A DNA stretch of 46,487 nt, from contig CAZCCY010000003.1 of NCBI GenBank assembly GCA_964497545.1, positions 1-46,487 on the forward strand. Reading direction: 5' to 3'. The translations under genes were made by a program, and so were the position numbers. This DNA is from an uncultured Methanosarcinales archaeon. Lineage in GTDB: Archaea; Halobacteriota; Methanosarcinia; Methanosarcinales; CAZCCY01. This document shows positions 1-46,487 of this stretch, one piece after another (within the stretch, counting starts at the first letter, position 1; each line of letters begins with the position of its first letter). Below the pieces are notes generated by a model. It was not told the origin of the DNA. It saw nothing but the letters and a program-made list of their open reading frames with translations, and searched no databases.

Positions 1-429
1 TTTGTTGAGAATTTAAATGAGTCGCAGCTTGAGAATCGGTTTTTTAGAAGGATTTTCCAGGTCATCCTGCCAGATTTTGAGGTTCAGGAGACCACCAGGG
101 CTCAGGATTTTCCGGACTATGCTTTTTTTCCGGATCAGGAGTCCCTCAACAATGCTCACAGGGCGAAGGGCACCGGGTCCTTCTATAATGTGGCACTGGC
201 AATTGGTGAGGTGAAGAGGTGGGATGCTGAGCTGGACCGCTTCGGGAGGGATAGGCACGATAAAAGGAGAAACCCGAGCTTTCAGATATGGCTCTATCTC
301 CATGAGACTGAGCCCAGATGGGGTATACTCTCCAATGGCCATAAGTGGCGTCTCTACCATCGGGACATGCCCCTCACCATGACAACTCTCTTGTGTTCAC
401 ACCCAGCTCATAGTCAGTGGGACGTATGA
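1..429 (+). pseudogene. Fragment of a type IIG / Eco57I-like fused restriction-modification enzyme (N-terminal PD-(D/E)xK nuclease module only)
   Basis: Frame +1 is open from base 1 (FVENLNESQLENRFF...). It contains the D...ExK-like blocks 'FPDYAFF' and 'ALAIGEVKRW', and 'NPSFQIWLYL..WGILSNGHKWRLY', typical of the nuclease head of fused R-M enzymes. No methyltransferase part follows; the ORF ends at 429 in AT-rich DNA. Confidence 0.4.
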
Positions 430-740
430 GATTCCCCATGTTCTCTAGGAACTCAGGTTCAGGAGGTCAAATCAATATAGCGATCATTTTTACTGATAGT
501 AATTTTTAAAAATTTTATTATATTTTAAAAGTGGAGGCTAAATATGGGCAAATCATGGCATATTCTAGATTACACACTATAATTAATAATCATGTAATAG
601 ATATAATCGATAGCAGTAGAAATTATGCGGAATATCCGATAACCTCTTGAATGTCAGTAGGAAGAGTATATCCAGCGAATTCAGAGGCAAGCTCTCAAGT
701 CCGTGCTCAACCAAATGCGCATTAAAGAGTGACTATAATT

Positions 741-1508
741 TCAGGATTCTGCAATGGCCTTCTTAACTTCATTCAATATCTCGGTTCTCACCTCCTCTAC
801 CGGTCTTGACCCGTCTACGATTCTAACTGCCGAGGCTCGAAGAGCCGAGGCTGCCGGAGTGTAACTTCGGCTTCTAAAAGGCTGATACTTCGTATCAGGA
901 GACTCGGCTTGGCGATGAGCTTCATTTTTAGAAGGTTTGAAACTTCGTTTCTCCTGCTTTTTGTCCTGTTTCAGATGACCCAGCAGATTGAAAATGGCTC
1001 TTACCTCTGCCAGGTATTTCTCTCTCTCAAATTCATTGGGCGGCTCATTTCTATTTTTTATCCGGCGGACAGCTTCGCCAGGTGTTATATCCAGTATTAT
1101 TGTCAGGTCTGGCCTGGGCGCGATTTCCTCATTCTTTCTCTGAATTTCAAAGGGATCAAGTCCCAGGGCCCCCTGGTAGGCAATGTTAGAAAAATAGTAC
1201 CTGTCCATAATAACAATTTTACCGGCATCCAGGGCAGGCCTAATATTCTTTTTAACATCCTCCATCCTGTCCTTTAAAAACAATTCAAACTCTTCTTGTG
1301 GAGAGATGTTTTCCCGTCCTTTTAAGGCTATTTCCCGTATTTTATCCCCATATATGCTGTTGCCTGGCTCTTTCAGCCGGAGGACAGGGTAACCTTCCTT
1401 TTTAAGAGATTCTTCTAGCAGGACGGCCTGGGTTGTTTTGCCTGCTCCATCTATACCTTCAATAGCAACGAGAAATCCCTTAGACAGTTTGTTTGGGATA
1501 AGGATCAT
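741..1508 (-). CDS. tmk: Thymidylate kinase carrying a ~48-codon in-frame insertion near the C-terminus
   Basis: P-loop 'VAIEGIDGAGKTTQ', 'DRYYFS' and the conserved tail 'VRIVDGSRPVEEV'. At 255 aa it is longer than the usual ~200 aa because of the repeat element at 821-971. Confidence 0.9.
   Translation of the reverse strand: MILIPNKLSKGFLVAIEGIDGAGKTTQAVLLEESLKKEGYPVLRLKEPGNSIYGDKIREIALKGRENISPQEEFELFLKDRMEDVKKNIRPALDAGKIVIMDRYYFSNIAYQGALGLDPFEIQRKNEEIAPRPDLTIILDITPGEAVRRIKNRNEPPNEFEREKYLAEVRAIFNLLGHLKQDKKQEKRSFKPSKNEAHRQAESPDTKYQPFRSRSYTPAASALRASAVRIVDGSRPVEEVRTEILNEVKKAIAES
821..971. repeat. Multi-hairpin repeat element, copy A (in-frame inside tmk)
   Basis: Consecutive hairpins: GGCTC-GAA-GAGCC (834-846), GCCGGAGT-GTA-ACTTCGGC (853-871), CTGATAC-TTC-GTATCAG (882-898) and GAAAC-TTC-GTTTC (939-951). 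The 51-nt core 821-871 matches 37856-37906 at 40/51 positions. Confidence 0.65.
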
Positions 1509-1519
1509 AGAGCTAATCT

Positions 1520-1538
1520 GCCGATATGATATATCGGC
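1520..1538. other. Perfect 8-bp stem / 3-nt loop hairpin 12 nt upstream of the tmk start
   Basis: GCCGATAT-GAT-ATATCGGC read directly from the sequence. It lies between the SOR stop and the tmk start on the minus strand. Confidence 0.4.
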
Positions 1539-1662
1539 CTATCGAGTATTTCCATGCTACGGAAATTTTAAGAGGACTATCTAAAACAAATTCAATCAGG
1601 AGTTTGCCGAATATCGTTTACACAGCAGTGCTACTCTCCATTTTAAATTGACTTCCCCCCTT

Positions 1663-1668
1663 AAAAAA
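1663..1668 (-). terminator. Oligo-T tract (T6 on the coding strand) 5 nt after the SOR stop
   Basis: Plus-strand A6 lies immediately downstream of the minus-strand stop at 1674-1676. Archaeal terminators are oligo-T tracts. Confidence 0.35.
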
Positions 1669-1673
1669 CAGCT

Positions 1674-2063
1674 TTAGACAAGTTTAATGGTCTTGGTGTT
1701 CTCCCATACGCCGTGGAGATTGCAGCATTCGACCGCCCGTAGGGTCACATCTCCTTTAGTCCAGCCTCCCGCTTCGCTGAGGACAACCATCATTTCCAGC
1801 ACAGGCTCTGCAACTCCAGGAGCAAATGTTATCCTGCCGAGGCCGACATCTCCCGCATAGAGGGAGATACACCCAATCCAATGGCCCAGCATGTTAGGAT
1901 GAGCCAGAAGCTCGCCCACGTTCACCGTAACCTCAAAGGGTTTACCAAGTTCCACTGTACTCTCCACATGGATAATAGGAACATGCTTCTTTTCAAGGTC
2001 AGTCATATTCTCCGGGTCTCTAACCCTGTTTATTTTGTTAAGATAGAATTCTGGTTCCACCAT
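1674..2063 (-). CDS. sor: Superoxide reductase (1Fe neelaredoxin-type)
   Basis: Motifs 'EKKHVPII', 'HPNMLGHWIGCI' and 'CNLHGVW' give the His4Cys iron ligand pattern. The ATG at 2063 (MVEPEF...) is preferred over the GTG at 2126 offered by the ORF track. Confidence 0.8.
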   Translation of the reverse strand: MVEPEFYLNKINRVRDPENMTDLEKKHVPIIHVESTVELGKPFEVTVNVGELLAHPNMLGHWIGCISLYAGDVGLGRITFAPGVAEPVLEMMVVLSEAGGWTKGDVTLRAVECCNLHGVWENTKTIKLV

Positions 2064-2253
2064 CTCTTTCACTTCCCTAAAATCCCCCCTCAGCCTGGAA
2101 TTATACCAGGTGAACCGGGTCTTCACCCCTTCAGAAAGAAGGGGACACCGCCAAACCTATGGGTATTAACGATTTAAATACCTTTCTAGCCGTACTTTAT
2201 TTTTTTGTTGGGAGACTCCACGGGCAGAGAGGTATATTTCACAGTAATCGTTG

Positions 2254-4161
2254 TTAGAGCATGCGGATGGTCTCCAGGTTTTTGGGGGCGCGGGTCTCTA
2301 TCCTGAATTTCCGGTAGACCGAGCTTGCCAGGTCTGTGCAGTTTCTGTCGTCTCCATGTTCGGTGAGAATCAGGTCTGGTTTAGGTCTCAGGTGTCGGAC
2401 ATAGCTCATTAACTGCTGTCGGTCCGAGTGGCCTGAGAAGCCGTCCACTGTCTCAACCCGGAGGTTTATTTTCATGGTCTCAATTTTACCCGGCGAGGGT
2501 AGGGGCAGTTCTGTCCACCCTTTCTGGATTCTTCTTCCCAGGGTCCCCTCTGCCTGGTAACCCACAAAGACAAGGGTGTTCTTCTCCTCAGGCCCCAGCG
2601 CCCGGAGGTATTCCATTACAGGCCCGCCGTTTAGCATGCCTGAGGTGGAGATGATTACTGAGGGCTCGCCGCTGTCGATGATATCGGCCCGCTTGCCCGG
2701 TGAGTCTACCTGGACAAAACACTCAGAGAGGAAAGGATTCATCCCCCTGTGGAATATGAGGTTGCGGAGGTCGTTGTTGAGATACTCCGGATAGGTGGTG
2801 TGGATGGCTGTAGCCTCCCAGATCATGCCGTCAAGGTAGATGGGGATCTCAGGTATCTGCTTTTTACGGATAGCCTCCTCCAGTACCAGCATGACCTCCT
2901 GGCTCCTGCCCACAGCAAACGCAGGGATAATCACTATCCCCTTCCTTGCCACTGTCTCTTTGACGATCCGCTGGAGGTACTTCTCCGCCTCCCTCCTGGG
3001 TGGCTGGAAGTCCCGGGAGCCGCCATAGGTGGCCTCCATAATCAGGGTCTCTATCCTGGGGAACTCGTTGACAGCAGCGTCAAAAAGCCTTGACTTCTCA
3101 TACTTGAAATCGCCGGTGAAAGCAATGTTGTAGAGGCCATCCCCGATGTGGAAGTGGACCACTGCAGAGCCCAGAATGTGACCTGCATTGTGGAGTGTCA
3201 GCTTGATGTCCGGGGCGATATCTGTGACATCCCCATAGTTGAGAGGGATGGTGTGTTTTATGGCCTCCCGGATCATGGCAGAGTCATATGGCGTCTTTTT
3301 GCCTTCCCGGGCCACGATGTCAAGGTAGTCGAGCTGGAGCAGGGCTGTCAGGTCCCGGGTGGGGGTGGTACAATAGATCGGCCCCCGATAGCCGTACTTG
3401 TAGAGTAGTGGGACCAGCCCGGCATGGTCCAGGTGGGCATGGGTCAGCACCACCGCGTCAAGCTGGTTTATGGGATGGACCTCAGGTACATAGAGGTAGG
3501 GTGACCCATTTGGGTCTGCCACATTCACACCACAATCGATGAGCACCCGGCTCTCCGGCGTTGAGAGGAGGAAGCAGCTTCTACCCACCTCCCGGCAGGC
3601 CCCAAGCATGGTCAGCCTGACCCATGTGTCCCGCGGGGAAATCTCCCGGTGGATCTTACGGCCCACAGACTTGAGAATGGCTTTACGCTCGTCTTTCACC
3701 GAGCGCATGAACTGCCGGATGTTCTCCACCGTAGCTGACTTAATCGGCGGAGCCCGGACAACCCTGGGAGTCCATCCAATACCCTTGGTAATCTCCCGGA
3801 GCGTCTCCCCATGCTTACCGATAACAAGACCTGGTTTTTCAGCCTCAATGACCACCTCGCCTGTGTCCACCTCAAAATACTGGTTGGAAACACCCGCATC
3901 CTCAGGCACAATCTCCTTGATTTTCTCGACAACATCCTCCGGGTCTGCCAGCACCTTGGGGTCTGGTCTGACCACAACCCTCTTACGAATCTCCTTGGCA
4001 ATAGCCCGGATTAAACCATTACTGTCAGCAAACTTTTTGAGGTCCTCGGTATAAATGACCAGCTCCGGCCCCTCAAATTCAACATTGGACAGAGAGATAT
4101 GAGGGGGGAGCTTCCCCTGAATCTTCTGCTTCAATTCCTCCAGCACATCATCTACGGTCAA
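2254..4161 (-). CDS. aCPSF1: KH-domain plus metallo-beta-lactamase/beta-CASP ribonuclease
   Basis: N-terminal KH region ('[12 protein letters not shown]'), 'THAHLDHAG' (HxHxDH) and the beta-CASP/RMMBL tail; 635 aa. It appears to use a TTG start with a GGGGG run 9 nt upstream. Confidence 0.9.
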
Positions 4162-4207
4162 TTTGAATTCCCCCGAAAAAGGGATGATAAATAATACAAG
4201 ATTCAGT

Positions 4208-4828
4208 CTAGTTTAAAGAATCCTTGATTTCCTTGATTCTCCCGTTATCAACCACAAAATATCCATCCCGCGTTATTTTCACGACATCAATCCCATCTCC
4301 GGAGGCAGCATCCCTCTTCATGGCATTGTGAAGAGCCCGAATTGCAAGCTCAACGCCTTCCTCCATCTCGATGTCAGGGTGGTACCTGTCCTCCAGCACA
4401 CCATAGGCAATAGGCGAGCCAGAGCCGGTAGCTACAGCCTTCCGCTCCTCAATCTGCCCTCCAATGGCATCAAGAGAATAAACAGCCGGGCCGTTTTTAT
4501 CCACACCGCCCACAAGGAGCTGGACAAAAAAAGGATAAAAGCGAGAACTGTTAAGGATGTTGGAGAGCAGCGAAGAAATGCCACGAACAGTCATCGGCTC
4601 CTGCCTCCGCATCCTGTAGAGCTTAGACTCGACCTGCATCCACTTTGCAAGCCGCTGCGCATCCCCCACAGAACCGGCAGTAGTCATACCCACACACTCG
4701 TCAATCTGATAGATCTTCATGGCATCCCTGCTGGCAATAAAATGCCCCATAGTAGCCCGCTTCTCAGACGCGAGCACCACACCGTCCTTGCAAATCATCC
4801 CAATGGTGGTAGTTCCCTTAAACTTCAT
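4208..4828 (-). CDS. psmB: Proteasome subunit beta
   Basis: Short propeptide followed by the catalytic '[19 protein letters not shown]'; 206 aa. Confidence 0.9.
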
Positions 4829-4962
4829 GTCTGTTACCTCAAAAACGAGAAAACTAGCAATACAACAATTACCTAATCTCCTATTTATACCTTCCTGAAC
4901 CCTCCAGGGGGAAAGGTAAATATAAAAAGAGGGGCTGAGAATAGAAGCCCTGTAATGGAGGA

Positions 4963-5610
4963 ATGTCTAAGTTGAAACTGAAACTGGCTGTTCTCGCTGT
5001 CCTGGTGGTGCTGGCATCAGGCTGTCTTAAAAGCGACAACAATGGTAGCAGTGACTCTACTACTGATATCACCCTGTTGAAGGGAGATTTCGAGGTGGTC
5101 AGTGGGTTTGAAAACACCCACACCCGGGGTGAGGTCAAGGCTATGGAGTTTTTTGACTTTTACTGTCCTCACTGTTACCAGCTTCACATCCAGGAGTCAA
5201 GGTTGGAGCGTAAATATGGGGATGCCCTGAAAATGACTTCCATGCCCTTCCCCCTCAGACCAGCCAGTTTCCCGCCCCTTGAGGCGTATGTAATCGCCCG
5301 GGACATGGGGAAGGGTGAGGAGATGAAGGACGCTATCTTCAGGGCCAAGTGGGAGGAGGGTCTTGACATCGGGAACAAGGAGGTGCTGGTGGAGCTGGCA
5401 GGCCGGGTTGGCCTGGACACAGACGAGTTCAAATCCCGCCTTGAGAAGGGAGCTAGAAGGGAAGTCCAGAACTCCAGAACTCTGGGAGGCAGGTATGGCA
5501 TCTCTGCCACCCCTACTGTAATCCTGGACAACAACATCAGAGTAACCGGTGCAGATGTCGATAACCTTGAGACAGTGATTACGAGCATCCTTGCACAGGA
5601 CGTAGAATAA
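4963..5610 (+). CDS. DsbA-family thiol:disulfide oxidoreductase lipoprotein
   Basis: Signal peptide with a lipobox-like 'LASGC' and the thioredoxin-fold CxxC motif 'FYCPHCY'. Confidence 0.7.
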
Positions 5611-5667
5611 AATAAACGTGTGTGAGCCTTAAGTTAATATACTGCTGTCTCCGTAGGGGGATGTGTA

Positions 5668-6558
5668 ATGAAACGGGAAAATGTCCTGATCGAGGCTCTG
5701 CCTTACATCCGGGAGTTTTACGATTCCATTATGGTGGTGAAAATTGGGGGGCGGGCTATGGTTGACCCCAGGATTCTGGAGCAGATTGTCCAGGATGTTG
5801 TTCTTCTGAGGTATGTGGGTGTCCACCCGGTTGTGGTGCATGGTGGGGGGCCGGAGATTACCGAGAAGATGGAGCGGATGGGGAAGGAGACCGAGTTTGT
5901 GGCTGGTTTGAGGGTGACCGACAAGGAGACGCTGGAGATTGCCAGGATGGTGCTGGTGGGGAATATTAATACCAGGATTGTCTCGCTCATCGGGAGGTAC
6001 GGGGGTAAGGGTGTGGGCCTTGTGGGGAGTGATGGGAATCTGATTCTGGCCAAGCGGCTGCCTCCCAGGCTTGTCCGGCATGGTGGTGTGGAGCGGATGG
6101 TGGACCTTGGCTTTGTGGGGGAGATTGAGATTGTTAACCCGGAGTTGTTGATGATCCTTGCAGGTAAGGGGTTTATACCGGTGGTCTCACCTATTGCGGT
6201 GGAGGTGGAAAGTGGAGAGCATCTGAATGTTAATGCTGACACGGTGGCCGGGGACCTGGCCGCCGCGCTGAAGGCTTTGAAGCTGATATCGCTCACAGAT
6301 GTCCCCGGGGTTCTGCGGGAGGAAGGGGATGCCAGCACCCGCATCTCTAGGCTGGAGCTTTCCGAGATTGAGGAGCTTGTCAGGGATGGTGTTATCCGGG
6401 GTGGCATGGTCCCCAAGGTGACAAGTGGCGCTGCTGCCTGCCGGGCAGGGGTGAAAGAGGTGCACATCATCGATGGGAGCAGACCCCACGCACTCCTCCT
6501 GGAGCTTTTCACAGACGAGGGCGTGGGAACCATGATATACCGGAGAGAGGACTACTAA
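5668..6558 (+). CDS. argB: Acetylglutamate kinase
   Basis: 'IMVVKIGG' and 'VVVHGGGPEI' amino-acid kinase signatures; 296 aa. Confidence 0.9.
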   Translation: MKRENVLIEALPYIREFYDSIMVVKIGGRAMVDPRILEQIVQDVVLLRYVGVHPVVVHGGGPEITEKMERMGKETEFVAGLRVTDKETLEIARMVLVGNINTRIVSLIGRYGGKGVGLVGSDGNLILAKRLPPRLVRHGGVERMVDLGFVGEIEIVNPELLMILAGKGFIPVVSPIAVEVESGEHLNVNADTVAGDLAAALKALKLISLTDVPGVLREEGDASTRISRLELSEIEELVRDGVIRGGMVPKVTSGAAACRAGVKEVHIIDGSRPHALLLELFTDEGVGTMIYRREDY

Positions 6559-6561
6559 CAA

Positions 6562-6894
6562 GTGGGGAAGTTTAAGGTGACAAAAACAGAAGGAGACAAA
6601 GGTGAACTGGCAGAGGCAGTGGCATTCCAGGTTGTGGAGGTTAAGAAGATGCTTGTGCCAGCCCTGCTGGGGAGTCTCCTTGGCTTTGTGTTCTACAGGT
6701 ACCTCGGCACCGGGGAGGGTATACCCTGGTTCTCTCCCCTCTTCCTGGCACTTGCGGCTGCCTACTACCTCCAGCGTGCTATCTTCCCCCTCCTGGGGCT
6801 GGATGTAAAAGAGTTCGAGCGGAAAGACTGGCTTTATGTGGAATTTGTTGTGCTTCTATTCCTCATTCTATCCTGGACATTTCTGTTAAACTAG
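6562..6894 (+). CDS. Small membrane protein (about 3 TM), function unknown
   Basis: GTG start 3 nt after the argB stop. Hydrophobic segments include 'LVPALLGSLLGFVFY', 'FSPLFLALAAAYYL' and 'VEFVVLLFLILSWTFLL'. It ends 2 nt before ABCE1. Confidence 0.4.
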   Translation: MGKFKVTKTEGDKGELAEAVAFQVVEVKKMLVPALLGSLLGFVFYRYLGTGEGIPWFSPLFLALAAAYYLQRAIFPLLGLDVKEFERKDWLYVEFVVLLFLILSWTFLLN

Positions 6895-6896
6895 CC

Positions 6897-8669
6897 ATGA
6901 AACGGATTGCAGTTCTTGATAGGGATAGATGCCAGCCGAAGATGTGCAGCCAGGAATGCATCAGATTCTGTCCCAGGGTTCGGACCGGCGACGAGACCAT
7001 TGTGATGGGAGAGGACGGCAAACCTGTGATATCGGAGGAACTCTGTATCGGATGTGTCATCTGCACCAAGAAATGTCCCTTTGGCGCGATAATGATAATC
7101 GGGCTGCCAGACGAGCTGGGCGACCCGGTACATCGCTATGGTGTTAACGGTTTCTCCCTCTACGGCCTGCCGGTGCCGGTGGAGGGGAGGATAACCGGCA
7201 TCCTCGGCCCAAATGGGATCGGTAAGAGTACTGCGGTGAACATCCTCTCCGGTAACCTCCTGCCCAACCTGGGCAGGGAAAACACCAGGTGGGAGGATGT
7301 CCTGGAGAGGTACCGGGCCTCCACACTCCACGACTATTTCAAGAGCCTCCGAGGGGGTGAGGTGAGGACCGCGATTAAACCCCAGTACATCGACAGGATC
7401 CCCCGGCACTTCCAGGGTGTGGTCTCAAAACTCCTGGAGCGGACAGACGAGCGGGGCGTGCTCTCCGAAATACTCGAAGAGTTAGAGTTGACCCTGGTGG
7501 TGGAGCGGGACCTTGCCAGTCTGAGTGGAGGTGAACTCCAGCGGGTTGCACTGGCAGCGTGTGCCGCCCGGGATGCAGACCTCTACTTCATCGACGAGGT
7601 AAGCCCCTACCTGGACATCTATCAGCGCATCAAGGCGGCCCGCCTCATCCGTGGCCTTGCAGAGGCCGGGAAAGCTGTGATAGTGGTGGAACATGACCTG
7701 GCCATCCTCGACCTCCTGGCAGACCATGTTCACATCGCCTATGGCATGCCTGGGGCATATGGTGTGATAACCCATCCCAAGGGTATCAGAGTGGGCATCA
7801 ACCAGTACCTACGAGGGTATCTCCCGGAGGAGAACATTCGTATCCGCCCCCAGCCTGTGGAATTTGAGGTCCACGCCCCCCTACCTTCCAAAGACATCGA
7901 AATCCTCTTCATATATCCTGGTTTCACCAAGAGCTACAGTTCAGGCTTCACCCTCCGGGCCAGTGGCGGGAGCATCCGGAGGGGCGAGGTGATGGGAATC
8001 CTCGGCCCCAACGGGACAGGCAAAAGCACCTTCATGAAAATCCTGGCAGGAGAAACCAGACCAGACCAGGGGGAACTGGAGACCGGCCTGAAAATCTCCT
8101 ACAAACCCCAGTACCTCCAGGCAGACCAGTCCATGAGGGTGGACGACTTCCTCAGGAGCATCACCCGCCAATACAACACAAGCTACTATCAGACCGAGAT
8201 CCTGAAACCCCTCCAGCTCGACTACATCCTCGACCACGACCTCACCGAGCTAAGTGGAGGCGAACTCCAGCGGGTGGCTATCGCAGCCTGCCTGAGCCAG
8301 ACCGCCGACCTCTACCTCCTGGACGAGCCAAGCGCACACCTGGACGTGGAACAGCGGATGATGGCCACCAAAACCATCCGCAGATTCGCAGAAAACAACC
8401 ATGTGACAGCCATGGTAATCGACCACGACATCTACATGATAGACCTCCTAAGCGACAGACTCCTGGTCTTCGAAGGCACACCCACACAGCACGGGGAGGT
8501 CCACGGCCCCTTCGAGATGCGACCAGGAATGAACAGGTTCCTCAAAAGCCTGGGCATAACCTTCCGCCGGGACGAAGAGACAAAAAGGCCCAGGGTCAAC
8601 AAGCCCGGCTCCAAACTCGACCGCCAGCAGCGGGCAGAAGGAGAATACTACTATCTACCGGTGAAATAA
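6897..8669 (+). CDS. abce1: ABCE1 / RNase L inhibitor-type ribosome recycling ATPase
   Basis: N-terminal double 4Fe-4S motifs ('CQPKMCSQECIRFCP', 'CIGCVICTKKCP') plus two ABC cassettes ('GPNGIGKST', 'GPNGTGKST', twice 'LSGGELQRVA'). Confidence 0.92.
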   Translation: MKRIAVLDRDRCQPKMCSQECIRFCPRVRTGDETIVMGEDGKPVISEELCIGCVICTKKCPFGAIMIIGLPDELGDPVHRYGVNGFSLYGLPVPVEGRITGILGPNGIGKSTAVNILSGNLLPNLGRENTRWEDVLERYRASTLHDYFKSLRGGEVRTAIKPQYIDRIPRHFQGVVSKLLERTDERGVLSEILEELELTLVVERDLASLSGGELQRVALAACAARDADLYFIDEVSPYLDIYQRIKAARLIRGLAEAGKAVIVVEHDLAILDLLADHVHIAYGMPGAYGVITHPKGIRVGINQYLRGYLPEENIRIRPQPVEFEVHAPLPSKDIEILFIYPGFTKSYSSGFTLRASGGSIRRGEVMGILGPNGTGKSTFMKILAGETRPDQGELETGLKISYKPQYLQADQSMRVDDFLRSITRQYNTSYYQTEILKPLQLDYILDHDLTELSGGELQRVAIAACLSQTADLYLLDEPSAHLDVEQRMMATKTIRRFAENNHVTAMVIDHDIYMIDLLSDRLLVFEGTPTQHGEVHGPFEMRPGMNRFLKSLGITFRRDEETKRPRVNKPGSKLDRQQRAEGEYYYLPVK

Positions 8670-9765
<1,096 letters not shown>

Positions 9766-9766
<1 letters not shown>

Positions 9767-10272
9767 TAATTTACACTCTCTTCTTCTATGCGTACAGGCG
9801 AGGGGAGCTTATGGCCAGCCTTCCGGAGAGCCTCCCGGGCATGCTCAATGTTGGCAGGACTGGTGTAGACCGTGAATATCTTCTGCCCAACCTTAACCCT
9901 GGCAGCAGTCCCCACAGCCTTGCCAAAGGCCTGCCGCATCCCCTGGGAGACCCGATCCGCACCAGCACCGGTAGCCTGCTTATTCTCCCGGAGAACCTCG
10001 AACGGATAAACCCTCAACTTCAAATGATAATTGGCCTGGCCCACCCGCTTCATAAGATACTTGTTAGCAATAACCCTTGCAGCCTCAAGAGCACTATGCC
10101 GGATCTGACAGGCCTCCTCGACAGCCAGCGACACCTCCACCGGGAAATCTGTCTTAAGGTTGCCCATGTCAAACTGGACCACCTTGATACCAGGCACACC
10201 TCCCATGTACTCCCGCCGGGTGTAAGACCGCTGCTTCACATTCCGATACATGCTGGCAGGTTTTCTGACCAT
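9766..10272 (-). CDS. rpl10e: Ribosomal protein uL16 (L10e)
   Basis: '[28 protein letters not shown]' is the characteristic L10e N-terminus; 168 aa. Confidence 0.9.
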
Positions 10273-10425
10273 TCCTATAACCTCAAAGTTAAAATTTAAC
10301 TCCCCCCCTTTATGACCTGTAGGGTTATAAGCCCTTCCCCCTCAGCATAAGGGAAGGCACTGCTTTTATCTACCCTCAGTGTCCTATCTCTAATGTTATA
10401 TTAGTGTAGGTTGGAGGGTGTACCT

Positions 10426-11214
10426 ATGATAGCTGTCCTCAAGATTGGTGGAAGTGTGATTACAGATAAAACCTGTGCCGAGACACCCAGACTGGAGGTG
10501 ATGGAGCGGATTGCAGGGGAGCTCAGCGCCTGGGAGGGGGGCCTGGTGCTGGTTCACGGTGCTGGCTCCTATGGCCATCCCCAGGTGAAGGATAATGGGG
10601 GTATGGCTGTCATTGTAAGGGGGGATGAGACAGCCCGGGAGGCTGCTCTGCGGCATGCCAGGTTCATCGACATTGTTCATTCCTCGGTGGCAAAGTTGAA
10701 CGCTCTCTTTGTGGATATTCTCTGCCAGGCTGGCGTCCCTGCAGTTGGATTCCACCCCCTTGAAATCGCGCTGCAGGAGCGGGGCAGGCTGATTTCACTC
10801 GACACAGGGGTTGTGAGCCTTGCCCTTGAGCGGGGGTTTGTACCGGTGCTTCACGGGGATGTTGTGTTTGACAGGGCAATCGGGGTCTCAGTACTCTCAG
10901 GAGACCAGCTCACACCTTTCCTTGCCCGACAGCTGGGTGTGGACCTGGTAGGTGTTGGCACCAATGTGGACGGTATCCTGGACCCCCAGGGGAAAGTCGT
11001 CCCAGAGGTTAATCCTTCTAATTTCCAGGAGATTAAAAAGTGGCTTGGAGGGGGGAGCGGGATTGATGTTACCGGTGGGATGGCTGGCAAGGTGGAGGGG
11101 CTTCTCTCCCAGGGTGTCAGGGCAAGGGTGTTTAACGCCTCCCGGAAGGGTGTGATATCCAGTTTTCTCAGGGGAGAAAAGGTAGGAACACTGATAACAG
11201 GGGGGGTAGGCTAA
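10426..11214 (+). CDS. ipk: Isopentenyl phosphate kinase
   Basis: 'VLKIGGSVITDK' and 'VLVHGAGSYGHP' amino-acid-kinase fold signatures. The ATG at 10426 is preceded by GGAGGGTG; the ORF track offers a TTG at 10411. Confidence 0.85.
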   Translation: MIAVLKIGGSVITDKTCAETPRLEVMERIAGELSAWEGGLVLVHGAGSYGHPQVKDNGGMAVIVRGDETAREAALRHARFIDIVHSSVAKLNALFVDILCQAGVPAVGFHPLEIALQERGRLISLDTGVVSLALERGFVPVLHGDVVFDRAIGVSVLSGDQLTPFLARQLGVDLVGVGTNVDGILDPQGKVVPEVNPSNFQEIKKWLGGGSGIDVTGGMAGKVEGLLSQGVRARVFNASRKGVISSFLRGEKVGTLITGGVG

Positions 11215-11241
11215 TAACAGGTCAGGTCTATCTGGTGTGTC

Positions 11242-12360
11242 ATGGGTACCTCGCAGCGTAAAATGGAGCATCTTCTTCTCTGTGCTGAACACAAGGTGGA
11301 AGCCCACCCTATCGAGGGGAGGCGGGCCTCGGGTCTGGATGATGTGAGCCTCATCCACTTGGCTTTACCCGAAATTAACAGGGAGGATATTGACCTCACT
11401 GTGGAGTTTCTGGGAGCCAGGCTTCAGGCCCCTGTTCTCATCTCCTCCATGACAGGGGGCCATCCCGACACCAAAGCTGTGAATGCCGCGCTTGCCAGTG
11501 CAGCCGAGACCCTTGGCATTGGGATTGGGGTGGGAAGCCAGCGGGCAGCCCTGGAAGACCCTGGGGTGGAGGACTCCTTCCGGGTGGTGAGGGAGCATGC
11601 CCCTGATGCTTTCGTCTATGCCAACATTGGTGTTGTACAGCTCCGGGACCATGGGGTGGAGGCAGCCCAGAGGGTGGTGGAGATGATTGACGCTGACGCC
11701 CTAGCTGTACATCTCAACTTTCTACAGGAGGCGGTTCAGCCCGAGGGGGAGACAGATGCCAGGGGGTGTCTGGAGGTGCTGGGTGAGGTGTGCCGGGAGG
11801 TGGGGGTGCCGGTTATTGTCAAGGAGACCGGTGCAGGTATCAGCCGTGAGGTTGCCAGGAGCCTCTGGAGGGTGGGTGTGAGTGCCATTGACATTGCGGG
11901 CATGGGAGGTACCAGCTGGGCTGGCGTGGAATACCATCGGGCCAGGGAGCAGGGTAAACTGCTTGCCGAGAGTATAGGGAAGCTCCTGTGGAACTGGGGT
12001 GTGCCCACCATTGTAAGCCTCCTGGAATGCCAGGACGGCAAGCAGAGGGAGATAATTGCAAGTGGAGGCATCAGAAACGGGCTGGATATTGCAAAGACCC
12101 TGGCGCTGGGAGCAACCATCACCGCCACCGCGCTACCCTTGGTCGCCCCAGCCCTGAAGGGGGCTGAGCGGGTGTGTGAGCGGGTTAAACAGATGCTGGA
12201 GGAGCTCAGGGCAGTCATGTTCCTCACCGGCTGCCAGAAGACCGGTGACCTCAGGAAAATCCCGGTCCTCATCACCGGCAGAACCCGGGAGATGCTGGAG
12301 TTACGGGGGATAGACGCAAAAAAATATTCAATCAAAAAAGGGAGGGGAGAAAGACTTTAA
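11242..12360 (+). CDS. fni: Type 2 isopentenyl-diphosphate delta-isomerase (FMN-dependent)
   Basis: 'ISSMTGG', 'VIVKETGAGIS' and 'ASGGIRNGLD' TIM-barrel FMN motifs. Adjacent to ipk. Confidence 0.9.
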   Translation: MGTSQRKMEHLLLCAEHKVEAHPIEGRRASGLDDVSLIHLALPEINREDIDLTVEFLGARLQAPVLISSMTGGHPDTKAVNAALASAAETLGIGIGVGSQRAALEDPGVEDSFRVVREHAPDAFVYANIGVVQLRDHGVEAAQRVVEMIDADALAVHLNFLQEAVQPEGETDARGCLEVLGEVCREVGVPVIVKETGAGISREVARSLWRVGVSAIDIAGMGGTSWAGVEYHRAREQGKLLAESIGKLLWNWGVPTIVSLLECQDGKQREIIASGGIRNGLDIAKTLALGATITATALPLVAPALKGAERVCERVKQMLEELRAVMFLTGCQKTGDLRKIPVLITGRTREMLELRGIDAKKYSIKKGRGERL

Positions 12361-12415
12361 ACGAGAAACCCTACAAAGTGTCTAGAATGACTAATTAAAG
12401 TGGAGAGTACTAGGT

Positions 12416-13105
12416 ATGGAGTTCGAAACCGAGGTGGAAGATATCATCCAGCGTACCTATAATGTTAAAAGCTTCAGGTTCAGACGCCCCCCTGATCTTG
12501 ATTACAAGCCAGGGCAGTTTCTTTTCATAACCATAAAAAGTGGGGGAGAGGAGATGCAGAAGCATTTCACAATTTCCAGCAGCCCTACTGAGGGTTATCT
12601 GGAGTTCACCAAGAAGCTTACTGGTCATCCGTTTTCCAATGCCCTGGACAGGCTTGAGGTGGGGGACTGGGCGTTTATCCGGACGCCCTTTGGCAGCTTC
12701 ACCTTCGAGGGTGAGCATCCCAGGGTGGCAATGCTCTCTGGCGGTATCGGTATAACACCCCTCCGTAGCATGTGCCGCTATGCCACTGACAAGCGGCTTG
12801 ACACCAGCATAGTTCTCATCTATGGCAACCGGACCGAGGAGGACATTGTCTTCCGGGACGAACTGGATGCCATGCAACGGGAGAACCAGAACCTCCGGGT
12901 AATCCACACCCTCAGCAGCCCTGGGGAGAGCTGGAAGGGGTACCGGGGGAGGATAGAGCGGGAGCTTGTGGAAAGGGAGATTCCAGACTACCTGGAGCGG
13001 GTGTTCTACATCTGCGGTCCCCCCAGGCTGGTAGAGGCCATGAGAGACATAGCCCAGGAGCTGGGAGTGCCAGAGATAATACTGGAGAGCTTCCCAGGCT
13101 ACTAG
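12416..13105 (+). CDS. FNR-family FAD/NAD(P)-binding oxidoreductase
   Basis: FAD-binding 'KHFTISSSP' (RxYS-like) and NAD(P)-binding 'LSGGIGITP...ICGPP'. There is no Fe-S tail. It ends 3 nt before sdhA. Confidence 0.7.
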   Translation: MEFETEVEDIIQRTYNVKSFRFRRPPDLDYKPGQFLFITIKSGGEEMQKHFTISSSPTEGYLEFTKKLTGHPFSNALDRLEVGDWAFIRTPFGSFTFEGEHPRVAMLSGGIGITPLRSMCRYATDKRLDTSIVLIYGNRTEEDIVFRDELDAMQRENQNLRVIHTLSSPGESWKGYRGRIERELVEREIPDYLERVFYICGPPRLVEAMRDIAQELGVPEIILESFPGY

Positions 13106-13108
13106 AAT

Positions 13109-14803
13109 ATGGATTTTCATGATGTCCTGGTAATTGGCGGGGGGCTTGCTGGTCTCCGGGCTGCCCTGGAGGCATGTAAAACAGGGGATGCCGCTGTGAT
13201 CTCCAGGGTTTATCCGGTGCGGTCTCACTCGGTGGCAGCCCAGGGTGGAATCAATGCCGCCCTAGGCAGAGAGGACAGTGTCGAGAGTCATGCCTTTGAC
13301 ACGGTGAAAGGGAGCGACTATCTGGCAGACCAGGACGCTGTGGACATCCTCTGCGGGAACGCGCCCCAGGCTGTAAGGGAGATGGACAGGTGGGGCACAC
13401 TCTTCTCCAGAGACGAGAAGGGGGATATAGCCCAGCGGCCCTTTGGAGGCGCCGGGTTCCCCAGGACCTGTTATGCCTCAGACAGAACCGGCCACCACCT
13501 CCTCCACACCCTCTATGAGCACGCCATGGAGCGGAAGTCAGAGGGGAAACTCGCACTCTACAACGAGTTCTTTGCCCTGGGCCTGGTGATCGAAGATGAC
13601 AGATGTGCCGGGGTGGTCTGCCTTGACCTGAAAGGTGGCGAGCTAACCGTGCTGGGGGGTAAAGCAGTTGTGCTGGCTACCGGTGGCTATGGCAGGATCT
13701 ATGGGAAGTCGACCAACTCCATTATAAACACAGGCTATGGGTGCTATATGGCCTACCGGGCCGGGGCTGGCTTGAAGGACATGGAGTTTGTCCAGTTCCA
13801 TCCCACCACCCTCTTCGGGACCAACATCCTCATAACCGAGGGAGCCAGGGGGGAGGGCGGGTATCTTCTGAACAGCCAGGGGGAGAGGTTCATGGAGCGG
13901 TATGCCCCTGGGCTTATGGAGCTTGCTCCCAGGGACATTGTGGCCAGGTCGATTCAGACCGAGATAAACGAGGGTAGAGGCTATACTAGGGACGGTGACG
14001 GCTATGTCCACCTGGACCTGCGCCACCTTGGAAGGGATAGGATAATCGAGAGGCTGCCAGGCATAAGGCAGATCTGCATGTATTTCGCAGGCATAGACCC
14101 GGTGGAGGAGCCCATCCCTGTCCAGCCTGGGCAGCACTATTCCATGGGAGGTGTTGATGTGAACCTGAAATGTGAGACCGAAATCAAGGGGCTTTATGCC
14201 GCGGGTGAGTGCAGTTGTGTGAGCGTGCATGGTGCCAACCGGCTGGGGGGTAACTCGCTCCTGGAGACCCTGGTCTTCGGGAGAATTGCAGGAGAAAATG
14301 CAGCCAAACACGCTTTAAAAACAAACAAAGCCAGGAAAGACACGCTGCTGGGGTCGCTTGAAACTGAGAGGGCCAGAATCGAGAGGCTATTCCAGGGTGG
14401 AGGGGAGCAGGTGTATCTTATAAAGAGGGAGCTCCAGAGGACCATGGATGGGAAGGTCGGGATATTCCGGGAGGAGATCGGTCTCAAGGAGGCTCTCCTG
14501 GAGATAAAAATGCTCCGGGAGCGTTATAAAAACATTGGGGTTGAGAGCGAGAGCCTGGTTTTCAATGATGAGCTCCTGGATGCCCTGAATCTTGAGGGGA
14601 TGCTTGGTCTTGCCGAGGTCATATGTCTGGGCGCGCTGGGGAGACAGGAGAGCCGGGGCTCCCACTACCGGCTCGACTACCCCACTAGGGATGATGCCAA
14701 CTGGTTGAAACACACCCTGGCACATTTCACCCTGGCGGGTCCAGAGATTACCTATCGGGATGTCAGGATAACAAGGTACCAGCCGAAAAAGAGGGTTTAC
14801 TAA
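13109..14803 (+). CDS. sdhA: Succinate dehydrogenase / fumarate reductase flavoprotein subunit
   Basis: 'DVLVIGGGLAGLRAA', 'SHSVAAQGG' (covalent-FAD His region), 'EFVQFHPT', 'HGANRLGGNSL' and 'ESRGSHYR'. Confidence 0.9.
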   Translation: MDFHDVLVIGGGLAGLRAALEACKTGDAAVISRVYPVRSHSVAAQGGINAALGREDSVESHAFDTVKGSDYLADQDAVDILCGNAPQAVREMDRWGTLFSRDEKGDIAQRPFGGAGFPRTCYASDRTGHHLLHTLYEHAMERKSEGKLALYNEFFALGLVIEDDRCAGVVCLDLKGGELTVLGGKAVVLATGGYGRIYGKSTNSIINTGYGCYMAYRAGAGLKDMEFVQFHPTTLFGTNILITEGARGEGGYLLNSQGERFMERYAPGLMELAPRDIVARSIQTEINEGRGYTRDGDGYVHLDLRHLGRDRIIERLPGIRQICMYFAGIDPVEEPIPVQPGQHYSMGGVDVNLKCETEIKGLYAAGECSCVSVHGANRLGGNSLLETLVFGRIAGENAAKHALKTNKARKDTLLGSLETERARIERLFQGGGEQVYLIKRELQRTMDGKVGIFREEIGLKEALLEIKMLRERYKNIGVESESLVFNDELLDALNLEGMLGLAEVICLGALGRQESRGSHYRLDYPTRDDANWLKHTLAHFTLAGPEITYRDVRITRYQPKKRVY

Positions 14804-14823
14804 AAGAGAGAGAGGGATGGGTT

Positions 14824-15591
14824 ATGGTAGAATTAAGGGTGTTTCGCTCCCCTCCTGGCAGGTATGATGTTTTCGAGGTTGAGGAGCGGGAGGGTATGAC
14901 TGTGCTTGAGGCTCTCTTTAAAATCCGGGAGGAGATAGATGGCAGTCTTGCTTTCAGGTACTCGTGTCGGGGGGCTGTGTGTGGCTCGTGTGCTGTGCTG
15001 ATTAACAGGATACCCAGGCTTGCCTGCCGGACCCAGGTGAGGGATGCTAAAAGCGAGAGTGTATTGGACTTGGTGGCCTACGGCCCCTATGTGAAGCCAG
15101 CTGTCAAAACCGGTGGAAGGATTCTGGTGGAACCTCTCCCCAGCCTGCCGGTCATAAAAGACCTGGTGGTGGACCTTGACAGGTTTCTGGGGCATTATGA
15201 GAGCATTGAGCCCTGGATGTCCTCCCATGGCAATATGAGCCTTGAGGAGATGAAACAGACCGAGGTCTATGCCAACTGCATCCTGTGTGCTGCCTGCTAT
15301 GGTGCGTGTCCTGTGGCCTCCAGGGACAGGGATTTCCTTGGGCCTGCTGCGCTGGCAAAGTCCTGGAGATTCTGCTCAGATACGAGGAACAGCCAGGAGG
15401 ACATTGAAAAGAGGATTGAACAGGTAGACACACCCTGGGGTGTCTGGGGCTGTGATACGGTGTATAAGTGCACCGAGGTCTGCCCCAAGGAGGTGCCACC
15501 AACCCTGGCGATAACGGCTTTCAGAAGAAAGATTCTTGTCCACAGGTCAAGGAAACTTGCAGGCAGACTCGTGAGACTCCTGGGAAGGTGA
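14824..15591 (+). CDS. sdhB: Succinate dehydrogenase / fumarate reductase iron-sulfur subunit
   Basis: 2Fe-2S 'CRGAVCGSCAV', 4Fe-4S 'CILCAACYGACP' and a third cluster 'CTEVCPKEV'. Confidence 0.85.
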   Translation: MVELRVFRSPPGRYDVFEVEEREGMTVLEALFKIREEIDGSLAFRYSCRGAVCGSCAVLINRIPRLACRTQVRDAKSESVLDLVAYGPYVKPAVKTGGRILVEPLPSLPVIKDLVVDLDRFLGHYESIEPWMSSHGNMSLEEMKQTEVYANCILCAACYGACPVASRDRDFLGPAALAKSWRFCSDTRNSQEDIEKRIEQVDTPWGVWGCDTVYKCTEVCPKEVPPTLAITAFRRKILVHRSRKLAGRLVRLLGR

Positions 15592-15598
15592 AAAAAAA

Positions 15599-15937
15599 TT
15601 GAAAGAGAAATATAGTGGTGCTGGGATGTGGGCGTGGGCCCTACAGCGGGTGACAGGGCTCCTGCTTGTCCTTTTCCTCTTCCTCCACCTCTGGAACCTA
15701 CATTTCAGCTACAGGTTCCAGACACCCCTGGACTTTGTTTTCGAAAACCTCTACAAGCCAGCCACCCTCTATTCCCTGCTGGGGATTGTGGTCTTCCATG
15801 GCCTGGCCGGTGTTAGAACCGTGCTGGTGGACTTCGGCCTCAGCCTGAAGGCCCAGCGGGCAGTGTTCTGGACACTTGTGGTGCTGGGCAGTTTGATTGT
15901 AGCCTACGGTGTTTACAAGCGGGCATTCGGCCCCTAA
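15599..15937 (+). CDS. sdhC: Putative Sdh/Frd membrane anchor (single 3-TM cytochrome-b-like subunit)
   Basis: Three hydrophobic helices with conserved-looking His residues ('LFLHLWNLH', 'VVFHGLAG'). It lies directly after sdhB. The start is TTG 15599 or ATG 15626. No second anchor ORF follows. Confidence 0.55.
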   Translation: MKEKYSGAGMWAWALQRVTGLLLVLFLFLHLWNLHFSYRFQTPLDFVFENLYKPATLYSLLGIVVFHGLAGVRTVLVDFGLSLKAQRAVFWTLVVLGSLIVAYGVYKRAFGP

Positions 15938-16288
15938 ACAACGAAAATAGGAGTAAAGGGTGCAGCAGTACTTCCATGCGGGCTCGAAGTGTTTGAATTC
16001 TGTTTTCATTGTATTCTCGTAACGTGCTCAGAAATATTCTGCTATTGGAACCAGGCATAGCGATTTATACCCTTTTCTAATGTTAATATCCTGTTGAAGG
16101 GTTGTGCATAAGTTTGTGCACATTTCCATACACATTTTTATATGTCATTAAATATCTATAATTTGCACCTGAAGCATAAAACTCTGGCAGTGTGCTGAAG
16201 ATAAAATAGAGGGGATGAAAATGTACAAACCGAAGCTATTTCGAGCTCCAGCAGCTCTTCTAAGATATTTTAGAGCAACATCGATCAC

Positions 16289-16597
16289 ATGTATCTGCGA
16301 TACATCTTCTCATTATTGGCACCTGCCCCATTGATCTTTGCACAAGTTGCAGAGGCCCTGGTTCTGCAGGGTGGCCAGGGGACATTTAAAACCAGGCCAA
16401 GGGTCGCGGTGGCAGCATACCACACACCTGTCCAGGCGATGGAGGTCTCCACCTGCCTGACAAAAATGGGATACCAGCCGGGAATAGAGTACGCCCGCTC
16501 AGGCGTCTACCGGGCCATGCAGGACCATGTGCCCATCATCTACGGTGGCGTCTCAGGGAGAGGAGGATTAGGGCCAGGATTGTTAGGGGGGCTGTGA
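16289..16597 (+). CDS. Orphan ORF of uncertain reality
   Basis: Coding-like GC content but no recognisable motif. The last 60 nt are antisense to the C-terminus of the convergent DUF3344 gene. Confidence 0.2.
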   Translation: MYLRYIFSLLAPAPLIFAQVAEALVLQGGQGTFKTRPRVAVAAYHTPVQAMEVSTCLTKMGYQPGIEYARSGVYRAMQDHVPIIYGGVSGRGGLGPGLLGGL

Positions 16598-17432
16598 AAC
16601 CTGGTGTTTTTGAGGGAGAGGTGTGTTTCACTGTCAGGAAGGCGTTGCTGACCACCATGTAGTCTCCGTTGTCCTTGATTCGGATGATGTTTTCTCCTTT
16701 TTTCAGGTAGGGTTTAACGTCTCTTGTGTCGATTGCCAGGTCAGGATAGGGTTTGCCCTGGTAGACCTGGTTCCAGGTTTTTTTGTTGAAATAGAGGGTG
16801 TTTTTACCCTTGTTGCCGCCTGCCACCACGGTGGTGAGTGTGGCTTTTTCTGCCTTGTCAGGGATGTTGTTGAAGCGGATTTCGGTGGTTGTGTTTTTTA
16901 TGCCCTGGAAAGCGTAAATCATGTCTGCCCCCTCGGCGAGCCAGTACTCAGTGTCTCCCTGGTAGACCAGGAGGAGTCCCATCCCGTTTATGGCGAAGTT
17001 GCCCTGGCCTGTGTTTTTTACCATGGCTGTGCAGTCTTTTTTGGTTACAAGGCCTGTGACGTTGTAGGCGTAGGTGCCGCTGGGGTAGTTGTAGGGGTCT
17101 TCTCCTTTCTGGTCGGTGTATTTTCTCTCGGGTGTGAGCAGTTTTCCCTGGAAGGTTGTTTCCATGGATGGGTTTACTCCCTGGTCTCCCTGGTGGCTCC
17201 AGGTCCAGTAGAGGTAGAGTCTTGCAAGTTTTATTTCACCCTCTCTGGGGAGGGTGAATTTCACGGTGTAGCTATCGCCTGGTGCCAGCTCGCCGCTGTA
17301 GGTGCTGTTTCCTATGGTGAAAACAGGCTCGCCTTTCCCGTGCTGGTAGGTTTCGAGCCGGTCTCCGGTGTAGGATGCTAGGGCGGGGGGTGTCAGGATG
17401 AGTGCCAGTGCGAGTGCTGCTATGATTTTCAT
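16536..17432 (-). CDS. Secreted DUF3344-like protein (single B-type domain) with PGF-CTERM sorting signal
   Basis: Signal peptide 'MKIIAALALALILTPPALA'. Blocks 'GNSTYSGEL', 'IKLARLYLYWTWSH', 'YPSGTYAYNVTGLV' and 'EYWLAEGADM' are shared with the paralogues. C-terminal 'PGFTAPLTILALILLSLRRHRR'. Confidence 0.8.
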   Translation of the reverse strand: MKIIAALALALILTPPALASYTGDRLETYQHGKGEPVFTIGNSTYSGELAPGDSYTVKFTLPREGEIKLARLYLYWTWSHQGDQGVNPSMETTFQGKLLTPERKYTDQKGEDPYNYPSGTYAYNVTGLVTKKDCTAMVKNTGQGNFAINGMGLLLVYQGDTEYWLAEGADMIYAFQGIKNTTTEIRFNNIPDKAEKATLTTVVAGGNKGKNTLYFNKKTWNQVYQGKPYPDLAIDTRDVKPYLKKGENIIRIKDNGDYMVVSNAFLTVKHTSPSKTPGFTAPLTILALILLSLRRHRR

Positions 17433-17462
17433 CTTTTCTCTCTCTTTTTTTAGGAGGAAACC

Positions 17463-17480
17463 GGGGGGGAGACCCCCCCC
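17463..17480. other. G7-AGA-C8 homopolymer hairpin between two genes of the DUF3344 array
   Basis: GGGGGGG-AGA-CCCCCCCC read directly. It lies 3 nt after the stop of the 79-aa ORF and 30 nt before the start at 17432. Confidence 0.5.
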
Positions 17481-17483
17481 ATT

Positions 17484-17723
17484 TTATGGCTTTCTTTTGA
17501 TGGGTGATATTTTACCGGGTGTGATGTCTATGGTGGCTATTTTTGTCACCCCATGGGTTTTGTTGCTGATTAGGGTCACTGGCTCCTGGGCATGTTCGTT
17601 GGATTGTAGCTGTGGGAGTGTCATTGCCAGTGCTGCTACCAGGGCCAGTGCCAGGGCGATTGCCTTCCACCTGCGTGCCTCCATTTCGGCTTTGTTGAGA
17701 CTCTCTGTTTCAGTATTTGGCAT
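17484..17723 (-). CDS. Small signal-anchored protein (79 aa)
   Basis: One TM segment 'WKAIALALALVAALAMTL'. It overlaps the end of the 807-aa gene by 14 nt and is co-oriented within the array. No family was recognised. Confidence 0.35.
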   Translation of the reverse strand: MPNTETESLNKAEMEARRWKAIALALALVAALAMTLPQLQSNEHAQEPVTLISNKTHGVTKIATIDITPGKISPIKRKP

Positions 17724-20133
17724 AGATGTTGTACCTCCCTTTCTCCATTTCCAGTGCGAAGCTCCCGTCGCTGTGTGTCATTGTGATGTAGACCCGTTCT
17801 TCGTCTGTGTCCTGTTGTCCATTGTCGTTGGCATCGTAGTATCCCACGTTGGTCAGGTATTCCTGGGTTTTGTGGGTGAAGGGGTCTGTGAGGTTCAGTT
17901 TTAGCTCGATGCTTGTGGTTTTTATTTTTGTCCAGTCCCATTCTGAGGGGTCTGTGGTGGCGTTTATCCCGTAGACTTCTATGTTGGGTGCTTCCCGTTT
18001 CCCGGCGACCTGGTTGAATTTGTTGTAGACTGCGAAGAAGAGGGTGCCTGTTGCTGCTCCGTAGCGGCTGTCTGGTACTGTTTTTATGCCGAGCTCGCTC
18101 AGTTCTCCTGGTGTGATGTCTGTGACGCCCAGGTCTGGGAGTTTGGGCTTGGTTTTGAGTATGAGTATGGCGTTGCTTGGTACTATGTAGTCGCCTCTGT
18201 CCTGGATGGCGAGTTTGTTGTTACTGGGCTGGAGGTGGCTGCCCACCTCCCACCGGTCTACCGCGATGAGCTGTCTGGAGGAGGGTGCGTCTGTTGTTCC
18301 GAGGAGGTGGGTGTTAAATGTAACCTTGTTTTTGTCCTGGTCGCCCTTGTCTGCACCCGGGATGACTGTTATGAGTGTGGCGTTTTTCACGGTGTCGAGG
18401 TCCACAGGGCCGTTGAAGTCTATCTGGGTGGTTGCCTGTTCTGGTGGGATGTCTTTTGCGTAGAGCATGTCTGCGCCCTCTGCGAGCCAGTATTCTATCT
18501 CAGTGCTGGTGTCTTCCACCACCACAAGTAGTCCTACCCCGTACATGGCGAAGTTGCCCTCGCCTGTGTTGTTAATGGTTGTGGTGTAATTCCCTTTACC
18601 GGTTACCAGGTCTGTCACATTGTAGGCGTAGGTCCCGCTGGGATAGTCAAAGCTGCCAAAGCCTTTGCTGTCAGAGTATTTCTCCTCTGGCGTGATGGTT
18701 GTCCCGTTGAATTTCACCTCCATCTCTGGATCGGCGCCGGTGTCCTCTTTGTGGCTCCAGCTCCAGTAGAGGTAGAGTCTTGCCAGTTTGATGGTGGCGT
18801 CAGTTTTCAGTTCTGACTCCACGGTGTAGCTGTCACCGTTTGCCAGCTCCCCGCTGTAGGTGCTGTTTCCCAGGGTGAATATTATGTCCCCTTGTATTTT
18901 CTCGTGTCTGTAGATGGTGAGGGGTTTGTCTCCGAAATACCCGTTTTTTGTCACAACCTCGGCGTCTGTGCTGTTCGCATTGTTTGTCTCATTGGATTCC
19001 TCGACCTCTCCCTCTGGGTCTGCTCTGACCTCGAGGAGGTAGGTTCCAGTCCCGGGTGGGTTCCAGGAGAATTCTACCGTGGTGTTTGAGCCTGGGTTCA
19101 GGCCCGGGATTTCCACGGTGTCGGTGGGGTTGCTGTCCACGTAGAGTGTGGCGTTGAAGGCTGTGGCGCTTCTTGTGCCCTGGTTGGCAATTTCAGCTTT
19201 TATGGTGCTGGGGGTGTTGTTGTAGATGAAAGCTGGCAGGCTCAGGTTCCCCACGGTGAGGTCTGGTTTCCCTGGTGGTGCGCCTTTTGTCAGTAAAAGC
19301 ACTGCAATTACCGGGTGCAGGCTTGTCCCGCTCCCCCGGTCAAACACCAGGGTGTTACTGGACGAAGCGAGTTTGTCTGTGACATCCCAGCTGTCCAGGT
19401 CAAAGTAGCTTCCCTGGTCTGCTTTTGCAGCGTCTGTGGCGATGGTGTTCCCGTTAAGGGTGAGGGTGTCGTCATCGCCTTTTTTGCTTGCAATGTATGC
19501 TGTCCAGAGGGTGGCGGTGCTACTGGTGTCGATTGTGCCCTGGAAGGCTGTGGAGGCTGTGTCTTTCGGGGTCTTGTGGTTGGGGTTCTCGTTCCCCTCG
19601 TTTATCCAGTACTCTATCTCCTCCCCGGTGGGGTCATTGTAGGCTGCTACAAGCACCATGCCATAGACCCGGCCGTCGATGTCTCCGCTGGTTGTGGCGG
19701 TCGCGGTATTCGAGCCTTCTTTGATTTTGTCGGTTACATTGTAGGCTGTCCAGTAGACGCCATAGCCTGACACGTAGACGTTGGGGTTTGTGTCGGCTTG
19801 ACCTCCGAGGTTTAAGGTTCCGAGGTCGTTGCTGTTAAAGGTTGTCTGAAGTGTACCGGTGTACTCAGGGTTGCCGCCCCAGACCCCCACGTAGAGTCTT
19901 GCGTATTTGATGCTGGATGGCACGTTGTTGAAGGTCTGAGTGTAGGGAGAGGATTTCAGGCCGTGTCCGCCGTTGATGTAGATTCCGCCTTTTATGGTTT
20001 CGTGTCTTGTGGTGCTGAGGGGTATGCCGTCGAAATTGTAGATGGCGGATGCTGGTGTTATCAGGAGTATCGCGCAGGATGCGAGCCACGCCATCCCCAC
20101 TATTTTTCTTTTTTTTATTTTTTTGATTTTCAC
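17710..20133 (-). CDS. Large secreted protein: DUF3344 A-type domain, CARDB domain, DUF3344 B-type domain, unknown C-terminal domain
   Basis: Signal peptide '..AWLASCAILLITPASA'. A-domain blocks are 'IKYARLYVGVWGG', 'VYWTAYNVT', 'YGMVLVAAY', 'EYWINEGNE' and 'YFDLDSWDVT'. CARDB block is 'PDLTVGNL...IANQGT...EESNETNN'. B-domain blocks match 16536-17432. The GTG start overlaps the upstream stop (GTGA). Confidence 0.85.
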   Translation of the reverse strand: MKIKKIKKRKIVGMAWLASCAILLITPASAIYNFDGIPLSTTRHETIKGGIYINGGHGLKSSPYTQTFNNVPSSIKYARLYVGVWGGNPEYTGTLQTTFNSNDLGTLNLGGQADTNPNVYVSGYGVYWTAYNVTDKIKEGSNTATATTSGDIDGRVYGMVLVAAYNDPTGEEIEYWINEGNENPNHKTPKDTASTAFQGTIDTSSTATLWTAYIASKKGDDDTLTLNGNTIATDAAKADQGSYFDLDSWDVTDKLASSSNTLVFDRGSGTSLHPVIAVLLLTKGAPPGKPDLTVGNLSLPAFIYNNTPSTIKAEIANQGTRSATAFNATLYVDSNPTDTVEIPGLNPGSNTTVEFSWNPPGTGTYLLEVRADPEGEVEESNETNNANSTDAEVVTKNGYFGDKPLTIYRHEKIQGDIIFTLGNSTYSGELANGDSYTVESELKTDATIKLARLYLYWSWSHKEDTGADPEMEVKFNGTTITPEEKYSDSKGFGSFDYPSGTYAYNVTDLVTGKGNYTTTINNTGEGNFAMYGVGLLVVVEDTSTEIEYWLAEGADMLYAKDIPPEQATTQIDFNGPVDLDTVKNATLITVIPGADKGDQDKNKVTFNTHLLGTTDAPSSRQLIAVDRWEVGSHLQPSNNKLAIQDRGDYIVPSNAILILKTKPKLPDLGVTDITPGELSELGIKTVPDSRYGAATGTLFFAVYNKFNQVAGKREAPNIEVYGINATTDPSEWDWTKIKTTSIELKLNLTDPFTHKTQEYLTNVGYYDANDNGQQDTDEERVYITMTHSDGSFALEMEKGRYNIYAKY

Positions 20134-21884
20134 TGTTTCTCCCTTCTTGTTATTTTTCGTTTTTTCTGGATTATCAGGAAGGCTGAGAGTCCGACAAGCA
20201 TCAGGATGGCGGATGGAAGCTCGGGGACTGGTGCTGGACTTCCTGGGCTTGAGCCCAGTATCAGGAAGGCGTTGCTTGGCACCATGTAGTCGCCCATATC
20301 CAGGACTCCAAGCTTGTTACCGGCTGATTGCACATATGCTAAGACATCGCGGGTGTCCACCGCGGTTGCGGAGGAGTCCAGCACCCCGGTCCAGGCCTGG
20401 TTGTTGAATAAAATCTCGTTTTTATCCTGGTCGCCCTTGTTTGCACTTGGGACAACAGTAATCAGGGTTGCACTCACAAGGTTACCGGGAATCACGTAAC
20501 CATCGAAGTTGATGTAGGTTGTCTGGTCCGGGGCAGTACCATAGCTTGTTTTTGCATAAACTGTGTCCGCACCCTCGGCAATCCAGTATTCCTTCCATTC
20601 TCCATTGGGGTCCTCAAATACGACAAGTAACCCTACTCCATACATGGCGAAGTTGCCCTGACCTGTGTTTTCCACCACGGTTGTGTAGTCTTTTGTGGCT
20701 GTCACAAGGCTTGTGACATCATAAGCATAGGTCCCGCTGGGATAGTCATAGCTGCCGAAGCCTTTGCGGTCATAGTATGTCCTATCCGGGGTAAGGGCGT
20801 TCCCGTCAAATTTTACTTCCATTTGGGGCTGGGTGACGCCCTGGCTCCCCTGGTGGCTCCAGCTCCAGTAGAGGTAGAGTCGTGCCAGCTTAACCGTGGA
20901 GCCAGAGGGAACATCCACATGGGATGTCACGGTGTAGGTGTCACCATTTGACATCTCCCCGCTGTAGCTGCCTCCAACGGTGTAGTTGAGACTTCCTTTT
21001 ACACTGTCGTGTCTGTAGATGGCCAGCGGCCTGTCAGCGAAATACCCGTTTTTCTCTTTCTTGGTGATTGCAAGCACTGCAAGTACCGGGTGAAGATGGG
21101 AATCGCTCCCCCTGTCAAACACCAGCGTGTTACTGGACGAAGTGAGTTTGCCTGTGACATCCCAGCTGTCCAGGTCGAAGTAGCCTCCTTGGTCTGCGGC
21201 TGCAGCGTCTGTGGCAATGAGGTTCCCGTTGAGGGTGAGGGTGTCACCATCCCCGCTTCCTCCTGCTAGGTAGGATGTCCAGAGTGTGGCGTTTTCCACC
21301 CCGGTGAGGTTAACTGTGCCATTGAAATAGCTGTCTGCTGTGTCTTTTCCAGAATGGAGATGCTCGTTACCCTCGTTTATCCAGTATTCCACAAGCGGCT
21401 GGCTCTGGTCCTCGTAGACTGCTACAAGCACCATGCCATAGACCCGGCCGTCAATGTCTCCACTGGTGGTGGCAGTTGCTGTGTTCGAGCCTGTGTTAAC
21501 CATGCCGGTCACATCATAGGCTGCCCAATAGACGCCGAATGCTGAGACATATACATTGAGGTTGGTGTCGGCTTGACCTCCGAGGTTTAAGGTTCCCAGG
21601 TCCTGGCCATTAAAGGTTGTCTGGAGTGTACCGGTGTACTCAGGCTTGCCGCCCCAGACTCCCACGTAGAGTCTTGCATATCTGATGTTGGATGGAACAT
21701 CGTTGAAGGTCTGAGTGTAAGGTGGATATGCCAGACCGTGGCCACCACTGACGTAGATTCCGCCTGCAAGGGTTTCGTGTCGTATGTTTTTCAGTTCGAA
21801 TCCATCTACATTGTAGTTTGCCGATACTGGTATTGCCAGGAGAACGAGCACTCCCACCAGTCCTATCCACATACATGTTCTCAT
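20130..21884 (-). CDS. Secreted DUF3344 protein (A-type plus B-type domains) with a PEF/PGF-like C-terminal membrane anchor
   Basis: Signal peptide 'MRTCMWIGLVGVLVLLAIPVSA'. It shares the A and B blocks of the 807-aa paralogue. The tail is 'SPAPVPELPSAILMLVGLSAFLIIQKKRK'. GGAGG lies 7 nt upstream of the ATG. Confidence 0.85.
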   Translation of the reverse strand: MRTCMWIGLVGVLVLLAIPVSANYNVDGFELKNIRHETLAGGIYVSGGHGLAYPPYTQTFNDVPSNIRYARLYVGVWGGKPEYTGTLQTTFNGQDLGTLNLGGQADTNLNVYVSAFGVYWAAYDVTGMVNTGSNTATATTSGDIDGRVYGMVLVAVYEDQSQPLVEYWINEGNEHLHSGKDTADSYFNGTVNLTGVENATLWTSYLAGGSGDGDTLTLNGNLIATDAAAADQGGYFDLDSWDVTGKLTSSSNTLVFDRGSDSHLHPVLAVLAITKKEKNGYFADRPLAIYRHDSVKGSLNYTVGGSYSGEMSNGDTYTVTSHVDVPSGSTVKLARLYLYWSWSHQGSQGVTQPQMEVKFDGNALTPDRTYYDRKGFGSYDYPSGTYAYDVTSLVTATKDYTTVVENTGQGNFAMYGVGLLVVFEDPNGEWKEYWIAEGADTVYAKTSYGTAPDQTTYINFDGYVIPGNLVSATLITVVPSANKGDQDKNEILFNNQAWTGVLDSSATAVDTRDVLAYVQSAGNKLGVLDMGDYMVPSNAFLILGSSPGSPAPVPELPSAILMLVGLSAFLIIQKKRKITRREKQ

Positions 21885-21980
21885 ACTTTTCCTCCATATT
21901 ACTCCTATTTAGTAATACTAATTCTCGTGTAGATAGAATTTAAACTACATAAATGTTTCTTATAATCAGAAATTTTAAGT

Positions 21981-22006
21981 AAAAAAAACAAAAATTTAAT
22001 AAAAAA
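21981..22006 (-). terminator. Oligo-T tracts (T8, T6 on the coding strand) after the S-component gene
   Basis: Plus-strand A8 (21981-21988) and A6 (22001-22006) lie downstream of the stop at 22027-22029. AT-rich promoter-like DNA for the next gene follows. Confidence 0.35.
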
Positions 22007-22026
22007 TACTATTTTTTCTTTGTATT

Positions 22027-23097
22027 TCATATTGTTGCTTTTCGCATCTTCCGGGCGATATCATACCCAATGTAACCGCCAATAACACCCCCCAGAGCGG
22101 CAATGCCAACCTCGCTCCAGGCATACCAGGGAGCATAATACACCTTCCACACCGCAGGAGCAAAAAGAAAATAAAACGTCCAGTACGAAAACCCACCCCT
22201 GACAACACCATAAATAATAGACGTCCCCCGTTTATCCCCATAATCCCGGAACAACATCACAAGCACATCCACAATCACACCCTCACCCATGTACCACCCA
22301 AGCCAGAGAGTGACATTAGTCCCCCACACCACCATCGCCACAAGCTCCACCACAGTGAAAAGCAGGGTGGCTGTCCCAGGCTTCCTCACCAGCTGAAGCG
22401 CAACTATCAACACCACCGTGGTAGGAATCGTGAAGAGAAGCCCGCCCAGCGGGCCCAGCAGGTCATTAAAGGTCTGCCAGAACCACCGGAACACCACCCC
22501 AATAAGAGCGGCAAGAAGCGCCAGGGTAACCAGGTCAATGGTGGTAAACCACTCAAGCAACCTGAGCCTCCGGGACACCAGAAACACAACCAACACAATA
22601 AGAAAACTGGCAACCAGACTCCCGTAGGTCACCCAGGAAGGAGGCGGCACAACCTCCACCTCATGGATGTAACTCTCCCTCCTAACACCACCACCATCAG
22701 AATAACTCACATTCACCCGGAAGCTCACACTCTTCCTGAACTCCACAGACTCAGGCGGCTTAACCGAGAAAACAAAAGAACTAGAATCCCCTGGCCCCAG
22801 GACATCAATAACAGCCTTCACCCTTCCACCCTCCACCCAGGTCTCGGTCTCCTGGCCAGGAACCTCAACATCCATACCAGACGGGACATCCACACTCACC
22901 CTGACATCCCGCAAAGGCGTCTCACCATTGTTGGTCAGGGTGACCCTCGCCCTCTCATGCCAGGTGACACCTGCCACCAGCCTGTCAGATTCATAGATGT
23001 CCTTGTTCTTCACAGGTATGGTCATCCCCACCTCCAGCCCGCCCACTGCCAGACAGGCAAGGAGAATGATAACCAGGACAAAAAGGGAGCGCCTCAT
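22027..23097 (-). CDS. YkoE-like ECF transporter S component with an N-terminal signal peptide and beta-sandwich ectodomain
   Basis: The C-terminal ~190 aa are multi-TM: 'TTIDLVTLALLAALIGVVF...LVRKPGTATLLFTVVELV...', resembling the YkoE / ABC_cobalt-type S-component pattern. The N-terminal ~160 aa are 'VTLTNNGETPLRDVRVSVDVPSG...'. An ATGA overlap couples it to the upstream gene. Confidence 0.65.
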   Translation of the reverse strand: MRRSLFVLVIILLACLAVGGLEVGMTIPVKNKDIYESDRLVAGVTWHERARVTLTNNGETPLRDVRVSVDVPSGMDVEVPGQETETWVEGGRVKAVIDVLGPGDSSSFVFSVKPPESVEFRKSVSFRVNVSYSDGGGVRRESYIHEVEVVPPPSWVTYGSLVASFLIVLVVFLVSRRLRLLEWFTTIDLVTLALLAALIGVVFRWFWQTFNDLLGPLGGLLFTIPTTVVLIVALQLVRKPGTATLLFTVVELVAMVVWGTNVTLWLGWYMGEGVIVDVLVMLFRDYGDKRGTSIIYGVVRGGFSYWTFYFLFAPAVWKVYYAPWYAWSEVGIAALGGVIGGYIGYDIARKMRKATI

Positions 23098-24008
23098 CTC
23101 CTACGCCTCAACCGATAAAAGAAAAACACGACACTGGCCACCAGCACCACAATTACCGGCATCGGGACAGTAGCCCTCCCAGGGCCAACCTGCCCACCCA
23201 GCCTGAGATAATCCTCCCCCTGGTCATAGAGGTACTCCACCGCCAGAACCGCGTTGAAAGGATGAATATATGCCTCCTCACCCCGCTCAAACCTCAAGGT
23301 GTTATTCAAACCCACCAGGCCTGTCACATCCCACCTGTCCAGGTCAAAATACGCCCCGGACTTCGCCCTACCCACATCCTCTCCCAGAAGCTGGGAGTTA
23401 AAATAGAGACGATCCTCCTCACCCTTGTTCCCCGCTATTAAAACCGTCCAGAGAGTGGCATTTTTTATTTCAAGGGAGGTGGCATTGAAGACAACACTGG
23501 TACTATCCCTGGTCTGACGGGCAAGAGCCTGGTTCCCCTCTGCTATCCAGAACTCGGTCTGAGGCATGCTAGAATTCCGATAAACAGCAACAAGGACAAT
23601 ACCATAGGGGGCACCATTCAGATTATGATACCTCACCGAGACCCTGTTCACACCCTCTGATAGCATGCCGGTGACATTGTAGACATAACATGCAACACCC
23701 CAGGCTGCCAGATAATCAGGAGAACTCCGCCTCCCAAGAGTCCTGTTATTGATGCTCACCTCAAGCCAGTCATCCCTGTTGTAATTCCACATCGGCACAT
23801 AGAGCCTGGCATACTCTATCCTGGAGGGCAAGTCAAAATACTCCTCATAAGGGTTTTCATGGGTGTAACCATGGCCACCCCCCACAAACACGCCCCCATG
23901 CACCCTGCCCTCAGCCACAACATAGAGGGGTGTCCCCTCCCCCCTCCACTCACCCCCACTTGCAACCGGGACAAAAAGAAGAAGGACAAAAAGAAGGACA
24001 ACCCTCAT
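23094..24008 (-). CDS. DUF3344-like (A-type) extracytoplasmic protein with a C-terminal TM anchor, embedded in the ECF operon
   Basis: Signal peptide 'MRVVLLFVLLLFVPVASG'. Blocks are 'IEYARLYVPMWN', 'CYVYNVTG', 'YGIVLVAVY', 'EFWIAEGNQ' and 'YFDLDRWDVT'. The tail is 'VPMPVIVVLVASVVFFFYRLRRRR'. ATGA overlaps occur at both ends. Confidence 0.8.
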   Translation of the reverse strand: MRVVLLFVLLLFVPVASGGEWRGEGTPLYVVAEGRVHGGVFVGGGHGYTHENPYEEYFDLPSRIEYARLYVPMWNYNRDDWLEVSINNRTLGRRSSPDYLAAWGVACYVYNVTGMLSEGVNRVSVRYHNLNGAPYGIVLVAVYRNSSMPQTEFWIAEGNQALARQTRDSTSVVFNATSLEIKNATLWTVLIAGNKGEEDRLYFNSQLLGEDVGRAKSGAYFDLDRWDVTGLVGLNNTLRFERGEEAYIHPFNAVLAVEYLYDQGEDYLRLGGQVGPGRATVPMPVIVVLVASVVFFFYRLRRRR

Positions 24009-24841
24009 GTTGGAGCAGTCCCCCCATACCCTGTAAAACTGAGATAGACACCAGCCCCCAGGGAGAGGAAAATATATGCCAGTAAAATGAAATCCCCCTT
24101 TTTGAGTTTCAGCTCCCGCAGATATGTCCGGTTCTTCACTGCCCGGAAGGCACGGGCATCTGCAGCAATGGCAATCTGCCTCCCTGTCCTGAGCACATTG
24201 ACAACCAGGGGCAGGAGAAGATGCCTCAGAGCCTTTATCTTATTCTTTTTTATTTTCAAACCCCGCGCCTGCATGGCGTTTATGGTGATAGCACCTCCCT
24301 CTATCATGGAGGGGGCGAAACCCACAGCAGAGGAAACCATGAAAGCAATCTCAGGGGGCAGACCCAGACTCCGCCTGCCCCACGGGATAAACCTGACAAG
24401 CCCCACAATAAGCTCGCTGGGATGGGTGGTGGCAACCAGCACCATGGCAGCACTCACCGATGCCATGAACCTGAGCGACTGGATAAGCCCATAGATTGCA
24501 CCCTCGCGATAAAAATAGATTCCACCAGTGATGCTCCCCAGCACCGGGAAATCAGGGGGCACCAGCGTAAACGTGGGAGTGTCCCCCCAGTAATAGAAAA
24601 AGGACTGGGAGACCATGAATCCGAAAACCATGGTGGAGAGAATAAATATCATGGAGACAACCTTCTCCCGGGAAAAAGCAATCCAGAAGGGGAGGGTGGA
24701 GAGGAAGACAGCTAGAAGCATCCAGGGCACACCCACCATCACCGAGAGCACCGAGACACTGAACACCCACAACAGCTTGACACGGGGGTCAAGCTGATGA
24801 ACAAAGGTGTCCTTCTGATCATACCGGAATATGCCACGCAA
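24005..24841 (-). CDS. ecfT: ECF transporter T component (EcfT / CbiQ / YkoC family)
   Basis: 'LDPRVKLLWV' N-terminus, multi-TM body, and 'ARG' coupling-helix-like motifs ('AMQARGL', 'ADARAFR'). The TTG start has GGAGGAGG 9 nt upstream. Confidence 0.85.
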   Translation of the reverse strand: MRGIFRYDQKDTFVHQLDPRVKLLWVFSVSVLSVMVGVPWMLLAVFLSTLPFWIAFSREKVVSMIFILSTMVFGFMVSQSFFYYWGDTPTFTLVPPDFPVLGSITGGIYFYREGAIYGLIQSLRFMASVSAAMVLVATTHPSELIVGLVRFIPWGRRSLGLPPEIAFMVSSAVGFAPSMIEGGAITINAMQARGLKIKKNKIKALRHLLLPLVVNVLRTGRQIAIAADARAFRAVKNRTYLRELKLKKGDFILLAYIFLSLGAGVYLSFTGYGGTAPT

Positions 24842-24983
24842 AAACCACAGCCTCCTCCAATCTCAACACAACTTTTTTAACATTAATATCAATAAAGGTA
24901 ACACCAAAAGTTAAATTCATGATATTTATACTTAATTGATGACAGCATAATTGATATAAATAGTAAATATTCCTATTACATGT
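24842..24983. promoter_or_regulatory. AT-rich divergent promoter region between ecfT and ecfA
   Basis: TATAAATA at ~24955-24962 lies 22-29 nt before the ecfA ATG, suggesting a leaderless transcript. On the other strand, TTTATTGATATTAATG-type TATA-like sequence lies upstream of ecfT. Confidence 0.4.
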
Positions 24984-26528
24984 ATGATTTCCATCGAAAA
25001 TCTAACCTACTACTACCCTGACTCTGAAAAACCAGCCCTCCAGAACATAAACCTGAAGATAAACAAGGGCGAATTCGTGCTGCTTGTAGGTCCAACCGGG
25101 AGCGGGAAATCCACCCTCCTCCAGTGCCTCAACGGCATAATACCCAGAGTAACCGGCGGCAGACTGGAAGGAAAAATAGAAATCAATGGTAAAACCACCA
25201 CCCAACACAAAGTATACCAGCTATCCCAGATAGTGGGAATGGTGTTCCAGAACCCTGACACCCAGCTTTTCGGGCTCACCGTAGAAGAAGACACCGCCTT
25301 CGGACCTGAAAATCTGGGACTGCCCAGAAGAGAAATCCAGAAACGGGTAGAAAAAGCCCTGGAAACCACAGGTATCCCCCACCTCAGAGACCGGTTCACC
25401 TTCACACTCTCAGGCGGAGAAAAACAGCGGACAGCCATAGCAGGAAACCTGGCCATGAAACCAGAGATACTGGTACTGGACGAACCCACCTCAGACCTCG
25501 ACCCCCAGGGCACAAAACAGGTGCTGGAAACCATAAAAAAACTGAACAGAGAACAGAAAATCACCATAATACTGGCAGAACACAAAATAGACCAAATAAT
25601 CAAAATGGCCACGAGAACCATCGTGATGGACAGGGGCACCATAATACTGGACGGAAAAACCAGTGAAATCTTCAAAAACAAAACCCTGGAAAACATAGGA
25701 ATCCATTCACCCCAGCTAAAACATCTCCCCCAATTTAAAACCACATCCCCCAGGGCACACCCGGCCGGGAACCCCCAGATAATATTCGAAAATGTCTATT
25801 TCAGTTACCACAAAACACCAGTACTCAGAAACATAAATCTCACCATAAACAAAGGAGAGTTCATGGCGATAATAGGGCCAAACGGCTCTGGCAAAACCAC
25901 CCTCCTGGGCTGCCTCATAGGGCTCATAAAACCCACCCAGGGCAGAGTGCTGATAGAGGGAGAGGACATCTCAAAAAAAAGCGTACCAGAACTGGCAGAA
26001 AAAGTCGGATACCTCTTCCAGAACCCGGACTACCAGCTCTTCACCGACACCGTGACCGAGGAGATAGCCTTCGGCCTCAAAAACCGGAACCTCCCCCCCA
26101 CCGAGATAGAAAAGAGAGTGGAAAAAACCCTGGAAACCATGGAACTAACAGAGTACAGGGACCGACATCCCCAGTCCCTCAGCCGGGGACAGCGACAGCG
26201 GCTGGCCCTGGCATCCATACTGGCACTGGAACCAGAGGTCCTCCTCCTGGACGAGCCCACCACTGGCCAGGACAGAGGACACCTGAAAAAACTCCTCCAG
26301 AAAATAAAAGAACTGAACAACACCGGGAAAACCATACTCCTGGTAACACACGATATGGACCTGGCACTGGAAAACACCCACCGGACAATCGTAATGAAAG
26401 ACGGCAGAATACTCCTGGACGCACCCACACCCCAGGTGTTATCTGAAATACTGGAAAAAGCATCCTTTGCCTTCCAGAGAGAAATCACCCAGGCCATGCT
26501 TGCAGCCTGCAGCAATTTTAAAGGGTGA
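24984..26528 (+). CDS. ecfA: Duplicated ECF/ABC ATPase (EcfA-EcfA' fusion, YkoD-like)
   Basis: Two full ABC cassettes: 'GPTGSGKST...LSGGEKQR...LDEPTSDLD' and 'GPNGSGKTT...LSRGQRQR...LDEPTTGQD'. Confidence 0.9.
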   Translation: MISIENLTYYYPDSEKPALQNINLKINKGEFVLLVGPTGSGKSTLLQCLNGIIPRVTGGRLEGKIEINGKTTTQHKVYQLSQIVGMVFQNPDTQLFGLTVEEDTAFGPENLGLPRREIQKRVEKALETTGIPHLRDRFTFTLSGGEKQRTAIAGNLAMKPEILVLDEPTSDLDPQGTKQVLETIKKLNREQKITIILAEHKIDQIIKMATRTIVMDRGTIILDGKTSEIFKNKTLENIGIHSPQLKHLPQFKTTSPRAHPAGNPQIIFENVYFSYHKTPVLRNINLTINKGEFMAIIGPNGSGKTTLLGCLIGLIKPTQGRVLIEGEDISKKSVPELAEKVGYLFQNPDYQLFTDTVTEEIAFGLKNRNLPPTEIEKRVEKTLETMELTEYRDRHPQSLSRGQRQRLALASILALEPEVLLLDEPTTGQDRGHLKKLLQKIKELNNTGKTILLVTHDMDLALENTHRTIVMKDGRILLDAPTPQVLSEILEKASFAFQREITQAMLAACSNFKG

Positions 26529-26905
26529 TAAAGCCTATTCTTGGGGGGTGTATGAGACACCTCCCAGGTCTTGTGGAAGAGGGTAGCCCTGTTTACCTCC
26601 GGCTCTCCCGGGGTCAAGGCGAGACCTCAGGCCAGCTTTTCTGTGAGCTCGTGCAGGCAGCCCGCTTTGGCAGGAGCTTCCGCATCTCAGACCAGGCTTG
26701 CCGGGTGGGAAGATATGTCCTGGGGGATGAGGAGTCGCCTGCCAGCTATTATGCGGAAAAAGGGAGGTATCAGAGCTCTGAGGCTGCAAGGCGGGCTGCA
26801 GAGGGCCTGCCCAGACTCAAGAAGGGCTATGCGTCCCTGGGGTCAGGGATATTGAGGAGGCTCTGGAAAAAATATCGGAGACACTGGGATGAAGGTCTGT
26901 GTTGA
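26525..26905 (+). CDS. Possible truncated DUF169-like ORF (may be a decayed gene)
   Basis: 'FCELVQAARFGRSF...ACRVGRYVLGDEE...YYAEKGRYQSSEAARRAAEGLPRL' resembles the N-terminal half of DUF169 (COG2043) proteins from memory. The C-terminal half is absent. Another frame ends 'DIEEALEKISETLG*' in an ATGA overlap with the next gene. Confidence 0.3.
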   Translation: MIKPILGGCMRHLPGLVEEGSPVYLRLSRGQGETSGQLFCELVQAARFGRSFRISDQACRVGRYVLGDEESPASYYAEKGRYQSSEAARRAAEGLPRLKKGYASLGSGILRRLWKKYRRHWDEGLC

Positions 26906-28070
26906 GAGCTATGGTTGCACTGCGAATCTGGCAGATGCCAGACACCTTGAAGCCCTGGTAAGGGAGAGAGGGCACATCTTGACAGGTTACCAGGAAGCTG
27001 AGCTGGTGGTGCTGAATACCTGTACTGTGACAGGCATCACCCAGCAGAAGATGCTTAAACGCCTCCATCAAATCCAGTCAGATGGCAAGAAGGTGATTGT
27101 TGCAGGCTGTCTGCCTGCAGCCCAGCCAGAGCTCCTGCCACCTGGCATCAGAAAAATCACGCCCTCCCAGCTCCCGAGGAGGGGTGACCTGGTTGTCCAG
27201 GGTGTGACCGGTGTTGTGAGCATCTCCCAGGGGTGCCTGGGCAACTGCAGTTACTGTATTGTGAAAAAGGCAAGAGGCGACCTGGAGAGTCGTCCCCCTG
27301 GGGAAATCCTGAAAGTTGTCAGGGGCCTGGTCTCAGGGGGTGCAAGGGAAATTCTGCTCACCTCCCAGGACACCGCAGCCTATGGACGGGACCTGGGCCT
27401 GACCCTGCCAGACCTCCTCGAGATGCTCACAGGAATCCAGGGGGATTTCCAGGTGAGGGTGGGGATGATGAACCCGGCCCACACCCTGGACATCCTTGAC
27501 AGCCTCTTGGAGGTCTGGGGGGACCCCAGAATCTGGAGGTTTCTGCATCTGCCCCTCCAGTCCGGCTCTGACAGGGTCCTGGAGGACATGAACCGGAAAT
27601 ACACCACCCAGGATTTCAGGGAGATAATCAGGAGGTTCCGGGAGAGGTTCCCGGAAATCACCATCTCTACCGATATCATCACAGGCTATCCCACCGAGAC
27701 AGAGGAGGACTTCCAGGAGACAATAAAAATAATAAAAGAGACCTGGCCTGTCAAGGTGAACATCACCAGATATTCCCCCAGGCCCCACACCCCTGCCTGG
27801 AAACTGAAAGACCTGCCAGAAAGAATAAAAAAAGACCGTTCCCGCAAGCTCACACAGCTCTGCCTGGAAATCTCAAAAAAACACCACCAGAAACGCCTGG
27901 GAAAGGAAACAGAGATACTATTAACCGAGAGGGAAAAACCAGGGACCACCACCGGGAGGGACCCCAGCTACACGACTGTTGTGGTGAAAAAAACCCTGCC
28001 ACTGGGAGACCGCCTCAAAGTGAAAATAACACAGGCAAAAGACACCTACCTGGTAGGAGAACCCCTCTAG
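26889..28070 (+). CDS. Radical-SAM methylthiotransferase (MiaB/MtaB/CDKAL1 family)
   Basis: UPF0004 N-domain 'ESYGCTANLADA...LNTCTVT' and radical-SAM 'GCLGNCSYCIV'. A C-terminal TRAM-like segment is present; 393 aa. Confidence 0.85.
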   Translation: MKVCVESYGCTANLADARHLEALVRERGHILTGYQEAELVVLNTCTVTGITQQKMLKRLHQIQSDGKKVIVAGCLPAAQPELLPPGIRKITPSQLPRRGDLVVQGVTGVVSISQGCLGNCSYCIVKKARGDLESRPPGEILKVVRGLVSGGAREILLTSQDTAAYGRDLGLTLPDLLEMLTGIQGDFQVRVGMMNPAHTLDILDSLLEVWGDPRIWRFLHLPLQSGSDRVLEDMNRKYTTQDFREIIRRFRERFPEITISTDIITGYPTETEEDFQETIKIIKETWPVKVNITRYSPRPHTPAWKLKDLPERIKKDRSRKLTQLCLEISKKHHQKRLGKETEILLTEREKPGTTTGRDPSYTTVVVKKTLPLGDRLKVKITQAKDTYLVGEPL

Positions 28071-28127
28071 CACAACTCGCAGGGCCAAAATTATGTTGAC
28101 ATCTCCATAGATTTGTGGTCATATATT

Positions 28128-29198
28128 ATGCGTCTCAATCTCATCCAGTTCCTCTCCAACGCCTCTTTTTTCACGTCCCTAATTTTCATTCCTCTCTTCG
28201 CTGCGGAGGTGGGTGCCAGCCCCTGGGAGATCGGGGTTATTGGCGCTGTTTATTCCATATCGGTTTTTTTCTCCTCTTACATTGCAGGTAAAGCCTCGGA
28301 CAGGTTCTCGGAGCGGCTTGTAATGAGGGTTGGCCTCCTTCTGAGCTCGGTCTCTTTTTTACTCCAGATTCTAGCAGACTCCCCCCTTTCTCTTGCCTTG
28401 GTGCGGGCTCTGGCCGGTTTCTGTGTGGGAATATACCCACCTGCCCTGCTCTCCTATGTCTACTGGCAGCGGAGGAACATCGGTAAATTCATTTCTTATT
28501 CCTCGCTGGGCTGGGCTTTTGGCTCGTTTTTCGCTGGACTGCTGGCAGCCTTCCAGAGCATCTTCCTGGCATCATCCCTCCTCTTTGCCATCTCCTTCCT
28601 GTTAACCCTTGGACTGCCAGAACCCCACACCGAGCATGTCCATTCTGGTTTTTTCTCGCTTAAACCCCTCTGGGATAACTGGAGAGTGTATCTTTCTTTT
28701 CTCAGCCGTCACACTGGTGCAAGTGCGGTCTGGATAATTTATCCCATCTACCTGGAAAATCTGGGGGCGACCAGGTTCTGGGTGGGACTGATTTACACCA
28801 CAAACCTCCTGGGGCAGTTCTTCCTCATGCAGCGGCTCACCGGCATACCCTGCACACGCATGATACGATGGGGCTACCTGCTCTCAGCCATCGCCTTCCT
28901 ATTCCTCGGTTTGATACCCAGCTACTGGTGGGCCTTCCCTGGTATGCTTTTGATTGCATGCTCCTGGTCCTTCATCTATGTGGGCTCAAACTCCCTCCTC
29001 CTGGAACTGAACCTGGAGAAAGCCACTGCGGTGGGGCTTCTGAACTCCACCATCAGCATGGCCTCGGTAATCGGCTCCCTGGTGGGAGGGGTAACCGCGG
29101 GTGCTTTCAGCTACCGGGCCGTGTTCCTGCTGGCAAGCTTTCTCGCTCTGGTAAGTCTTGTCACATTCAAAAGCCAGGGGAAATGCACCGTGAACTAA
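28128..29198 (+). CDS. MFS transporter
   Basis: About 11-12 predicted TM helices and an MFS-type loop 'GKASDRFSERLVMRVG'. The ATG at 28128 is preferred over the TTG at 28113. Confidence 0.75.
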   Translation: MRLNLIQFLSNASFFTSLIFIPLFAAEVGASPWEIGVIGAVYSISVFFSSYIAGKASDRFSERLVMRVGLLLSSVSFLLQILADSPLSLALVRALAGFCVGIYPPALLSYVYWQRRNIGKFISYSSLGWAFGSFFAGLLAAFQSIFLASSLLFAISFLLTLGLPEPHTEHVHSGFFSLKPLWDNWRVYLSFLSRHTGASAVWIIYPIYLENLGATRFWVGLIYTTNLLGQFFLMQRLTGIPCTRMIRWGYLLSAIAFLFLGLIPSYWWAFPGMLLIACSWSFIYVGSNSLLLELNLEKATAVGLLNSTISMASVIGSLVGGVTAGAFSYRAVFLLASFLALVSLVTFKSQGKCTVN

Positions 29199-29331
29199 AA
29201 AAGAGAGGGGGGGGAGTCTGCTAGACGGTTGTTCAGCGGTACACCCGGAATGTGACTTTTGTGGTTCTCATGGGATCAATTGGGGGTAGATAAATAATTA
29301 AACTAGTAGGTAGAACTGTCTCTTGTAGGAT

Positions 29332-30579
29332 ATGTCTGAGATTTCCAGTATGCTGGTTACTCATGTGAAGGCCAGCGTTGAAGACATTGAGAAGATGGGT
29401 GCCTGGCACGGTGGGGTAGAGGAGATTCTCAAGATGCTTAAGCAGGTTCCTGAGGTGGAAGAATGCGCTGTACTCAAAACCTGCAACCGGGTGGAAGTCT
29501 ATGTAGTCTCTAAAAAAGGGAGCAAGGTCCTCCTCAACTTCGCCAAAAAAATGAAGGTCTCTTCTAGAATCGTGGATTTCCTGGACCATGAGGAGTCCCT
29601 CCGCCACCTTCTCAGGCTGGCAGCCGGGATAGAGTCCATGATAGTGGGAGAGGACCAGATCCTGGGACAGATGAAAGAACTCTACAACCTGGCAAAAAAG
29701 GCGAAGGCAACCGGTAGGGTCCTGGACCTGGCGTTTAACAAGGCCATCCAGGTGGGCAAAAGAGTCCGTAACGAGACCAAAATTAACAAGGGGTCTGTTT
29801 CCATCGGCTCTGCCGCGGTGGACCTGGCAGAGGATGTCCTGGGAGGATTGAAAGGCAGAACCGTGATGGTGATCGGTGCGGGTGAGATGGGATCGCTTGT
29901 GGCACGGGCACTTGCCAACCGGAATATCAAAGTGATTTACGTGGCCAACCGGACTTTTGAGCGGGCAAAAGAACTGGCGCAGGAACTCAAAGGCCAGGCA
30001 GTAAACTACAACAACATCCTGGAATACATGGAAACCTCAGACGTTGTAATCGCAGCGACATCAGCCCCCCACACCATACTGAACCGGGAGATGCTGGAAG
30101 GGTTAAACCGGAAGGAGAAGCTTCTGCTGATTGACATTGGCAACCCCAGAAATATCAGCGAAGACGTTAAAGAGCTTCCAAACGTCGAACTCTACAACCT
30201 GGACAGCCTCAAACGTATCAGCGAAAGAAACCTGGAGTTGCGACGTGAAGAAGCAAAGAAAGCCGAGAAAATAATCGAAGAAGAACTGGAACTCCTCAAA
30301 TTACATTACAAACGCCAGAAGGCAGAAGCCCTACTCTCAGCTATCTACCGTAAAGTCGAGGAAATACGCCTCAAAGAGAAACGCCAGGCCATAAACAGGC
30401 TCAGCGCCTATCACACCATGGGAAAAATAGAAGAGGAAGTAATCGACGACCTCACCCACTCCTTCGCCAACCAGATCCTCGCCCATCCCACAAAATTCAT
30501 GAAAACCGCAGCAGAAGAAGGAGACGAGGAAGCACTGGAAATAGTCTCGGAGCTCTTCGGCCTAAACGGCAGCAAATGA
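29332..30579 (+). CDS. hemA: Glutamyl-tRNA reductase
   Basis: 'LKTCNRVEVYVV', 'GEDQILGQ' and NADPH-binding 'VMVIGAGEMG'. Confidence 0.9.
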   Translation: MSEISSMLVTHVKASVEDIEKMGAWHGGVEEILKMLKQVPEVEECAVLKTCNRVEVYVVSKKGSKVLLNFAKKMKVSSRIVDFLDHEESLRHLLRLAAGIESMIVGEDQILGQMKELYNLAKKAKATGRVLDLAFNKAIQVGKRVRNETKINKGSVSIGSAAVDLAEDVLGGLKGRTVMVIGAGEMGSLVARALANRNIKVIYVANRTFERAKELAQELKGQAVNYNNILEYMETSDVVIAATSAPHTILNREMLEGLNRKEKLLLIDIGNPRNISEDVKELPNVELYNLDSLKRISERNLELRREEAKKAEKIIEEELELLKLHYKRQKAEALLSAIYRKVEEIRLKEKRQAINRLSAYHTMGKIEEEVIDDLTHSFANQILAHPTKFMKTAAEEGDEEALEIVSELFGLNGSK

Positions 30580-31412
30580 AACCCCCCTGGCTCAAAGTTA
30601 AACCACCCGGGGAAGAAGAATACCTCCACCTGAAAAAGAGTCTGGCAGGCCTTCCAACCGTATGCGAGAGGGCCAGGTGCCCCAACCTGGGGGAGTGCTG
30701 GAGCCACGGGGCCGTCACCTTTCTGATCCTGGGAGACGCCTGCACCCGCAACTGCCATTTTTGTGCTGTCCCCACCCTGAAACAGAGCCTACCCCCTGAC
30801 CCGGACGAACCGTTAAAACTTGCCGAAACCGCAGAAAAACTAAACCTGGAATACGCTGTCATAACCTCGGTGGACCGGGACGACCTCCCAGACGGGGGTG
30901 CAAGCCACTATGCCAGGTGCATCCAGGCCCTAAAATCCAGAGGCATAAAGGTGGAAGCCCTCATCCCCGATTTCCAGGGCGACATCCAGGCTCTGGCCAG
31001 GGTGGTTGAGGCAGGGCCAGAGATTGTAGCCCACAACCTCGAGACCACCCGGAGGTTACACCCTGTTGTCCGGGACATCCGGGCGAGCTATACCCGCTCC
31101 CTCCAGGTTCTCAGGGAGGCAGGAGAAATGGGAGCCACCACCAAGTCATCGCTCATGCTCGGCCTAGGCGAAACCAAAGCAGAGGTCCTGGAAGCCATGG
31201 AAGACCTCCACAGTGTGGGAGTAAGCATCCTCACACTGGGGCAGTACTTACAGCCCAGCAAGGACAAACTGGCAGTCAGTGAATACATTCCACCCTGGAA
31301 GTTCGAAGACTACCGCACTCTGGCCCTGGAGATGGGATTCAGAGAGGTGGTGGCCGGCCCCCTGGTGCGAAGCTCCTACCAGGTATGGGAATACAGAACC
31401 CAGGACAGTTAA
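30576..31412 (+). CDS. lipA: Lipoyl synthase
   Basis: 'CERARCPNLGECW' and radical-SAM 'GDACTRNCHFC'. It is coupled to hemA by an ATGA overlap. Confidence 0.9.
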   Translation: MKPPWLKVKPPGEEEYLHLKKSLAGLPTVCERARCPNLGECWSHGAVTFLILGDACTRNCHFCAVPTLKQSLPPDPDEPLKLAETAEKLNLEYAVITSVDRDDLPDGGASHYARCIQALKSRGIKVEALIPDFQGDIQALARVVEAGPEIVAHNLETTRRLHPVVRDIRASYTRSLQVLREAGEMGATTKSSLMLGLGETKAEVLEAMEDLHSVGVSILTLGQYLQPSKDKLAVSEYIPPWKFEDYRTLALEMGFREVVAGPLVRSSYQVWEYRTQDS

Positions 31413-32023
31413 ATGTATTTCTGGGCTGCTGTTATCAGCCTGTCCATGGTGCGATGGAGGCTTTTCAGCCCCTCGGTGTCATCGCTTGCACCCTCAGCCC
31501 CCCTGTCCCGGGACCAGAGGCACCCGCCCAGGTTAGCGCCGAAGGAACCGCCTCCAACCGGTATTACCTCGCTGATAACATAGAAGTTGAGGATGGTCTG
31601 AATCGCGGGTTCCTGTCCGCCCACCCTGTCCCCGCCCACTGCAATCGCAGCCCCAATTTTACCTCTAAAAGCCTGGGGGTCCCTGGCCAGAAGAGCCCGA
31701 CACCGGTCCATCATCACCTTGGTCTGACCACTCAGGGTGCCCTGGTAGACAGGAGTGCCAATAATCCAGGCATCAGCCCAGAGCAGCCCATCATAAGCCT
31801 CGACCAGATCGTCCTTGTGGACACACCCCTGCCGGGTGCGGATGCAGTAATCACAGTGGATGCAGAAATTCACCCTTTTACCGTGAAAAGAAAAATACCT
31901 TGTCTCGACAGGATACCTCTCCTCTGCATACCGTAAAGCCTCCCTCACAGCAAAATCTGTAGCGGCAAGACGGGGACTGCCCGAAAACCCGAAAAGCCTG
32001 ACCCTGGCTGGCACAGGGTGCAC
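31409..32023 (-). CDS. Iron-sulfur flavoprotein / NADPH-dependent FMN reductase family protein
   Basis: Flavodoxin-like 'LFGFSGSPR' and 'IIGTPVYQGTLSGQTK'. The compact Cys motif 'CIHCDYCIRTRQGC' resembles Isf-type proteins. Confidence 0.7.
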   Translation of the reverse strand: MHPVPARVRLFGFSGSPRLAATDFAVREALRYAEERYPVETRYFSFHGKRVNFCIHCDYCIRTRQGCVHKDDLVEAYDGLLWADAWIIGTPVYQGTLSGQTKVMMDRCRALLARDPQAFRGKIGAAIAVGGDRVGGQEPAIQTILNFYVISEVIPVGGGSFGANLGGCLWSRDRGAEGASDDTEGLKSLHRTMDRLITAAQKYI

Positions 32024-32256
32024 ATCTGTGACGTAGAGATAAAAACGTTTTCCCCCTTTACAGCATACTTCCCTTGCCTTTATCTTTCCCTTTCACATTA
32101 CTAGAATTTAATTTTCTATATTGTTTTTTTTTGAGAGTTTGCATAATTTTATCTAGTATTATTGTTATAACAGTAATTGTGGGTAAGGCCAGGGAATTCC
32201 CGTGTACCTTGAGGTGCACTTCATAGGGATCCTGGGTCCACTTTATTTTCTCTTTT

Positions 32257-32904
32257 TTATTTGTTCCATAACAGCAATTTATCTCTGTTCATAATCTTCT
32301 CTTCTATTATGGTCCAATAAGAATTGTCATTATGATTAAATTTCCTGTGGATGCTCCAAGCAACAAAATCCACTACCTGCAGGGCTTTACTGGCTTGAGA
32401 GTCTCTGTGCTGAATCTCGACCGAACAATTCCTGCATAAACTCGTTTTGATGTAATGGTCAAAATTCTTCCTGATGAGCGTGTTTGTATGTTTCTTATCC
32501 ACCACTATCGTCAATTTTTGAATGCCAACAGCATCTATTTTATCCAGAAGATTCTTGCAGATGTAGTTATACAGTCTGTCCTTCGTATTAAAAAGACGAT
32601 CGTAAATCTTCTTTTTCTCCACAATTATAGCAAAAATCTGGCAATCGGTTTTTCTAACCTTTTTCAATATGCTTTCTCTTATCACTCTGTTAGATTTGTT
32701 AGCCTTTAGTTCAGGCATTTCCCTGATTTTTTTCTTGAGCTTCCTTTGTCTCACATTCTTAACGATTCTTTCAAGTTTGAGAGGATCGTCCGTAACTATC
32801 GCTGCTATTATAAAATATTCTGACCCATGCTTTCCAAGATCGCCGCTCTCATCGATATAAACATATTTTATTACCATATTTCTCATCACTTCGTGAGTTG
32901 ACAA
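32257..32904 (-). CDS. DUF3800-family protein
   Basis: 'YVYIDESGDLG' N-terminal motif and 'ALQVVDFVAW' are typical of DUF3800. The gene and its flanks (about 32040-33080) are markedly AT-rich relative to the neighbours. Confidence 0.65.
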   Translation of the reverse strand: MSTHEVMRNMVIKYVYIDESGDLGKHGSEYFIIAAIVTDDPLKLERIVKNVRQRKLKKKIREMPELKANKSNRVIRESILKKVRKTDCQIFAIIVEKKKIYDRLFNTKDRLYNYICKNLLDKIDAVGIQKLTIVVDKKHTNTLIRKNFDHYIKTSLCRNCSVEIQHRDSQASKALQVVDFVAWSIHRKFNHNDNSYWTIIEEKIMNRDKLLLWNK

Positions 32905-33085
32905 ATATTGTGTTTGTGTTCATCTCAAACCCCTTAAAACAGCTCTATTGTATCGATTGTATATAAAGAAAAACTTTTTTATAGCTATACAATTCGGAAA
33001 TACATGGAACCAGAAGTACTATGGTGGTGGGTGAATGTTTTATTAGCGGCTATCTCCATTTAGGCTATGTTTGAGGTAAACTTTT

Positions 33086-34330
33086 ATGGTTGAGACATCG
33101 GCACACAGGAAGTACGAGTTCAAAAGGCAGCTAGAGTACCTGCGAGACAAAAAGGGTAGAGGCACTGAGTTAATTTCTCTCTATATTCCACCTGACAAGC
33201 AGATTTCTGATGTCACAAGTCAGTTGCGAGAGGAATATGGTCAGGCATCCAATATTAAGAGTCGAGTTACCCGTCAGAATGTGCTGGCAGCCCTGGAGTC
33301 TCTCATGGCCCGGCTTAAACTGATACCCCGGCCACCAGAGAATGGCGTGGTGATTTTCTGTGGAGCCGTGGATGTGGGCGGGGGTAAAACTGACATGCAG
33401 ACGGTTATTATCGAGCCCCCGGAGCCCCTGCCCTCGTATAAATATCATTGTGACTCCTCTTTTTACCTGGAACCTCTGGAGGAGATGCTCCGGGAGAAAA
33501 AGACCTATGGCCTGCTGGTCCTGGACCGGAGGGAGGCTACCATTGGAATCCTGCAAGGGAAACGGATTGAGGTTGTCAAGCATCTTACCTCTGCTGTGCC
33601 AGGAAAACAGCGCAAGGGGGGGCAGAGCTCCCACCGGTTCCAGCAGCTAAGGCTTATCGCCATCCACGACTTCTACAAGCGAATCGGGGATGATGCCAGC
33701 AAGGCCTTCCTGGAATACGGTAAAGAGCTTGAGGGCATCCTGATTGGCGGTCCTTCTCCTACCAAGGAGGAGTTCGAGGCTGGAGGCTTCCTCCACCACG
33801 AGCTTCAGCGGAAGATAATCGGCCTGTTTGACACCGCCTACACTGACGAGTACGGTCTCAGCGAGCTTGTTGACAAAGCCTCCAGCGAGCTTGAGAACCT
33901 GGAGGTCATGCAGCAGAAAAAACTGATGCAGAGGTTCATGAGAGAGCTTGTCAGCGAGGATGGTAAAGCCTCCTACGGCGAAAAAGAGGTTAGAAAGAAC
34001 CTGGAGATGGGCGCGGTAGAAGTTCTTTTGCTCTCCGAAGACCTGCGCCGAGACAGAGTGACTCTCAGATGTACCTCCTGTGATTACACCGAAAAAAAGA
34101 CCTTCACCCGTAAAGCCGGAGACCCAGAGCCAGACCCGGGCACATGCCCCAGGTGTGGCAACCCCCTGAAAATAGCAGAGTCAATAGACATTGTGGAAGA
34201 ACTCACCAAGATGGCAGAACAGACCGGCACAGATGCAGCCCTGATATCTACCGACTTCGAGGAAGGAGAACAGCTACTTTCAGCCTTCGGCGGCGTTGGA
34301 GCCATACTAAGATACCGGACAGGCGTCTAA
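33086..34330 (+). CDS. prf1: Peptide chain release factor aRF1
   Basis: 'NIKS' (ASNIKSRV) and 'GGQ' (KGGQSSHRF) motifs, plus the C-terminal zinc ribbon 'CTSCDY...CPRCG'. Confidence 0.92.
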   Translation: MVETSAHRKYEFKRQLEYLRDKKGRGTELISLYIPPDKQISDVTSQLREEYGQASNIKSRVTRQNVLAALESLMARLKLIPRPPENGVVIFCGAVDVGGGKTDMQTVIIEPPEPLPSYKYHCDSSFYLEPLEEMLREKKTYGLLVLDRREATIGILQGKRIEVVKHLTSAVPGKQRKGGQSSHRFQQLRLIAIHDFYKRIGDDASKAFLEYGKELEGILIGGPSPTKEEFEAGGFLHHELQRKIIGLFDTAYTDEYGLSELVDKASSELENLEVMQQKKLMQRFMRELVSEDGKASYGEKEVRKNLEMGAVEVLLLSEDLRRDRVTLRCTSCDYTEKKTFTRKAGDPEPDPGTCPRCGNPLKIAESIDIVEELTKMAEQTGTDAALISTDFEEGEQLLSAFGGVGAILRYRTGV

Positions 34331-34441
34331 CGTTAGAAGAGGTCAAAAAAACAGAATAACAATTATAATGTGATGTTATTCTTCTGTGGAATTCACACTT
34401 GGCAAGATTTAAGTATTTCGAGGTGAAACCACACTTTTACT

Positions 34442-34807
34442 ATGAATCATTGGACGACTGCTGCCTCGGTGTTCGCTATTTTACTGGCAGTGGTGGGACT
34501 CTACATCGCCTTCCGCAACTGGCTTTTCTGGACCAGAGGAGACATCAAAAATCTGAGAGCGAGAGTCTTCCTAGACGAGAATTTTTTGATATCTAATTTC
34601 AACCTTATCCTCCTCATCGGAGGGGTGCTGGGTGTACACGTGATCGTGATGCTATTTGAAGCCATGGAAATCAATTCCAGCAGATACCTGGTAATGGCAA
34701 ATTACCTGCTAATGGACCTTGCCATGTTCCTCATGGTGGTCCTCGCTTTCCTCTGGTTCAGACTTTTCAGCAAGGGAGGTAAACTTCAGAGTAAAGACTC
34801 CAGATAA
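34442..34807 (+). CDS. Small membrane protein (about 3 TM), function unknown
   Basis: Hydrophobic helices 'AASVFAILLAVVGLYIAF', 'LILLIGGVLGVHVIVML' and 'LAMFLMVVLAFLWF'. No family was recognised. Confidence 0.4.
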   Translation: MNHWTTAASVFAILLAVVGLYIAFRNWLFWTRGDIKNLRARVFLDENFLISNFNLILLIGGVLGVHVIVMLFEAMEINSSRYLVMANYLLMDLAMFLMVVLAFLWFRLFSKGGKLQSKDSR

Positions 34808-35604
34808 CATTTTTCCTCCTGGAGCAGCCCTATTTTCTCCTCTCTATCAGGTCTGACCGGTAAAACAGCATCATTAATCTCAATGGTAAGATTACCTCTA
34901 GTTTTAATTTTATAGCGTTTCAAAATAGATTTCACAGCCTCCACATTCTCTCTGGCGGGATGGGATAGCATGTGCAGGGGATAATGGGGCTTGCCCTGGT
35001 AGATGCAGCTTACATGGAAGTTGATGGGTGTCAGTCTGTCCAGGAATTCCTGGGTAAGGCCGGGTATTGAGAGGGCGTGGGCAAGGTCAAAGGTGAAGGC
35101 CAGGCCAGGGAAGCGTTTAAGGGTCTCCTCCATCTCCCCGGGCCGGGCGCACATTGCCTGTATCCTGGGCAGGGGGTTTTCCAGGGCAAGGGTGACACCC
35201 AAACTTTCTGCGACTTCCAACGACTCTGCCAGGTACTCCCGGAACCTCTCCCAGTCCTCCAGGAGCGGCCGCCGCTTCACAGTCCTCCTGCCAGGATGAA
35301 TCGTCACAATTTCCACCCCCATCTCAGCTGCCACCTCCAGACTCCACAGGGTCTCCTCCAGAGCAGCCCTCCTAACCCGCTTATTGTAAGAAGAAGGATT
35401 CAAATCCAATATGGGGGCGTGAAAAGTGGCAGTCCTGAAATTTGAAAGAAAATCCCGAAGCTCGGGTTTCCCTCTTTCACGCTTCCGCCAGTAGCAGGGT
35501 GTTTCAAGCCAGAACTCAACGCCATGGAGACCCGCCTCTAACAGGATATCTGCAATATCCTCCAGGCCGTACTCCCAGAGAAAAAGAGAGGAAGCGGTAA
35601 TCAT
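34786..35604 (-). CDS. Xylose-isomerase-like TIM-barrel protein (sugar phosphate isomerase/epimerase family)
   Basis: 'GVEFW', '[12 protein letters not shown]', 'VTIHPG' and 'LALEN' block pattern. An ATGA overlap couples it to argF. Confidence 0.65.
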
Positions 35605-36503
35605 CCTAAAAGTTTCAACAGGACAGCCTTCTGGGCGTGAAGACGGTTCTCGGCCTGATCAAACACAACAGAATGACTGCCATCCAACACCTCGCCAGTA
35701 ATCTCCTCCCCCCGATGGGCAGGCAGACAATGCATCACCACAACATCCTCCATGGCATGGCTGACAAGCTCCTCGTCCACCTGATAACCCTGAAAAGCCT
35801 TAAGCCTCAACTCAGCCTCTTTTTCATCCCCCATAGAAACCCAGGTATCAGTGTAGATTACATCCGCATCCCGCACAGCCTCCACTGGACTATGAGTGAG
35901 AAACACCCTACCTCCCAACCTCTCTGCCCGCTCCACTATCCCCCTGTCAGGCTCATAACCCTGCGGAGTCGCCACCCTGACCTCCATCCCCATCAAACTG
36001 CAAGCAAGAATAGCCGAATTACACACATTATTCCCATCCCCCACCCAAGCAAAACTGAGCCCCTCAAAATCCCCTTTGTACTCCCGGATGGTAAGAAGAT
36101 CCGCCAGAAGCTGACAGGGATGCTCCAAATCCGAAAGACCATTGATCACCGGCACACTGGCACTGGCTGCCATCTCCTCCAGCGTAGAATGACGATAGAC
36201 CCTTGCCATGATACCATGCACATACCTGGACATCACCTTTGCAGTATCAGATATGGTCTCACCCCGACCAAGCTGGAGGTCCCGGGGTCCAAGATAGAGA
36301 CTATGACCCCCCAGCTCGGTCATGGCCACCTCAAAAGAGATCCGAGTGCGAGTAGAGGGCTTCTCAAAAAGCATGGCAAGACTACGGTTCTCCAAAACAC
36401 GGGAAACACTACCCCGGTTCTTTTTCAAATACATTGCAATGTCCAGCAGCTCGTATATCTCTTCCCGGGAGAAATCAAGGATAGAAAGCAGATGACGGGG
36501 CAT
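35601..36503 (-). CDS. argF: Ornithine carbamoyltransferase
   Basis: '[13 protein letters not shown]', 'HPCQLLAD' and '[10 protein letters not shown]'. Confidence 0.9.
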
Positions 36504-36670
36504 AACAATTAAAACACAACAAATTTACTTAAATTTTATTTGATTATCAACAATAAATTTTTTGTTGAATATTTATTTATTGGTATTGATGGTAGGAAGT
36601 AATATCCCACTTTCCGCAGGTCCCTTCTACGCATAGTGGTTTTTCTTGAAAAAACTGACAGAAAACCGAT

Positions 36671-37246
36671 ATGCGTAGACACTTAGTGCAGAATGTAGGA
36701 TTAAATATTTTATCAGACCATATTTGGTTTACCATTTTTTGGACACTCCCTTATCTGGTGAAAGCAGAGCTTGAAGTTGACCAACAGGCAATTGAAAAGG
36801 AACGTGAAAAACTAGGACGATTCATTCTGGCAACCAACGACCCTGACCTCACAGGCGATGAAATCCTGTCACACTACAAAAGTCAGAGTAAGATAGAACG
36901 TGGATTCAGGTTTCTGAAAGACAAAAGTTTCCATGTTTCAGAGGTCTACCTGAAAAAAGAAAGCCGGATTGAAGCATTAACCATGATAATGGTCCTATGC
37001 CTCTTCCTTTATTCAATTGCTCAATGGATGTTAAGAAATAGACTTAAAGAGACAAACAAATTTGTCAGAAACCAGGTAAAGAAACCTATACAGAACCCCA
37101 CAATGAGATGGATATTTTTCCTGTTCAGAAGGATCACAGAAGTAACAATCCACAATGGTAAAACCGTTAAAAAGAAAGTGGCAAATATGACCGAGGAGTT
37201 ATGGGATATTCTGAGTCTGGCGAGGGCGAAAGCCCGAGCCAGTTGA
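36671..37246 (+). mobile_element. C-terminal fragment of an IS1634/IS4-like DDE transposase (relic)
   Basis: 'LGRFILATNDPDLTGDEILSHYKSQSKIERGFRFLKDKSF' is the typical C-terminal YK..ER..FR.LK block. The N-terminal ~2/3 of a transposase is missing, and no terminal inverted repeats were identified. Confidence 0.6.
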
Positions 37247-37262
37247 TACGAAGTATCAACCT
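37215..37262. repeat. Multi-hairpin repeat element, partial copy C (inverted relative to copy A)
   Basis: GGGC-GAAA-GCCC (37224-37235) and GTTGATAC-GAA-GTATCAAC (37242-37260). 'aagcccgagccagttgatacgaagtatcaacc' resembles the reverse complement of 879-912 in copy A. Confidence 0.45.
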
Positions 37263-37322
37263 GATGGGAAAAGAATGCAAAAAATATTATGTTTGAAAAA
37301 AGACATGCGGAAAGTCAGATAT

Positions 37323-38627
37323 ATGATTAAAGCGGTAATTCTTGCAGCAGGTCGGGGCACCCGGATGGGGCCTTTAACCCAGCACAGGCCAAAACCAATG
37401 CTACCCCTGGCAAACACACCCCTGCTTGGCCATATTGTCCAGGCTCTCAAAAAGGCAGGGCTGAGAGAGCTTCTAGTGGTCATCGGCTATAAGGCCGAGA
37501 AAATCCAGGAATATCTGGGCGATGGGGGTAGATTCGGGGTCAGGGTGGAATACCTCCACCAGCGGGAACAGCTTGGGACGGCCTATGCCATCGCCCAGGC
37601 AGAAAAATATGTGGACGGCCCATTTCTGGCACTCAACGGGGACGTCCTTCTGGGCGAAAAAGACCTTAAACTGATGTTAGGCCATTTAAAGGACCTGGAA
37701 GAAAAAACCGTAATCGGAGCAGTAGAGAAACAGGACCCAAGAAACTATGGTGTGATGGAGGTAAAAAACGGTAAAATAACAGGAATCCTGGAAAAACCAG
37801 AACCTTACAGTCTCGATAAACCCCTTGAAGGGCTTCCAGGTTTTGATAAATCCTTTTCTAAATGCCGAGACTCGAAGAGTCGAGGCTGCTGGAACGAAGT
37901 TCCAGCTGGATTTATGGTTAACACTGGTGTCTATCTTTTCACCCCCGGGGTCTTCCAGGCTATCCGGGACACTCCGAAGTCCAGCCGGGGCGAATATGAG
38001 ATTACAACTTCTCTTCAGATTTTAATCGACACTGGCAGTGAGGTGGTTTTCCAGAGGCTAGAGGGCTGGAGGGATCTTACCTATCCCTGGGACCTCCTGG
38101 ATGTGAATCAGCAGTTGTTGGCCGCGGACTCTTTTGGACATGAGGTTAAGGGTACCGTTGAACCTTACACTACTCTGAAAGGGAAAGTGGTGGTCGGTGA
38201 GGGGACTGTTATCCGGAGCGGGGCATATATCCTGGGTCCTGTTGTTATTGGCAGGAACTGTGATATTGGGCCTAATTGTTTCATTCGTCCTTATACTGCT
38301 ATTGGGGATGGTGTGCGGATCGGTAATGCGGTGGAGGTAAAGAATAGCATAATAATGGAGAACACGAAAATCGGTCATTTGAGCTATGTGGGAGACAGTG
38401 TTATTGCTGCGGATTGTAACTTTGGGGCTGGCACTAAAATCGCGAATTTGAGACACGATGGCAGGACTATCAGAGTAAAAATAAATAACAAAATTTTGGA
38501 TTCAAAACGGAGAAAGCTGGGGGCGATAATAGGGGATCATGTTCACACCGGTATTAACAGTATGATTAATGTGGGGGCTGTGCTTGAAAGTGGTAGCTGG
38601 CTTTTGCCAGGGGAGTTCTACAGATGA
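37323..38627 (+). CDS. Archaeal GlmU-like sugar-1-phosphate nucleotidyltransferase / left-handed beta-helix acyltransferase, with a 36-codon in-frame insertion
   Basis: 'AVILAAGRGTRMGPLT..PKPMLPL' nucleotidyltransferase motif, with hexapeptide repeats in the C-terminal third. An extra segment sits between 'GILEKPE' and 'FMVNTGVYLF'. Confidence 0.8.
   Translation: MIKAVILAAGRGTRMGPLTQHRPKPMLPLANTPLLGHIVQALKKAGLRELLVVIGYKAEKIQEYLGDGGRFGVRVEYLHQREQLGTAYAIAQAEKYVDGPFLALNGDVLLGEKDLKLMLGHLKDLEEKTVIGAVEKQDPRNYGVMEVKNGKITGILEKPEPYSLDKPLEGLPGFDKSFSKCRDSKSRGCWNEVPAGFMVNTGVYLFTPGVFQAIRDTPKSSRGEYEITTSLQILIDTGSEVVFQRLEGWRDLTYPWDLLDVNQQLLAADSFGHEVKGTVEPYTTLKGKVVVGEGTVIRSGAYILGPVVIGRNCDIGPNCFIRPYTAIGDGVRIGNAVEVKNSIIMENTKIGHLSYVGDSVIAADCNFGAGTKIANLRHDGRTIRVKINNKILDSKRRKLGAIIGDHVHTGINSMINVGAVLESGSWLLPGEFYR
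37803..37910. repeat. Multi-hairpin repeat element, copy B (in-frame inside the GlmU-like gene)
   Basis: GACTC-GAA-GAGTC (37869-37881) and GCTGGAAC-GAA-GTTCCAGC (37888-37906). The core 37856-37906 matches 821-871 at 40/51 positions with compensatory stem changes. Confidence 0.65.
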
Positions 38628-38634
38628 AATAATG

Positions 38635-38640
38635 TTTTTT
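38635..38640 (+). terminator. T6 tract 8 nt after the GlmU-like stop
   Basis: 'tgaaataatgttttttgg' read directly from the sequence. Confidence 0.35.
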
Positions 38641-39037
38641 GGTTCTGTTGTTGAGAATGATGTTTGTGTTGTCTTGTCCGGGAATCTTTGATTTTTAGAT
38701 AATTTTGAAAATTGTTTGTAAGTTTGTTATGTTGTTTGTTTCGTTTTTTGTGTAGGGTGTCCAGTATGTTCTCTGAAATATTGTGTTTCAGGAAGGGGTT
38801 TTTTCAGGAATAAAGAGGTGTTTATAATGTCAGATAGTTTTTTTATATTTATTAACGGGGTTGTAAGTAATAATTTGATTAATCAATATTACATAATCAT
38901 TATCAGATGATAATTGTATTTTTGTTCTCGTTCAATTTTAGGTAGTTTAGTAAATATAAATTAATTGTTTTCTAATTCAAATCGTCAACTATTTATACTA
39001 TTGGCGTCAGACAGAAAGCATACGTCAGGCATACAAA

Positions 39038-39292
39038 ATGCCGACAGAGGCATTACCCTTGTATGCAGGGGAGTACCCGGCCGTGCAGAGAATAACAATA
39101 AGACTCCCGGAACAACAATTAAAAATGATCGAAATGCTGGTGGAATTTGGCGAATTTCCCTCAATAAGCGAGGCAATCAGGGCGGCAGTAAGAGACCTAA
39201 TCGATCAAAGAAGCGAAAAACTGGTCGGGAGAATGACCTTGTTCGAAAAGACGCAGGCTCAAAGTAAAAGCTACCTGCGACTGAACAAATAA
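39038..39292 (+). CDS. cdrS: Ribbon-helix-helix (CopG-like) protein, CdrS-like by sequence type and position upstream of ftsZ
   Basis: 'RITIRLPEQQLKMIEMLVEFGEFPSISEAIRAAVRDLI' is an RHH beta-alpha-alpha pattern. It lies 56 nt upstream of ftsZ on the same strand. Confidence 0.65.
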   Translation: MPTEALPLYAGEYPAVQRITIRLPEQQLKMIEMLVEFGEFPSISEAIRAAVRDLIDQRSEKLVGRMTLFEKTQAQSKSYLRLNK

Positions 39293-39348
39293 AAAAAATA
39301 TGTCTAGACAAGACCTAGAATCGAAATTCTAGGGGAAATCTAGAGGGG

Positions 39349-40452
39349 ATGAGTGAAATGGAAACATTTGTGCAGGATGCCCTTAAGTATACGGAAAAAG
39401 AGAGGTCGTATCGCCAGGCAACTGGCGCAGGCGAGATGGAAGAGTTCGGAACACCCCAAATCGTCGTGGTGGGATGCGGAGGTGGCGGAAGTAACACCAT
39501 CCGACGCCTTTACAACATAGGGGTTTCAGGAGCAGAAACCATAGCCATCAACACCGACAAAATACACCTAGACCAAATACAGGCAGACAAAAAGATACTC
39601 ATTGGCAAATCCATAACCCGGGGCCTGGGAGCAGGCGGCTACCCCGATGTAGGAAGAAGAGCAGCAGAGCTGGCAAGAGGGACACTGGAAGAGGTGCTGA
39701 AAAACAAAGACCTGGTATTCATCACCGCAGGCATGGGCGGAGGTACCGGAACCGGCACCGCCCCAGTAGTAGCCGAGATAGCCAAGGAACAGGGAGCAAT
39801 AGTAATCGCAATGGTGACAAGCCCCTTCCGGGTAGAGCGAGCCCGGCTGGTCAAGGCAGAAGAAGGCCTGGAAGAACTCCGCAAAACCGCAGACACCGTG
39901 ATAGTCCTGGACAACAACAGGCTCCTGGAATACGTGCCAAGCCTGCCCATAGACAAAGCCTTCAGCGTGATGGACCAGCTAATAGCCGAAACCGTGAAAG
40001 GAATCGCAGAAACCATAACCCAACCCTCCCTCATAAACCTCGACTACGCAGACGTCAGAACCATCATGCGAGGTGGCGGCCTGGCAGTAATGCTGGTAGG
40101 CGAGGCAAAAGGCCAGGACAAAGCAACCGAGGTAGTACGCAACGCCCTCAACCACCCCCTCCTCGACATAGACACCCGCAACGCCACCGGATGCCTCCTC
40201 CACATCACCGGCGGAACCGACATGTCCCTCCACGAGGCAGAAGAAATCGCAGCCTCCCTAACCTACGAACTCGACCCAGAAGCCAACATCATCTGGGGGG
40301 CAAGAATCAAAAAAGACTACGAAGGCAAAGTACGCTGCCTAGCAATAATGACCGGCATCCAGTCAGCCCAGGTGATAGGACCAGAAAAAATAAAAACCGG
40401 ACAAAGACAACAACTAGAAGCCATACCATCAGGGATAGACTACATAAAATAA
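39349..40452 (+). CDS. ftsZ: Cell division GTPase FtsZ (FtsZ2-type inferred from cdrS linkage)
   Basis: '[11 protein letters not shown]' and the tubulin signature '[13 protein letters not shown]'; 367 aa. Confidence 0.92.
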
Positions 40453-40478
40453 ACAGGCAGACATCCACACCCCCCCAC

Positions 40479-40535
40479 TTCTATTTTTTAATCAGGCTCT
40501 CCCCGGTCATCTCCACAGGCTTTTCCAGGCCCAAC
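40479..40535. repeat. 57-bp direct repeat, left copy (attL-like)
   Basis: Identical to 42635-42691: ttctattttttaatcaggctctccccggtcatctccacaggcttttccaggcccaac. Confidence 0.85.
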
Positions 40536-40612
40536 GGTTCTACCATGATGGGAGCAACGTCTCTATTTTTGGAACTATTATCGCTTTAGCTTGCGGTTCC
40601 AGGATTGTCCCA
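40481..40612 (-). pseudogene. Displaced 3'-terminal remnant of gpmI
   Basis: The minus strand reads '[26 protein letters not shown]', against '[26 protein letters not shown]' in the intact gene. Beyond the 57-bp identity the match drops to 19/27. An 11-nt match (tagcttgcggt) to 42884-42894 then implies an internal deletion. Confidence 0.65.
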
Positions 40613-40716
40613 AAAAATGGAACGTTTATTCCACGTCACATATTTTAGCTGTTCCATCTTAAGTGGAGTTGACACGCCGTTAAAGACGTGATTAAGATAA
40701 AAGGAGGTGAAAAAAC

Positions 40717-41298
40717 ATGAAAAAAGTGATAACAGTAATACTATTGATATCTATGGTATCGGTGTCTATTACAGTAGCATCTTCCGACATATTATCCAGG
40801 AAAGATACGGTAACCGAAGCTGCGCTTGGTATCAAAGATGCTGATATTAAACACCAGCAGCCAGTCATAAAGACTTTTGATACCAAGCTGGGTACTGTTA
40901 CAGCTCTCACCAATGGAGGGACCATTGGAGAACTTCCTGACCCTGTGAAACTAGAACAAGAGATAAAAGATATTGCTGCAAAACAATTACCTGAAGCGAG
41001 TCCACTTGGTGGAGTCCATATAAGCGGTACTCTCCCTCCCTACTCTGCAGATGAATGGGGTACAGTTTATTTACAGCACGGTGAAACGGTTACAGTATCA
41101 CTTAGCTGGTATCCCTCTAGTTCAGAGATGATAGTCGGTCTCAAGAATGTAGATACTGGTGTGATTTCCTGGGGTCCTGGAATAACTGGGGGGTCAGGAA
41201 CTTGGTATCTTTCAGCATGGCAGACAGGGAGTTATAACATTGTCATCCTGAACCATAGTGGAGAAACAGTCACATACAGTGGATATGTATCTTGGTAA
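40717..41298 (+). CDS. Secreted protein, unknown family (islet cargo)
   Basis: AAGGAGGTGA lies 7 nt upstream of the ATG. Signal peptide 'MKKVITVILLISMVSVSITVASS'. The C-terminal half is beta-rich. Low GC. Confidence 0.6.
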   Translation: MKKVITVILLISMVSVSITVASSDILSRKDTVTEAALGIKDADIKHQQPVIKTFDTKLGTVTALTNGGTIGELPDPVKLEQEIKDIAAKQLPEASPLGGVHISGTLPPYSADEWGTVYLQHGETVTVSLSWYPSSSEMIVGLKNVDTGVISWGPGITGGSGTWYLSAWQTGSYNIVILNHSGETVTYSGYVSW

Positions 41299-41420
41299 AG
41301 AGAGATAAAAACTCTCAATTTTTATTTTTTAGCTATTCATAGTAATACCTAAATCTAAGCATATAACTAATATAGCGTGTCAAGTTGTGAATATAAAATT
41401 TAGTTAAAGGATGAAAATTT

Positions 41421-42008
41421 ATGAAAAGAGAGAATCTATCTAAGCAGGTTCTTATTATACTACTGCTTATTATAATCGGTGCAGGGTCAGCAACTATGAT
41501 TATAAAATTGGGGGGTATAGGAAACGAACGGATAAAAAATATTGTTACAGTGAATCAAATAACTAATGAAACAATAACTTTCGATGTTAATCAAACAAGA
41601 TCATTTTTTACAGCTAAAACTGGGAAAATTAGATATATCAACGAGACGACTGCTGAGCTAATTTTCGATAATGTCTCTTCTGGAACAAACGCCTTCAGTA
41701 GAGTATTTTCACCACAAGATTTAAAGTTGCCTATAGATAAAGAAAAACAAGCTATAGGTATTGCTCTTAGTGATTCTAAAGTAAAAGAAATTATATCTGG
41801 AAAAGAATACAATATAACCAATGTACAGAAGGTTGCTATAACCACTATGAACCAGACCTATCTATCTGAAGATAACGTGGTAGTTGAGATAGAAATAGAT
41901 AATCTTGTATATTTCATTAACGTGGATATGATAAAAAAAGCGGTACTGGGAGATGTTGTTCCTATTCCTAAGATAAAGATAACAAAAAATGTCTCTAAGA
42001 CTCAATGA
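41421..42008 (+). CDS. Signal-anchored / secreted protein, unknown family (islet cargo)
   Basis: N-terminal TM segment 'VLIILLLIIIGAGSATMII'. Low GC. No family was recognised. Confidence 0.55.
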   Translation: MKRENLSKQVLIILLLIIIGAGSATMIIKLGGIGNERIKNIVTVNQITNETITFDVNQTRSFFTAKTGKIRYINETTAELIFDNVSSGTNAFSRVFSPQDLKLPIDKEKQAIGIALSDSKVKEIISGKEYNITNVQKVAITTMNQTYLSEDNVVVEIEIDNLVYFINVDMIKKAVLGDVVPIPKIKITKNVSKTQ

Positions 42009-42041
42009 TAATATTATAATTATTTTATCTGGTGTTTATAA

Positions 42042-42587
42042 ATGAGGGTGGTGGAAAGATTATTAAATATGGTATTGCTCGTTGTATCGTCTTTTGTTTT
42101 AGCTATTAAAGTTCTCGTTCCCACTACAATCCAAGTTTTTATACAGGGTGAATTGATAACTCTTAAACAAGTACCAAATATTTATACATTATCTGATATT
42201 ATTGTAGTTGCCATATTCTCTTGCGTTCTTGGTGTAAGCGCTAGTTATTTGTTATTTTCAGCCAAATTGACATCTGAACATGAATTAACAGTCCAAACTT
42301 CTAAAACTGTTGCCAGTGTTTCATCAAATGTCTCAAGCCAAAATGGTGTAGTGCAACTTCTCCTGAGAGTCCTAAAAGAAAATGAACGTAGAATTGTAAA
42401 AATACTTTTAGAAAATGGAGAGATGAACCAATCCGAACTTGCCTCCAGGACAAATATCCCCAAATCAACCCTATCAAGGGTATTAGCAGATTTAGAAAAA
42501 AAGGAATTGATAATCAGATACGAAAAGGGGATGAGCAAGATGGTGAAGTTTGCAAATAATTTTCAGAAGGAAGAGAACAAAGACTAG
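42042..42587 (+). CDS. Membrane-anchored winged-helix (MarR/ArsR-like) DNA-binding protein (islet cargo)
   Basis: Two N-terminal TM helices are followed by 'NERRIVKILLENGEMNQSELASRTNIPKSTLSRVLADLEKKELIIRYEKG', a wHTH pattern. Confidence 0.6.
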   Translation: MRVVERLLNMVLLVVSSFVLAIKVLVPTTIQVFIQGELITLKQVPNIYTLSDIIVVAIFSCVLGVSASYLLFSAKLTSEHELTVQTSKTVASVSSNVSSQNGVVQLLLRVLKENERRIVKILLENGEMNQSELASRTNIPKSTLSRVLADLEKKELIIRYEKGMSKMVKFANNFQKEENKD

Positions 42588-42609
42588 TTCTTTTATCCAA
42601 AGCCAAGTC

Positions 42610-42631
42610 CACAAGTATATCACAAGTATAT
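42610..42631. repeat. Tandem 11-bp repeat (cacaagtatat x2) abutting the right 57-bp repeat
   Basis: Read directly from the sequence. It lies inside the islet, 3 nt from the att-like core. Confidence 0.6.
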
Positions 42632-42634
42632 CTA

Positions 42635-42691
42635 TTCTATTTTTTAATCAGGCTCTCCCCGGTCATCTCCACAGGCTTTTCCAGGCCCAAC
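42635..42691. repeat. 57-bp direct repeat, right copy (attR-like; includes the gpmI stop and last 17 codons)
   Basis: Identical to 40479-40535. Confidence 0.85.
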
Positions 42692-44109
42692 AGTTCCAGC
42701 ATGGTAGGTGCAACATCTGCGAGAATCCCGTCTCCCCGAAGCTCCACACCCCCAACCGTCACAAGGAAAGGCACAGGATTGCCTGTGTGAGCCGTATGCG
42801 GTGTTGAGTTGTCATACATCTGCTCCGCATTCCCATGGTCCCCGGTCAAAAACATCACACCACCTATCTCCTCTAGCTTGCGGTGAATCCTGCCAATACA
42901 TGCATCCACAGTTTCAACAGCCTTAACCGCAGCAGCATAAACCCCGGTATGCCCCACCATGTCCAGGTTAGCGAAATTGAGAATCACAACATCATAATTC
43001 TCCATTATCTCAAGGAGTCTGGATGTCACAAGTGGGGCGCTCATCTCAGGCTTGAGGTCATAGGTTGCAACCTTGGGAGACGGAATAAGAACCCTATCCT
43101 CCCCAGGGTTAGCCTCCTCGACACCCCCATTAAAAAAGAAGGTAACATGGGCATATTTCTCAGTCTCAGCTATCCGAAGCTGCCTGAGACCCTGCTGGCT
43201 TAACACCTCTCCCAGGGTGTTCTTTATCCTGTGGGGTGGAAAAGCAACCCCAGCATTAATCTTCCGGTCATACTGGGTCATGCAGACAAAATAGACCCTG
43301 GGATGGACCTGCCGGGGGAAATAAGGGAAATCCAGGTCGGTGAAGGCCCGGGTGAGCTGGCGGGCACGGTCAGCCCGAAAATTGAAAAAAACCACCGAAT
43401 CCCCACTCCTTATAGTCCTGCCTGTAACCACAGTGGGCTTCACAAACTCGTCAGTCTCGCCCAACCGGTAGGCGGTTTCAACAGCCTCCACAGCACTCCC
43501 ACATTTTCTCCCCGCTGCCAGGGTCAGGGCATCGTAGGCAAGCCTGGTGCGCTCCCACCTCCGATCCCGGTCCATCGCATAATACCTCCCACTCACCGTG
43601 GCAATCTCACACCTCCTCTCAAGCTCCCGGATAAAACCAAGACCACTTTTGGGCGGGGTATCCCTCCCGTCCAGAAAAGCATGGACACAAACATCATTTA
43701 CACCATTAAACCTGGCCATCTCTAGCAGAGCGTGGAGGTGGTTAATGTGGCTGTGAACACCTCCATCCGAGACAAGGCCCATCAGATGAAGCGAAGAGCC
43801 AGAACGCTTCACATTTTCCAGGGCCTCCAGGAGCACCGGGTTCCGATAGAAACTCCCATCCTGGATGGCCAGGTCTATCCTGGGAAGTTCCTGAAGGACA
43901 ACCCTACCCGCGCCCAGGTTGAGATGACCCACCTCAGAGTTACCCATCTGACCCTCAGGCAGCCCAACAGCACTACCGGACGCCTTCAGGGTGGTATAGG
44001 GGTATTCCCGGAAAAGCCGGTCAAAGTTCGGGGTGTGAGCGTTTTTAATGGCGTTCCCCCTGGTCTCTCTGCTGCAACCAAAACCATCCAGAATCGCAAG
44101 CAAAATCAT
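42637..44109 (-). CDS. gpmI: 2,3-bisphosphoglycerate-independent phosphoglycerate mutase
   Basis: 'ILDGFG', '[15 protein letters not shown]', 'SDGGVHSH' and 'TGDHGNAE' iPGM motifs. The ATG at 44109 is preferred over the GTG at 44118. Confidence 0.9.
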
Positions 44110-44200
44110 CACACCCACACTATCAGGGGTTAAACTCCATGAATCTATCGAAAAACACGGAAAAAGGATTTAAACACCCCCGGTCCATTCTACCCTTTTA

Positions 44201-44605
44201 ATGGAAATCCATGTGGCATCCCACTGCCTTTTAAACCCCACTGTCAGGCCAGGCTGGCTTAAACCCCCCAAGAGACTGGAAGTCTACCCGGTAATCCAGC
44301 TCCCCTGCCCTGAAATAATCTACCTGGGAGCCCGCAGAAGCCGGGTAAACAAGGATGAGCTCGACCATCCCAACTACCGGCGGTTCTGTGCCAGCCTTCT
44401 CAGGCCCTACCTGGACATGCTGGAAAACCTCTCCCCAGACCAGATTGTGGTATGGGGCATAGCGGGGAGCCCCTCGTGTGCCTGCAAGACCACCTCTGTC
44501 TCAAACGGAAAAAACGGACACCACCACCCCCCAGGCATGGGCGTACTCATGGAAACACTTGCAGAGAGGCTTGAAAAGTTCAGGGTGGAATACCGGGACA
44601 GATAA
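44201..44605 (+). CDS. DUF523 / TudS-like Cys-rich protein
   Basis: 'VASHCLLN', 'LPCPEIIYLG' and 'GSPSCA' resemble the three Cys blocks of DUF523. This is motif-level recollection only. Confidence 0.5.
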   Translation: MEIHVASHCLLNPTVRPGWLKPPKRLEVYPVIQLPCPEIIYLGARRSRVNKDELDHPNYRRFCASLLRPYLDMLENLSPDQIVVWGIAGSPSCACKTTSVSNGKNGHHHPPGMGVLMETLAERLEKFRVEYRDR

Positions 44606-44612
44606 AAAACAT

Positions 44613-45572
44613 ATGAGAGTCTCGATTGTGATCCCCAACTGGAACGGAAAAAAATACCTGGAAGGATGCCTGGAATCCCTGGCATCTCAGAGCTTCCAGG
44701 ACTTCAAAGTGATAGTCGTGGACAACGCCTCCACCGACAACTCCATAGAACTCATAGAATCAAAATTCCCCTGGGTCAAAACCATTAAAAACACCCGGAA
44801 CCTCGGCTTCGCAGCAGCCATCAACCAGGGGATACGCACCTCAAACACAGAATACATCGCCACCCTAAACAACGACACCCAATGCACCAGAGAGTGGCTC
44901 GCCTCCCTCCTGGAAGCCCTGGACTCAGAGCCAGACGCAGGCATGGCCGCCTCCCGGATGCTCAGATTCAACGGGACGATAGACTCAACCGGCATCGAGG
45001 TCTATCGCAGTGGCGGCGCATATGACCGGGGTGCAGGCAAAAAAAACGGGGAGTTCCCAAGAGAAGTCTTCGGAGCATGTGCAGGCGCAGCCCTCTACCG
45101 CAGAAAAATGCTAGAAGACATCGGCCTTTTCGACGAGAGCTACTTCGCATACCTCGAGGATGTAGACCTGGCCTTCCGGGCAAGACTCCGGGGCTGGAAA
45201 GCCATCTACGTCCCCAATGCTGTGGTCTACCACATCCACTCAGCCACCGCCAAAACCGGCTACTTCAAACTCTACCACATACTCAGAAACAAACTCTGGA
45301 ACACCTGGAAATACTACCCCCCAAGACTAATCCTAGCCTCAATGATCATTACAACCATCCAGTACCTCAACTACCTCACAAGGCTCATACTAAAAAAGGG
45401 TAGCCCCCACCCGGTCGAGAAATACCAGCTACTGGACATCCTGAAAGCAGTGCCACCCTCCCACCTCCACGCCCTCATCGCCCTGCCCAGAATCCTGAGA
45501 GAACGCAAAAAAATCCAGAAACAAAAAACAGCCAGCATCGAAGACTGGCTACTCCCCGGCTACAAACTCTAA
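44613..45572 (+). CDS. Family 2 glycosyltransferase
   Basis: 'VSIVIPNWNGKKYLEGCLESLASQSFQDFKVIVVDNASTDNS', 'NNDT' and 'FAYLEDVDL' (DxD-type). The ATG at 44613 removes an implausible 45-aa leader. Confidence 0.85.
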   Translation: MRVSIVIPNWNGKKYLEGCLESLASQSFQDFKVIVVDNASTDNSIELIESKFPWVKTIKNTRNLGFAAAINQGIRTSNTEYIATLNNDTQCTREWLASLLEALDSEPDAGMAASRMLRFNGTIDSTGIEVYRSGGAYDRGAGKKNGEFPREVFGACAGAALYRRKMLEDIGLFDESYFAYLEDVDLAFRARLRGWKAIYVPNAVVYHIHSATAKTGYFKLYHILRNKLWNTWKYYPPRLILASMIITTIQYLNYLTRLILKKGSPHPVEKYQLLDILKAVPPSHLHALIALPRILRERKKIQKQKTASIEDWLLPGYKL

Positions 45573-45651
45573 ACCCCAGCCTGCCAGGGCGGCTCTGCGG
45601 GTATATCTGAGTTAGGCGTTTTATTACACTATGCTGTATGAGGTGCTAAAT

Positions 45652-45789
45652 ATGAAAACATTAAGCTATAGAATCCTGCTCAGAAAAGAACCTGAGGGCG
45701 GTTATACAGTGATAGTTCCCTCTCTTCCTGGCTGTGTAACCTATGTGTCAATGGCGGTCAAAAATTCCCCGGTTGACAATCCTGGATAA
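45652..45789 (+). pseudogene. hicB: hicB-like antitoxin (UPF0150) truncated by IS insertion
   Basis: 'YRILLRKEPEGGYTVIVPSLPGCVTY' is the HicB N-terminal pattern. Homology stops after 'GCVTY' (~45745), where IS21-like terminal sequence begins. Confidence 0.6.
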
Positions 45790-46487
45790 AAAAATCCCAG
45801 GATTGTGAACTATGCTGAAAACGGAGGAATGGTTAATGATAAGAGATTTGCATGCACAGGGTTTGAGCATCAGTGCGATATCAGAAAAAACAGGGTATGA
45901 CAGAAAGACCGTACGGAAATATTTGAATTTAACATCCATACCAGAACCAAAGAAACAGGCTAAAAAAGGGAGCAAGCTCGATAATTATAAGGATTACATT
46001 ATTGAGAAGCTTCATGAAGGACCTTTCACAGCAGCCCGTTTATTTCGTGAAATACAGGAAATGGGCTTTACAGGGAAATACACAATAGTCAAGGATTTCG
46101 TCAGAGAAGTTAGACCAGAGCAGGGAGTTGAGGCTGTTTACAGATATGAGACAAAACCAGGCAGGTTGACTGGTCAGAAATCGGTAAAGTAGAGATAGAC
46201 GGCAAAACACTGAAACTATACTGCTTCAACATGATACTCGGTTATTCGAGGATGAGGTATATCGAATTCACACTGAGCATTGATGTATATACCTTGATAC
46301 AATGCCATCTGAACGCATTTCATTACTTTGGCGGATATCCGAAGGAAATACTCTATGATAATATGAAGCAAATAGTGATAAAGCGAGCAATAAAATCCTC
46401 AGACTCGGAATGGAACACTAAGTTTGAGGACTTCTTCAACTTTTCGTCGCAAGGAGTCCCCTTCCGAAAGGGAGGGGAGGAATTGCG
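45746..46487 (+). mobile_element. IS21-family insertion sequence, left end and istA (runs off the window)
   Basis: The TG-initiated end is 'tgtgtcaatggcggtcaaaaatt' with repeated GTCAA/TTGAC motifs. A 10-bp inverted repeat ACAATCCTGG/CCAGGATTGT lies before the istA ATG. IstA-like protein follows. Confidence 0.7.
45812..46487 (+). pseudogene. istA: IS21 IstA transposase, frameshifted near 46160-46165
   Basis: The HTH 'LSISAISEKTGYDRKTVRKYL' is in frame 2 and ends 'YETKPGRLTGQKSVK*'. The expected continuation 'QVDWSEIGKVEIDGKTLKLYCFNMILGYSRM...EILYDNMK' is in frame 1 from 46162. Confidence 0.7.

Follow-up and report, generated by a model that had tools for sequence, protein, structure and literature searches.

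The thymidylate kinase gene (tmk) of an uncultured archaeon of the order Methanosarcinales contains codons that its homologues lack, and the underlying DNA is a string of short hairpins that in part recurs within an unrelated gene. This locus raises the question of whether such a segment represents selected protein sequence, the product of a local rearrangement, an RNA-level signal or mobile DNA. In the current work the question is addressed across the whole 46,487-nt stretch of contig CAZCCY010000003.1 that was analysed, which is referred to as the window and from which all coordinates are taken.

An in-frame, hairpin-bearing insertion in tmk

The tmk gene (741-1508, minus strand) specifies a protein of 255 aa which is matched by the Pfam profile Thymidylate_kin (PF02223) with an E-value of 5.6e-47, and of which residues 13-175 are matched by thymidylate kinases of the PDB. 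Among the matches listed, its closest homologue exhibits only 64% identity. Comparison with homologues delineates a lineage-specific in-frame insertion which the initial annotation had placed at about 48 codons; the insertion is real, being missing from all 13 aligned homologues, yet its length is about 46 codons (approximately residues 182-227; 827-964, minus strand), with boundaries that are fuzzy by a few bases and uncertain on the 964 side. As ordinary protein sequence of tmk homologues the segment is absent, both from these 13 and from 119 other proteins among the matches listed, where the sole protein bearing it is an identical one encoded on two JGI contigs. When placed on an AlphaFold model, the segment forms a low-confidence loop (pLDDT 43-57, compared to >90 for the core) between well-folded elements, namely the helix of residues 163-189 and the strand of residues 227-232.

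The four hairpins quoted in the initial annotation are all present, being GGCTC-GAA-GAGCC (834-846), GCCGGAGT-GTA-ACTTCGGC (853-871, with one G-T pair), CTGATAC-TTC-GTATCAG (882-898) and GAAAC-TTC-GTTTC (939-951), the first of which is the inner part of a larger structure, GCC-GA-GGCTC-GAA-GAGCC-GA-GGC, with a 10-position stem that includes a conserved tandem G.A/A.G mismatch. What had been described as a single unit of ~144 nt in fact comprises three clustered modules that do not all face the same way, and the putative mobile unit is a two-hairpin module of 44-45 nt. The complete copy, tmkA (827-871, plus strand; 68.5 bits in a covariance model, and supported by its fold), consists of CT, hairpin 1 (829-851), T and hairpin 2 (853-871), and is accompanied by two decayed copies in the opposite orientation. 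Module tmkB (881-925, minus strand; 17-21 bits, E 0.04-0.16) has preserved its hairpin 2 (881-899, minus-strand sequence CTGATAC-GAA-GTATCAG), whereas its hairpin 1 is decayed; its tail faces that of tmkA, and a spacer of 9 nt (872-880) separates the two. The remnant tmkC (926-964, minus strand), recognised by hairpin search and sequence, retains the single hairpin GAAAC-GAA-GTTTC (939-951). A possible partial or decayed module, scored weakly by the covariance model (21.5-22.3 bits, E 0.02-0.04), is located just upstream of the tmk start codon (1497-1538, plus strand) and contains GCCGATAT-GAT-ATATCGGC at 1520-1538.

The same module in a nucleotidyltransferase gene

As had been proposed, the 51-nt core at 821-871 recurs on the same strand at 37856-37906, the two host genes being on opposite strands, and this is confirmed by the sequence. 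The second host gene (37323-38627, plus strand) specifies a bifunctional sugar-1-phosphate nucleotidyltransferase/acetyltransferase of the ST0452/GlmU-like type (Pfam NTP_transferase and Hexapep; PDB 5z09/2ggo, E 1e-75), the length of which, 434 aa, agrees with the JGI gene call. A longer open reading frame from 37275 starts inside the adjacent insertion sequence remnant and represents a false upstream start. Comparison with homologues and structures identifies an in-frame insertion of 32 codons (37812-37907, plus strand) that is missing in 12 homologues and in the solved structures 2ggo and 5z09; in the predicted structure, residues 161-195 have a pLDDT below 50, with flanks above 90. In both enzymes the added segment is therefore predicted, on the basis of these models, to be a floppy surface loop that leaves the protein unbroken. 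The module within this insertion, here named NTP (37862-37906, plus strand; 68.3 bits), is complete and consists of AT, hairpin 1 (37864-37886), T and hairpin 2 (37888-37906).

The two copies are 91% identical over 34 nt, and a 26-nt pattern derived from the core has two matches in the window as opposed to none in 100 shuffles. An exact recount returns the 11 core differences that had been reported (827, 835, 845, 855, 859, 860, 862, 864, 865, 867 and 869), nine of them located in stems, where four pairs are changed on both sides and one G-T pair is replaced by G-C. The reading frames of both host genes remain open across the insertions, as was also noted initially. Each of these genes translates a different strand of the module, which yields peptides with no relation to each other (PAASALRASA and CRDSKSRGC), and it is at the nucleic-acid level that conservation resides.

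The module is further enclosed by an unexplained 8-bp inverted repeat, ATAAATCC (37846-37853) and GGATTTAT (37908-37915), detected in folds, the right arm of which corresponds to the host codons G-F-M. Inverted repeats of 8-9 bp, differing in sequence from this one, also enclose the region around tmkB.

A third insertion in a dead IS1634-family transposase gene

Immediately upstream of the nucleotidyltransferase gene lies a 5'-truncated insertion sequence (36671-37320, plus strand) comprising the C-terminal part of a transposase gene (Pfam DDE_Tnp_1) and the right end of the element as defined by DNA alignment. Its homologues, from ANME-2 and Methanosarcinaceae, are named as IS1634 family. Contigs retrieved with proteins of the window end on both sides in copies of IS1634 and IS21.

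A covariance model built from tmkA and NTP alone retrieves a third complete module in this dead gene with 34.5 bits (E 7.5e-5); no further match in the 46 kb rises above noise. This module, IS (37217-37260, plus strand), consists of CT, hairpin 1 with a GAAA loop (37219-37240), A and hairpin 2 (37242-37260). DNA alignment shows it to be a clean, out-of-frame insertion, as exactly 44 nt are absent from three related copies of the insertion sequence (L121, L122 and L130), its placement being ambiguous by 3 nt (CTG), a repeat beyond which no target duplication is seen at this site. In addition, all 11 complete related transposases that were fetched end in ...WDIL[SGD][LM][ML]G..(C)[EK]KYY[VL], without the module. 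In the same alignment no inverted copy of the flanks is present at this site, and a derivation of hairpin 2 from adjacent host sequence by inverted copying is rejected for module IS, since the relatives without the insertion lack any sequence of this kind.

The neighbouring element could suggest that the modules are classical MITEs derived from IS1634 and moved by its DDE transposase, given that the hairpin TGATACGAAGTATCA of tmkB is identical to one in module IS, and hence to the 3' end of the transposase gene. However, this region was itself inserted into the insertion sequence, the three related copies and 11 transposases being devoid of it, and the module exhibits neither terminal inverted repeats, nor similarity to the end of the insertion sequence (...TGCGGAAAGTGAG), nor a consistent target duplication. 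Derivation from the neighbouring IS1634 is thus ruled out by the related copies, and we attach next to no credence to this origin.

This third copy also bears on a protein-level explanation, according to which the added segments are selected linkers or disordered regions and their DNA similarity is incidental. That both insertions are open, fall in loops and are kept in two samples would agree with it, but the two host genes translate different strands of the common DNA and gain peptides that bear no relation to each other, the third copy lies out of frame within a gene that is dead, and the substitutions track base pairing rather than codons. The relations of strand and frame already contradict this reading, which we regard as extremely improbable.

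Anatomy and covariation of the module

Taken across the three loci, the repeated unit of 44-45 nt has the order [C/A]T, hairpin 1, one base and hairpin 2. Hairpin 1 comprises 3 bp, tandem G.A/A.G, 4-5 bp and a GAA or GAAA loop, whereas hairpin 2 comprises 8 bp and a GNA triloop, the two being alike in their loops only. Hairpin 1 begins 2 nt from the 5' junction (7 nt when counted to the inner stem) and hairpin 2 ends 0-3 nt from the 3' junction. Folds and alignments reveal no terminal inverted repeats in the module, the ends of which are not inverted copies of each other, and no target duplication is consistent across modules. All perfect hairpins with a GAA/TTC triloop in the window are located in the three loci (6 of 6; expected 1.7 +/- 1.1), and the modules rank among the seven most stable 46-nt segments of the whole sequence.

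The stems covary strongly: pairing is kept in 96% of cells, and both partners differ in 11 of 16 pairs, a level of covariation that is reached in none of 500 shuffles, while controls in which the partner is slid pair at 19-39%. The earlier description of a structured palindromic element that occupies unrelated genes and is tolerated in frame is thus borne out by the third insertion and by this covariation. Compensated changes can, however, also arise where selection is absent, as template-switch correction of quasi-palindromes yields two-sided changes by itself, and part of the stem changes observed here could have originated in this manner.

The same process underlies an alternative in which the hairpins arose in place through template switching or fold-back synthesis and became similar between loci through ectopic gene conversion. 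Apart from accounting for compensated changes by template-switch correction alone, this alternative is in keeping with the enclosing inverted repeats at NTP and tmkB, especially as the NTP arm that is host coding sequence resembles a local inverted duplication. It has to contend with three loci that share the same ordered two-hairpin design, linker and unpaired bases, with the 34 nt of near-identity between tmk and the nucleotidyltransferase gene, and with module IS, a clean 44-nt block next to which no inverted flank copy exists. It is far simpler to assume that the modules share one origin and were then dispersed than that hairpins arose locally at three loci, and we consider the latter unlikely.

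The unpaired positions are conserved on one strand only: the GNA or GAAA loops have a closing C-G pair, and C and G flank the tandem G.A/A.G. As GNRA loops, GNA loops and tandem G.A pairs also count among the classic motifs of RNA, the module could be thought to act in RNA, as a protein-binding site (for example for L7Ae), as a signal for stability or translation pausing, or as a spliced bulge-helix-bulge intron. The single G-T pair in hairpin 2 of tmkA would suit such a function, and a 44-nt block, although not a multiple of three, would be harmless if spliced out. Nevertheless, no bulge-helix-bulge with flanking helices of at least 3 bp is found around the three insertions, and relaxed rules give fewer matches than random windows do. 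Rfam 15 yields no match at gathering score in the window and none of relevance at E <=10 in the three regions, and the 3-nt bulge of a kink-turn is lacking in the module. Furthermore, whereas the other two genes carry the module in sense orientation, it is antisense to the tmk mRNA, in which U/C mismatches would take the place of its G.A pairs and purine-rich loops. An RNA-level role consequently appears to us quite improbable.

A short sequence 5' of the modules

The hexamer TTCTRA, which has a background frequency of 5.2e-4 per position, is located 0-2 nt 5' of all four modules with a definable 5' end, a rule that comprises four cases and was noticed after the fact. At two of the four (tmkA and IS) it is demonstrably host sequence. 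TTCTAA directly 5' of tmkA (821-826, plus strand) corresponds to the host codons I230-R229-V228, and homologues retain V-x-I-[IV]-D-G at this site; upstream of module IS the sequence is TTCTGA (37209-37214). TTCTAA likewise lies directly 5' of NTP (37856-37861), and the TTCTAA in which tmkC ends (928-933, minus strand) adjoins tmkB on its 5' side. As tmkA is flanked by TTCTAA on both sides, this could represent either a 6-nt duplication or a second target site.

Distribution of the module

Identical sequences are present in the independent assemblies L001, L002 and L129, and the element is not an assembly artefact. The count of three complete and two to three decayed copies covers ~56 kb of the organism, in which no empty-site polymorphism is seen. 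No copies are found in 58 kb from relatives that bear the related IS1634 copies, and a BLAST search with the whole tmk insert against plasmid and phage collections returns no match; because of these results the family may be very narrow. A 20-base pattern, applied to a metagenome collection that evidently lacks the organism's JGI samples, gives one chance match in a high-GC bacterium, and a loose 17-base pattern gives at least 117 unrelated single matches in a scan of a genome collection that did not reach the organism's genome, none of them with the flanking architecture. Matches on viral contigs are rejected as unrelated, given that hairpin 1 or the TGATAC hairpin is forced by the pattern and no second hairpin follows. 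One of these contigs (L124), probably from a cyanophage, carries a glutamine riboswitch according to Rfam. Six-frame translations of all modules retrieve tmk only when used as protein queries; as the known nucleotidyltransferase copy is missed, this search has no power.

Proposed origin of the modules

With at least three separate insertions, in tmk, in the nucleotidyltransferase gene and in the dead IS1634 transposase gene, we consider it probable that the modules are very small (44-45 nt) mobile elements belonging to one non-autonomous, lineage-specific family, each made of two hairpins and moved as single-stranded DNA by an external enzyme. In such a scheme, the module would probably travel as single-stranded DNA, and the enzyme that recognises its hairpins would have its gene at another site of the genome; the likeliest candidate is a transposase of the HUH/Y1 class, such as those of IS200/IS605 or the RAYTs. 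An enzyme of this type would insert on the 3' side of a short target, which is left unduplicated, and the module may represent the two fused end hairpins of the corresponding transposon, similar to the 'terminal-only' PATEs of Haloquadratum. No transposase of the Y1 kind is encoded in the window or in 9 kb beyond it. A feature that counts against the proposal is that in known IS200/IS605 ends the distance from hairpin to junction is longer, especially on the left, whereas the hairpins of the module are essentially terminal.

The insertions would be selfish or neutral, and in essential genes a copy or cluster would persist only if its total length is divisible by three, the host frame meets no stop codon within it and the site is a surface loop. 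Survival of only tolerated insertions would explain why the in-frame copies in tmk and the nucleotidyltransferase gene form disordered loops, while the out-of-frame copy resides in a dead gene. The clustering of three modules in tmk would follow if modules or their partner pieces carry or adjoin a new TTCTAA site.

Should the family prove abundant in the genome, it would provide a clean natural case of mobile DNA generating peptide segments in essential archaeal proteins, a phenomenon documented mainly for Rickettsia, and the module, with two hairpins alone, would be close to the smallest unit still able to move. The C-GNA-G triloops, the C-GA-G tandem mismatches and the TTCTRA rule constitute concrete predictions for a single-strand-specific enzyme. 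Such insertions also lengthen proteins, split profile matches in two, as is the case for both enzymes here, and may mislead gene calling.

Comparison with known systems

Classical MITEs are characterised by terminal inverted repeats related to an insertion sequence plus a target-site duplication; the module has no terminal inverted repeats and no consistent target duplication. The double-hairpin elements and GC clusters of fungal mitochondria are very small two-hairpin mobile units that can occupy coding regions; given their organellar, eukaryotic setting and the absence of any sequence relation, they serve as an analogy only.

The initial annotation knew of no archaeal counterpart. Small palindromic mobile elements have in fact been described in archaea, namely the PATEs and SMRs of Haloquadratum (PMC3119063), although the literature searched holds no archaeal report of in-frame colonisation of housekeeping genes by such elements, so that this habit is where the claim persists. 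PATEs of Haloquadratum walsbyi carry palindromes close to their ends and lack inverted terminal repeats, have a targeting sequence of 4-6 bp and cause no duplication of the target, and 'terminal-only' PATEs of 52 bp, derived from the IS200/IS605 type, seem to be mobilised (PMC3119063). The module resembles them in being archaeal and too short for coding, in having palindromes at both ends without terminal inverted repeats, in the divergence of its copies and in landing in other mobile elements, here an insertion sequence; it may also resemble them in a short fixed sequence bordering its 5' end and in the lack of a consistent target duplication. It differs in its length of 44-45 nt with hairpins flush with the ends, in hairpins that are mutually unlike except for their loops, and in not having the longer 5' stretch with guide bases before the first palindrome. 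Moreover, no parent IS200/IS605 element or tnpA is known for the organism, of which ~56 kb have been read, and two of the three module insertions are in frame in housekeeping genes, something that has not been described for PATEs, with which the module has no sequence similarity that could be compared.

REP elements, which are mobilised by RAYTs in bacteria and of which occasional copies lie inside genes (PMC3733652), are imperfect palindromes of 20-40 nt that, like the module, are read on one strand and presumed to employ a single-strand mechanism, and the inverted pair tmkA/tmkB, 9 nt apart, is reminiscent of REPINs and BIMEs. In contrast to REPs, no GTAG/CGTC tag or its complement is present at the foot of any module, and the three complete modules in the ~56 kb read are all intragenic, whereas REPs occur in high copy number and mostly outside genes. 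REPINs have been reported as undetected in archaea (bioRxiv 10.1101/2021.07.10.451892).

The Rickettsia palindromic elements (RPEs), to which the locus had initially been compared, are palindromic repeats found in frame in unrelated housekeeping genes, where they encode peptides at fold-compatible positions (PMC10969869). The analogy holds for in-frame palindromic insertions that add peptide segments to unrelated housekeeping enzymes, but does not extend to anatomy, as RPEs are ~100-150 bp long with a conserved peptide, while the module of 44-45 nt is read on either strand into unrelated peptides. One module copy is out of frame, and host domain, sequence and probable mechanism differ as well. 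REP elements and 'terminal-only' PATEs fit the module better than RPEs in anatomy, on account of its size, its lack of terminal inverted repeats and of a consistent target duplication, and the apparently fixed short sequence on its 5' side. It is possible, though we advance this with considerable reserve, that REP-type elements and Rickettsia RPEs alike have in this family their first counterpart among archaea: an ultra-small two-hairpin single-strand transposon with its own rule of insertion 3' of TTCTRA, mobilised by an enzyme, abundant in one uncultured lineage and repeatedly writing disordered loops into essential enzymes.

The inserted blocks and their host genes

The thymidylate kinase gene tmk (741-1508, minus strand; Pfam Thymidylate_kin, E 5.6e-47), whose product matches solved thymidylate kinases over residues 13-175, carries an extra block between its final helix (...VRAIFNLLGHLKQ) and the conserved final strand (VRIVDG), which is found in none of 13 aligned homologues (0/13). 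The spacing from 'IF' to 'V-x-I-I-D-G' is 54 residues in this protein versus 8-9 in homologues, giving an insertion of ~46 codons (roughly 827-964); the extra block of the initial annotation is thereby upheld and its length of ~48 codons revised. Among the best 120 matches from a collection of 5.8 billion proteins, only the identical protein, found on two JGI contigs, carries the block, the next-best match (64% identity) being restricted to the kinase body.

All four hairpins that had been described were found in the insert, and its 51-nt core (821-871) does recur at 37856-37906, the two copies differing at exactly 11 positions; nine of these (9/11) are located in stems as four two-sided pair changes and one change from G-T to G-C. 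The insert is not a single unit of ~144 nt, as had been proposed, but three modules in mixed orientation: a complete two-hairpin module (tmkA, 827-871) and two decayed ones, namely an opposite-strand copy (tmkB, 881-925) and a remainder (926-964) holding one further GAA-loop hairpin, whose difference from hairpin 2 in the nucleotidyltransferase copy is a compensated pair.

The core recurs in the gene for a bifunctional sugar-1-phosphate nucleotidyltransferase/acetyltransferase (37323-38627, plus strand), which aligns in two separate pieces with PDB 5z09 and 2ggo (E near 1e-75). A 32-residue block of this protein (LDKPLEGLPGFDKSFSKCRDSKSRGCWNEVPA; about 37812-37907, plus strand), the 3' half of which is occupied by the core, is missing in 12 homologues and in both structures. 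A longer ORF call (37275-38627) begins within an IS1634 remnant, the true start being the ATG at 37323 (MIKAVILAAG...), in agreement with the JGI gene call. An 8-9-bp inverted repeat surrounds the nucleotidyltransferase module and likewise tmkB (37846-37853/37908-37915 and 872-880/924-932, respectively). These repeats are unlike in sequence (ATAAATCC/GGATTTAT versus CTTCTAAAA/TTTTAGAAG) and equal in geometry, and one arm at the nucleotidyltransferase is host coding sequence.

A third copy in a transposase gene

The tmk hairpin TGATACGAAGTATCA has an identical counterpart at 37244-37258, located at the 3' end of the transposase ORF of a 5'-truncated IS1634-family element (36671-37320, plus strand), which retains the last ~160 transposase codons and the IS right end (...TGCGGAAAGTCAG). 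This identity prompted the idea of a MITE derived from IS1634, which was rejected because related IS copies lack the shared sequence.

The IS copy contains exactly 44 extra bases (CTGGCGAGGGCGAAAGCCCGAGCCAGTTGATACGAAGTATCAAC, 37217-37260; placement ambiguous by 3 nt, CTG), which are missing at the DNA level in three related elements (L121, L122 and L130). All complete related transposases fetched (11/11) read uninterrupted to a ...WDIL..G...KYY[VL] C-terminus, most of the 11 ending in ...ELWDIL[SG]LMGKECEKYYV, and the 44 extra bases cause a frameshift and a stop in the window copy. The module has here entered a third locus independently, with boundaries exact to the base, in an already dead gene.

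Module design, distribution and controls

The three complete copies share a [C/A]T 5' start, followed by hairpin 1 (3 bp and then 4-5 bp, separated by a tandem G.A/A.G that lies within C-GA-G on either strand, with a GAA/GAAA loop), a single joining base, and hairpin 2 (8 bp, with C-G or T-A as the closing pair of its GNA triloop). Trained solely on the tmk and nucleotidyltransferase copies, a covariance model recovered the IS copy (34.5 bits, E 7.5e-5) and, weaker matches aside, no other notable match across the 46 kb. The weaker matches are 881-925, on the opposite strand of the tmk insert (17-21 bits; hairpin 2 intact, hairpin 1 decayed), and 1497-1538, just upstream of the tmk start codon (21-22 bits), a possible module remnant. 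The spacer upstream of tmk (1520-1590) holds two more hairpins, GCCGATAT-GAT-ATATCGGC and ATTTCC-ATGCTAC-GGAAAT, the former of which resembles module hairpin 2, with the outer four pairs as in tmkA, and may be a decayed module copy or the terminator of the upstream desulfoferrodoxin gene.

No module copies were found in 58 kb from relatives with related IS1634 elements, or in plasmid and phage collections. A hairpin GCCGAG-CCTC-GAA-GAGG-CGAGGC in two unrelated viral contig groups (L123:10571-10598, L124:6051-6071) has the same tandem-GA shape and complementary bases where the search pattern left two positions free, with no second hairpin after it; as that pattern forced most of the match, these occurrences are probably due to chance.

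Short perfect hairpins show no general excess in the window (52 observed versus 54 +/- 6 in shuffles). Perfect hairpins with GAA/TTC triloops all fall in the three module loci (6/6; expected 1.7 +/- 1.1), and the modules are within the top seven 46-nt windows for GC-corrected stability. In an alignment of five modules, fitted to the structure, pairing extends to 96% of cells and 11 of the 16 pairs are changed on both sides, values attained in 0/500 shuffles, and pairing falls to 19-39% when partners are slid; four double changes are already visible in the ungapped two-copy comparison, which was not structure-fitted. Three independent assemblies, made from two samples, carry identical module sequences, and an assembly artefact is therefore dismissed. 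The observed hairpin element is genuine and moderately surprising.

Insertion sites

In element orientation, TTCTRA (background 5.2e-4 per position in the window) is located 0-2 nt before all modules with a definable 5' end (4/4). The hexamer represents host codons V-R-I at tmkA (TTCTAA/CT-GCCGAG) and is present in uninterrupted relatives at the IS site (TTCTGAgt/CT-GGCGAG); at the nucleotidyltransferase (TTCTAA/AT-GCCGAG) and tmkB (TTCTAAaa/AT-GAAG...) it lies within extra inserted DNA. The inserted pieces upstream of tmkB and in the nucleotidyltransferase have ~15 nt in common (AAAYCCTTnnCTAAA), and such shared pieces with TTCTAA could explain the neighbouring pile-up of modules. tmkA has TTCTAA on either side, 51 nt apart, a possible duplication or second target site. 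The modules have no terminal inverted repeats, and the flanks of the IS copy show at most a 3-nt ambiguity and no clear duplication. These four cases, noticed after the fact, suggest a TTCTRA target rule.

Level of action

The complete module is read on the opposite strand in tmk versus the other two genes, and therefore the peptides from tmk and the nucleotidyltransferase are unrelated (...PAASALRASA... versus ...CRDSKSRGC...), which excludes action at the protein level. Its conserved unpaired bases (G-N-A/GAAA loops, and G.A/A.G placed between C and G) are all on one strand and become pyrimidine mismatches in the tmk transcript, so that a shared function in mRNA is unlikely. Module regions match no Rfam family, even with E relaxed to 10, and a bulge-helix-bulge motif, by which the blocks could be archaeal introns, was not found at them. 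Among motifs of single-stranded DNA, C-GNA-G triloops and pyrimidine-GA-purine tandem mismatches are the classic examples of unusual stability, and their occurrence in the module points to a single-stranded DNA stage.

In structure predictions, the tmk insert (~residues 181-226) has a pLDDT of 43-57 versus above 90 in the core, and nucleotidyltransferase residues 161-195 are below 50 with flanks above 90. Each in-frame block is predicted as a loop of low confidence that joins well-predicted elements. In the dead transposase gene, the 44-nt copy lies out of frame. Insertion would be blind to reading frame, with selection in essential genes sparing only insertions that fall in tolerant loops, contain no stop and have a length divisible by three; in-frame loops in enzymes and an out-of-frame copy in a dead gene are expected under such a scheme.

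Other features of the window

A 126-aa ORF at 45812-46192, whose N-terminus (MLKTEEWLMIRDLHAQGLSISAISEKTGYDRKTVRKYL...) is a helix-turn-helix, resembles the beginning of an IS21-type istA gene. Contigs of all assemblies examined stop at this ORF and at the IS1634 remnant, and therefore both are probably multi-copy repeats in the genome. Five adjacent minus-strand genes (16536-24008) encode four DUF3344 paralogues (one also with CARDB), probably a surface protein family, and one protein with an NPCBM-associated domain, the paralogues being linked by long direct repeats in their DNA (72-84% identity). Of all local hairpins in the window, the most stable (z -5.6; 44656-44701, CCTGGAAG...CTTCCAGG, inner stem GATGCC...GGCATC) lies within a GT2 glycosyltransferase gene, in its 5' part, and is unrelated in sequence to the modules. 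A short plus-strand ORF (190-429, ...GEVKRWDAELDRFGRDRHDKRRNPSFQIWLYLHETEPRWGILSNGHKWRLY...) may resemble the N-terminal nuclease region of type IIG restriction or BREX methyltransferase proteins and appears to be a truncated fragment.

Comparison with known systems

The analogy to Rickettsia palindromic elements (RPEs) drawn in the initial annotation holds for the consequence, in-frame loops in housekeeping proteins; the module differs in being one third of RPE size, in encoding no conserved peptide and in its anatomy. REPs within genes are known in bacteria (PMC3733652), and REPINs were reported as not detected in archaea (bioRxiv 10.1101/2021.07.10.451892). The remark in the initial annotation that it was aware of no described archaeal counterpart must be narrowed, since archaeal PATEs, SMRs and MITEs are already described (PMC3119063 for PATEs and SMRs); it stands for in-frame entry of such elements into essential genes, of which no report was found in the literature searched. 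The wider weight of the module family hinges on its copy number and mobilising enzyme.

The modules inserted independently, and they have a conserved strand-specific structure and no inverted ends. Taken together, this anatomy appears to be that of elements moved by HUH/Y1 single-strand transposases, such as IS200/IS605, PATEs (its derivatives without a transposase) and RAYT-mobilised REP elements, which suggests a single-strand intermediate, an enzyme of this type and a target rule. The module would then be a minimal two-hairpin element, mobilised in trans. Strict membership is argued against by hairpins that are flush with the element ends and alike only in their loops. The archaeal precedent for the mechanism is provided by the PATEs of Haloquadratum walsbyi, which have near-terminal palindromes, no inverted terminal repeats, no target duplication and a 4-6-bp targeting sequence, and of which 52-bp 'terminal-only' forms appear mobilised (PMC3119063).

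Follow-up and report, generated by a model that had tools for sequence, protein, structure and literature searches.

The window analysed here, a stretch of 46,487 nucleotides from an uncultured Methanosarcinales archaeon, carries an ECF module. On the minus strand, the order is EcfT (T), a membrane-anchored DUF3344 ectoprotein (called D below) and the S gene. EcfT (24005-24841) is a CbiQ-family protein of 278 amino acids (PF02361, 86.6 bits) that has the coupling-helix motifs AMQARG and AADARA, and its TTG start is preceded by the Shine-Dalgarno sequence GGAGGAGG. Two ATGA overlaps, CAACATGAGGG and GGAGATGAGGC, link EcfT to D (23094-24008) and D to S (22027-23097). On the plus strand, a fused EcfA-EcfA' ATPase (EcfAA', 24984-26528, 514 amino acids) contains two ABC domains (PF00005 twice; TIGR04520 with 507 bits and TIGR04521 with 498 bits, each above its cut-off), with Walker A, Walker B and signature motifs. 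It diverges from EcfT across an AT-rich promoter region of 142 bp (24842-24983), which has a GC content of 26% compared to 53% in the operon, and which contains the TATA-like element TCAATTAAGTATAAATA, also present in ANME-2a and Methanoperedens loci. The coordinates, TTG start, Shine-Dalgarno sequence, overlaps and divergent ATPase of the original prediction are all present in the sequence.

The spacer 3' of the S gene (21885-22026, minus strand; 142 bp, 19% GC, oligo-T runs) is, judged by its composition, likely to act as an archaeal terminator and as the promoter of a DUF3344 array. This array, predicted at 16.5-21.9 kb, is indeed found there and consists of three minus-strand genes. The first (20130-21884) encodes a secreted or anchored paralogue of 584 amino acids with two PF11824 matches (365 bits in total), comprising a type-A domain (GGHG/EGN/R..D..H-P), a type-B domain and a C-terminal TM segment. 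The second (17710-20133) encodes a surface protein with the arrangement DUF3344(A)-CARDB-DUF3344(B) (807 amino acids from GTG; PF11824 twice and PF07705), and its GTGA overlap with the preceding gene requires that the GTG start is used. The third (16536-17432) encodes a single type-B DUF3344 protein of 298 amino acids (PF11824, 199.7 bits), with a weak PGF-CTERM-like tail that scores below the cut-off (TIGR04126, 15.7 bits).

The assignment of D itself to DUF3344 holds as well (304 amino acids; PF11824, 127.7 bits). The protein has a hydrophobic N-terminal signal (residues 1-22) and, after a linker of ca 25 residues, a C-terminal TM segment (276-301) followed by an RRRR tail; this anchor is kept in 61 of 62 orthologues. 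The orthologue alignment shows an invariant mature N-terminus, GEW(R/H)G, and the invariant motifs GGHG, EGN, AG..GE.D and R..E..H-P, with invariant His, Glu and Asp residues located in loops. The N-terminal domains of the DUF3344 paralogues carry the same motifs. In the AF2 model (pLDDT 87.4), D is predicted to fold into two tandem beta-sandwich halves.

The Foldseek check that had been proposed for D was run with this model. PNGases come out best (9lwg, 8.8e-9; 1png, 1e-7; 9vla, 6e-7), followed by the sugar-binding jelly rolls of GH2 enzymes, rhamnosidases and BcsB. Together with the strongly conserved acidic and His residues, this could suggest that D is a PNGase-F-like ectoenzyme that processes or binds glycans on glycosylated S-layer or surface proteins, with the ECF module importing the released product. 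However, the TM scores of D against these nearest solved folds are only 0.26-0.29, its profile matches PNGase F with a probability of 0.2%, the Pfam search of D returned no N-glycanase match, and glycan-metabolism genes do not recur among the module neighbours. ECF S components, moreover, carry small micronutrients and not sugars. We consider this scenario very improbable.

The S component (356 amino acids) has an architecture that the original prediction did not describe. A signal or TM segment (residues 1-20) is followed by an Ig-like, NEW3/CARDB-like ectodomain of roughly 130 residues (about 21-150; PF10633, 27.5 bits), an additional helix H0 (154-178) and a six-helix core (186-355) with the motif A193xxxA197 (AxxxA) in core helix 1 and the motif LVRKPG. 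The AF2 model has a pLDDT of 88.9; the six-helix fold is predicted, and the fold search does not confirm it because all the listed matches were taken up by the ectodomain. The only Pfam S-family match is to PF09819, the YkoE-type family. The label "YkoE-like" is borne out for 9 of the 10 orthologues tested (26-30 bits), but is marginal for the window protein, which at 23.5 bits falls below the gathering score of 25.2. These orthologue matches, the AxxxA motif and the occurrence of distant relatives, including a core-only one, in plain AA'-T-S operons support the proposal that the TM gene encodes an ECF S component. The thiamine-precursor system YkoEDC resembles the module in its fused double ATPase, its dedicated T and its PF09819 S component. 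Here, however, the PF09819 match is marginal and the loci scanned show neither a THI-box nor thiamine genes as context, and YkoE lacks both the ectodomain and the partner protein.

Conservation of the Linkage

The central result is that the linkage between DUF3344 and the ECF module is real, deep and operonic. S lies directly 3' of the anchored D gene in 60/60 orthologous loci with enough sequence, and the same adjacency is seen in 5/5 contexts approached from the S side. T was found at 49 orthologous loci, and the ATPase gene diverges from T in most loci. The D-S loci come from ANME-2, Methanoperedens, Methanosarcina, Methanomicrobiales, a Helarchaeote and a Firmicute; the adjacency persists down to 43-48% identity. 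In ANME, Methanomicrobiales and the Firmicute the genes run T-D-S, whereas Methanosarcina has FtsX-D-S and the Helarchaeote A-D-T-S, so that D remains among the ECF genes through these rearrangements. Gene overlaps of 4 nt occur in the window and in loci L002, L004 and L073. A one-off adjacency can therefore be dismissed.

It is conceivable in principle that the adjacency is functionally meaningless, DUF3344 being a generic surface or adhesin module in a syntenic block. A published fibrillar-adhesin screen marked DUF3344 as an ambiguous adhesin-like cluster, and all loci counted here were gathered by homology, so that shared ancestry adds to the synteny. Nevertheless, we strongly disfavour this explanation, to the point of finding it scarcely credible, as the adjacency reaches from Methanosarcinales and Methanomicrobiales to an Asgard archaeon and a Firmicute, survives three gene orders and includes translational coupling, and as the anchored orthogroup has invariant features of its own, namely the GEW N-terminus and the TM anchor. 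The literature search, in line with the original prediction, returned no paper that describes a DUF3344-ECF linkage. DUF3344 ORFs do appear next to EcfT/EcfA genes in a list given by one paper on a Methanoperedens plasmid, but it does not draw the link.

Genomic Context and Cargo

The genomic contexts contain a cargo clue, absent from the original prediction, in the form of a cobalamin riboswitch, TonB-dependent receptors and CobN. A bacterial branch of the S family shares this architecture (hhalign 99.9%, E 2.7e-35). Its genes follow TonB-dependent receptors in L074 and L076, and a TonB fragment in L077. Locus L076 begins with a cobalamin riboswitch (75 bits, E 4.7e-17), after which come the TonB-dependent receptor, the S homologue and a PduO adenosyltransferase; the riboswitch evidence comes from this one bacterial locus, whose S homologue (hhalign 98.3%) is only ca 20% identical to window S. 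Genes for CobN and ChlD/ChlI-like proteins are located near the module in six of the retrieved loci, corresponding to four distinct genomic places, and CobN-type chelatases act on tetrapyrroles. The Firmicute locus has in addition MotA/ExbB and DUF2149 genes, which resemble hmuSTUV. According to the literature, ECF import of B12 and heme is established.

On the basis of the bacterial S relatives behind the B12 riboswitch, the system would probably scavenge external B12-like cofactors. With moderate confidence we favour a dedicated ECF importer of the group-I type with D, a type-I membrane-tethered protein, as an obligate partner, in which DUF3344 provides surface capture and hand-off, and the cargo is most likely a corrinoid, a related metal-tetrapyrrole or a metal chelate. 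Some results point the other way. The absence of a riboswitch or B12 gene adjoining the module in the window and in three other loci scanned speaks against a corrinoid cargo, and the nearest folds of DUF3344 would point to glycans over tetrapyrroles, although with the low TM scores given above.

NikR and CbiMN neighbours also count against the corrinoid reading, since they suit Ni/Co ions or F430 equally well. In six ANME-2a loci, NikR genes (RHH_1 and NikR_C) are only a few kb away from the module, NikR adjoins DUF3344-ECF genes on a Methanoperedens plasmid, and two Methanomicrobiales loci have CbiMN(Q) genes in the vicinity. The module might accordingly take up Ni(II) or Co(II) ions, with D, and perhaps the S ectodomain, acting as metal-binding accessories like NikK and NikL of NikKMLQO; the invariant loop His, Glu and Asp residues and the invariant mature N-terminus of D would fit such a role. 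It is important to point out that NikK and NikL already are additional extracytoplasmic components of an ECF system, and the premise that ECF importers are defined by having none was therefore too strong. D resembles the small or periplasmic components NikK, NikL and CbiN of NikKMLQO/CbiMNQO in being operon-encoded, and NikR-linked regulation is a further likeness in some lineages. On the other hand, D is a double beta-sandwich protein of 300 amino acids, unrelated to these three by Pfam, and the S core is not CbiM/NikM, as it lacks a PF01891 match and the N-terminal Met-His motif. The aromatic and polar residues conserved in the alignment of S look instead like a pocket for an organic ligand. 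Neither a NikR gene nor a GTGTTAC-N13/14-GTAACAC box is present in the window, and the promoter region (24842-24983) has no delta-proteobacterial NikR box. Considering also that the bacterial S branch is tied to a B12 riboswitch and TonB, and that CobN is a tetrapyrrole enzyme, we judge metal-ion uptake to be rather improbable.

Another option is export or cofactor trafficking, where the ECF module would carry a cofactor or building block out of the cell to load or mature DUF3344 surface proteins, with D as the first acceptor. ECF exporters exist, and according to the literature their genes colocalise with those of extracytosolic clients. In Listeria EetB/FmnA, ECF-type subunits are genetically tied to such clients, as with DUF3344 here, and the flavin export serves extracytosolic flavinylation. 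Additional secreted DUF3344 ORFs (1 to 5 or more) are present in 34 of the 39 loci that reach 12 kb or more; in L073, gene overlaps couple four paralogues to S within one operon. Exporter-type ABC systems are also common neighbours (MacB/FtsX at 27 loci, ABC-2 at 5). However, five of these long loci have the core module without additional DUF3344 genes, no ApbE/FmnB-like modifying enzyme recurs among the neighbours, and the TonB-dependent receptors and the cobalamin riboswitch of the bacterial homologues are uptake contexts. Flavin as cargo, export as the direction and dependence on an ApbE-type transferase characterise the EetB/FmnA system, and nothing of this kind is seen here. We judge export to be unlikely. 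The alternative in the original prediction, in which the DUF3344 array is what the ECF motor serves, is also less favoured, and a capture or accessory role of DUF3344 is the best-supported reading.

Proposed Mechanism

For the corrinoid-type importer, we infer a contact between D and S, an import direction and a relay. D, held by its short linker close to the membrane and beside the S ectodomain, would capture the cargo there. Alternatively, the cargo may reach D by way of larger DUF3344 proteins, whose genes lie close by in most loci and which would be held further out in the envelope via TM, PGF-CTERM or SLH anchors. Such distal receptors are supported by the additional paralogues in 34 of the 39 long loci, by their overlap coupling to S in L073 and by the motifs that their N-terminal domains share with D; the five long loci without such genes argue against this relay. 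D would then pass the cargo into the pocket of the S core, S would dock on or topple against EcfT, and ATP hydrolysis by EcfAA' would reset the cycle. A tethered ectodomain and H0 might impede full toppling of S, which speaks against the mechanism.

Known systems provide partial parallels. In ECF-CbrT of Lactobacillus delbrueckii (B12) and the solitary S-like BtuM, corrinoid uptake is likewise S-type, being ECF-powered or ECF-derived. BtuM is often found with btuB and B12 riboswitches, similar to the bacterial S homologue in its cobalamin-riboswitch/TonB-receptor operon. Nevertheless, CbrT and BtuM have no Ig-like ectodomain, additional helix or DUF3344 partner, and B12 specificity of the archaeal branch would be an extrapolation. 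The solved chains of CbrT, BtuM and YkoE in the PDB give no sequence match to the S family, which counts against the preferred reading.

LhaSTA, in the isd locus of Staphylococcus lugdunensis, is an ECF metal-tetrapyrrole importer encoded among surface-anchored receptor genes, as proposed here, and the Isd system reuses one binding domain at different envelope depths, to which the putative DUF3344 relay would be comparable. Unlike the window module, LhaSTA functions without the Isd receptors and lacks an obligate tethered partner, and the NEAT domains of Isd have no relation to DUF3344. The Bacteroidota Hmu/Btu systems (HmuY-HmuR-HmuS-HmuT-HmuU-HmuV; CobN-like BtuS) acquire metalloporphyrins or corrinoids by means of a surface binder, a CobN-like chelatase or dechelatase, an AAA ATPase, a MotA/ExbB-like protein and a further small protein of unknown function. 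Similarly, CobN, ChlD/ChlI-like, MotA_ExbB and DUF2149 genes occur alongside the module in the Firmicute and Methanosarcina loci. Hmu, however, uses an outer-membrane TonB-dependent receptor and has no ECF transporter, and the window has no CobN or ExbB genes. In an envelope that has no outer membrane, the DUF3344 proteins may take the role that TonB-dependent receptors have in the homologous bacterial S systems.

Results and Discussion

The operon is built around three minus-strand genes. EcfT (24005-24841) begins with a TTG codon nine bases past GGAGGAGG, scores 86.6 bits on PF02361 (CbiQ, cut-off 25), and its translation displays two coupling-helix motifs of the Ala-Arg-Gly type, AMQARG and AADARA. 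It is followed by the DUF3344 protein D (23094-24008, 304 aa; PF11824, 127.7 bits, gathering score 27.2) and by S, a multi-transmembrane protein of 356 aa (22027-23097) with 27.5 bits for NEW3. All three ORFs coincide exactly with those of the original prediction. The T−D and D−S junctions read CAACATGAGGG and GGAGATGAGGC, respectively, and both are therefore ATGA overlaps, as had been claimed. A fused double ECF ATPase, EcfAA′ (24984-26528), is transcribed divergently from these genes. Pfam detects PF00005 twice in it, and the cut-offs of both NCBIfam models are exceeded, with 507 bits for ECF_ATPase_1 (TIGR04520, cut-off 315) and 498 bits for ECF_ATPase_2 (TIGR04521, cut-off 330). The spacer towards EcfT (24842-24983) has 142 bp and 26% GC, compared to 53% in the operon, so that the predicted duplicated EcfA across a 142-bp AT-rich region is also borne out.

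A second spacer of 142 bp, with 19% GC and T-runs, lies 3′ of S, and the T−D−S transcript probably ends there. Beyond it stands an array of three more DUF3344 genes (584, 807 and 298 aa), while the remaining DNA of the window has ordinary archaeal housekeeping content. On the plus strand, an ORF of 126 aa (26525-26905) overlaps the stop codon of EcfAA′ by 4 nt. Pfam aligns only part of DUF169 to this ORF (PF02596, 28 bits, profile positions 36-106 of 209), and it is possibly a truncated remnant.

S, EcfT and EcfAA′ are encoded together both in the window and in most of 63 related genome loci. On the basis of its sequence, we assign the module to the dedicated (group I) ECF-type ABC transporters, with a predicted function in the ATP-dependent uptake of a bound micronutrient.

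We now turn to the conservation of this arrangement. A homologue search with D returned 77 proteins, mostly of 300-345 aa and with 44-66% identity; D forms a tight orthogroup, and its named homologues come mainly from MAGs of ANME-2, Methanoperedens and other Methanosarcinales. A pattern scan over one genome per GTDB species, in which T, D, S and A of the window were mapped by tblastn, gave the 63 loci. They cover cultured Methanosarcina species, Methanospirillum, Methanoregulaceae and one Firmicute MAG, and a Helarchaeote module was added by a separate look-up starting from S. In 60 loci, which are all the orthologous ones with enough downstream sequence, S is found directly 3′ of D, and the sole locus that breaks this order contains a 32%-identical paralogue. 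EcfT was found in 49 loci. Where the sequence extends 5 kb or more to the 5′ side of D and 6 kb or more to the 3′ side, EcfT is absent only in L045; L046, with less upstream sequence, is also without it. The linkage between DUF3344 and ECF genes is thus real beyond one genome. The concern, raised together with the original prediction, that it might not be conserved is contradicted by this neighbourhood survey, and since the linkage recurs across the loci, a one-off adjacency is refuted. The notion that the synteny is meaningless carries the least weight among the alternative explanations.

The gene order differs between lineages. ANME, Methanomicrobiales and the Firmicute have T−D−S; EcfAA′ is divergent in the archaeal members of this group and lies downstream in the Firmicute. 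Methanosarcina has MacB/FtsX−D−S followed by divergent EcfAA′ and EcfT, and the Helarchaeote has A−D−T−S. The S gene of M. horonobensis is MSHOH_2921, with D directly 5′ of it. Because the order varies in this way and D nevertheless stays, D has been kept within the ECF gene set through rearrangements. Overlaps of 4 nt between module genes are common in the related loci. The core unit is T−D−S plus EcfAA′, and its gene content, conservation, architecture and contexts were observed directly. Extra DUF3344 genes are located within 10 kb of the module in 34 of the 39 loci of at least 12 kb (median three), and one Methanoregulaceae locus has four that are coupled to S by overlaps. Five long loci carry none, which means that the array is frequent, not obligatory. 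A plasmid collection searched with the S protein gave no match.

Some variations of the module should be mentioned here. In a Methanoperedens locus (L001, 4684-7056), EcfAA′ is a 790-aa protein fused to a Diphthami_syn_2 (ATP-pyrophosphatase-like) domain. Two ANME-related modules (L004, 10313-11650; L005, 3175-3990) have no adjoining ATPase gene, and are followed by a gene for an S-layer (PF07752) protein where DUF3344 paralogues otherwise stand. A MacB_PCD/FtsX-type permease adjoins the module in 27 of 74 related loci (for example L071, 7758-8939, and L012, 8708-9907), and in Methanosarcina it lies directly 5′ of D−S on the same strand; ABC-2 exporters recur near the module in 5 loci. A second, exporter-type ABC system may belong to the same functional island as the ECF module. 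A tblastn search of the window for MacB/FtsX found none.

The S Component

The listed homologues of S have 243-378 aa, nearly all of them 345-378 aa, and full-length members therefore carry an N-terminal extension. In the AF2 model of S (pLDDT 88.9), a signal/TM helix is followed by a β-sandwich (residues 21-150), an extra helix H0 (154-178), and helices over residues 186-355 that are compatible with six TM segments. The alignment of S family members (A2) shows a poorly conserved ectodomain and a highly conserved core. In the first core helix, the motif A193xxxA197 is at least 90% conserved; S components require such an AxxxA motif for docking to EcfT. PF09819 (ABC_cobalt/YkoE) is matched by 31 of 36 family members at E≤0.01, and 9 of 10 tested orthologues score 26-30 bits, above the gathering score of 25.2. 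As to the description of the TM gene as a YkoE-like S component, most tested orthologues thus pass the profile, while the window protein itself is a marginal match and stays under the threshold at 23.5 bits; in NCBIfam it has no match.

Two closer identities were considered. For the thiamine-precursor transporter YkoEDC, Rfam finds no THI-box in the window and three related loci, and no thiamine genes are present among the recurrent neighbours. For a CbrT/BtuM-like protein, sequence similarity is not seen: with A2 and with the alignment of the bacterial S branch (A4), a search of the PDB at E≤10 returns no chain of an S component. More generally, sequence and profile searches of the PDB produced no meaningful match for S, D, A1 (the alignment of D orthologues), A2, A4 or a core-only relative. 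In the fold search with the S model, the best 50 hits are all Ig-like matches to the ectodomain (e.g. integrin leg domains, TRAP, YcnI and pilins), and since the ectodomain alone was matched, the six-helix S fold is putative.

The second in weight of the alternatives is that the system takes up Ni or Co ions, with D as a NikK/NikL-like accessory, for which the extra components of NikKMLQO-type systems provide a precedent. S, however, has no PF01891 (CbiM/NikM) match in Pfam, which speaks against this alternative and excludes S as a CbiM/NikM-type component.

When 1.84 billion representatives were scanned in full with HMMER, 739 relatives of S were obtained. Core-only relatives have ca 205 aa, and one of them is found in a plain AA′−T−S operon. 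Distant relatives also occur in AA′−T−S or S−AA′−T operons, and neither group has a Pfam match. Repeated Ig-like domains are also hit by the profile of the S ectodomain, within giant surface proteins (1,000-7,900 aa).

The DUF3344 Protein

ECF transporters are the textbook case of import without an extracytoplasmic binding protein. The PF11824 match of D spans profile positions 5-275 of 275, and the family is matched by all 32 orthologues tested. Their alignment (A1) displays a signal peptide and then an invariant mature N-terminus, GEW(R/H)G, the invariant loop motifs GGHG, EGN, AG..GE.D and R..E..H-P, and, at the C-terminal end, a variable linker of ca 25 residues, a TM helix and a basic tail. 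Of 62 orthologues, 61 carry the TM anchor and 48 the GEW motif; among the paralogues, the GEW motif is found in 8 of 146. In the array of the window (16536-21884) and in related loci, two subtypes of the domain can be distinguished. Type A, with the motifs GGHG, EGN and R..E/D..H-P, comprises D and, in the 584- and 807-aa paralogues, the N-terminal domain, while type B, which lacks the motifs of D, comprises the C-terminal domains of the large paralogues and the 298-aa protein.

The AF2 model of D (pLDDT 87.4) is all-β with two sandwich halves. A Foldseek comparison, suggested with the original prediction as a check on the fold, did return matches, the best in the PDB being PNGases (E 9e-9 to 6e-7, probability 1.0), but the superposition is weak (TM scores 0.26-0.29, rmsd ca 13 Å). 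The hhalign probability between A1 and PNGase F, with a query sequence checked to be identical to 1PNF, is 0.2%, and D is therefore not a member of that family; in Pfam, no D orthologue matches N-glycanase at E≤10. The PNGases are followed in the Foldseek list by sugar-binding jelly rolls and double-jelly-roll capsid proteins. The modelled resemblance to PNGase is thus a weak lead only, and a glycan-processing role of D comes third in weight among the alternatives.

The Bacterial Branch and the Cargo

The strongest clue to the cargo comes from the bacterial branch of the S family. Its members share the layout of ectodomain, H0 and core with archaeal S, and hhalign aligns A2 and A4 over 352 columns with 99.9% probability (E 2.7e-35). 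The gene context of this branch was available for four loci. L074 encodes, in this order, a TonB-dependent receptor (Plug and barrel), S, EcfAA′ and EcfT, and in L077 a TonB C-terminal fragment precedes S−EcfAA′. In L076, a metagenomic contig of 2.17 Mb, a cobalamin riboswitch (RF00174, 75 bits with a gathering score of 31.5, E 4.7e-17) lies 28 nt 5′ of an orthologous TonB-dependent receptor, after which come a homologue of S (98.3% against A2 in hhalign) and then a cobalamin adenosyltransferase of the PduO type. By standard comparative-genomic logic, this order of riboswitch, receptor, S and PduO marks L076 as a predicted corrinoid uptake operon. Directly 3′ of it, an ORF of more than 2,275 codons (L076, 9786-17092) runs off the end of the locus. 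Rfam detected no riboswitch in the window or in the related loci L063, L047 and L048.

Around the archaeal and Firmicute modules, tetrapyrrole- and metal-related genes recur. Near the module, 6 loci encode a large chelatase subunit of the CobN type together with ChlD/ChlI-like partners. These loci correspond to 4 distinct places, three in Methanosarcinaceae and one in the Firmicute, and the Firmicute and Methanosarcinaceae CobN proteins are ca 50% identical. In the Firmicute, MotA/ExbB and DUF2149 genes lie immediately 5′ of EcfT. The combination of CobN, AAA ATPase, ExbB-like and small protein mirrors hmuSTUV of the Bacteroidota heme loci, and CobN-like BtuS proteins have been implicated in metalloporphyrin salvage. 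NikR genes are found in six ANME-2a loci, and NikR beside DUF3344-ECF genes has been reported on a Methanoperedens plasmid. CbiMN is present in two Methanomicrobiales loci, with the CbiM of L073 and L047 being separate genes from S. The window itself contains none of CobN, MotA/ExbB, NikR and CbiMN. Taken as a specific assignment, a corrinoid cargo is possible, and we hold it with well under even confidence.

On the plus strand of the window, a HemA (glutamyl-tRNA reductase) gene and a radical-SAM gene are overlap-coupled (together 29332-31412), 2.8 kb from the ECF ATPase. The position of a tetrapyrrole biosynthesis gene near a putative tetrapyrrole importer could be a coincidence.

Several elements were seen in the promoter regions. 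The element TTAAGTATAAATA occurs in the T/A spacers of the window (24842-24983) and of seven related loci (L006, L008, L010, L012, L014, L061 and L064). The ANME-2a loci also have a short palindrome, TTAC(G/T)T-N2-A(C/A)GTAA, which varies from locus to locus by compensatory changes and is a candidate operator; in several of the loci, NikR genes are found nearby. A NikR box of the delta-proteobacterial type is absent from the window promoter at up to 3 mismatches, and across the whole window its count is at chance level. A tblastn search for NikR itself found none in the window. In the T/A spacer of a Methanosarcinaceae module (L044, 13898-14178), seven tandem copies of GGATTGTATC are present.

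Proposed Mechanism

We propose that the module is a dedicated ECF importer. D would be held by its short linker next to the membrane-proximal Ig domain of S, and would take the cargo either directly or from distal type-A DUF3344 surface proteins. It would then pass the cargo to the S core, after which S would engage EcfT and EcfAA′. Where an envelope has no outer membrane, the DUF3344 layer would take the place that the TonB-dependent receptor has in the bacterial branch. The contact between D and S, the relay, the direction of import and a corrinoid or tetrapyrrole cargo are what we infer here, and a dedicated importer with hand-off by D is the model that we cautiously favour, at slightly better than even confidence.

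The weightiest alternative is that the module serves the export or cofactor loading of DUF3344 clients, as EetB/FmnA would suggest by precedent. However, among the 30 most widespread neighbour clusters of 74 loci, of which clusters 4-6, 9-12 and 14 alone could be assigned (from Pfam or called-gene tables), there is no ApbE/FmnB-type transferase and no flavinylated client.

Returning to import, a wider proposal can be formulated, which in its entirety we consider rather unlikely. DUF3344 would be an unrecognised class of archaeal and monoderm surface proteins that bind metal-tetrapyrroles (cobamides, possibly F430 or heme), in an Isd-like relay from S-layer-anchored multi-domain receptors via the tethered single-domain protein to the ectodomain-bearing S component. 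Methanogens and methane-oxidising ANME would in this way scavenge their costliest Ni/Co cofactors from the environment, and in diderm bacteria, proteins of this S family would work at the inner membrane with TonB receptors under B12-riboswitch control.

Relation to Known Systems

ECF systems with extra periplasmic components are already known. ECF-CbrT is described as a B12 ECF transporter and BtuM as a B12-binding solitary S protein, while LhaSTA is an ECF heme importer inside an isd locus. DUF3344 has been treated as an ambiguous adhesin-like cluster in a 2022 survey, which counts ca 3,400 UniProtKB homologues of its cluster that overlaps with DUF3344, and a plasmid paper lists DUF3344 ORFs next to EcfT/EcfA genes with the guess 'biotin transporter'. 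The original prediction knew of no described DUF3344−ECF linkage, and our literature search likewise found none. Of three papers in a full-text search for DUF3344, the two listed describe no obligate tethered DUF3344 partner of an ECF transporter, and the literature search gave no description of an S component with an ectodomain and an extra helix, or of a split of the S family into a DUF3344-linked branch and one linked to TonB and B12 riboswitches.

The results provide a first testable functional hypothesis for DUF3344. They delineate one ECF branch in which the S subunit has its own ectodomain, with the archaeal and Firmicute members also tied to a tethered ectoprotein. This branch extends over methanogens, ANME archaea, an Asgard archaeon and a Firmicute, and its bacterial sister branch is wired to TonB receptors and a B12 riboswitch. 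For the toppling model, the question arises how S topples with an extra helix and a 130-residue ectodomain. The proposed mechanism suggests how organisms without an outer membrane may capture scarce cofactors at the S-layer, and would thus bear on the economy of cobamides, nickel and F430 in methane-cycling archaea, whose production and oxidation of methane are limited by the supply of cofactors.

What the first reader, a model, noticed from the sequence alone, without database searches (positions are those of the whole stretch)
22027..23097. ECF S component fused to a signal peptide and ~150-aa beta-sandwich ectodomain
The 356-aa ORF is continuous. It has an N-terminal signal/TM segment 'MRRSLFVLVIILLACLAVGG', then a hydrophilic domain with an Ig/CARDB-like strand pattern ('RVTLTNNGETPLRDVRVSVDVPSG', 'SSFVFSVKPP', 'VSFRVNVSY'). 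A ~190-aa multi-TM body follows that looks like a YkoE-type S component ('LVRKPGTATLL'). S components are normally bare ~6-TM proteins of about 180-200 aa. An extracellular domain on one would be an unusual architecture. It fits an extracytoplasmic partner such as the adjacent DUF3344 protein.
Basis: partly seen in the sequence, partly recalled or inferred. Interest (0 to 1): 0.6.

Follow-up and report, generated by a model that had tools for sequence, protein, structure and literature searches.

The report
ECF transporter subunit with outward-facing domain
This archaeal gene encodes the substrate-capturing membrane subunit of an ECF-type vitamin/metal importer that, unusually, carries an outward-facing Ig-like domain; it always comes with a surface protein of unknown function, and bacterial relatives are switched by vitamin-B12 sensors.

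Summary
The 356-aa ORF (22027-23097, minus strand) is intact. It reads signal peptide, about 130-aa Ig-like (NEW3/CARDB-type) beta-sandwich, one extra transmembrane helix (TM0), then a six-helix ECF S-component body.

The body matches canonical YkoE-type S components (PF09819) in a profile-profile comparison (99.5%, E 2.8e-21). The gene closes a translationally coupled EcfT-DUF3344-S operon that lies opposite a fused EcfA-A' ATPase gene.

It is not a fusion artefact. The same full-length architecture is found in ANME-2, Methanosarcina, Methanoperedens, Methanomicrobiales, Helarchaeota and one Firmicute. It occurs in 41 of 301 genomes sampled from the class.

Wherever upstream sequence exists, a membrane-anchored single-domain DUF3344 gene lies directly upstream, or one gene away in Helarchaeota.

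New here: distant bacterial homologues share the whole architecture (99.9%, E 7.5e-35). In two independent loci they lie behind cobalamin riboswitches, together with TonB-dependent receptors and corrinoid adenosyltransferases.

The substrate is therefore probably a corrinoid or another Co/Ni compound. This is inferred, not shown.

I found no paper describing the family. Sequence look-ups found this S family in no other scanned window, though the scan has noted DUF3344 clusters in many other genomes.

I class it as a new variant of a known kind.

The parts
22027..23097 (-). Gene for the 356-aa ectodomain-bearing ECF S component. The stop codon is at 22027-22029.
   Evidence: ORF. Full-length orthologues. 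AF2 model.
23038..23097 (-). Residues 1-20: Sec-type signal peptide (MRR, then hydrophobic core, then AVGG). Probably cleaved.
   Evidence: Strongest hydrophobic segment of the protein. Helix 2-16 with low pLDDT. Orthologues end in A-x-A-like sites. Cys15 is not conserved, so this is not a lipobox. Cleavage is not tested.
22642..23037 (-). Residues 21-152: Ig-like beta-sandwich ectodomain of NEW3/CARDB type.
   Evidence: PF10633 at 27.5 bits against a gathering score of 24.4. All-beta in the model. Foldseek hits to integrin calf/thigh, TRAP beta/delta, cohesin, pilins and YcnI. Weak similarity to the neighbour's CARDB domain, E 0.008. Only 6 of 132 positions are near-invariant.
22564..22641 (-). 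Residues 153-178: extra transmembrane helix TM0 (out to in). It is followed by the cytoplasmic stretch RRLRL.
   Evidence: Model helix 154-178. Hydropathy and charge distribution. The PPPSW.TY motif at its start is conserved.
22030..22563 (-). Residues 179-356: six-helix S-component body. H1 carries an AxxxA-type motif (A193-LL-A196-A197). The loop between H2 and H3 carries VRKPGT.
   Evidence: hhalign against a canonical PF09819 profile: 99.5%, E 2.8e-21. PF09819 hits. 60 of 178 positions are near-invariant.
23094..24008 (-). 304-aa single-domain DUF3344 protein: signal peptide, two jelly-roll beta-sandwiches, a C-terminal TM anchor and an RRRR tail. Its stop codon overlaps the S start codon (ATGA).
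   Evidence: PF11824, E 8.5e-37. The overlap is visible in the sequence. The same arrangement occurs in about 50 loci. AF2 pLDDT 87.8. Foldseek finds jelly-roll / sugar-binding-like folds.
24005..24841 (-). EcfT (CbiQ-type T component), 278 aa. Its end overlaps the DUF3344 start by 4 nt.
   Evidence: PF02361, E 2.4e-24. The coupling-helix motifs QARG and DARAF can be read in the translation.
24984..26528 (+). Fused EcfA-EcfA' double ATPase, 514 aa, transcribed divergently.
   Evidence: TIGR04520 and TIGR04521 at E 1e-152 and 7.5e-150, two ABC_tran domains.
24842..24983 (.). 142-bp AT-rich divergent promoter region between ecfT and ecfAA'.
   Evidence: Sequence. A TATA-like TATAAATA box is conserved in ANME-2a orthologous regions. 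No Rfam riboswitch was found.
21885..22026 (-). AT/T-rich spacer after the S gene. It looks like an oligo-T terminator plus the promoter of the next DUF3344 gene.
   Evidence: Sequence. This reading is an inference only.
16536..21884 (-). Array of three further DUF3344 genes (584 aa; 807 aa with a CARDB domain; 298 aa). Together with the partner gene they hold all six DUF3344 domains of this genome.
   Evidence: Pfam. Own-genome search.

Best explanation
The gene encodes the dedicated S (substrate-capture) component of a group-I ECF importer.

Predicted protein, after export and probable signal-peptide cleavage:
- an Ig-like beta-sandwich outside the membrane;
- one extra helix (TM0) that returns the chain to the cytoplasm;
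- a canonical six-helix S fold, distantly related to YkoE (PF09819).
The S fold docks through its helix-1 AxxxA-type motif onto EcfT and is driven by the fused EcfA-A' ATPase.

A membrane-anchored double-jelly-roll DUF3344 protein is made from the same translationally coupled mRNA. I infer that it is a stoichiometric extracytoplasmic partner. It, possibly with the larger DUF3344 paralogues downstream, would capture the substrate at the cell surface and pass it to the S pocket. The ectodomain would act as docking or guiding platform.

The substrate is most likely a corrinoid or another cobalt- or nickel-containing compound, because homologues with the same architecture in Gram-negative bacteria sit in cobalamin-riboswitch operons.

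Shown: the architecture, its homology to S components, its conservation and its gene context.
Inferred: signal-peptide cleavage, the S-DUF3344 contact and the substrate.
For: Architecture:
- ORF and domains.

S-component identity:
- hhalign against canonical PF09819: 99.5%, E 2.8e-21.
- 19 of 22 members hit PF09819.
- A canonical PF09819 protein, P0152, is a direct phmmer hit.
- T-S fusion homologues P0131 and P0137 exist.
- An AxxxA-type motif is conserved in H1. Its role is described in PMC11109136.
- EcfT and EcfA-A' are adjacent.

Conservation:
- 57 genome loci.
- 41 of 301 genomes of the class, and 10/12 and 12/12 in two families. Always a single copy; full length wherever the contig allows; no internal stops.

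DUF3344 partnership:
- In about 50 loci from archaea and a Firmicute, a DUF3344 gene of about 290-350 aa with a signal peptide and a C-terminal TM anchor lies directly upstream (one gene away in Helarchaeota). In ANME-2a-type and Methanomicrobiales loci the genes overlap by 4 nt.
- The four bacterial loci with a bare 206-aa homologue have no DUF3344.

Substrate:
- Archaeal and bacterial fused families are homologous over 352 columns, ectodomain included (99.9%, E 7.5e-35).
- Two independent bacterial loci have RF00174 cobalamin riboswitches (75 and 68 bits) in front of TonB receptor-(TonB)-fused S-(EcfAA-EcfT)-PduO/BtuR.
- A third locus has TonB receptor-S-EcfAA-EcfT.
- The Firmicute locus is flanked by CobN and ChlI/D.
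- The S body conserves many Trp/Tyr and no His/Cys/Met, which fits an organic ligand better than a bare ion.
- The genome already has two CbiM-type Ni/Co systems and no FecCD/BtuC-type permease above cut-off.
Against: - No experiment exists, and no ligand-bound structure of any family member.
- The window protein is 19-22% identical to P0141 and P0150, the two homologues shown to lie behind riboswitches (19-27% across the wider bacterial fused group), so specificity may differ.
- Cobalamin riboswitches also control cobalt ECF systems (PMC2667541). The riboswitch therefore does not separate corrinoid from Co2+.
- Only two independent riboswitch loci were found.
- NikR-family genes lie next to DUF3344 clusters on Methanoperedens plasmids (bioRxiv 10.1101/2022.02.01.478723) and in one ANME-2a locus. 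This points to nickel.
- No riboswitch or other recognised regulator site was found in the window or in the archaeal loci scanned.
- This genome has CbiD, so it probably makes corrinoids itself.
- The ectodomain has almost no invariant polar residues, so a ligand-binding role for it is unlikely and its docking role is pure inference.
- The bacterial fused homologues lack DUF3344, so the ectodomain does not need it.
- Foldseek gave no function-specific match for DUF3344; TM-scores were 0.2-0.28.
Confidence: 0.7

Rival explanations
1. Same architecture and ECF mechanism, but the substrate is a nickel or cobalt ion, or a small Ni/Co chelate. The system would be a functional analogue of NikKMLQO / CbiMNQO. 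The ectodomain plus the DUF3344 protein would play the part of the extracytoplasmic accessory proteins NikK/NikL/CbiN.
For: - NikR lies next to DUF3344 and EcfT/EcfA genes on Methanoperedens plasmids.
- A NikR-family paralogue lies at the end of the ANME-2a cluster L014.
- B12 riboswitches are known in front of cobalt ECF systems (PMC2667541).
- The hosts are Ni/Co-hungry methanogens and methanotrophs.
- The DUF3344 partner has invariant His46, His249, Glu197, Asp199, Asp222 and Glu245.
- CbiM/NikM also have a seventh N-terminal helix (established knowledge).
Against: - The S body has no conserved His, Cys or Met, and its outward-facing loops are rich in Trp/Tyr.
- The N-terminal Met-His metal-binding motif of CbiM/NikM is absent, and PF01891 does not match.
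- The genome already encodes two CbiM systems.
- Corrinoid adenosyltransferases and BtuB-like receptors in the bacterial operons fit corrinoid salvage better.
Confidence: 0.2
2. A YkoE-like vitamin or precursor importer (thiamine / HMP or another small organic cofactor) that happens to carry an ectodomain. The B12 and Ni links of relatives would be irrelevant to the archaeal clade.
For: - The closest annotated family is PF09819 / YkoE.
- The HMM of the archaeal S body scores canonical PF09819 proteins (51-57 bits for P0152, P0159, P0180) higher than the riboswitch-linked bacterial fused group (32-38 bits).
- The pocket is aromatic.
Against: - No TPP riboswitch or thiamine gene lies nearby.
- The ectodomain-bearing architecture is shared specifically with the B12-riboswitch-linked group.
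- Identity to the canonical family is only about 28%.
- Strict coupling to surface DUF3344 arrays is unexplained for a small vitamin.
Confidence: 0.07
3. Not an importer. The S-fold protein and the ECF module would act as a membrane anchor or motor for assembling, anchoring or remodelling DUF3344 surface proteins, comparable to mechanotransmission ABC systems.
For: - All DUF3344 genes of the genome lie in this cluster.
- MacB-type FtsX/ABC pairs accompany the cluster in 23 related loci.
- The ectodomain shows no conserved ligand site.
Against: - The S body is far more conserved than the ectodomain, with a pocket-like set of invariant polar and aromatic residues.
- Bare and bacterial fused homologues work with ECF modules and without any DUF3344.
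- The riboswitch context implies uptake of a metabolite.
Confidence: 0.03

Closest known systems
YkoE (S component of the YkoEDC thiamine/HMP ECF transporter; Pfam PF09819 ABC_cobalt)
   Same: The six-helix body is homologous (hhalign 99.5%, E 2.8e-21). It shares the H1 TTxDLxxIAxxAA motif, LGPxGG and VRKPG. Both work with a dedicated ECF module.
   Different: YkoE-type proteins are bare, about 190 aa. They have no signal peptide, no ectodomain and no TM0. Identity is about 28%. No thiamine context was found here.
ECF-CbrT (Lactobacillus delbrueckii cobalamin ECF transporter, PMC5997447) and the solitary S-like protein BtuM (PMC6072759)
   Same: Both are S-fold proteins for corrinoid uptake. 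The bacterial relatives of this family lie in B12-riboswitch operons, as predicted and known B12 transporters do. One of them (P0141) has no ECF module nearby, like BtuM.
   Different: There is no detectable sequence similarity: the family profile finds no S-component chain in the PDB at E <= 10. CbrT and BtuM have no ectodomain, no TM0 and no DUF3344 partner. CbrT belongs to group II, which shares one ECF module among several S components.
CbiMNQO / NikMNQO / NikKMLQO group-I metal ECF transporters
   Same: - A dedicated ECF module is encoded with the S unit.
- The S unit has a seventh, N-terminal helix with its N-terminus outside, and is often made with a cleaved signal peptide.
- Extra extracytoplasmic or membrane accessory proteins take part (CbiN, NikN, NikK, NikL; PMC2667541).
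- There is a Ni/Co/B12 regulatory theme.
   Different: - No homology to CbiM (PF01891 does not match).
- No N-terminal Met-His metal site.
- The accessory element here is a folded Ig-like domain fused to the S unit, plus a 300-aa jelly-roll protein.
5TMR-LYT sensor histidine kinases (S-component fold with an extra helix H0; PMC11109136)
   Same: An S-component fold preceded by an additional N-terminal helix H0 that runs from outside to inside.
   Different: Those are receptors that lack the AxxxA motif and an ECF module, and their added domains are cytoplasmic and C-terminal. Here the added domain is extracellular and N-terminal, and the ECF module and the AxxxA-type motif are present.
BtuG / BtuH surface B12-capture lipoproteins of Bacteroides (functional analogy for DUF3344 only)
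   Same: Surface-exposed beta-rich proteins encoded beside the membrane transporter, which capture the substrate outside the cell.
   Different: The folds differ (BtuG is a beta-propeller). There is no sequence or structural match. The analogy is an inference and has not been tested.

Membership tests
ECF transporter S component (general) | Core of six membrane helices (S-component fold) | tested here: met
   The AF2 model is helical from 186 to 355. DSSP lists five helices. I read six, splitting the 186-237 helix at the conserved LGPxGG turn, and hydropathy agrees. The body aligns over its full length with canonical S components. A fold search of the TM body alone could not be run, because the full-length search was dominated by the beta-sandwich.
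ECF transporter S component (general) | AxxxA-type small-residue motif in helix 1 that contacts EcfT | tested here: met
   A193-L-L-A196-A197. A193 is near-invariant and A196 is invariant. Position 197 is Ala or Gly. The same IAxxAA pattern is in the PF09819 consensus. The role of the motif is described in PMC11109136.
ECF transporter S component (general) | Encoded with, or dependent on, EcfT and EcfA/A' | tested here: met
   EcfT lies two genes upstream in the same coupled operon, and the fused EcfA-A' gene is divergent. The arrangement is conserved in about 40 loci. T-S fusion homologues exist.
ECF transporter S component (general) | High-affinity substrate binding and ECF-dependent uptake | not testable with these tools
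   Needs biochemistry.
YkoE family (Pfam PF09819) | Score above the Pfam gathering threshold | tested here: inconclusive
   23.5 bits against 25.2 in hmmscan. 27.3 bits, over the cut-off, in the six-frame genome search. 19 of 22 relatives match at E < 0.01. Profile-profile probability is 99.5%. This is a divergent sister group rather than an orthologue.
YkoE family (Pfam PF09819) | Thiamine/HMP context (TPP riboswitch, ykoCD-type operon) | tested here: not met
   No TPP riboswitch in the window or in eight related loci. No thiamine genes were seen in the contexts examined.
CbiM/NikM metal S components | PF01891 homology and an N-terminal Met-His metal-binding end | tested here: not met
   There is no PF01891 hit. 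The N-terminus after the signal peptide is LEVGMTIP, with no conserved His. Only the 7-TM topology is analogous.
Cobalamin S components (CbrT, BtuM) | Sequence homology to the characterised proteins | tested here: not met
   The family profile finds no S-component chain in the PDB sequence set at E <= 10. The B12 link comes from context only.
NEW3 / CARDB-type Ig-like domain (PF10633, E-set-like) | Pfam score above gathering, and a beta-sandwich fold | tested here: met
   27.5 bits against 24.4. 6 of 22 relatives also match. The model is all-beta, with Foldseek matches to Ig-like sandwiches at E 5e-6 to 1e-4.

The most novel reading that the evidence does not exclude
This would be a previously undescribed class of 'tethered-receptor' ECF importers.

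- The S component carries its own extracellular Ig-like platform.
- In archaea it works with a surface double-jelly-roll protein (DUF3344) to capture corrinoids, or other metallated tetrapyrroles or Ni/Co chelates, at the S-layer and feed them into the S pocket.
- That would give DUF3344 its first function.
- It would also identify the corrinoid or trace-metal scavenging route of ANME-2 and Methanosarcina, which in this genome lacks a BtuCD-type importer.
Probability: 0.3. Interest if true: 0.75.

Novelty: new variant of a known kind. Interest (0 to 1): 0.6.

Why it matters
- S components are textbook bare six-helix proteins that bind substrate unaided and topple in the membrane. A conserved family with a folded ectodomain, an extra helix and an obligatory surface partner questions how general that picture is. 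It offers an ECF counterpart to the substrate-binding proteins of classical ABC importers.
- The family is near-universal in the two ANME-2 families sampled. It links three poorly understood items: DUF3344 surface arrays of methane-cycling archaea, B12-riboswitch operons with unannotated membrane genes in Gram-negative bacteria, and CobN-type chelatase neighbourhoods.
- It turns DUF3344 function and archaeal corrinoid / Ni / Co acquisition into testable questions, because Methanosarcina species with genetic tools carry the same cluster.

Tried and rejected
- **PDB sequence searches** with the protein and with the family profile found no S-component chain.
- **Foldseek on the full-length model** returned only beta-sandwich matches. 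hhalign replaced that test.
- **DUF3344 fold search** gave only generic jelly-roll / sugar-binding-like matches with low TM-scores (a PNGase, BcsB, GH2 domains, PRD1 P3). No function could be assigned.
- **More B12-linked homologues.** The metagenome scan and the last word-indexed homology search, both meant to collect these, returned only the query itself. A 401-genome phylum survey around a bare homologue found only five bare copies. The genomes holding the riboswitch loci are not held.
- **Rosetta-stone DUF3344-S fusion.** It was suspected in L023 (681-aa open frame) but is an ORF-caller artefact in GC-rich DNA. The 535-aa ORF in L055 runs through masked N.
- **Lipoprotein idea** (LLAC). 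Rejected, because the Cys is not conserved.
- **NikR operator** in the divergent promoter. One GTAACAC-like half-site but no convincing palindrome, and my recollection of the consensus is not reliable.
- **Tree of S bodies.** Too poorly resolved at the base to say whether the ectodomain was gained once and lost repeatedly.
Full report
**1. The observation**

Pfam finds two domains:
- a NEW3/NPCBM_assoc Ig-like domain at residues 49-106 (27.5 bits; gathering score 24.4);
- the YkoE-type S-component family PF09819 at residues 188-284 (23.5 bits, just under the 25.2 cut-off).

The six-frame search of the genome scores the same PF09819 stretch at 27.3 bits, over the cut-off. It is the only PF09819 match in the 1.6-Mb assembly, which is 91% complete.

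An AlphaFold2 model built on 22 family members (mean pLDDT 86.3, pTM 0.72) shows:
- an N-terminal helix at 2-16 with low confidence;
- an all-beta domain at 21-150;
- a helix at 154-178;
- a helical region from 186 to 355. DSSP lists five long helices there. I read six TM helices, splitting 186-237 at the conserved LGPxGG turn.

Hydropathy and charge fit a topology of signal peptide, ectodomain outside, TM0 running out to in, then a six-helix body with its C-terminus inside. The cytoplasmic connections (SRRLRL, RKPG, RDYGDK, tail RKMRK) carry the basic residues. The outer loops carry none or one.

The ectodomain is about 130 aa, not about 150. The 'multi-TM body' is an extra helix plus a 178-aa S body.

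**2. Is the membrane body an S component?**

Yes.
- 19 of 22 family members match PF09819 at E < 0.01.
- A canonical PF09819 protein (P0152, 100.8 bits to the Pfam model) is a direct phmmer hit of the query in the exhaustive 1.8-billion-protein search.
- A profile of the fusion family's body, aligned globally against a profile of 30 canonical PF09819 proteins, gives 99.5% probability, E 2.8e-21, over 174 of 180 columns.
- That alignment shares the helix-1 TTxDLxxIAxxAA motif, LGPxGG and the VRKPG loop.
- Helix 1 carries the small-xxx-small (AxxxA-type) motif. In characterised S components this motif contacts EcfT (PMC11109136).
- Some homologues of the body are fused behind a complete CbiQ/EcfT domain (P0131, P0137).

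The family profile does not reach any solved S component by sequence. The full-length fold search was dominated by the beta-sandwich. No direct structural match of the body is therefore reported.

**3. Is the fusion real?**

Yes.
- The word-indexed search returned 139 proteins. Nearly all are 347-378 aa and align over 94-100% of the query.
- The genome collection gave 57 loci. They come from ANME-2a (Ca. Methanocomedens; the closest, about 65% identity), ANME-2c (Ca. Methanogaster), Methanoperedens, Methanosarcina, Methanospirillum/Methanoregulaceae, Helarchaeota and one Firmicute MAG.
- In a sample of 301 genomes of the class, 41 have a single copy with no internal stops, full length wherever the contig allows.
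- Two families are nearly saturated (10/12 and 12/12). One large genus has 14/40. One family of 105 genomes has none.
- No orthologue splits the gene.

**4. Gene context**

In the window, ecfT (24005-24841), a 304-aa DUF3344 gene (23094-24008) and the S gene overlap by 4 nt each. A fused ecfA-ecfA' gene is transcribed divergently. An AT/T-rich spacer follows the S gene.

My ORF/phmmer survey of all fetched loci gives the following.
- Every fused S gene with upstream sequence available has a DUF3344 gene of about 290-350 aa directly upstream. In ANME-2a-type and Methanomicrobiales loci the two genes overlap in ATGA. In Helarchaeota the order is DUF3344-EcfT-S.
- This partner always has a signal peptide, a conserved mature N-terminus (GEWRGxGTPL), one DUF3344 domain, and a C-terminal TM helix with a polybasic tail.
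- Four bacterial loci with a bare 206-aa homologue (TM0 plus S body, no ectodomain) have TonB receptor-EcfAA-EcfT-S and no DUF3344.

All six DUF3344 domains of this genome lie in this cluster.

The DUF3344 partner models confidently (pLDDT 87.8) as two beta-sandwiches plus the anchor helix. Foldseek finds only generic jelly-roll / carbohydrate-binding-like folds with low TM-scores. Its invariant residues include GGHG, WN, E197, D199, D222 and RGxExYxHP.

**5. A lead to the substrate**

The exhaustive search also found remote full-length homologues in bacteria (P0136, P0141, P0145, P0146, P0150; 19-27% identity).

A profile-profile comparison of the archaeal family with these five gives 99.9% probability, E 7.5e-35, over 352 columns. 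The match runs from the signal peptide through the ectodomain and TM0 to the end of the S body. The whole architecture is therefore shared and old.

Their contexts:
- P0141: cobalamin riboswitch (RF00174, 75 bits), TonB-dependent receptor, fused S, PduO-type adenosyltransferase.
- P0150: cobalamin riboswitch (68 bits), TonB-dependent receptor, TonB, fused S, EcfAA, EcfT, CobA/BtuR adenosyltransferase.
- P0146: TonB-dependent receptor, fused S, EcfAA, EcfT, with the contig starting inside the receptor gene.
- P0136 and P0145: followed by ABC ATPase genes on short contigs.

The Firmicute member of the archaeal-type clade is flanked by MotA/ExbB, DUF2149 and a CobN plus ChlI/ChlD chelatase.

Within the archaeal family the S body is highly conserved: 63% mean pairwise identity and 60 of 178 near-invariant positions. 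These include many Trp/Tyr plus D188, R204, N211, D277, D288 and R300, but no His, Cys or Met. The ectodomain is not conserved in this way: 34% identity and 6 of 132 near-invariant positions, mostly Pro/Gly.

I read this as one conserved pocket for an organic ligand in the membrane body. The ectodomain would serve as scaffold or docking surface rather than as ligand site.

**6. Competing signals**

- Cobalamin riboswitches also precede cobalt-specific ECF systems (PMC2667541).
- The Methanoperedens plasmid paper notes NikR next to DUF3344 genes and an EcfT/EcfA transporter.
- One ANME-2a locus ends in a NikR-family paralogue, after a MacB-type FtsX/ABC pair that accompanies the cluster in 23 loci but not in this window.
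- The window's genome has two CbiM-type systems and three EcfT genes. It has CbiD, which suggests de novo corrin synthesis. It has no CobN and no FecCD/BtuC-type permease over the cut-off.
- No riboswitch was found in the window or in the archaeal loci scanned.

My estimates for the substrate:
- corrinoid or related metallated tetrapyrrole: about 40%;
- Ni/Co ion or small chelate: about 30%;
- another small cofactor: about 15%;
- non-transport role or other: the remainder.

These cut across the rival scores, which also weigh mechanism.

**7. Mechanism proposed**

Shown:
- a dedicated ECF module with an S component that has an exported Ig-like domain and a seventh helix;
- a co-translated, membrane-anchored DUF3344 protein.

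Inferred:
- the signal peptide is cleaved;
- DUF3344, and perhaps the larger paralogues with CARDB and sorting tails, bind the substrate at the surface;
- the ectodomain positions this partner over the S pocket;
- the S body then delivers the substrate through the usual EcfT-coupled cycle.

The extra helix and ectodomain need not block toppling, since CbiM/NikM also have seven helices (established knowledge). This has not been tested. Because bacterial members have the ectodomain without DUF3344, the ectodomain must also have a partner-independent role, or other partners such as TonB-side periplasmic proteins.

**8. Comparison with what is known**

The protein is a divergent relative of YkoE. 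It is not an orthologue of YkoE, CbiM, CbrT or BtuM (see the membership table).

The closest functional parallels are:
- CbiMNQO/NikKMLQO, for a dedicated module, a 7-TM S unit and extracytoplasmic accessories;
- ECF-CbrT and BtuM, if the substrate is a corrinoid.

The S-component-fold survey (PMC11109136) describes an N-terminal H0 only in sensor kinases, and reports no extracellular domain on S components in the passages I searched. Full-text searches for DUF3344, PF09819/COG4721 and ECF plus riboswitch terms found no description of this family. NCBI and UniRef label some members 'ECF transporter S component' or 'hypothetical protein'.

**9. Earlier notes of this scan**

- These are leads, not evidence.
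- DUF3344 clusters have been noted in at least 34 genomes, with MacB-type ABC pairs, NikR sites and CobN fusions.
- Other ECF S components with outward-facing domains have been noted behind B12 riboswitches.
- Sequence look-ups found this particular S family in no other scanned window.
- A follow-up on the overlapping operon finding exists but was withheld.

**10. Verdict**

The architecture is a genuine, conserved and apparently undescribed variant of an ECF S component. The substrate and the role of the ectodomain remain inferred.

Noticed in passing
L071:4450-4647 and L076:3090-3254 (also L074, L077): Cobalamin riboswitches sit in front of TonB-receptor operons that contain unannotated ectodomain-bearing S-fold genes (P0141, P0150) and corrinoid adenosyltransferases. 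P0141 has no ECF module within 7 kb, so it may act alone, as BtuM does.
   Followed up: partly
L014:12104-12331 (-), at the end of the ANME-2a cluster: A NikR-family paralogue (NikR_C at 57.5 bits; ORF cut by the contig end) follows the DUF3344 / MacB-type ABC block. In the part of the sequence I read, I did not see a His/Cys-rich stretch such as I recall for the NikR nickel site. That check rests on memory and on reading the sequence only.
   Followed up: partly
L001, L013, L014, L019, L021, L022, L026, L028, L046-L048, L050-L054, L056, L058, L059, L061, L063, L068: A MacB-type permease (MacB_PCD + FtsX), where checked with a 224-aa ABC ATPase, accompanies the DUF3344/ECF cluster in 23 loci. 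No such gene was found in this window.
   Followed up: partly
upstream of ecfT in L027, L039, L045 (Methanomicrobiales) and L014-L021 (ANME-2a): Repeated CGTAA(G/C)A...CGTAAAAC or GTAATAC...GTAA(A/C)AT elements lie between the TATA-like box and ecfT. They may be a regulator site. The window has only one GTGTTAC element there (window 24900-24906).
   Followed up: no
P0143, P0144, P0151, P0155: A further clade has a larger ectodomain (about 200 aa). P0143, P0144 and P0151 also have an insertion of roughly 25-75 aa that splits the S body into two HMM matches. P0144 sits beside an RDD-family gene, with no ECF module in 6.7 kb.
   Followed up: no
P0131, P0137: These are EcfT(CbiQ)-S fusion proteins whose S part belongs to the bare branch of this family. 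P0131 joins T directly to helix 1 without TM0, as topology requires.
   Followed up: partly
whole genome G000: No FecCD/BtuC-type permease scores above the Pfam cut-off in this 91%-complete genome. All 14 control genomes give a FecCD match, 13 of them above the cut-off. CobN is also absent, while CbiD is present.
   Followed up: partly
L004/L057 (Firmicute MAG): DUF3344 proteins carrying SLH domains, a MotA/ExbB-DUF2149 pair and CobN+ChlI/D surround the same EcfT-DUF3344-S-EcfAA module. This suggests transfer of the whole module between archaea and bacteria.
   Followed up: no
window 26525-26905: The 126-aa ORF that overlaps the end of ecfAA' was not examined.
   Followed up: no

Follow-up and report, generated by a model that had tools for sequence, protein, structure and literature searches.

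The 96-nt segment that interrupts a GlmU-like gene of an uncultured Methanosarcinales-related archaeon is probably one copy of a lineage-specific, non-autonomous palindromic repeat, which forms hairpins, keeps the reading frame within protein loops and resembles the palindromic elements of Rickettsia (RPE) and Methanocaldococcus jannaschii (MJRE). The element was found in at least three unrelated genes within 37 kb, and the 55.7 kb examined, that is the window (the whole 46.5-kb stretch of DNA under analysis) and 9.2 kb of extra flank, hold three loci with four recognisable units. Apart from a few obligate intracellular bacteria and one methanogen, no organisms have well-documented in-frame selfish palindromes; this would be a new archaeal case, and a clear one in such an archaeon would broaden the known range of the phenomenon.

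The insertion in the GlmU-like gene

The host gene and the parts of its insertion are the following (evidence in brackets).

37323..38627, + strand: GlmU/ST0452-like bifunctional sugar-1-phosphate nucleotidylyltransferase/acetyltransferase, 434 aa, P0001 (Pfam NTP_transferase and Hexapep; homologues 55-60% identical; ST0452 structures 2ggo/5z09)
37803..37898, + strand: 31-32 codons, PYSLDKPLEGLPGFDKSFSKCRDSKSRGCWN(E), inserted in frame after EKPE and before VPAGFMVNTG (alignment, ST0452, pLDDT, Pfam score)
37803..37855, + strand: degenerate 5' half of the insert, with two weak hairpins and the start of a linker (fold results)
37864..37886, + strand: hairpin A, GCC/GA/GACTC/GAA/GAGTC/GA/GGC, that is outer stem, tandem G·A, inner stem and GAA loop (descriptor scan)
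37888..37906, + strand: hairpin B, GCTGGAAC-GAA-GTTCCAGC, with an 8-bp stem and a GAA triloop (hairpin scan, folding)

An in-frame insertion of 36 codons had been proposed for this gene by the initial annotation. The insertion is present, but its length is 31-32 codons (37803-37895 or 37803-37898). That related enzymes have only a few residues at this place was borne out: the spacing from EKP to N-x-G is 40 residues in the protein of the window and 8 in all 119 other homologues (in five of which the EKP anchor varies, as EKL or EKS). In a 14-sequence alignment 32 residues are exclusive to this protein, and all the invariant residues of the family are kept. The alignment with ST0452 consists of two blocks that abut in the structure, query 3-160 with chain 2-149 and query 192-430 with chain 149-386, and the insert falls between them. 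Moreover, its excision in silico raised the Pfam score from 153.7 to 164.7 bits. In an AlphaFold2 model residues 159-196 have pLDDT values below 50, with confident strands on both sides (151-156 and 198-206), and a disordered loop is predicted for the insert.

The last residues of the insert as first delimited, EVPAG, align with EIPPS of ST0452, and therefore the 3' arm of hairpin B overlaps codons aligned to host residues. For this reason part of hairpin B could be host sequence, and the 3' boundary of the insert is uncertain by about 3-5 codons. To fix the boundaries of this insert and of the one in tmk (see below), a close orthologue with an empty site would be needed.

Assemblies from two samples carry the segment without any difference, against differences of 0.04-0.45% elsewhere, and the element is therefore stably present in the population.

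Hairpins A and B make up a unit of 47 nt (37862-37908) which is homologous to 827-873 of the tmk insert. Both lie where they had originally been placed, the inner part GACTC-GAA-GAGTC of hairpin A being at 37869-37881. Compared with the tmk copy, hairpin A differs by one compensatory change, G:C to A:T, and hairpin B by three double (compensatory) changes, its counterpart in tmk being GCCGGAGT-GTA-ACTTCGGC. The similarity to 821-871, for which a comparison with shuffled sequence had been proposed, is far from chance: a block of 31/34 identical positions joins 37856-37889 to 821-854 (blastn-short within the window, E = 4e-7), and the window has the core GCCGAGRCTCGAAGAGYCGAGGCTGC at two places only, 829-854 and 37864-37889, each on the + strand (100 dinucleotide shuffles: 0.00 expected).

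The claimed homology with the tmk copy is demonstrable only for the 3' half of the GlmU insert, 37856-37908; the 5' half, 37803-37855, was not picked up at E<=10 by a covariance model of the element unit (the unit model). In that 5' half, folding gives the weak hairpins CCCT-TGA-AGGG (about 37822-37832) and GGTTTT-GAT-AAATCC (about 37839-37853), and here also begins the linker CCTTTTCTAAAT (37852-37863). The TTCTAAA of the insert's linker recurs in the tmk insert, at 872 and, reversed, at 927.

Further copies in tmk and in an IS1634 fragment

741..1508, - strand: tmk, which reads the reverse complement of the 827-873 unit
831..965, - strand: whole tmk insertion, about 45-49 codons (DKKQEK...ALRAS) or about 135-147 nt (Pfam, lengths of solved structures)
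827..873, + strand: tmk unit homologous to the GlmU unit, hairpin A at 829-851 and hairpin B at 853-871 (unit model, 69.2 bits)
879..928, - strand: second tmk unit, inverted, with a decayed hairpin A and an intact hairpin B, CTGATAC-GAA-GTATCAG, at 882-898 (unit model, 21.3 bits, E = 0.006)
939..951, - strand: third GAA hairpin of the tmk insertion
36671..37246, + strand: 5'-truncated IS1634-family DDE transposase fragment, host of the third copy (Pfam DDE_Tnp_1; homologues named IS1634 family by their sources)
37217..37260, + strand: third copy, a 44-nt insert that is exactly hairpin A and hairpin B (three IS copies without the insert; unit model, 60.3 bits)

In tmk, with the insert present, the Pfam Thymidylate_kin match ends at profile position 165 of 185, and after removal of 45 residues it spans 1-185 and rises from 160.3 to 171.4 bits. 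The product has 255 aa here, versus 195-236 aa for solved thymidylate kinases. The second unit of tmk also shows an inverted-repeat match with 37234-37262, in the region of the IS copy. A possible internal inverted repeat of 9/10, GCCGAGGCTC at 829 against GAGACTCGGC at 898-907, belongs to the hairpin-A motif.

The homologous DNA belongs to the + strand at both loci, but tmk is a - strand gene and the GlmU-like gene a + strand gene; the two genes therefore translate opposite strands of the element, as had been noticed. The encoded peptides are indeed unrelated, CRDSKSRGC in GlmU and AASALRASA in tmk. An exhaustive HMMER search of 1.84 billion representative proteins gave no match to the tmk insert peptide, and a word-indexed protein search with the concatenated GlmU and tmk insert peptides gave no candidate.

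The window contains a single IS, in which the element is inserted at the 3' end of the transposase fragment. Homologous IS copies on the related contigs L021, L024 and L025 read GAGT(C/A/T)TGATGGG at the corresponding site, with no insert, and because of these three copies without the element the IS1634 fragment is a target of the element and not its parent. Hairpin A of this copy is CTGGC/GA/GGGC/GAAA/GCCC/GA/GCCAG and hairpin B is GTTGATAC-GAA-GTATCAAC; both arms of both hairpins are inside the 44 nt, no part of which is an inverted copy of the flank. The length is not a multiple of 3 and the insert introduces a TGA stop. The folding z-score is -4.2.

In this copy, whose boundaries are exact, no terminal inverted repeats were found (it starts with CTGGCGAG and ends with GTATCAAC), nor did the element show a clear target-site duplication; a 3-nt CTG is present at each junction, and it is equally readable as the first bases of the outer stem of hairpin A. 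The possibility that the hairpins at 37217-37260 are an IS1634 end and the source of a MITE was considered and rejected, as the three homologous IS ends have no such hairpins.

Two minor observations concern the surroundings of this copy. AGT|CT stands at its left junction and also, under one choice of boundary, at that of the GlmU copy, which makes two cases only. In addition, two sister contigs end at the IS fragment carrying the third copy, one of them breaking inside that copy.

The unit model scored three copies at 60-69 bits and the fourth, decayed one at 21 bits. A possible solo hairpin B in the intergenic stretch 1520-1538 reached only 18.7 bits. Six hairpins whose stem is perfect over 5 bp or more and whose triloop is GAA or TTC were counted in the 46.5-kb window, where shuffled sequences have a mean of 1.25, and all six are confined to 834-951, 37242-37260 and 37869-37906. 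The hairpin-A architecture, scanned with a structure-pattern descriptor, has three sites in the window versus 0.045 expected. Fold z-scores of the element copies range from -2.0 to -4.3. Hairpin A is on the + strand in 3/3 copies, which is not statistically meaningful. GC skew was uninformative when set against element strand and replication direction.

Across the four aligned units standard pairs occupy 88% of the cells, against 20-42% in controls with the partners displaced by 1-3 columns, and eight pairs have changes on both sides. In hairpin B double changes affect six of the eight pairs and 96.9% of cells are paired. The stems thus differ between copies by paired changes, and for this reason they indicate that the element family maintains its fold and not its sequence. 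Together with the lack of relatives of the tmk peptide and the predicted disorder of the GlmU insert, the paired changes favour the original suggestion that structure is conserved rather than peptide. The covariation argument draws on few sequences, four, and intrastrand repair can also keep palindromes complementary.

By sequence comparison the element is lineage-specific. Neither the descriptor scan nor the covariance model detected a unit in 60.6 kb of the related contigs L021, L024, L025 and L030, which include the contig of the nearest GlmU homologue, of equal GC content. Exact-pattern scans with CCGAGNCTCGAAGAGNCGAGGC of GTDB genomes, JGI metagenome contigs and IMG/VR, collections in which the source organism is absent, returned chance palindromes only, from unrelated bacteria and viruses, and in addition one Altiarchaeota intergenic hairpin. 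Plasmid and phage collections gave no match. In Rfam the whole window had no match at the gathering score and the element had none at E<=10. Moreover, no HUH/Y1 (RAYT/TnpA) or TnpB gene was found in the approximately 56 kb of window and 9.2-kb flank.

Alternative origins of the hairpins

One alternative is that the hairpins are functional cis-elements of the host transcripts, which the host retains for RNA processing or stability, ribosome pausing or protein binding. We consider this unlikely, even though the hairpins are stable (z-scores of -2 to -4) and conserved through compensatory change, and GAAA belongs to the GNRA tetraloops and tandem G·A pairs to the common motifs of RNA. In the GlmU mRNA the homologous unit appears as the sense strand and in the tmk mRNA as the antisense strand, with loops that become UUC or UAC and G·A pairs that become U·C or C·U mismatches; the third copy lies in a truncated transposase pseudogene. 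Besides the failure of Rfam to match the element even at E<=10, none of the 119 homologues needs such a site. Conservation of the hairpins need not mean a role in the GlmU or tmk transcripts; most plausibly it reflects the needs of propagation of the element or self-correction within palindromes.

Somewhat less likely again is that the palindromes were made locally and independently at each site, as quasi-palindromes arising by replication template switching or fold-back repair, with no pre-existing element. The shared 31/34-nt block is not expected from independent events, and neither is the recurrence at three unrelated loci of one two-hairpin architecture in which the G·A positions and the GAA loops agree. 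The perfectly complementary stems would agree with a local origin, as would the absence of terminal inverted repeats and of clear target-site duplications and the overlap of the 3' arm of GlmU hairpin B with EVPAG (EIPPS in ST0452), which fits an arm copied from flanking host DNA. In the IS copy, however, both hairpins are held entire within the 44-nt insert and the flank is not inversely copied.

It is very improbable that the segment is an ordinary lineage-specific protein loop under selection at the protein level, with incidental DNA palindromes. The reading frame is intact and the segment is the same in the assemblies of both samples, as such a loop would require, but tmk carries the same DNA read from the other strand as an unrelated peptide, the GlmU insert is predicted to be disordered, the tmk insert peptide (the one tested) has no relatives and the palindromes far exceed chance expectation; with the tmk and IS copies this explanation is effectively refuted.

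Least credible of all is an archaeal bulge-helix-bulge (BHB) intron or another element removed at the RNA level and absent from the protein: splicing of some mRNAs at BHB motifs occurs in archaea and the segment is rich in hairpins, but the three inserts were searched for a spanning hBHBh' motif and none has one (0.1-0.7 per region in shuffled sequence), and two inserts are in frame and free of stops, which removal from the RNA would not require.

Known palindromic elements and a possible mode of propagation

A mobile palindromic repeat, the reading that we prefer, has several precedents. Rickettsia palindromic elements were reportedly described by Ogata et al. in 2000 and 2002, and the palindromic repetitive elements MJRE reportedly by Suyama, Lathe and Bork in 2005 (FEBS Lett 579:5281). 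We know of no MJRE that has the architecture of a tandem G·A hairpin together with a G-N-A triloop hairpin. In-frame palindromic repeats are known from Rickettsia, Wolbachia and M. jannaschii, where they typically lie in non-structured protein segments (PMC2229807, PMC2996958, PMC10969869).

Like RPE and the Wolbachia palindromes, the present element is a short hairpin repeat placed in frame in conserved housekeeping genes (PMC2229807, PMC10969869, PMC2996958), RPE-1 being found in guanylate kinase and this element in thymidylate kinase and a nucleotidyltransferase. In common with RPE it occupies non-structured or surface segments, orthologues have no insert, the gene is apparently functional and no transposase is known. 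The in-frame, stop-free insertion absent from orthologues, the stable stem-loops and the non-structured segment are shared with both RPE and MJRE. On the other hand, RPE are single long stem-loops of 105-150 bp with terminal inverted repeats of about 12 bp, and each RPE family encodes a conserved peptide (PMC2229807, PMC10969869), whereas here there are two short hairpins per unit of about 44-47 nt, no terminal inverted repeats, no sequence similarity to RPE and an archaeal host; opposite strands are read, and no peptide is conserved between the GlmU and tmk copies. MJRE are closer in being archaeal palindromic repeats with coding potential that are fused into protein genes, at least in the accounts that cite them (PMC2229807, PMC2996958). 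They come from another archaeal order and, as far as the descriptions tell, would be unrelated in sequence.

Very short imperfect palindromes, solitary or clustered in mixed orientation with short linkers between them, without terminal inverted repeats or clear target-site duplications and with hairpins thought to act in single-stranded DNA, are also characteristic of REP/BIME/REPIN sequences, which RAYT (HUH/Y1) transposases mobilise, and of archaeal PATEs, which derive from IS200/IS605 (IS1341-type) elements. Hairpin-ended non-coding derivatives of the PATE type exist in archaea (PMC3119063). REP/BIME and PATE are extragenic, whereas all three copies described here are inside ORFs; unlike them, the element has no RAYT, TnpA or TnpB in 56 kb, and a conserved 5' tetranucleotide of the GTAG kind is not evident. 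Classical prokaryotic MITEs (Correia/NEMIS, ERIC, RUP, Sulfolobus SM) are likewise small, non-autonomous and multi-copy, and sometimes lie in frame within ORFs, transposase genes included (PMC2229807). They have terminal inverted repeats matching a parent IS, and target-site duplications, whereas the 44-nt copy has no terminal inverted repeats and no clear target-site duplication.

The basic unit, of about 44-47 nt, is hairpin A with hairpin B directly after it. Hairpin A has an outer stem of 3-5 bp, a tandem G·A internal loop, an inner stem of 4-5 bp and a GAA or GAAA loop closed by C-G, and hairpin B a stem of 7-8 bp with a G-N-A triloop. Units stand alone in the IS copy (44 nt), follow a degenerate segment in GlmU (96 nt) and are combined in mixed orientation in tmk (about 135-147 nt). 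Insertion is inferred to be blind to the reading frame, purifying selection then filtering the outcomes. The survivors in the two housekeeping enzymes would be those that kept the frame, brought no stop codon and fell in a surface loop, and the already truncated transposase would retain a copy with a frameshift and a stop codon. Since either strand can be open, one DNA gives CRDSKSRGC in GlmU and AASALRASA in tmk, and the insert peptide itself would be merely a tolerated linker.

The three loci may be regarded as a natural experiment, in which the same DNA is tolerated from either strand in two essential enzymes and the frameshifting, stop-bearing copy survives only in a dead transposase. They are also a practical warning, as such inserts break assemblies, inflate protein lengths and mimic lineage-specific domains.

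With lower confidence, we infer that the fold matters in single-stranded DNA. The small unit, its exact bounds (44 nt in the IS copy) and its covarying stems point to recognition of single-stranded DNA hairpins, and a hairpin-specific enzyme encoded elsewhere in the genome would then mobilise the element, in the manner of the HUH/Y1 transposases that act on REP/BIME and IS200/IS605-derived elements. Tentatively, and with considerable doubt, one might go further and see in the 44-nt unit an undescribed, ultra-small mobile module of single-stranded DNA mini-hairpins, copied or inserted by such an enzyme, of a sort that has yet to be connected with elements like this in archaea; if so, the module would form mixed-orientation arrays in ORFs and thereby be generating new protein loops in this lineage of uncultured Methanosarcinales-related (ANME-2-like) archaea. 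GCGNAGC/GCGNNAGC mini-hairpins and C-G-closed d(GNA) loops are unusually stable (PMC13037366, PMC3201870), and the loops C-GAA-G and GC-GAAA-GC of the element, with its tandem G·A pairs, are features of such unusually stable DNA mini-hairpins.

Hairpin unit and its three host genes

A single short hairpin unit of about 44-47 nt, composed of a hairpin A and a hairpin B, was found inside three unrelated genes whose homologues lack it. It preserves the frame in two housekeeping enzymes, in a loop predicted to be disordered, and breaks it in a pseudogene; its stems covary between the copies. The features concerned are:

741..1508, - strand: tmk, host gene of the tmk copy
939-951: further GAA hairpin in the tmk insert
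36671..37246: IS1634-family transposase fragment, 5'-truncated, with the third copy at its 3' end
37275..38627, + strand: GlmU-like ORF, bifunctional sugar-1-phosphate nucleotidylyltransferase/acetyltransferase of the GlmU/ST0452 type (Pfam NTP_transferase and Hexapep)

The called GlmU-like protein (P0001, start at 37323) has 434 aa. The two hairpins initially annotated in its gene, GACTC-GAA-GAGTC (37869-37881) and GCTGGAAC-GAA-GTTCCAGC (37888-37906), are exact. In an alignment with 13 homologues that are 55-60% identical (from Methanoperedens, Methanosarcina, ANME-type and uncultured archaea), the stretch from EKP(E) to (V)PAGFMVNTG contains 32 residues found only in the window protein, which retains all invariant family residues. 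The spacing from EKP to N-x-G is 8 residues in 119 out of 119 other homologues (the anchor reads EKL or EKS in five of them), against 40 in the window protein. Its match to the solved structure ST0452 (2ggo/5z09) is split, with query 3-160 on chain 2-149 and query 192-430 on chain 149-386, and the NTP_transferase score rises from 153.7 to 164.7 bits after in silico deletion of the 32 residues. In the AlphaFold2 model the pLDDT is below 50 at residues 159-196, with confident strands (151-156 and 198-206) on either side, and the insert is therefore predicted to behave as a disordered loop.

The in-frame insertion is present as first proposed, but with a length of 31-32 codons (37803-37895/37898) and not 36. 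The last five residues of the former count, EVPAG, align with EIPPS of ST0452, and therefore the 3' arm of hairpin 2 (hairpin B) overlaps codons aligned with host residues; the 3' end of the insert can be placed only to within a few codons. The insert consists of a degenerate 5' half with two weak hairpins followed by one good unit. The same protein has a second insertion of 4 residues (KDLE, residues ~123-126, 37689-37700) relative to all 13 aligned homologues, with no associated hairpin.

The tmk gene has an extra length of about 45-49 codons. Its product has 255 aa, compared with 195-236 aa for solved thymidylate kinases, and its Pfam match ends at profile position 165 of 185 with the insert but spans 1-185 without it, the score rising from 160.3 to 171.4 bits on removal. 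GCCGAGRCTCGAAGAGYCGAGGCTGC has just two occurrences in the window, 829-854 and 37864-37889, each on the + strand, and none in 100 shuffles. In a blastn-short alignment of 821-854 with 37856-37889, 31/34 positions are identical (E = 4e-7 for the window as search space); the proposed similarity between the tmk and GlmU hairpins is thus significant. Hairpin 1 (hairpin A) differs between the two genes by one G:C to A:T pair. The homology of the second hairpin is carried by structure and not by sequence, since tmk GCCGGAGT-GTA-ACTTCGGC (853-871) differs from its GlmU counterpart at three stem pairs, each changed on both sides.

Because tmk (- strand) and the GlmU-like gene (+ strand) are oppositely oriented, a given element strand is antisense in tmk and sense in the GlmU-like gene. 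Opposite element strands are consequently translated, as the initial annotation stated, giving the peptides AASALRASA (tmk) and CRDSKSRGC (GlmU); its main proposal, a second, oppositely translated in-frame copy in which the fold of the nucleic acid and not the peptide is conserved, is supported. No relative of the tmk insert peptide was found among 1.84 billion representative proteins.

At 879-928 (- strand), within the tmk insert, the covariance model of the unit detected a fourth, decayed and inverted unit (21.3 bits, E = 0.006). This insert thus combines units of both orientations with the further GAA hairpin. Upstream of tmk, 12 nt from its start codon, there is an intergenic 8-bp hairpin, GCCGATAT-GAT-ATATCGGC (1520-1538, + strand; unit model 18.7 bits, E = 0.02), whose outer GCCG/CGGC stem is common to tmk hairpin B and which may represent either a lone copy of hairpin B or an unrelated hairpin with a regulatory role. 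It is followed by an ATTTCC-ATGCTAC-GGAAAT hairpin at 1549-1567.

The third copy was revealed by a repeat search of the window as an inverted match of 37234-37262 to 879-907. Its IS1634-family host fragment (36671-37275) is placed between an ornithine carbamoyltransferase (argF-type) gene and the GlmU-like gene. Homologous IS copies on three other archaeal contigs (L021, L024 and L025; transposases 80-84% identical) have the empty site ...GGGATATT(C/T)T(A/G)(A/G)GT(C/A/T)TGATGGG..., with nothing intervening, while the filled site of the window reads GAGT/CTGGCGAGGGCGAAAGCCCGAGCCAGTTGATACGAAGTATCAAC/CTGATGGG. Three homologous copies without hairpins lead us to reject IS1634 as the parent, with the hairpins as an IS end; the IS is therefore the target and not the source. 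The insert is 44 nt long and comprises exactly two hairpins, CTGGC/GA/GGGC/GAAA/GCCC/GA/GCCAG and GTTGATAC-GAA-GTATCAAC. Its length is not a multiple of three and it adds a TGA stop to the transposase frame. This copy, with its exact boundaries, shows no terminal inverted repeats, and any duplication is at most an ambiguous 3 nt. In the lower-GC (39%) contig L021, ~340 nt downstream of the transposase, a hairpin with the same outer-stem/GA/inner-stem/GA architecture (TTGA/GA/CTGGAA/GGGTA/TTCCAG/GA/TCAA, 2406-2434, - strand) was observed, which the unit model did not detect.

Anatomy of the unit and presence in the population

In hairpin A, an outer stem (3-5 bp) and an inner stem (4-5 bp) are separated by a symmetric GA/GA internal loop (tandem G·A), and the inner stem is capped by a GAA or GAAA loop with a C-G closing pair. 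A descriptor scan found this architecture at three sites of the window, all on the + strand (829-851, 37217-37242 and 37864-37886), against 0.045 expected from 200 shuffles. Hairpin B follows after 0-1 nt and has a 7-8 bp stem with a G-N-A triloop. Scanning the whole window for GAA/TTC triloops on perfect stems of at least 5 bp gave six hairpins (shuffle mean 1.25), none of which falls outside the three regions 834-951 (inside tmk), 37242-37260 and 37869-37906. Positions 872, 927 (reverse) and 37856 share a TTCTAAA-type linker.

In the alignment of four units, standard pairs occupy 88% of cells, a share that falls to 20-42% if the partners are shifted by 1-3 columns. Changes on both sides are seen at eight pairs; in hairpin B, which is 96.9% paired, these affect 6 of 8 pairs. 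The covariance model scores the tmk, IS and GlmU copies at 60-69 bits.

The inserts are real and a stable feature of the sampled population: contigs assembled from JGI samples 3300023440 and 3300023442 carry identical elements and diverge from the window by 0.04-0.45% elsewhere. Two sister contigs break at the IS fragment, L001 starting at 37192, just upstream of the 44-nt insert, and L020 ending at 37225, inside it, which suggests that the IS, the hairpins or both occur repeatedly in the genome or impede assembly.

Relation to known elements and possible mechanism

No Rfam family matched the element, either at the gathering score or at E<=10, and plasmid and phage collections gave no match. 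None of the three inserts is spanned by a bulge-helix-bulge intron motif, and neither an HUH/Y1 nor a TnpB gene occurs in the window or in a further 9.2 kb of flanking sequence. Searches for the exact pattern in GTDB genomes, JGI metagenome contigs and IMG/VR, in which the source organism is absent, yielded only chance palindromes, and 60.6 kb of the nearest available relatives, including the contig of the closest GlmU homologue with the same GC content, held no unit. A Candidatus Altiarchaeota MAG (JBDRCA010000051.1, L003 4675-4725) contains the 24-nt GCCGAGACTCGAAGAGTCGAGGCT, a perfect match to GlmU hairpin A with its tandem G·A architecture; this intergenic stretch is followed by another hairpin, lies ~80 nt upstream of a tRNA-like GGTTCGAAGCCC arm, and could reflect chance or an unrelated structured RNA.

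A classical MITE is rejected, as neither TIRs nor a parent IS were found, and the intragenic position of the copies prevents filing the unit under REP or PATE. The element is probably of the protein-coding palindromic repeat kind, the closest known (RPE, Wolbachia repeats and MJRE, that of M. jannaschii), with some unusual anatomy. Like these, it forms hairpins, is in frame in non-structured segments, is absent from orthologues and has no known transposase. However, it is far smaller (44-47 nt versus 105-150 bp), bipartite and without TIRs, it forms mixed-orientation arrays as BIMEs do, and its two in-frame copies are on opposite strands, so that there is no conserved element peptide. RPE of Rickettsia are found in frame in many housekeeping genes including guanylate kinase, which is translated and retains its enzymatic activity with the repeat, and similar repeats exist in Wolbachia (PMC2229807, PMC2996958, PMC10969869).

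We infer that insertion would be indifferent to the reading frame and that, in essential genes, purifying selection would spare only loop copies that keep the frame and lack stops. On both element strands several frames are open, which makes the survival of such copies likely. More tentatively, the conserved fold might matter in single-stranded DNA. DNA mini-hairpins of unusual stability are characterised by C-GAA-G and GC-GAAA-GC loops and tandem G·A pairs (PMC13037366, PMC3201870). Only one element strand has them; it corresponds to the mRNA of GlmU but to the antisense strand of tmk, which argues against a role at the mRNA level. If the unit behaves like REP/BIME and IS200/IS605-derived elements, its mobilisation would depend on a hairpin-specific enzyme encoded at another locus.

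Other hairpins and repeats of the window

Between an RHH-domain gene (ending at 39292) and ftsZ (starting at 39349) there is a perfect 8-bp hairpin, CCTAGAAT-CGAA-ATTCTAGG (39314-39333), which may be a terminator or an operator. An 84-nt direct repeat with 92% identity occupies 40479-40562 and 42635-42718; the phosphoglycerate mutase (iPGM) gene (- strand, 42637..44118) has one copy as its 3' end, and the other, intergenic and just downstream of ftsZ, resembles a duplicated gene-end fragment.

A cluster at 16536-24008 (- strand), adjoining a CbiQ/ABC (ECF-type) transporter, encodes four DUF3344 paralogues, of which one has a CARDB domain as well. Internal direct repeats (families D1-D15) are numerous in it, with 72-94% identity to the respective reference copies, and the cluster is probably a diversifying cell-surface protein family.

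Follow-up and report, generated by a model that had tools for sequence, protein, structure and literature searches.

Between ftsZ and gpmI, on a contig of an uncultured Methanosarcinales archaeon, lies a 2.1-kb islet of three genes bracketed by a perfect 57-bp direct repeat (40479-40535 = 42635-42691). All coordinates refer to the window, the whole 46,487-nt stretch of DNA that we analysed. One copy of the repeat is the functional 3' end of gpmI; the other is a non-coding copy next to ftsZ. We tentatively read the islet, with a probability of about 0.4, as the scar left when DNA was inserted at the 3' end of gpmI by a single (Campbell-type) crossover, its two repeat copies—the 'cores'—being kept identical by later recombination. 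The islet is one well-documented instance of a pattern already known, and no new mechanism. Its cargo is neither a virus nor a plasmid, and nothing indicates that it is mobile at present, which a flanking att-like repeat is by itself not enough to establish. Should the insertion reading hold, it would show that an ordinary operon from the chromosome of methane-oxidising, Methanoperedens-like archaea can move, or be swapped, as one block, by recombination at the end of a housekeeping gene and without an integrase of its own. This would bear on how accessory surface functions spread among these uncultured archaea.

Anatomy of the repeat and its borders

The features of the islet and its flanks are collected in Table 1. 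The core consists of 2 nt past the gpmI stop, the stop codon itself (42637-42639), 17 codons and 1 nt more of the gene. No other long match joins the two islet borders; its 57 nt compare with 7.5 nt on average over 300 shuffles. On the left, similarity to gpmI runs on past the core through a short arm, so that the extended repeat measures 84 nt at 92% identity and the left copy can be translated over 26 residues; at 40562 it breaks off abruptly. Right of the islet, gpmI is intact and full length, and its C-terminus agrees with the family consensus.

Table 1. Features of the islet and its chromosomal flanks (window coordinates)
Feature	Coordinates	Strand	Basis or remarks
ftsZ, left chromosomal flank	39349..40452	+	Pfam Tubulin and FtsZ_C; stop 26 nt before left core
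Left 57-bp core (attL-like), non-coding copy of gpmI stop and last 17 codons	40479..40535	.	100% identical to 42635-42691
27-nt decayed gpmI-like arm of left copy	40536..40562	-	20/27 identical to gpmI; reads DVAPIMVEP
Conserved cassette promoter/operator region	40588..40716	+	Aligned with upstream regions of L162, L163 and L164
c1, 193-aa secreted protein	40717..41298	+	N-terminal signal/TM segment; C-terminal PPC/CBM-like beta jelly roll
c2, 195-aa membrane-anchored protein	41421..42008	+	Seven N-x-S/T sequons; C-terminal helix and 4-stranded sheet
c3, 181-aa protein	42042..42587	+	N-terminal hydrophobic (predicted TM) region; C-terminal MarR/TrmB/DUF7343 winged helix
Tandem 11-mer CACAAGTATAT x2	42610-42631	+	3 nt before right core
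Right 57-bp core (attR-like), functional gpmI 3' end	42635..42691	.	Repeat comparison
gpmI (2,3-bisphosphoglycerate-independent phosphoglycerate mutase), right chromosomal flank	42637..44118	-	Pfam Metalloenzyme 5.6e-83, iPGM_N 1.4e-81

Core and arm differ sharply in their state of preservation. None of the 57 core positions is mismatched, against 7 of 27 in the adjoining arm (Fisher p=2e-4), and this contrast marks a recombination junction between 40535 and 40536. Three of the seven arm changes are synonymous; the others include T->I, L->V and L->P, all at sites that hardly vary among gpmI relatives, which indicates neutral decay of a sequence that was never translated. A first-pass annotation of this DNA had described the perfect repeat, its origin from the gpmI 3' end and the tandem 11-mer at the right core, all of which we find as described. 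It had also seen the left copy continue past the core, as indeed it does, with 20 rather than 19 of 27 positions matching. It went astray in following this remnant across a deletion of ~145 nt to a further 11-nt match. That 11-mer, tagcttgcggt (40588-40598), opens the conserved region upstream of the cassette genes: 8 of 300 shuffles reach its score against gpmI, and a homologous cassette that does not adjoin gpmI carries TAGCTTGTGGT in its place. A longer decayed gpmI remnant is therefore rejected, since similarity ends at 40562 and the 11-mer belongs to the cassette promoter region.

As reconstructed, the integrated form reads ...CCCCCCAC-core-GGTTCTACC at its left junction and ...TATATCTA-core-AGTTCCAGC at its right. 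The empty site would read ...CCCCCCAC-core-AGTTCCAGC, and the junction of the circle ...TATATCTA-core-GGTTCTACC. We considered CACAAGTATAT as an arm-type site with additional copies and rejected it, the search of the window having returned the tandem pair only; near the left junction there is no copy even at up to two mismatches. We found no inverted repeat linking the islet ends, and no tRNA or other RNA gene that might be the true target.

The same arrangement recurs, at 99.96% identity, in a contig from JGI 3300023440 (L081), assembled independently of the NCBI MAG contig studied here. The two differ by 3 substitutions in all. One falls within the 114 bp of core, where 0.037 would be expected; it is a synonymous A->C at 42673, in the right core, and reduces the repeat to 56/57 in that assembly. 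Its position hints at exchange between the cores.

The chromosomal setting is itself rearranged. The best homologues of the ftsZ product are the FtsZ proteins of Ca. Methanoperedens (78-85% identity), and the gene order is glmU-like-RHH-ftsZ-islet-gpmI here as against thrS-RHH-ftsZ-purE in relatives. Exact-protein look-ups returned matches from the same population only (L081 and L174); outside it, the nearest relatives (FtsZ identity 83-85%) have purE, not gpmI, after ftsZ. When genome contigs were scanned with gpmI, and metagenome contigs with its C-terminal half, the matches listed were at most 65% identical and none had an adjacent ftsZ. No usable empty site is available, because the adjacency of ftsZ and gpmI is not conserved in relatives.

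The cassette and its relatives

The cargo is a self-contained, putatively self-regulated cell-surface operon that comprises a secreted PPC/CBM-like protein, a second protein anchored in the membrane and a MarR-type putative regulator tethered to the membrane—the three plus-strand genes that had been counted in the first pass. The first of these, c1, has no match in Pfam, PHROG, NCBIfam or PADLOC. Its C-terminal domain is common to 36 clusters, one of which, the repeat protein P0212, matches Pfam PPC and provides the sole sequence-level link of c1 to that family. The AF2 model of c1 has pLDDT above 93 for residues 100-193, and Foldseek matches it to 3afg (E=1.5e-5) and to the PPC structure 5sv5 (E=1.4e-3). 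The c2 family numbers just 16 proteins, the named one belonging to Methanoperedenaceae. Its AF2 model is confident for residues 100-185 only, and a fold search with this half-confident model against the PDB gave no significant match. In c3, Pfam recognises MarR (6.3e-11; 42.4 bits, cut-off 24.6), HTH_24 (40.3; 21.9), DUF7343 (39.0; 27.6) and TrmB (36.6; 25.6), and 47 homologues occur in Methanoperedenaceae, Methanophagales and Halobacteriota. The promoter region upstream of c1 holds an inverted repeat, TGGAACGTTTATTCCA (40618-40633), with GTCCCA/GTTCCA half-sites, an AT-rich box and a Shine-Dalgarno sequence. The inverted-repeat motif occurs once in the window and, among 180 loci, only upstream of c1 homologues. 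We infer that c3, a putative autoregulator of the cassette, is paired with this operator-like repeat and probably binds the upstream TGGAAC/GTTCCA repeats.

The same three genes occur in the same order in Methanoperedenaceae, at 59-79% protein identity (58.7-78.2% by tblastn, 62.5-78.6% by pairwise alignment); an example is locus L162 (GCA_014859785.1, contig JACUTP010000065.1, 3497-5377). These cassettes share with the islet the upstream inverted repeat and a low GC3, but they are differently placed: they sit between a gene for a protein of 80-83 aa and that for prephenate dehydrogenase, whereas the islet lies between ftsZ and gpmI. That the cassette is found at another locus together with its own promoter region implies that it has changed position as a unit. 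At the other locus it leaves no scar of the kind seen here. In two diverged Methanoperedenaceae genomes the cassette occupies the identical locus without repeats, and flanking repeats, even short ones, are lacking at loci L162-L164 and L171-L173; at L168-L170 the upstream border lies beyond the contig end. Beside the cassettes of other genomes there is no gpmI-like relic either, local alignment scores there being at shuffle level.

With a GC content of 0.355, where the remaining contig has 0.517, the islet is the lowest-GC stretch of 2.1 kb on it, and the first-pass annotation was correct in calling it AT-rich and unlike its flanks. As a sign of foreign origin, the low GC fails. Cassettes in Methanoperedenaceae genomes, at the other locus and without repeats, have the same GC3 (0.25-0.36), so that low GC is a property of the cassette and not proof of recent arrival. 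The caution applies to island-finding: low GC travels with this cassette in every host.

Nor do we find signs of a larger mobile element. None of the ORFs of the 46.5-kb contig has a Phage_integrase, resolvase or casposase domain, whether as an integrase or as a fragment of one, which extends to the whole contig the absence already remarked upon for the islet and its neighbours; Pfam finds no transposase in the islet. It had been proposed that the cargo be compared with virus and plasmid collections. Three single-protein scans and one profile scan of the IMG/VR viral contigs, together with INPHARED and PLSDB (blastn), disclosed no viral, plasmid or phage relatives. PHROG assigns neither c1 nor c2 to a family and gives c3 generic HTH matches only, and PADLOC and NCBIfam were negative or generic for the cargo. 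A wobble-degenerate pattern of the core, which does match the window, had 0 matches in metagenome and viral contigs, and no attP-bearing or autonomous partner element turned up in these contigs, a weak test given that the collections evidently lack the source sample. A search of the literature for gpmI serving as an att site gave nothing relevant.

The earlier suggestion that the islet might be a decayed element is unlikely. Cassette homology stops only ~25 nt short of the left repeat copy, the unmatched spacer between the c3 stop and the right core is just 47 nt long, and each of the three genes has its full length by comparison with its homologues. This leaves no room for remnants of a larger element.

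How the islet may have formed

On the insertion reading, a circular DNA would have borne the three-gene cassette and, fused to it, an ~84-nt mimic of the gpmI 3' end. The circle would have recombined with the chromosomal gpmI 3' end somewhere within the 57-bp identical segment. One product, attL, would then consist of the chromosomal ftsZ flank, the core and the element's decayed gpmI-like arm; the other, attR, of the cassette end, the core and the body of gpmI, which would be left intact. The more likely catalyst would be a site-specific recombinase encoded outside the islet, acting in trans or never part of it; the islet would then correspond, in archaea, to the 'cis-mobilisable' elements that have flanking att sites but no integrase. 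At a later stage the cores would have been kept, or made, identical by recombining with or converting each other, while the 27-nt arm, never in a coding position, would have drifted neutrally. In favor of this reading, the cores agree at 57/57 positions and the gpmI reading frame is restored; the sharp mismatch boundary, the decayed arm, the cassette's presence at another locus, the near-complete filling of the islet by cassette homology, the L081 substitution in the core and the precedents discussed below also speak for it. Against it, a match this exact between element and protein-coding target would have to be accounted for in some special way, for instance by recent capture or by homogenisation. 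The missing integrase, the lack of a second core copy and of viral or plasmid kin of the cargo, the repeat-free loci elsewhere and the intrinsic low GC also count against it. Of the site-specific integration proposed in the first pass, the 3'-end single-crossover anatomy and the missing integrase thus stand, and the remnant with its deletion, the argument from low GC and the decayed larger element do not; as a mobile element, the islet is made less convincing by a core with no other copy in the collections searched and a cargo with no viral or plasmid relatives.

The same topology could arise without a site-specific recombinase, through the host's own RadA homologous recombination, which would have inserted a circularised or linear fragment already equipped with part of the gpmI 3' end. 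Illegitimate recombination at microhomologies may have linked that part to the cassette, and gene conversion from the functional right copy would then have refreshed 57 nt of an older, decaying 84-nt duplicate. We regard this course of events as somewhat unlikely, though it accords with several observations: there is no integrase anywhere in the contig, the right-core SNP in L081 suggests continuing exchange between the copies, and the other examined cassette loci have no att scars, which argues that the cassette is not habitually mobile. An overlap of ~9 nt, G[C/A]AAC[G/A]TC, where similarity to gpmI ends and similarity to the L164 cassette-upstream region starts, would fit microhomology, but it comes from this single comparator by a short, uncertain alignment and is missing from L162. 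RadA recombination also leaves the origin of the first gpmI-end duplication unexplained, and requires a conversion tract that reaches precisely to the outer edge of the homology. Distinctly less probable is a replicative rearrangement in situ (MMBIR-like), in which a fork switched template, copied the cassette from its ancestral locus into the ftsZ-gpmI junction and resumed 84 nt behind its point of departure, producing a duplication-flanked insertion whose left copy then partly decayed. The neighbourhood is rearranged in comparison with the thrS-RHH-ftsZ-purE order of relatives, the genome is rearranged and rich in IS elements, with remnants of them at 36671-37246 and 45812-46192, and there is possible microhomology at the left inner junction. 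Two 84-nt copies that began identical should, however, have decayed evenly, and the mismatch contrast of 0/57 against 7/27 contradicts this unless conversion is added; nor is a second copy of the cassette seen on the 46.5-kb contig.

An assembler might also have threaded together an empty ftsZ-gpmI chromosome and a separate circle sharing the 57 bp, a graph topology that a repeat shorter than some k-mer sizes can yield, and the islet does differ in composition from its flanks. We consider such an artefact most improbable. The two independent assemblies agree, the cores in L081 differ at one base and so can be told apart there, and 57 bp is below typical read lengths and final k-mers.

Comparison with known elements

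Archaeal elements are established to integrate into protein-coding genes at their 3'-distal parts, as 14 of 68 do in Thaumarchaeota; crenarchaeal att sites are reported to measure 29-69 bp, and the smallest cryptic integrated element (CIE), NitUzo-E2, is 2.6 kb long and carries an integrase, a wHTH protein and two hypotheticals (Krupovic et al. 2019, PMC6563490). The islet resembles these CIE and other iMGEs in having direct repeats from the 3' end of a protein-coding gene that remains intact, a repeat within the crenarchaeal size range, and a size and content similar to those of NitUzo-E2 (PMC6563490). By the criteria for tyrosine-recombinase iMGEs and CIEs, it has the border repeats over an intact gene 3' end and lacks the integrase and the mobile-element gene content. 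Unlike a CIE, then, it is without the gene that defines the class and without replication or other hallmark genes, and its cargo is an operon of chromosomal type that relatives keep elsewhere without repeats.

Elements that are flanked by att sites and have no integrase are a recognised class, represented by the cis-mobilisable elements (CIMEs) of Firmicutes ICE families, which are identified by a related autonomous ICE that uses the same att site (PMC6323972). Like a CIME, the islet has apparently intact attL/attR-like repeats and no genes for integration or transfer; unlike the Firmicutes CIMEs it has an archaeal host and a protein-coding target, and no same-att autonomous partner was found for it in the metagenome and viral contigs, which evidently lack the source sample. 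Elements with SSV-type ('suicidal') integrases split their own integrase gene into two border fragments (PMC7253208). They too are archaeal, integrated and bounded by direct repeats, but the non-cassette DNA at the islet borders amounts to only ~25 + 47 nt and contains no integrase fragment. A transposon, IS or casposon is rejected: the islet lacks terminal inverted repeats, a transposase and a casposase, and a 57-bp repeat with an in-register 20/27 extension is unlike a target-site duplication.

The boldest reading, which we consider very unlikely, is that the islet is still a live mini-element without an integrase, an archaeal version of the CIME in which nothing beyond a putative self-regulated surface-protein operon and a gene-end mimic is moved from one housekeeping-gene 3' end to another in Methanoperedens-like archaea by a trans-acting or host recombinase. 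In 4 of 4 contexts a housekeeping gene faces the cassette family tail-to-tail, and if this mini-element were real, the arrangement would reflect 3'-end targeting.

A gpmI-derived repeat around a three-gene islet

The islet lies between ftsZ and gpmI and is bounded by a perfect 57-bp direct repeat, the 'core', made of the 3' end of gpmI (Table). The right copy is the functional gene end; the left is non-coding. The coordinates and composition of the core, the three plus-strand genes between its copies (c1, c2 and c3, the 'cassette') and a tandem 11-mer near the right core all agree with the first-pass annotation. So does the AT-richness of the islet: GC content is 0.355 over the 2,099 bp that separate the cores, compared with 0.517 in the remaining contig, and is the lowest for any stretch of equal size. 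Shuffled cassette borders have a longest exact match of 7.5 nt on average, versus the 57 observed, and the contig contains no other long non-paralogous repeats. The repeat-bounded islet is a real, non-chance structure, and one of a classic kind.

Features of the islet in the window, and loci in other contigs at which the cassette family meets a housekeeping gene
Feature	Position	Strand	Description
Left core	40479-40535		minus-strand reading gives gpmI-like peptide; starts 26 nt past ftsZ stop
Inverted repeat TGGAACGTTTATTCCA	40618-40633		upstream of c1; extra GTCCCA/GTTCCA-like half-sites within 40600-40670
c1	40717-41298	plus	N-terminal signal or anchor; C-terminal domain modelled as beta jelly roll, pLDDT >93
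c2	41421-42008	plus	membrane-anchored; seven N-x-S/T sequons
c3	42042-42587	plus	N-terminal hydrophobic region; C-terminal MarR/TrmB/DUF7343 winged helix above Pfam thresholds
Tandem 11-mer CACAAGTATAT x2	42610-42631		no further copy in window
Right core	42635-42691		functional gpmI end: 2 nt past stop, stop, 17 codons, 1 base
gpmI	42637-44118	minus	Pfam Metalloenzyme and iPGM_N
Tail-to-tail locus, L162	4823-5396
Tail-to-tail locus, L164	1788-2366
Tail-to-tail locus, L168	1139-1696/1690-2811
Tail-to-tail locus, L171	8001-8612

Beyond the core, the left copy continues in register as a 27-nt gpmI-like 'arm' (40536-40562), bringing the repeat to 84 nt at 92% identity. Such an extension had been described before; the arm matches gpmI at 20 of 27 positions, however, rather than 19. 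The similarity ends abruptly at 40562. An 11-nt match further on, previously read as gpmI sequence brought closer by a ~145-nt deletion, we reject. Aligned with the gpmI body, 40563-40716 gives a best score that 8 of 300 shuffles also attain, and the 11-mer itself (tagcttgcggt, 40588-40598) begins a block of ~130 bp that is shared with the upstream regions of homologous cassettes elsewhere. None of these other genomes has gpmI next to the cassette, and the one in contig L164 carries TAGCTTGTGGT at the equivalent position. The duplication of gpmI sequence is therefore limited to 84 nt.

Core and arm differ sharply in their mismatches (0/57 versus 7/27; Fisher p=2e-4). Three of the seven arm changes are synonymous, and the remainder hit T, L and L residues that are near-invariant in gpmI relatives (APIMVEP versus APT[ML]L[DE]L), so the arm has long been drifting free of selection. 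The 57 nt of core in this same non-coding copy show zero drift. The 40535/40536 boundary thus joins DNA of two histories, and is a recombination junction. On this substitution pattern, the left core is either much younger than the arm or kept from diverging through exchange with the functional copy. L081, a contig of the same population from another assembly, is 99.96% identical to the window over 9.3 kb, with three substitutions. One is a synonymous A->C (CCT->CCG, Pro) at window 42673 (L081 5482), in the right core only, and consequently the repeat is 56/57 in L081. That one of three substitutions falls inside the 114 bp of core (0.037 expected) hints, weakly, at conversion or exchange between the copies. 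Within gpmI, adjacent bases at 43293-43294 (L081 6102-6103) are AG versus GC, changing Tyr to His (RVYFVCM versus RVHFVCM).

Possible origins of the islet

Most likely, a Campbell-type insertion brought a three-gene surface-protein operon into the end of gpmI and left the islet as its scar, the cores being recombinationally active or homogenised. A circular molecule comprising the cassette end, 47 nt, a core, the 27-nt arm, ~25 nt and the cassette promoter would, by a single crossover with the gpmI 3' end inside the 57 bp, produce exactly the observed structure; the corresponding attB and attP were reconstructed. The recombinase would be supplied in trans and not encoded by the islet; we rank this reading first, at a probability of roughly 0.4. 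Insertion into 3'-distal parts of protein-coding genes is known for archaeal elements (PMC6563490). The islet would share this mode of entry, but without an integrase of its own; in bacteria, derivatives that are flanked by att sites and lack an integrase form a recognised class (PMC6323972). That the islet is a live, integrase-less archaeal mini-element targeting gene ends is improbable.

The first-pass annotation had proposed a site-specifically integrated element. That interpretation is partly supported: the anatomy fits, but the integrase that the annotation found missing from the islet and its surroundings is missing from the entire 46,487-bp contig, the low GC is uninformative, and the longer gpmI remnant is refuted. 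A large element in decay is disfavoured: on the left, cassette homology extends to within ~25 nt of the repeat copy; on the right, the last stop codon is followed by no more than 47 nt of spacer without a match; and none of the three genes is truncated. Neither a tRNA nor an Rfam family was found near the islet.

Host homologous recombination accompanied by gene conversion ranks second, as a possible but rather unlikely route; a potential ~9-nt microhomology where gpmI similarity meets cassette similarity, seen with one comparator, speaks for it. More doubtful is a replicative template switch in this IS-rich, rearranged region, which predicts even decay of the left copy, a pattern not seen. 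An assembly artefact is very unlikely, since two assemblies agree and the cores of L081 can be told apart.

We found no empty ftsZ-gpmI site, and the only other occurrences found are from the same population. Two large gpmI scans gave only distant gpmI relatives among the matches listed. No other copy of the core was found in metagenome or viral contigs, a weak negative given a metagenome collection evidently without the source sample.

The cassette and its relatives

The c1 C-terminal domain matches, in structure, that of Tk-SP subtilisin (3afg, E=1.5e-5), as well as collagenase PPC domains and several CBMs. By sequence, it occurs in only 36 clusters among 1.84 billion representatives, some of them multi-repeat surface proteins. 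The c2 family has 16 members; its model is confident only in a C-terminal helix-plus-sheet domain, with no significant match among solved structures. No viral, phage or plasmid relatives of the cargo were found. TGGAACGTTTATTCCA has a single occurrence in the window. Among 180 fetched loci, it is conserved in all four close cassette copies (L081 and the related loci L162-L164), upstream of the c1 homologue, and absent from the other 176. The cassette's own winged-helix (wHTH) regulator, c3, probably uses it as its operator. We infer that c1-c2-c3 makes up a self-contained surface- or secreted-protein operon under its own control, exerted by a membrane-tethered repressor or activator that would act at this operator.

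The entire cassette, in the same gene order, occurs in a Methanoperedenaceae MAG (L162; GCA_014859785.1, JACUTP010000065.1) and in two Logan contigs (L163 and L164). Its proteins are 59-79% identical to those of the window (58.7-78.2% by tblastn; 62.5-78.6% by pairwise alignment), and the upstream region is conserved. In all three, its neighbours are an 80-83-aa gene on one side and prephenate dehydrogenase on the other, with neither direct repeats, long or short, around it nor a gpmI-like relic beside it. L162 and L164 have diverged (prephenate dehydrogenase C-termini are 67% identical, cassette proteins 75-84%) and share this locus, which indicates vertical inheritance of the cassette there. 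The cassette has a lower GC3 than host genes in the window (0.25-0.33 versus 0.50-0.68), in L162 (0.26-0.36 versus 0.47-0.51) and in L164 (0.27-0.33 versus 0.50). Because the cassette is equally AT-rich where clearly resident, low GC is a poor guide to the time of its arrival.

More distant versions of the module also end in the wHTH gene, preceded by small exported proteins, and lie beside an ScpB-like gene, beside a fumarase gene, or in a tandem array. Neither the fumarase-side loci nor the array yielded a flanking repeat (at the ScpB-side loci, L168-L170, the upstream border is beyond the contig end). The terminal wHTH gene is tail-to-tail with a housekeeping gene in four of four contexts (gpmI, prephenate dehydrogenase, ScpB-like and fumarase), spaced by 0-49 bp or overlapping by 7 nt; this placement is suggestive, and could be chance. 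The array (L165 2860-7400) contains one pair of genes, for an exported protein and a membrane wHTH, as three paralogous units whose upstream regions are repeated as well (60 nt at 88% and 47 nt at 72%). Local duplication is another way in which the module family expands.

Chromosomal setting

The window is an entire contig, 46,487 bp long, from a metagenome-assembled archaeon. The contig is chromosomal, and carries tmk, aCPSF1/FttA, a proteasome subunit, ABCE1, L10e, eIF2-beta, sdhAB, hemA, aRF1, OTCase and other genes. At 78-85% identity, the best matches to FtsZ come, where named, from Ca. Methanoperedens or Methanoperedenaceae; hence the host is a higher-GC relative of that family. The nearest FtsZ relatives have the neighbourhood thrS-RHH-ftsZ-purE, so the ftsZ-gpmI junction is itself lineage-specific, and both flanks of the RHH-ftsZ pair are rearranged in the window. 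A 410-bp spacer of GC ~0.32 (38628-39037) lies upstream of this conserved pair.

Four tandem paralogous DUF3344 surface-type genes, one with CARDB, occupy 16536-24008 (minus); the long, diverged direct repeats between them suggest a locally amplified family. A DUF3800 gene (32257-32904, minus), in a 1-kb patch of GC 0.34-0.38 (32001-33000), is flanked by an FMN reductase gene and aRF1, and is placed identically in the sister contig L174. Transposon traces comprise a DDE_Tnp_1 transposase fragment (36671-37246) and an IS21-like HTH ORF at the contig end (45812-46192). Same-population assemblies break at the fragment: L174 ends there and L081 begins just after. Finally, 36 kb separate the two arms (879-907 and 37234-37262) of an inverted repeat of 29 nt that is 83% complementary; both arms are palindromic in themselves (GATACTTCGTATC), and one of them adjoins the end of the transposase fragment.
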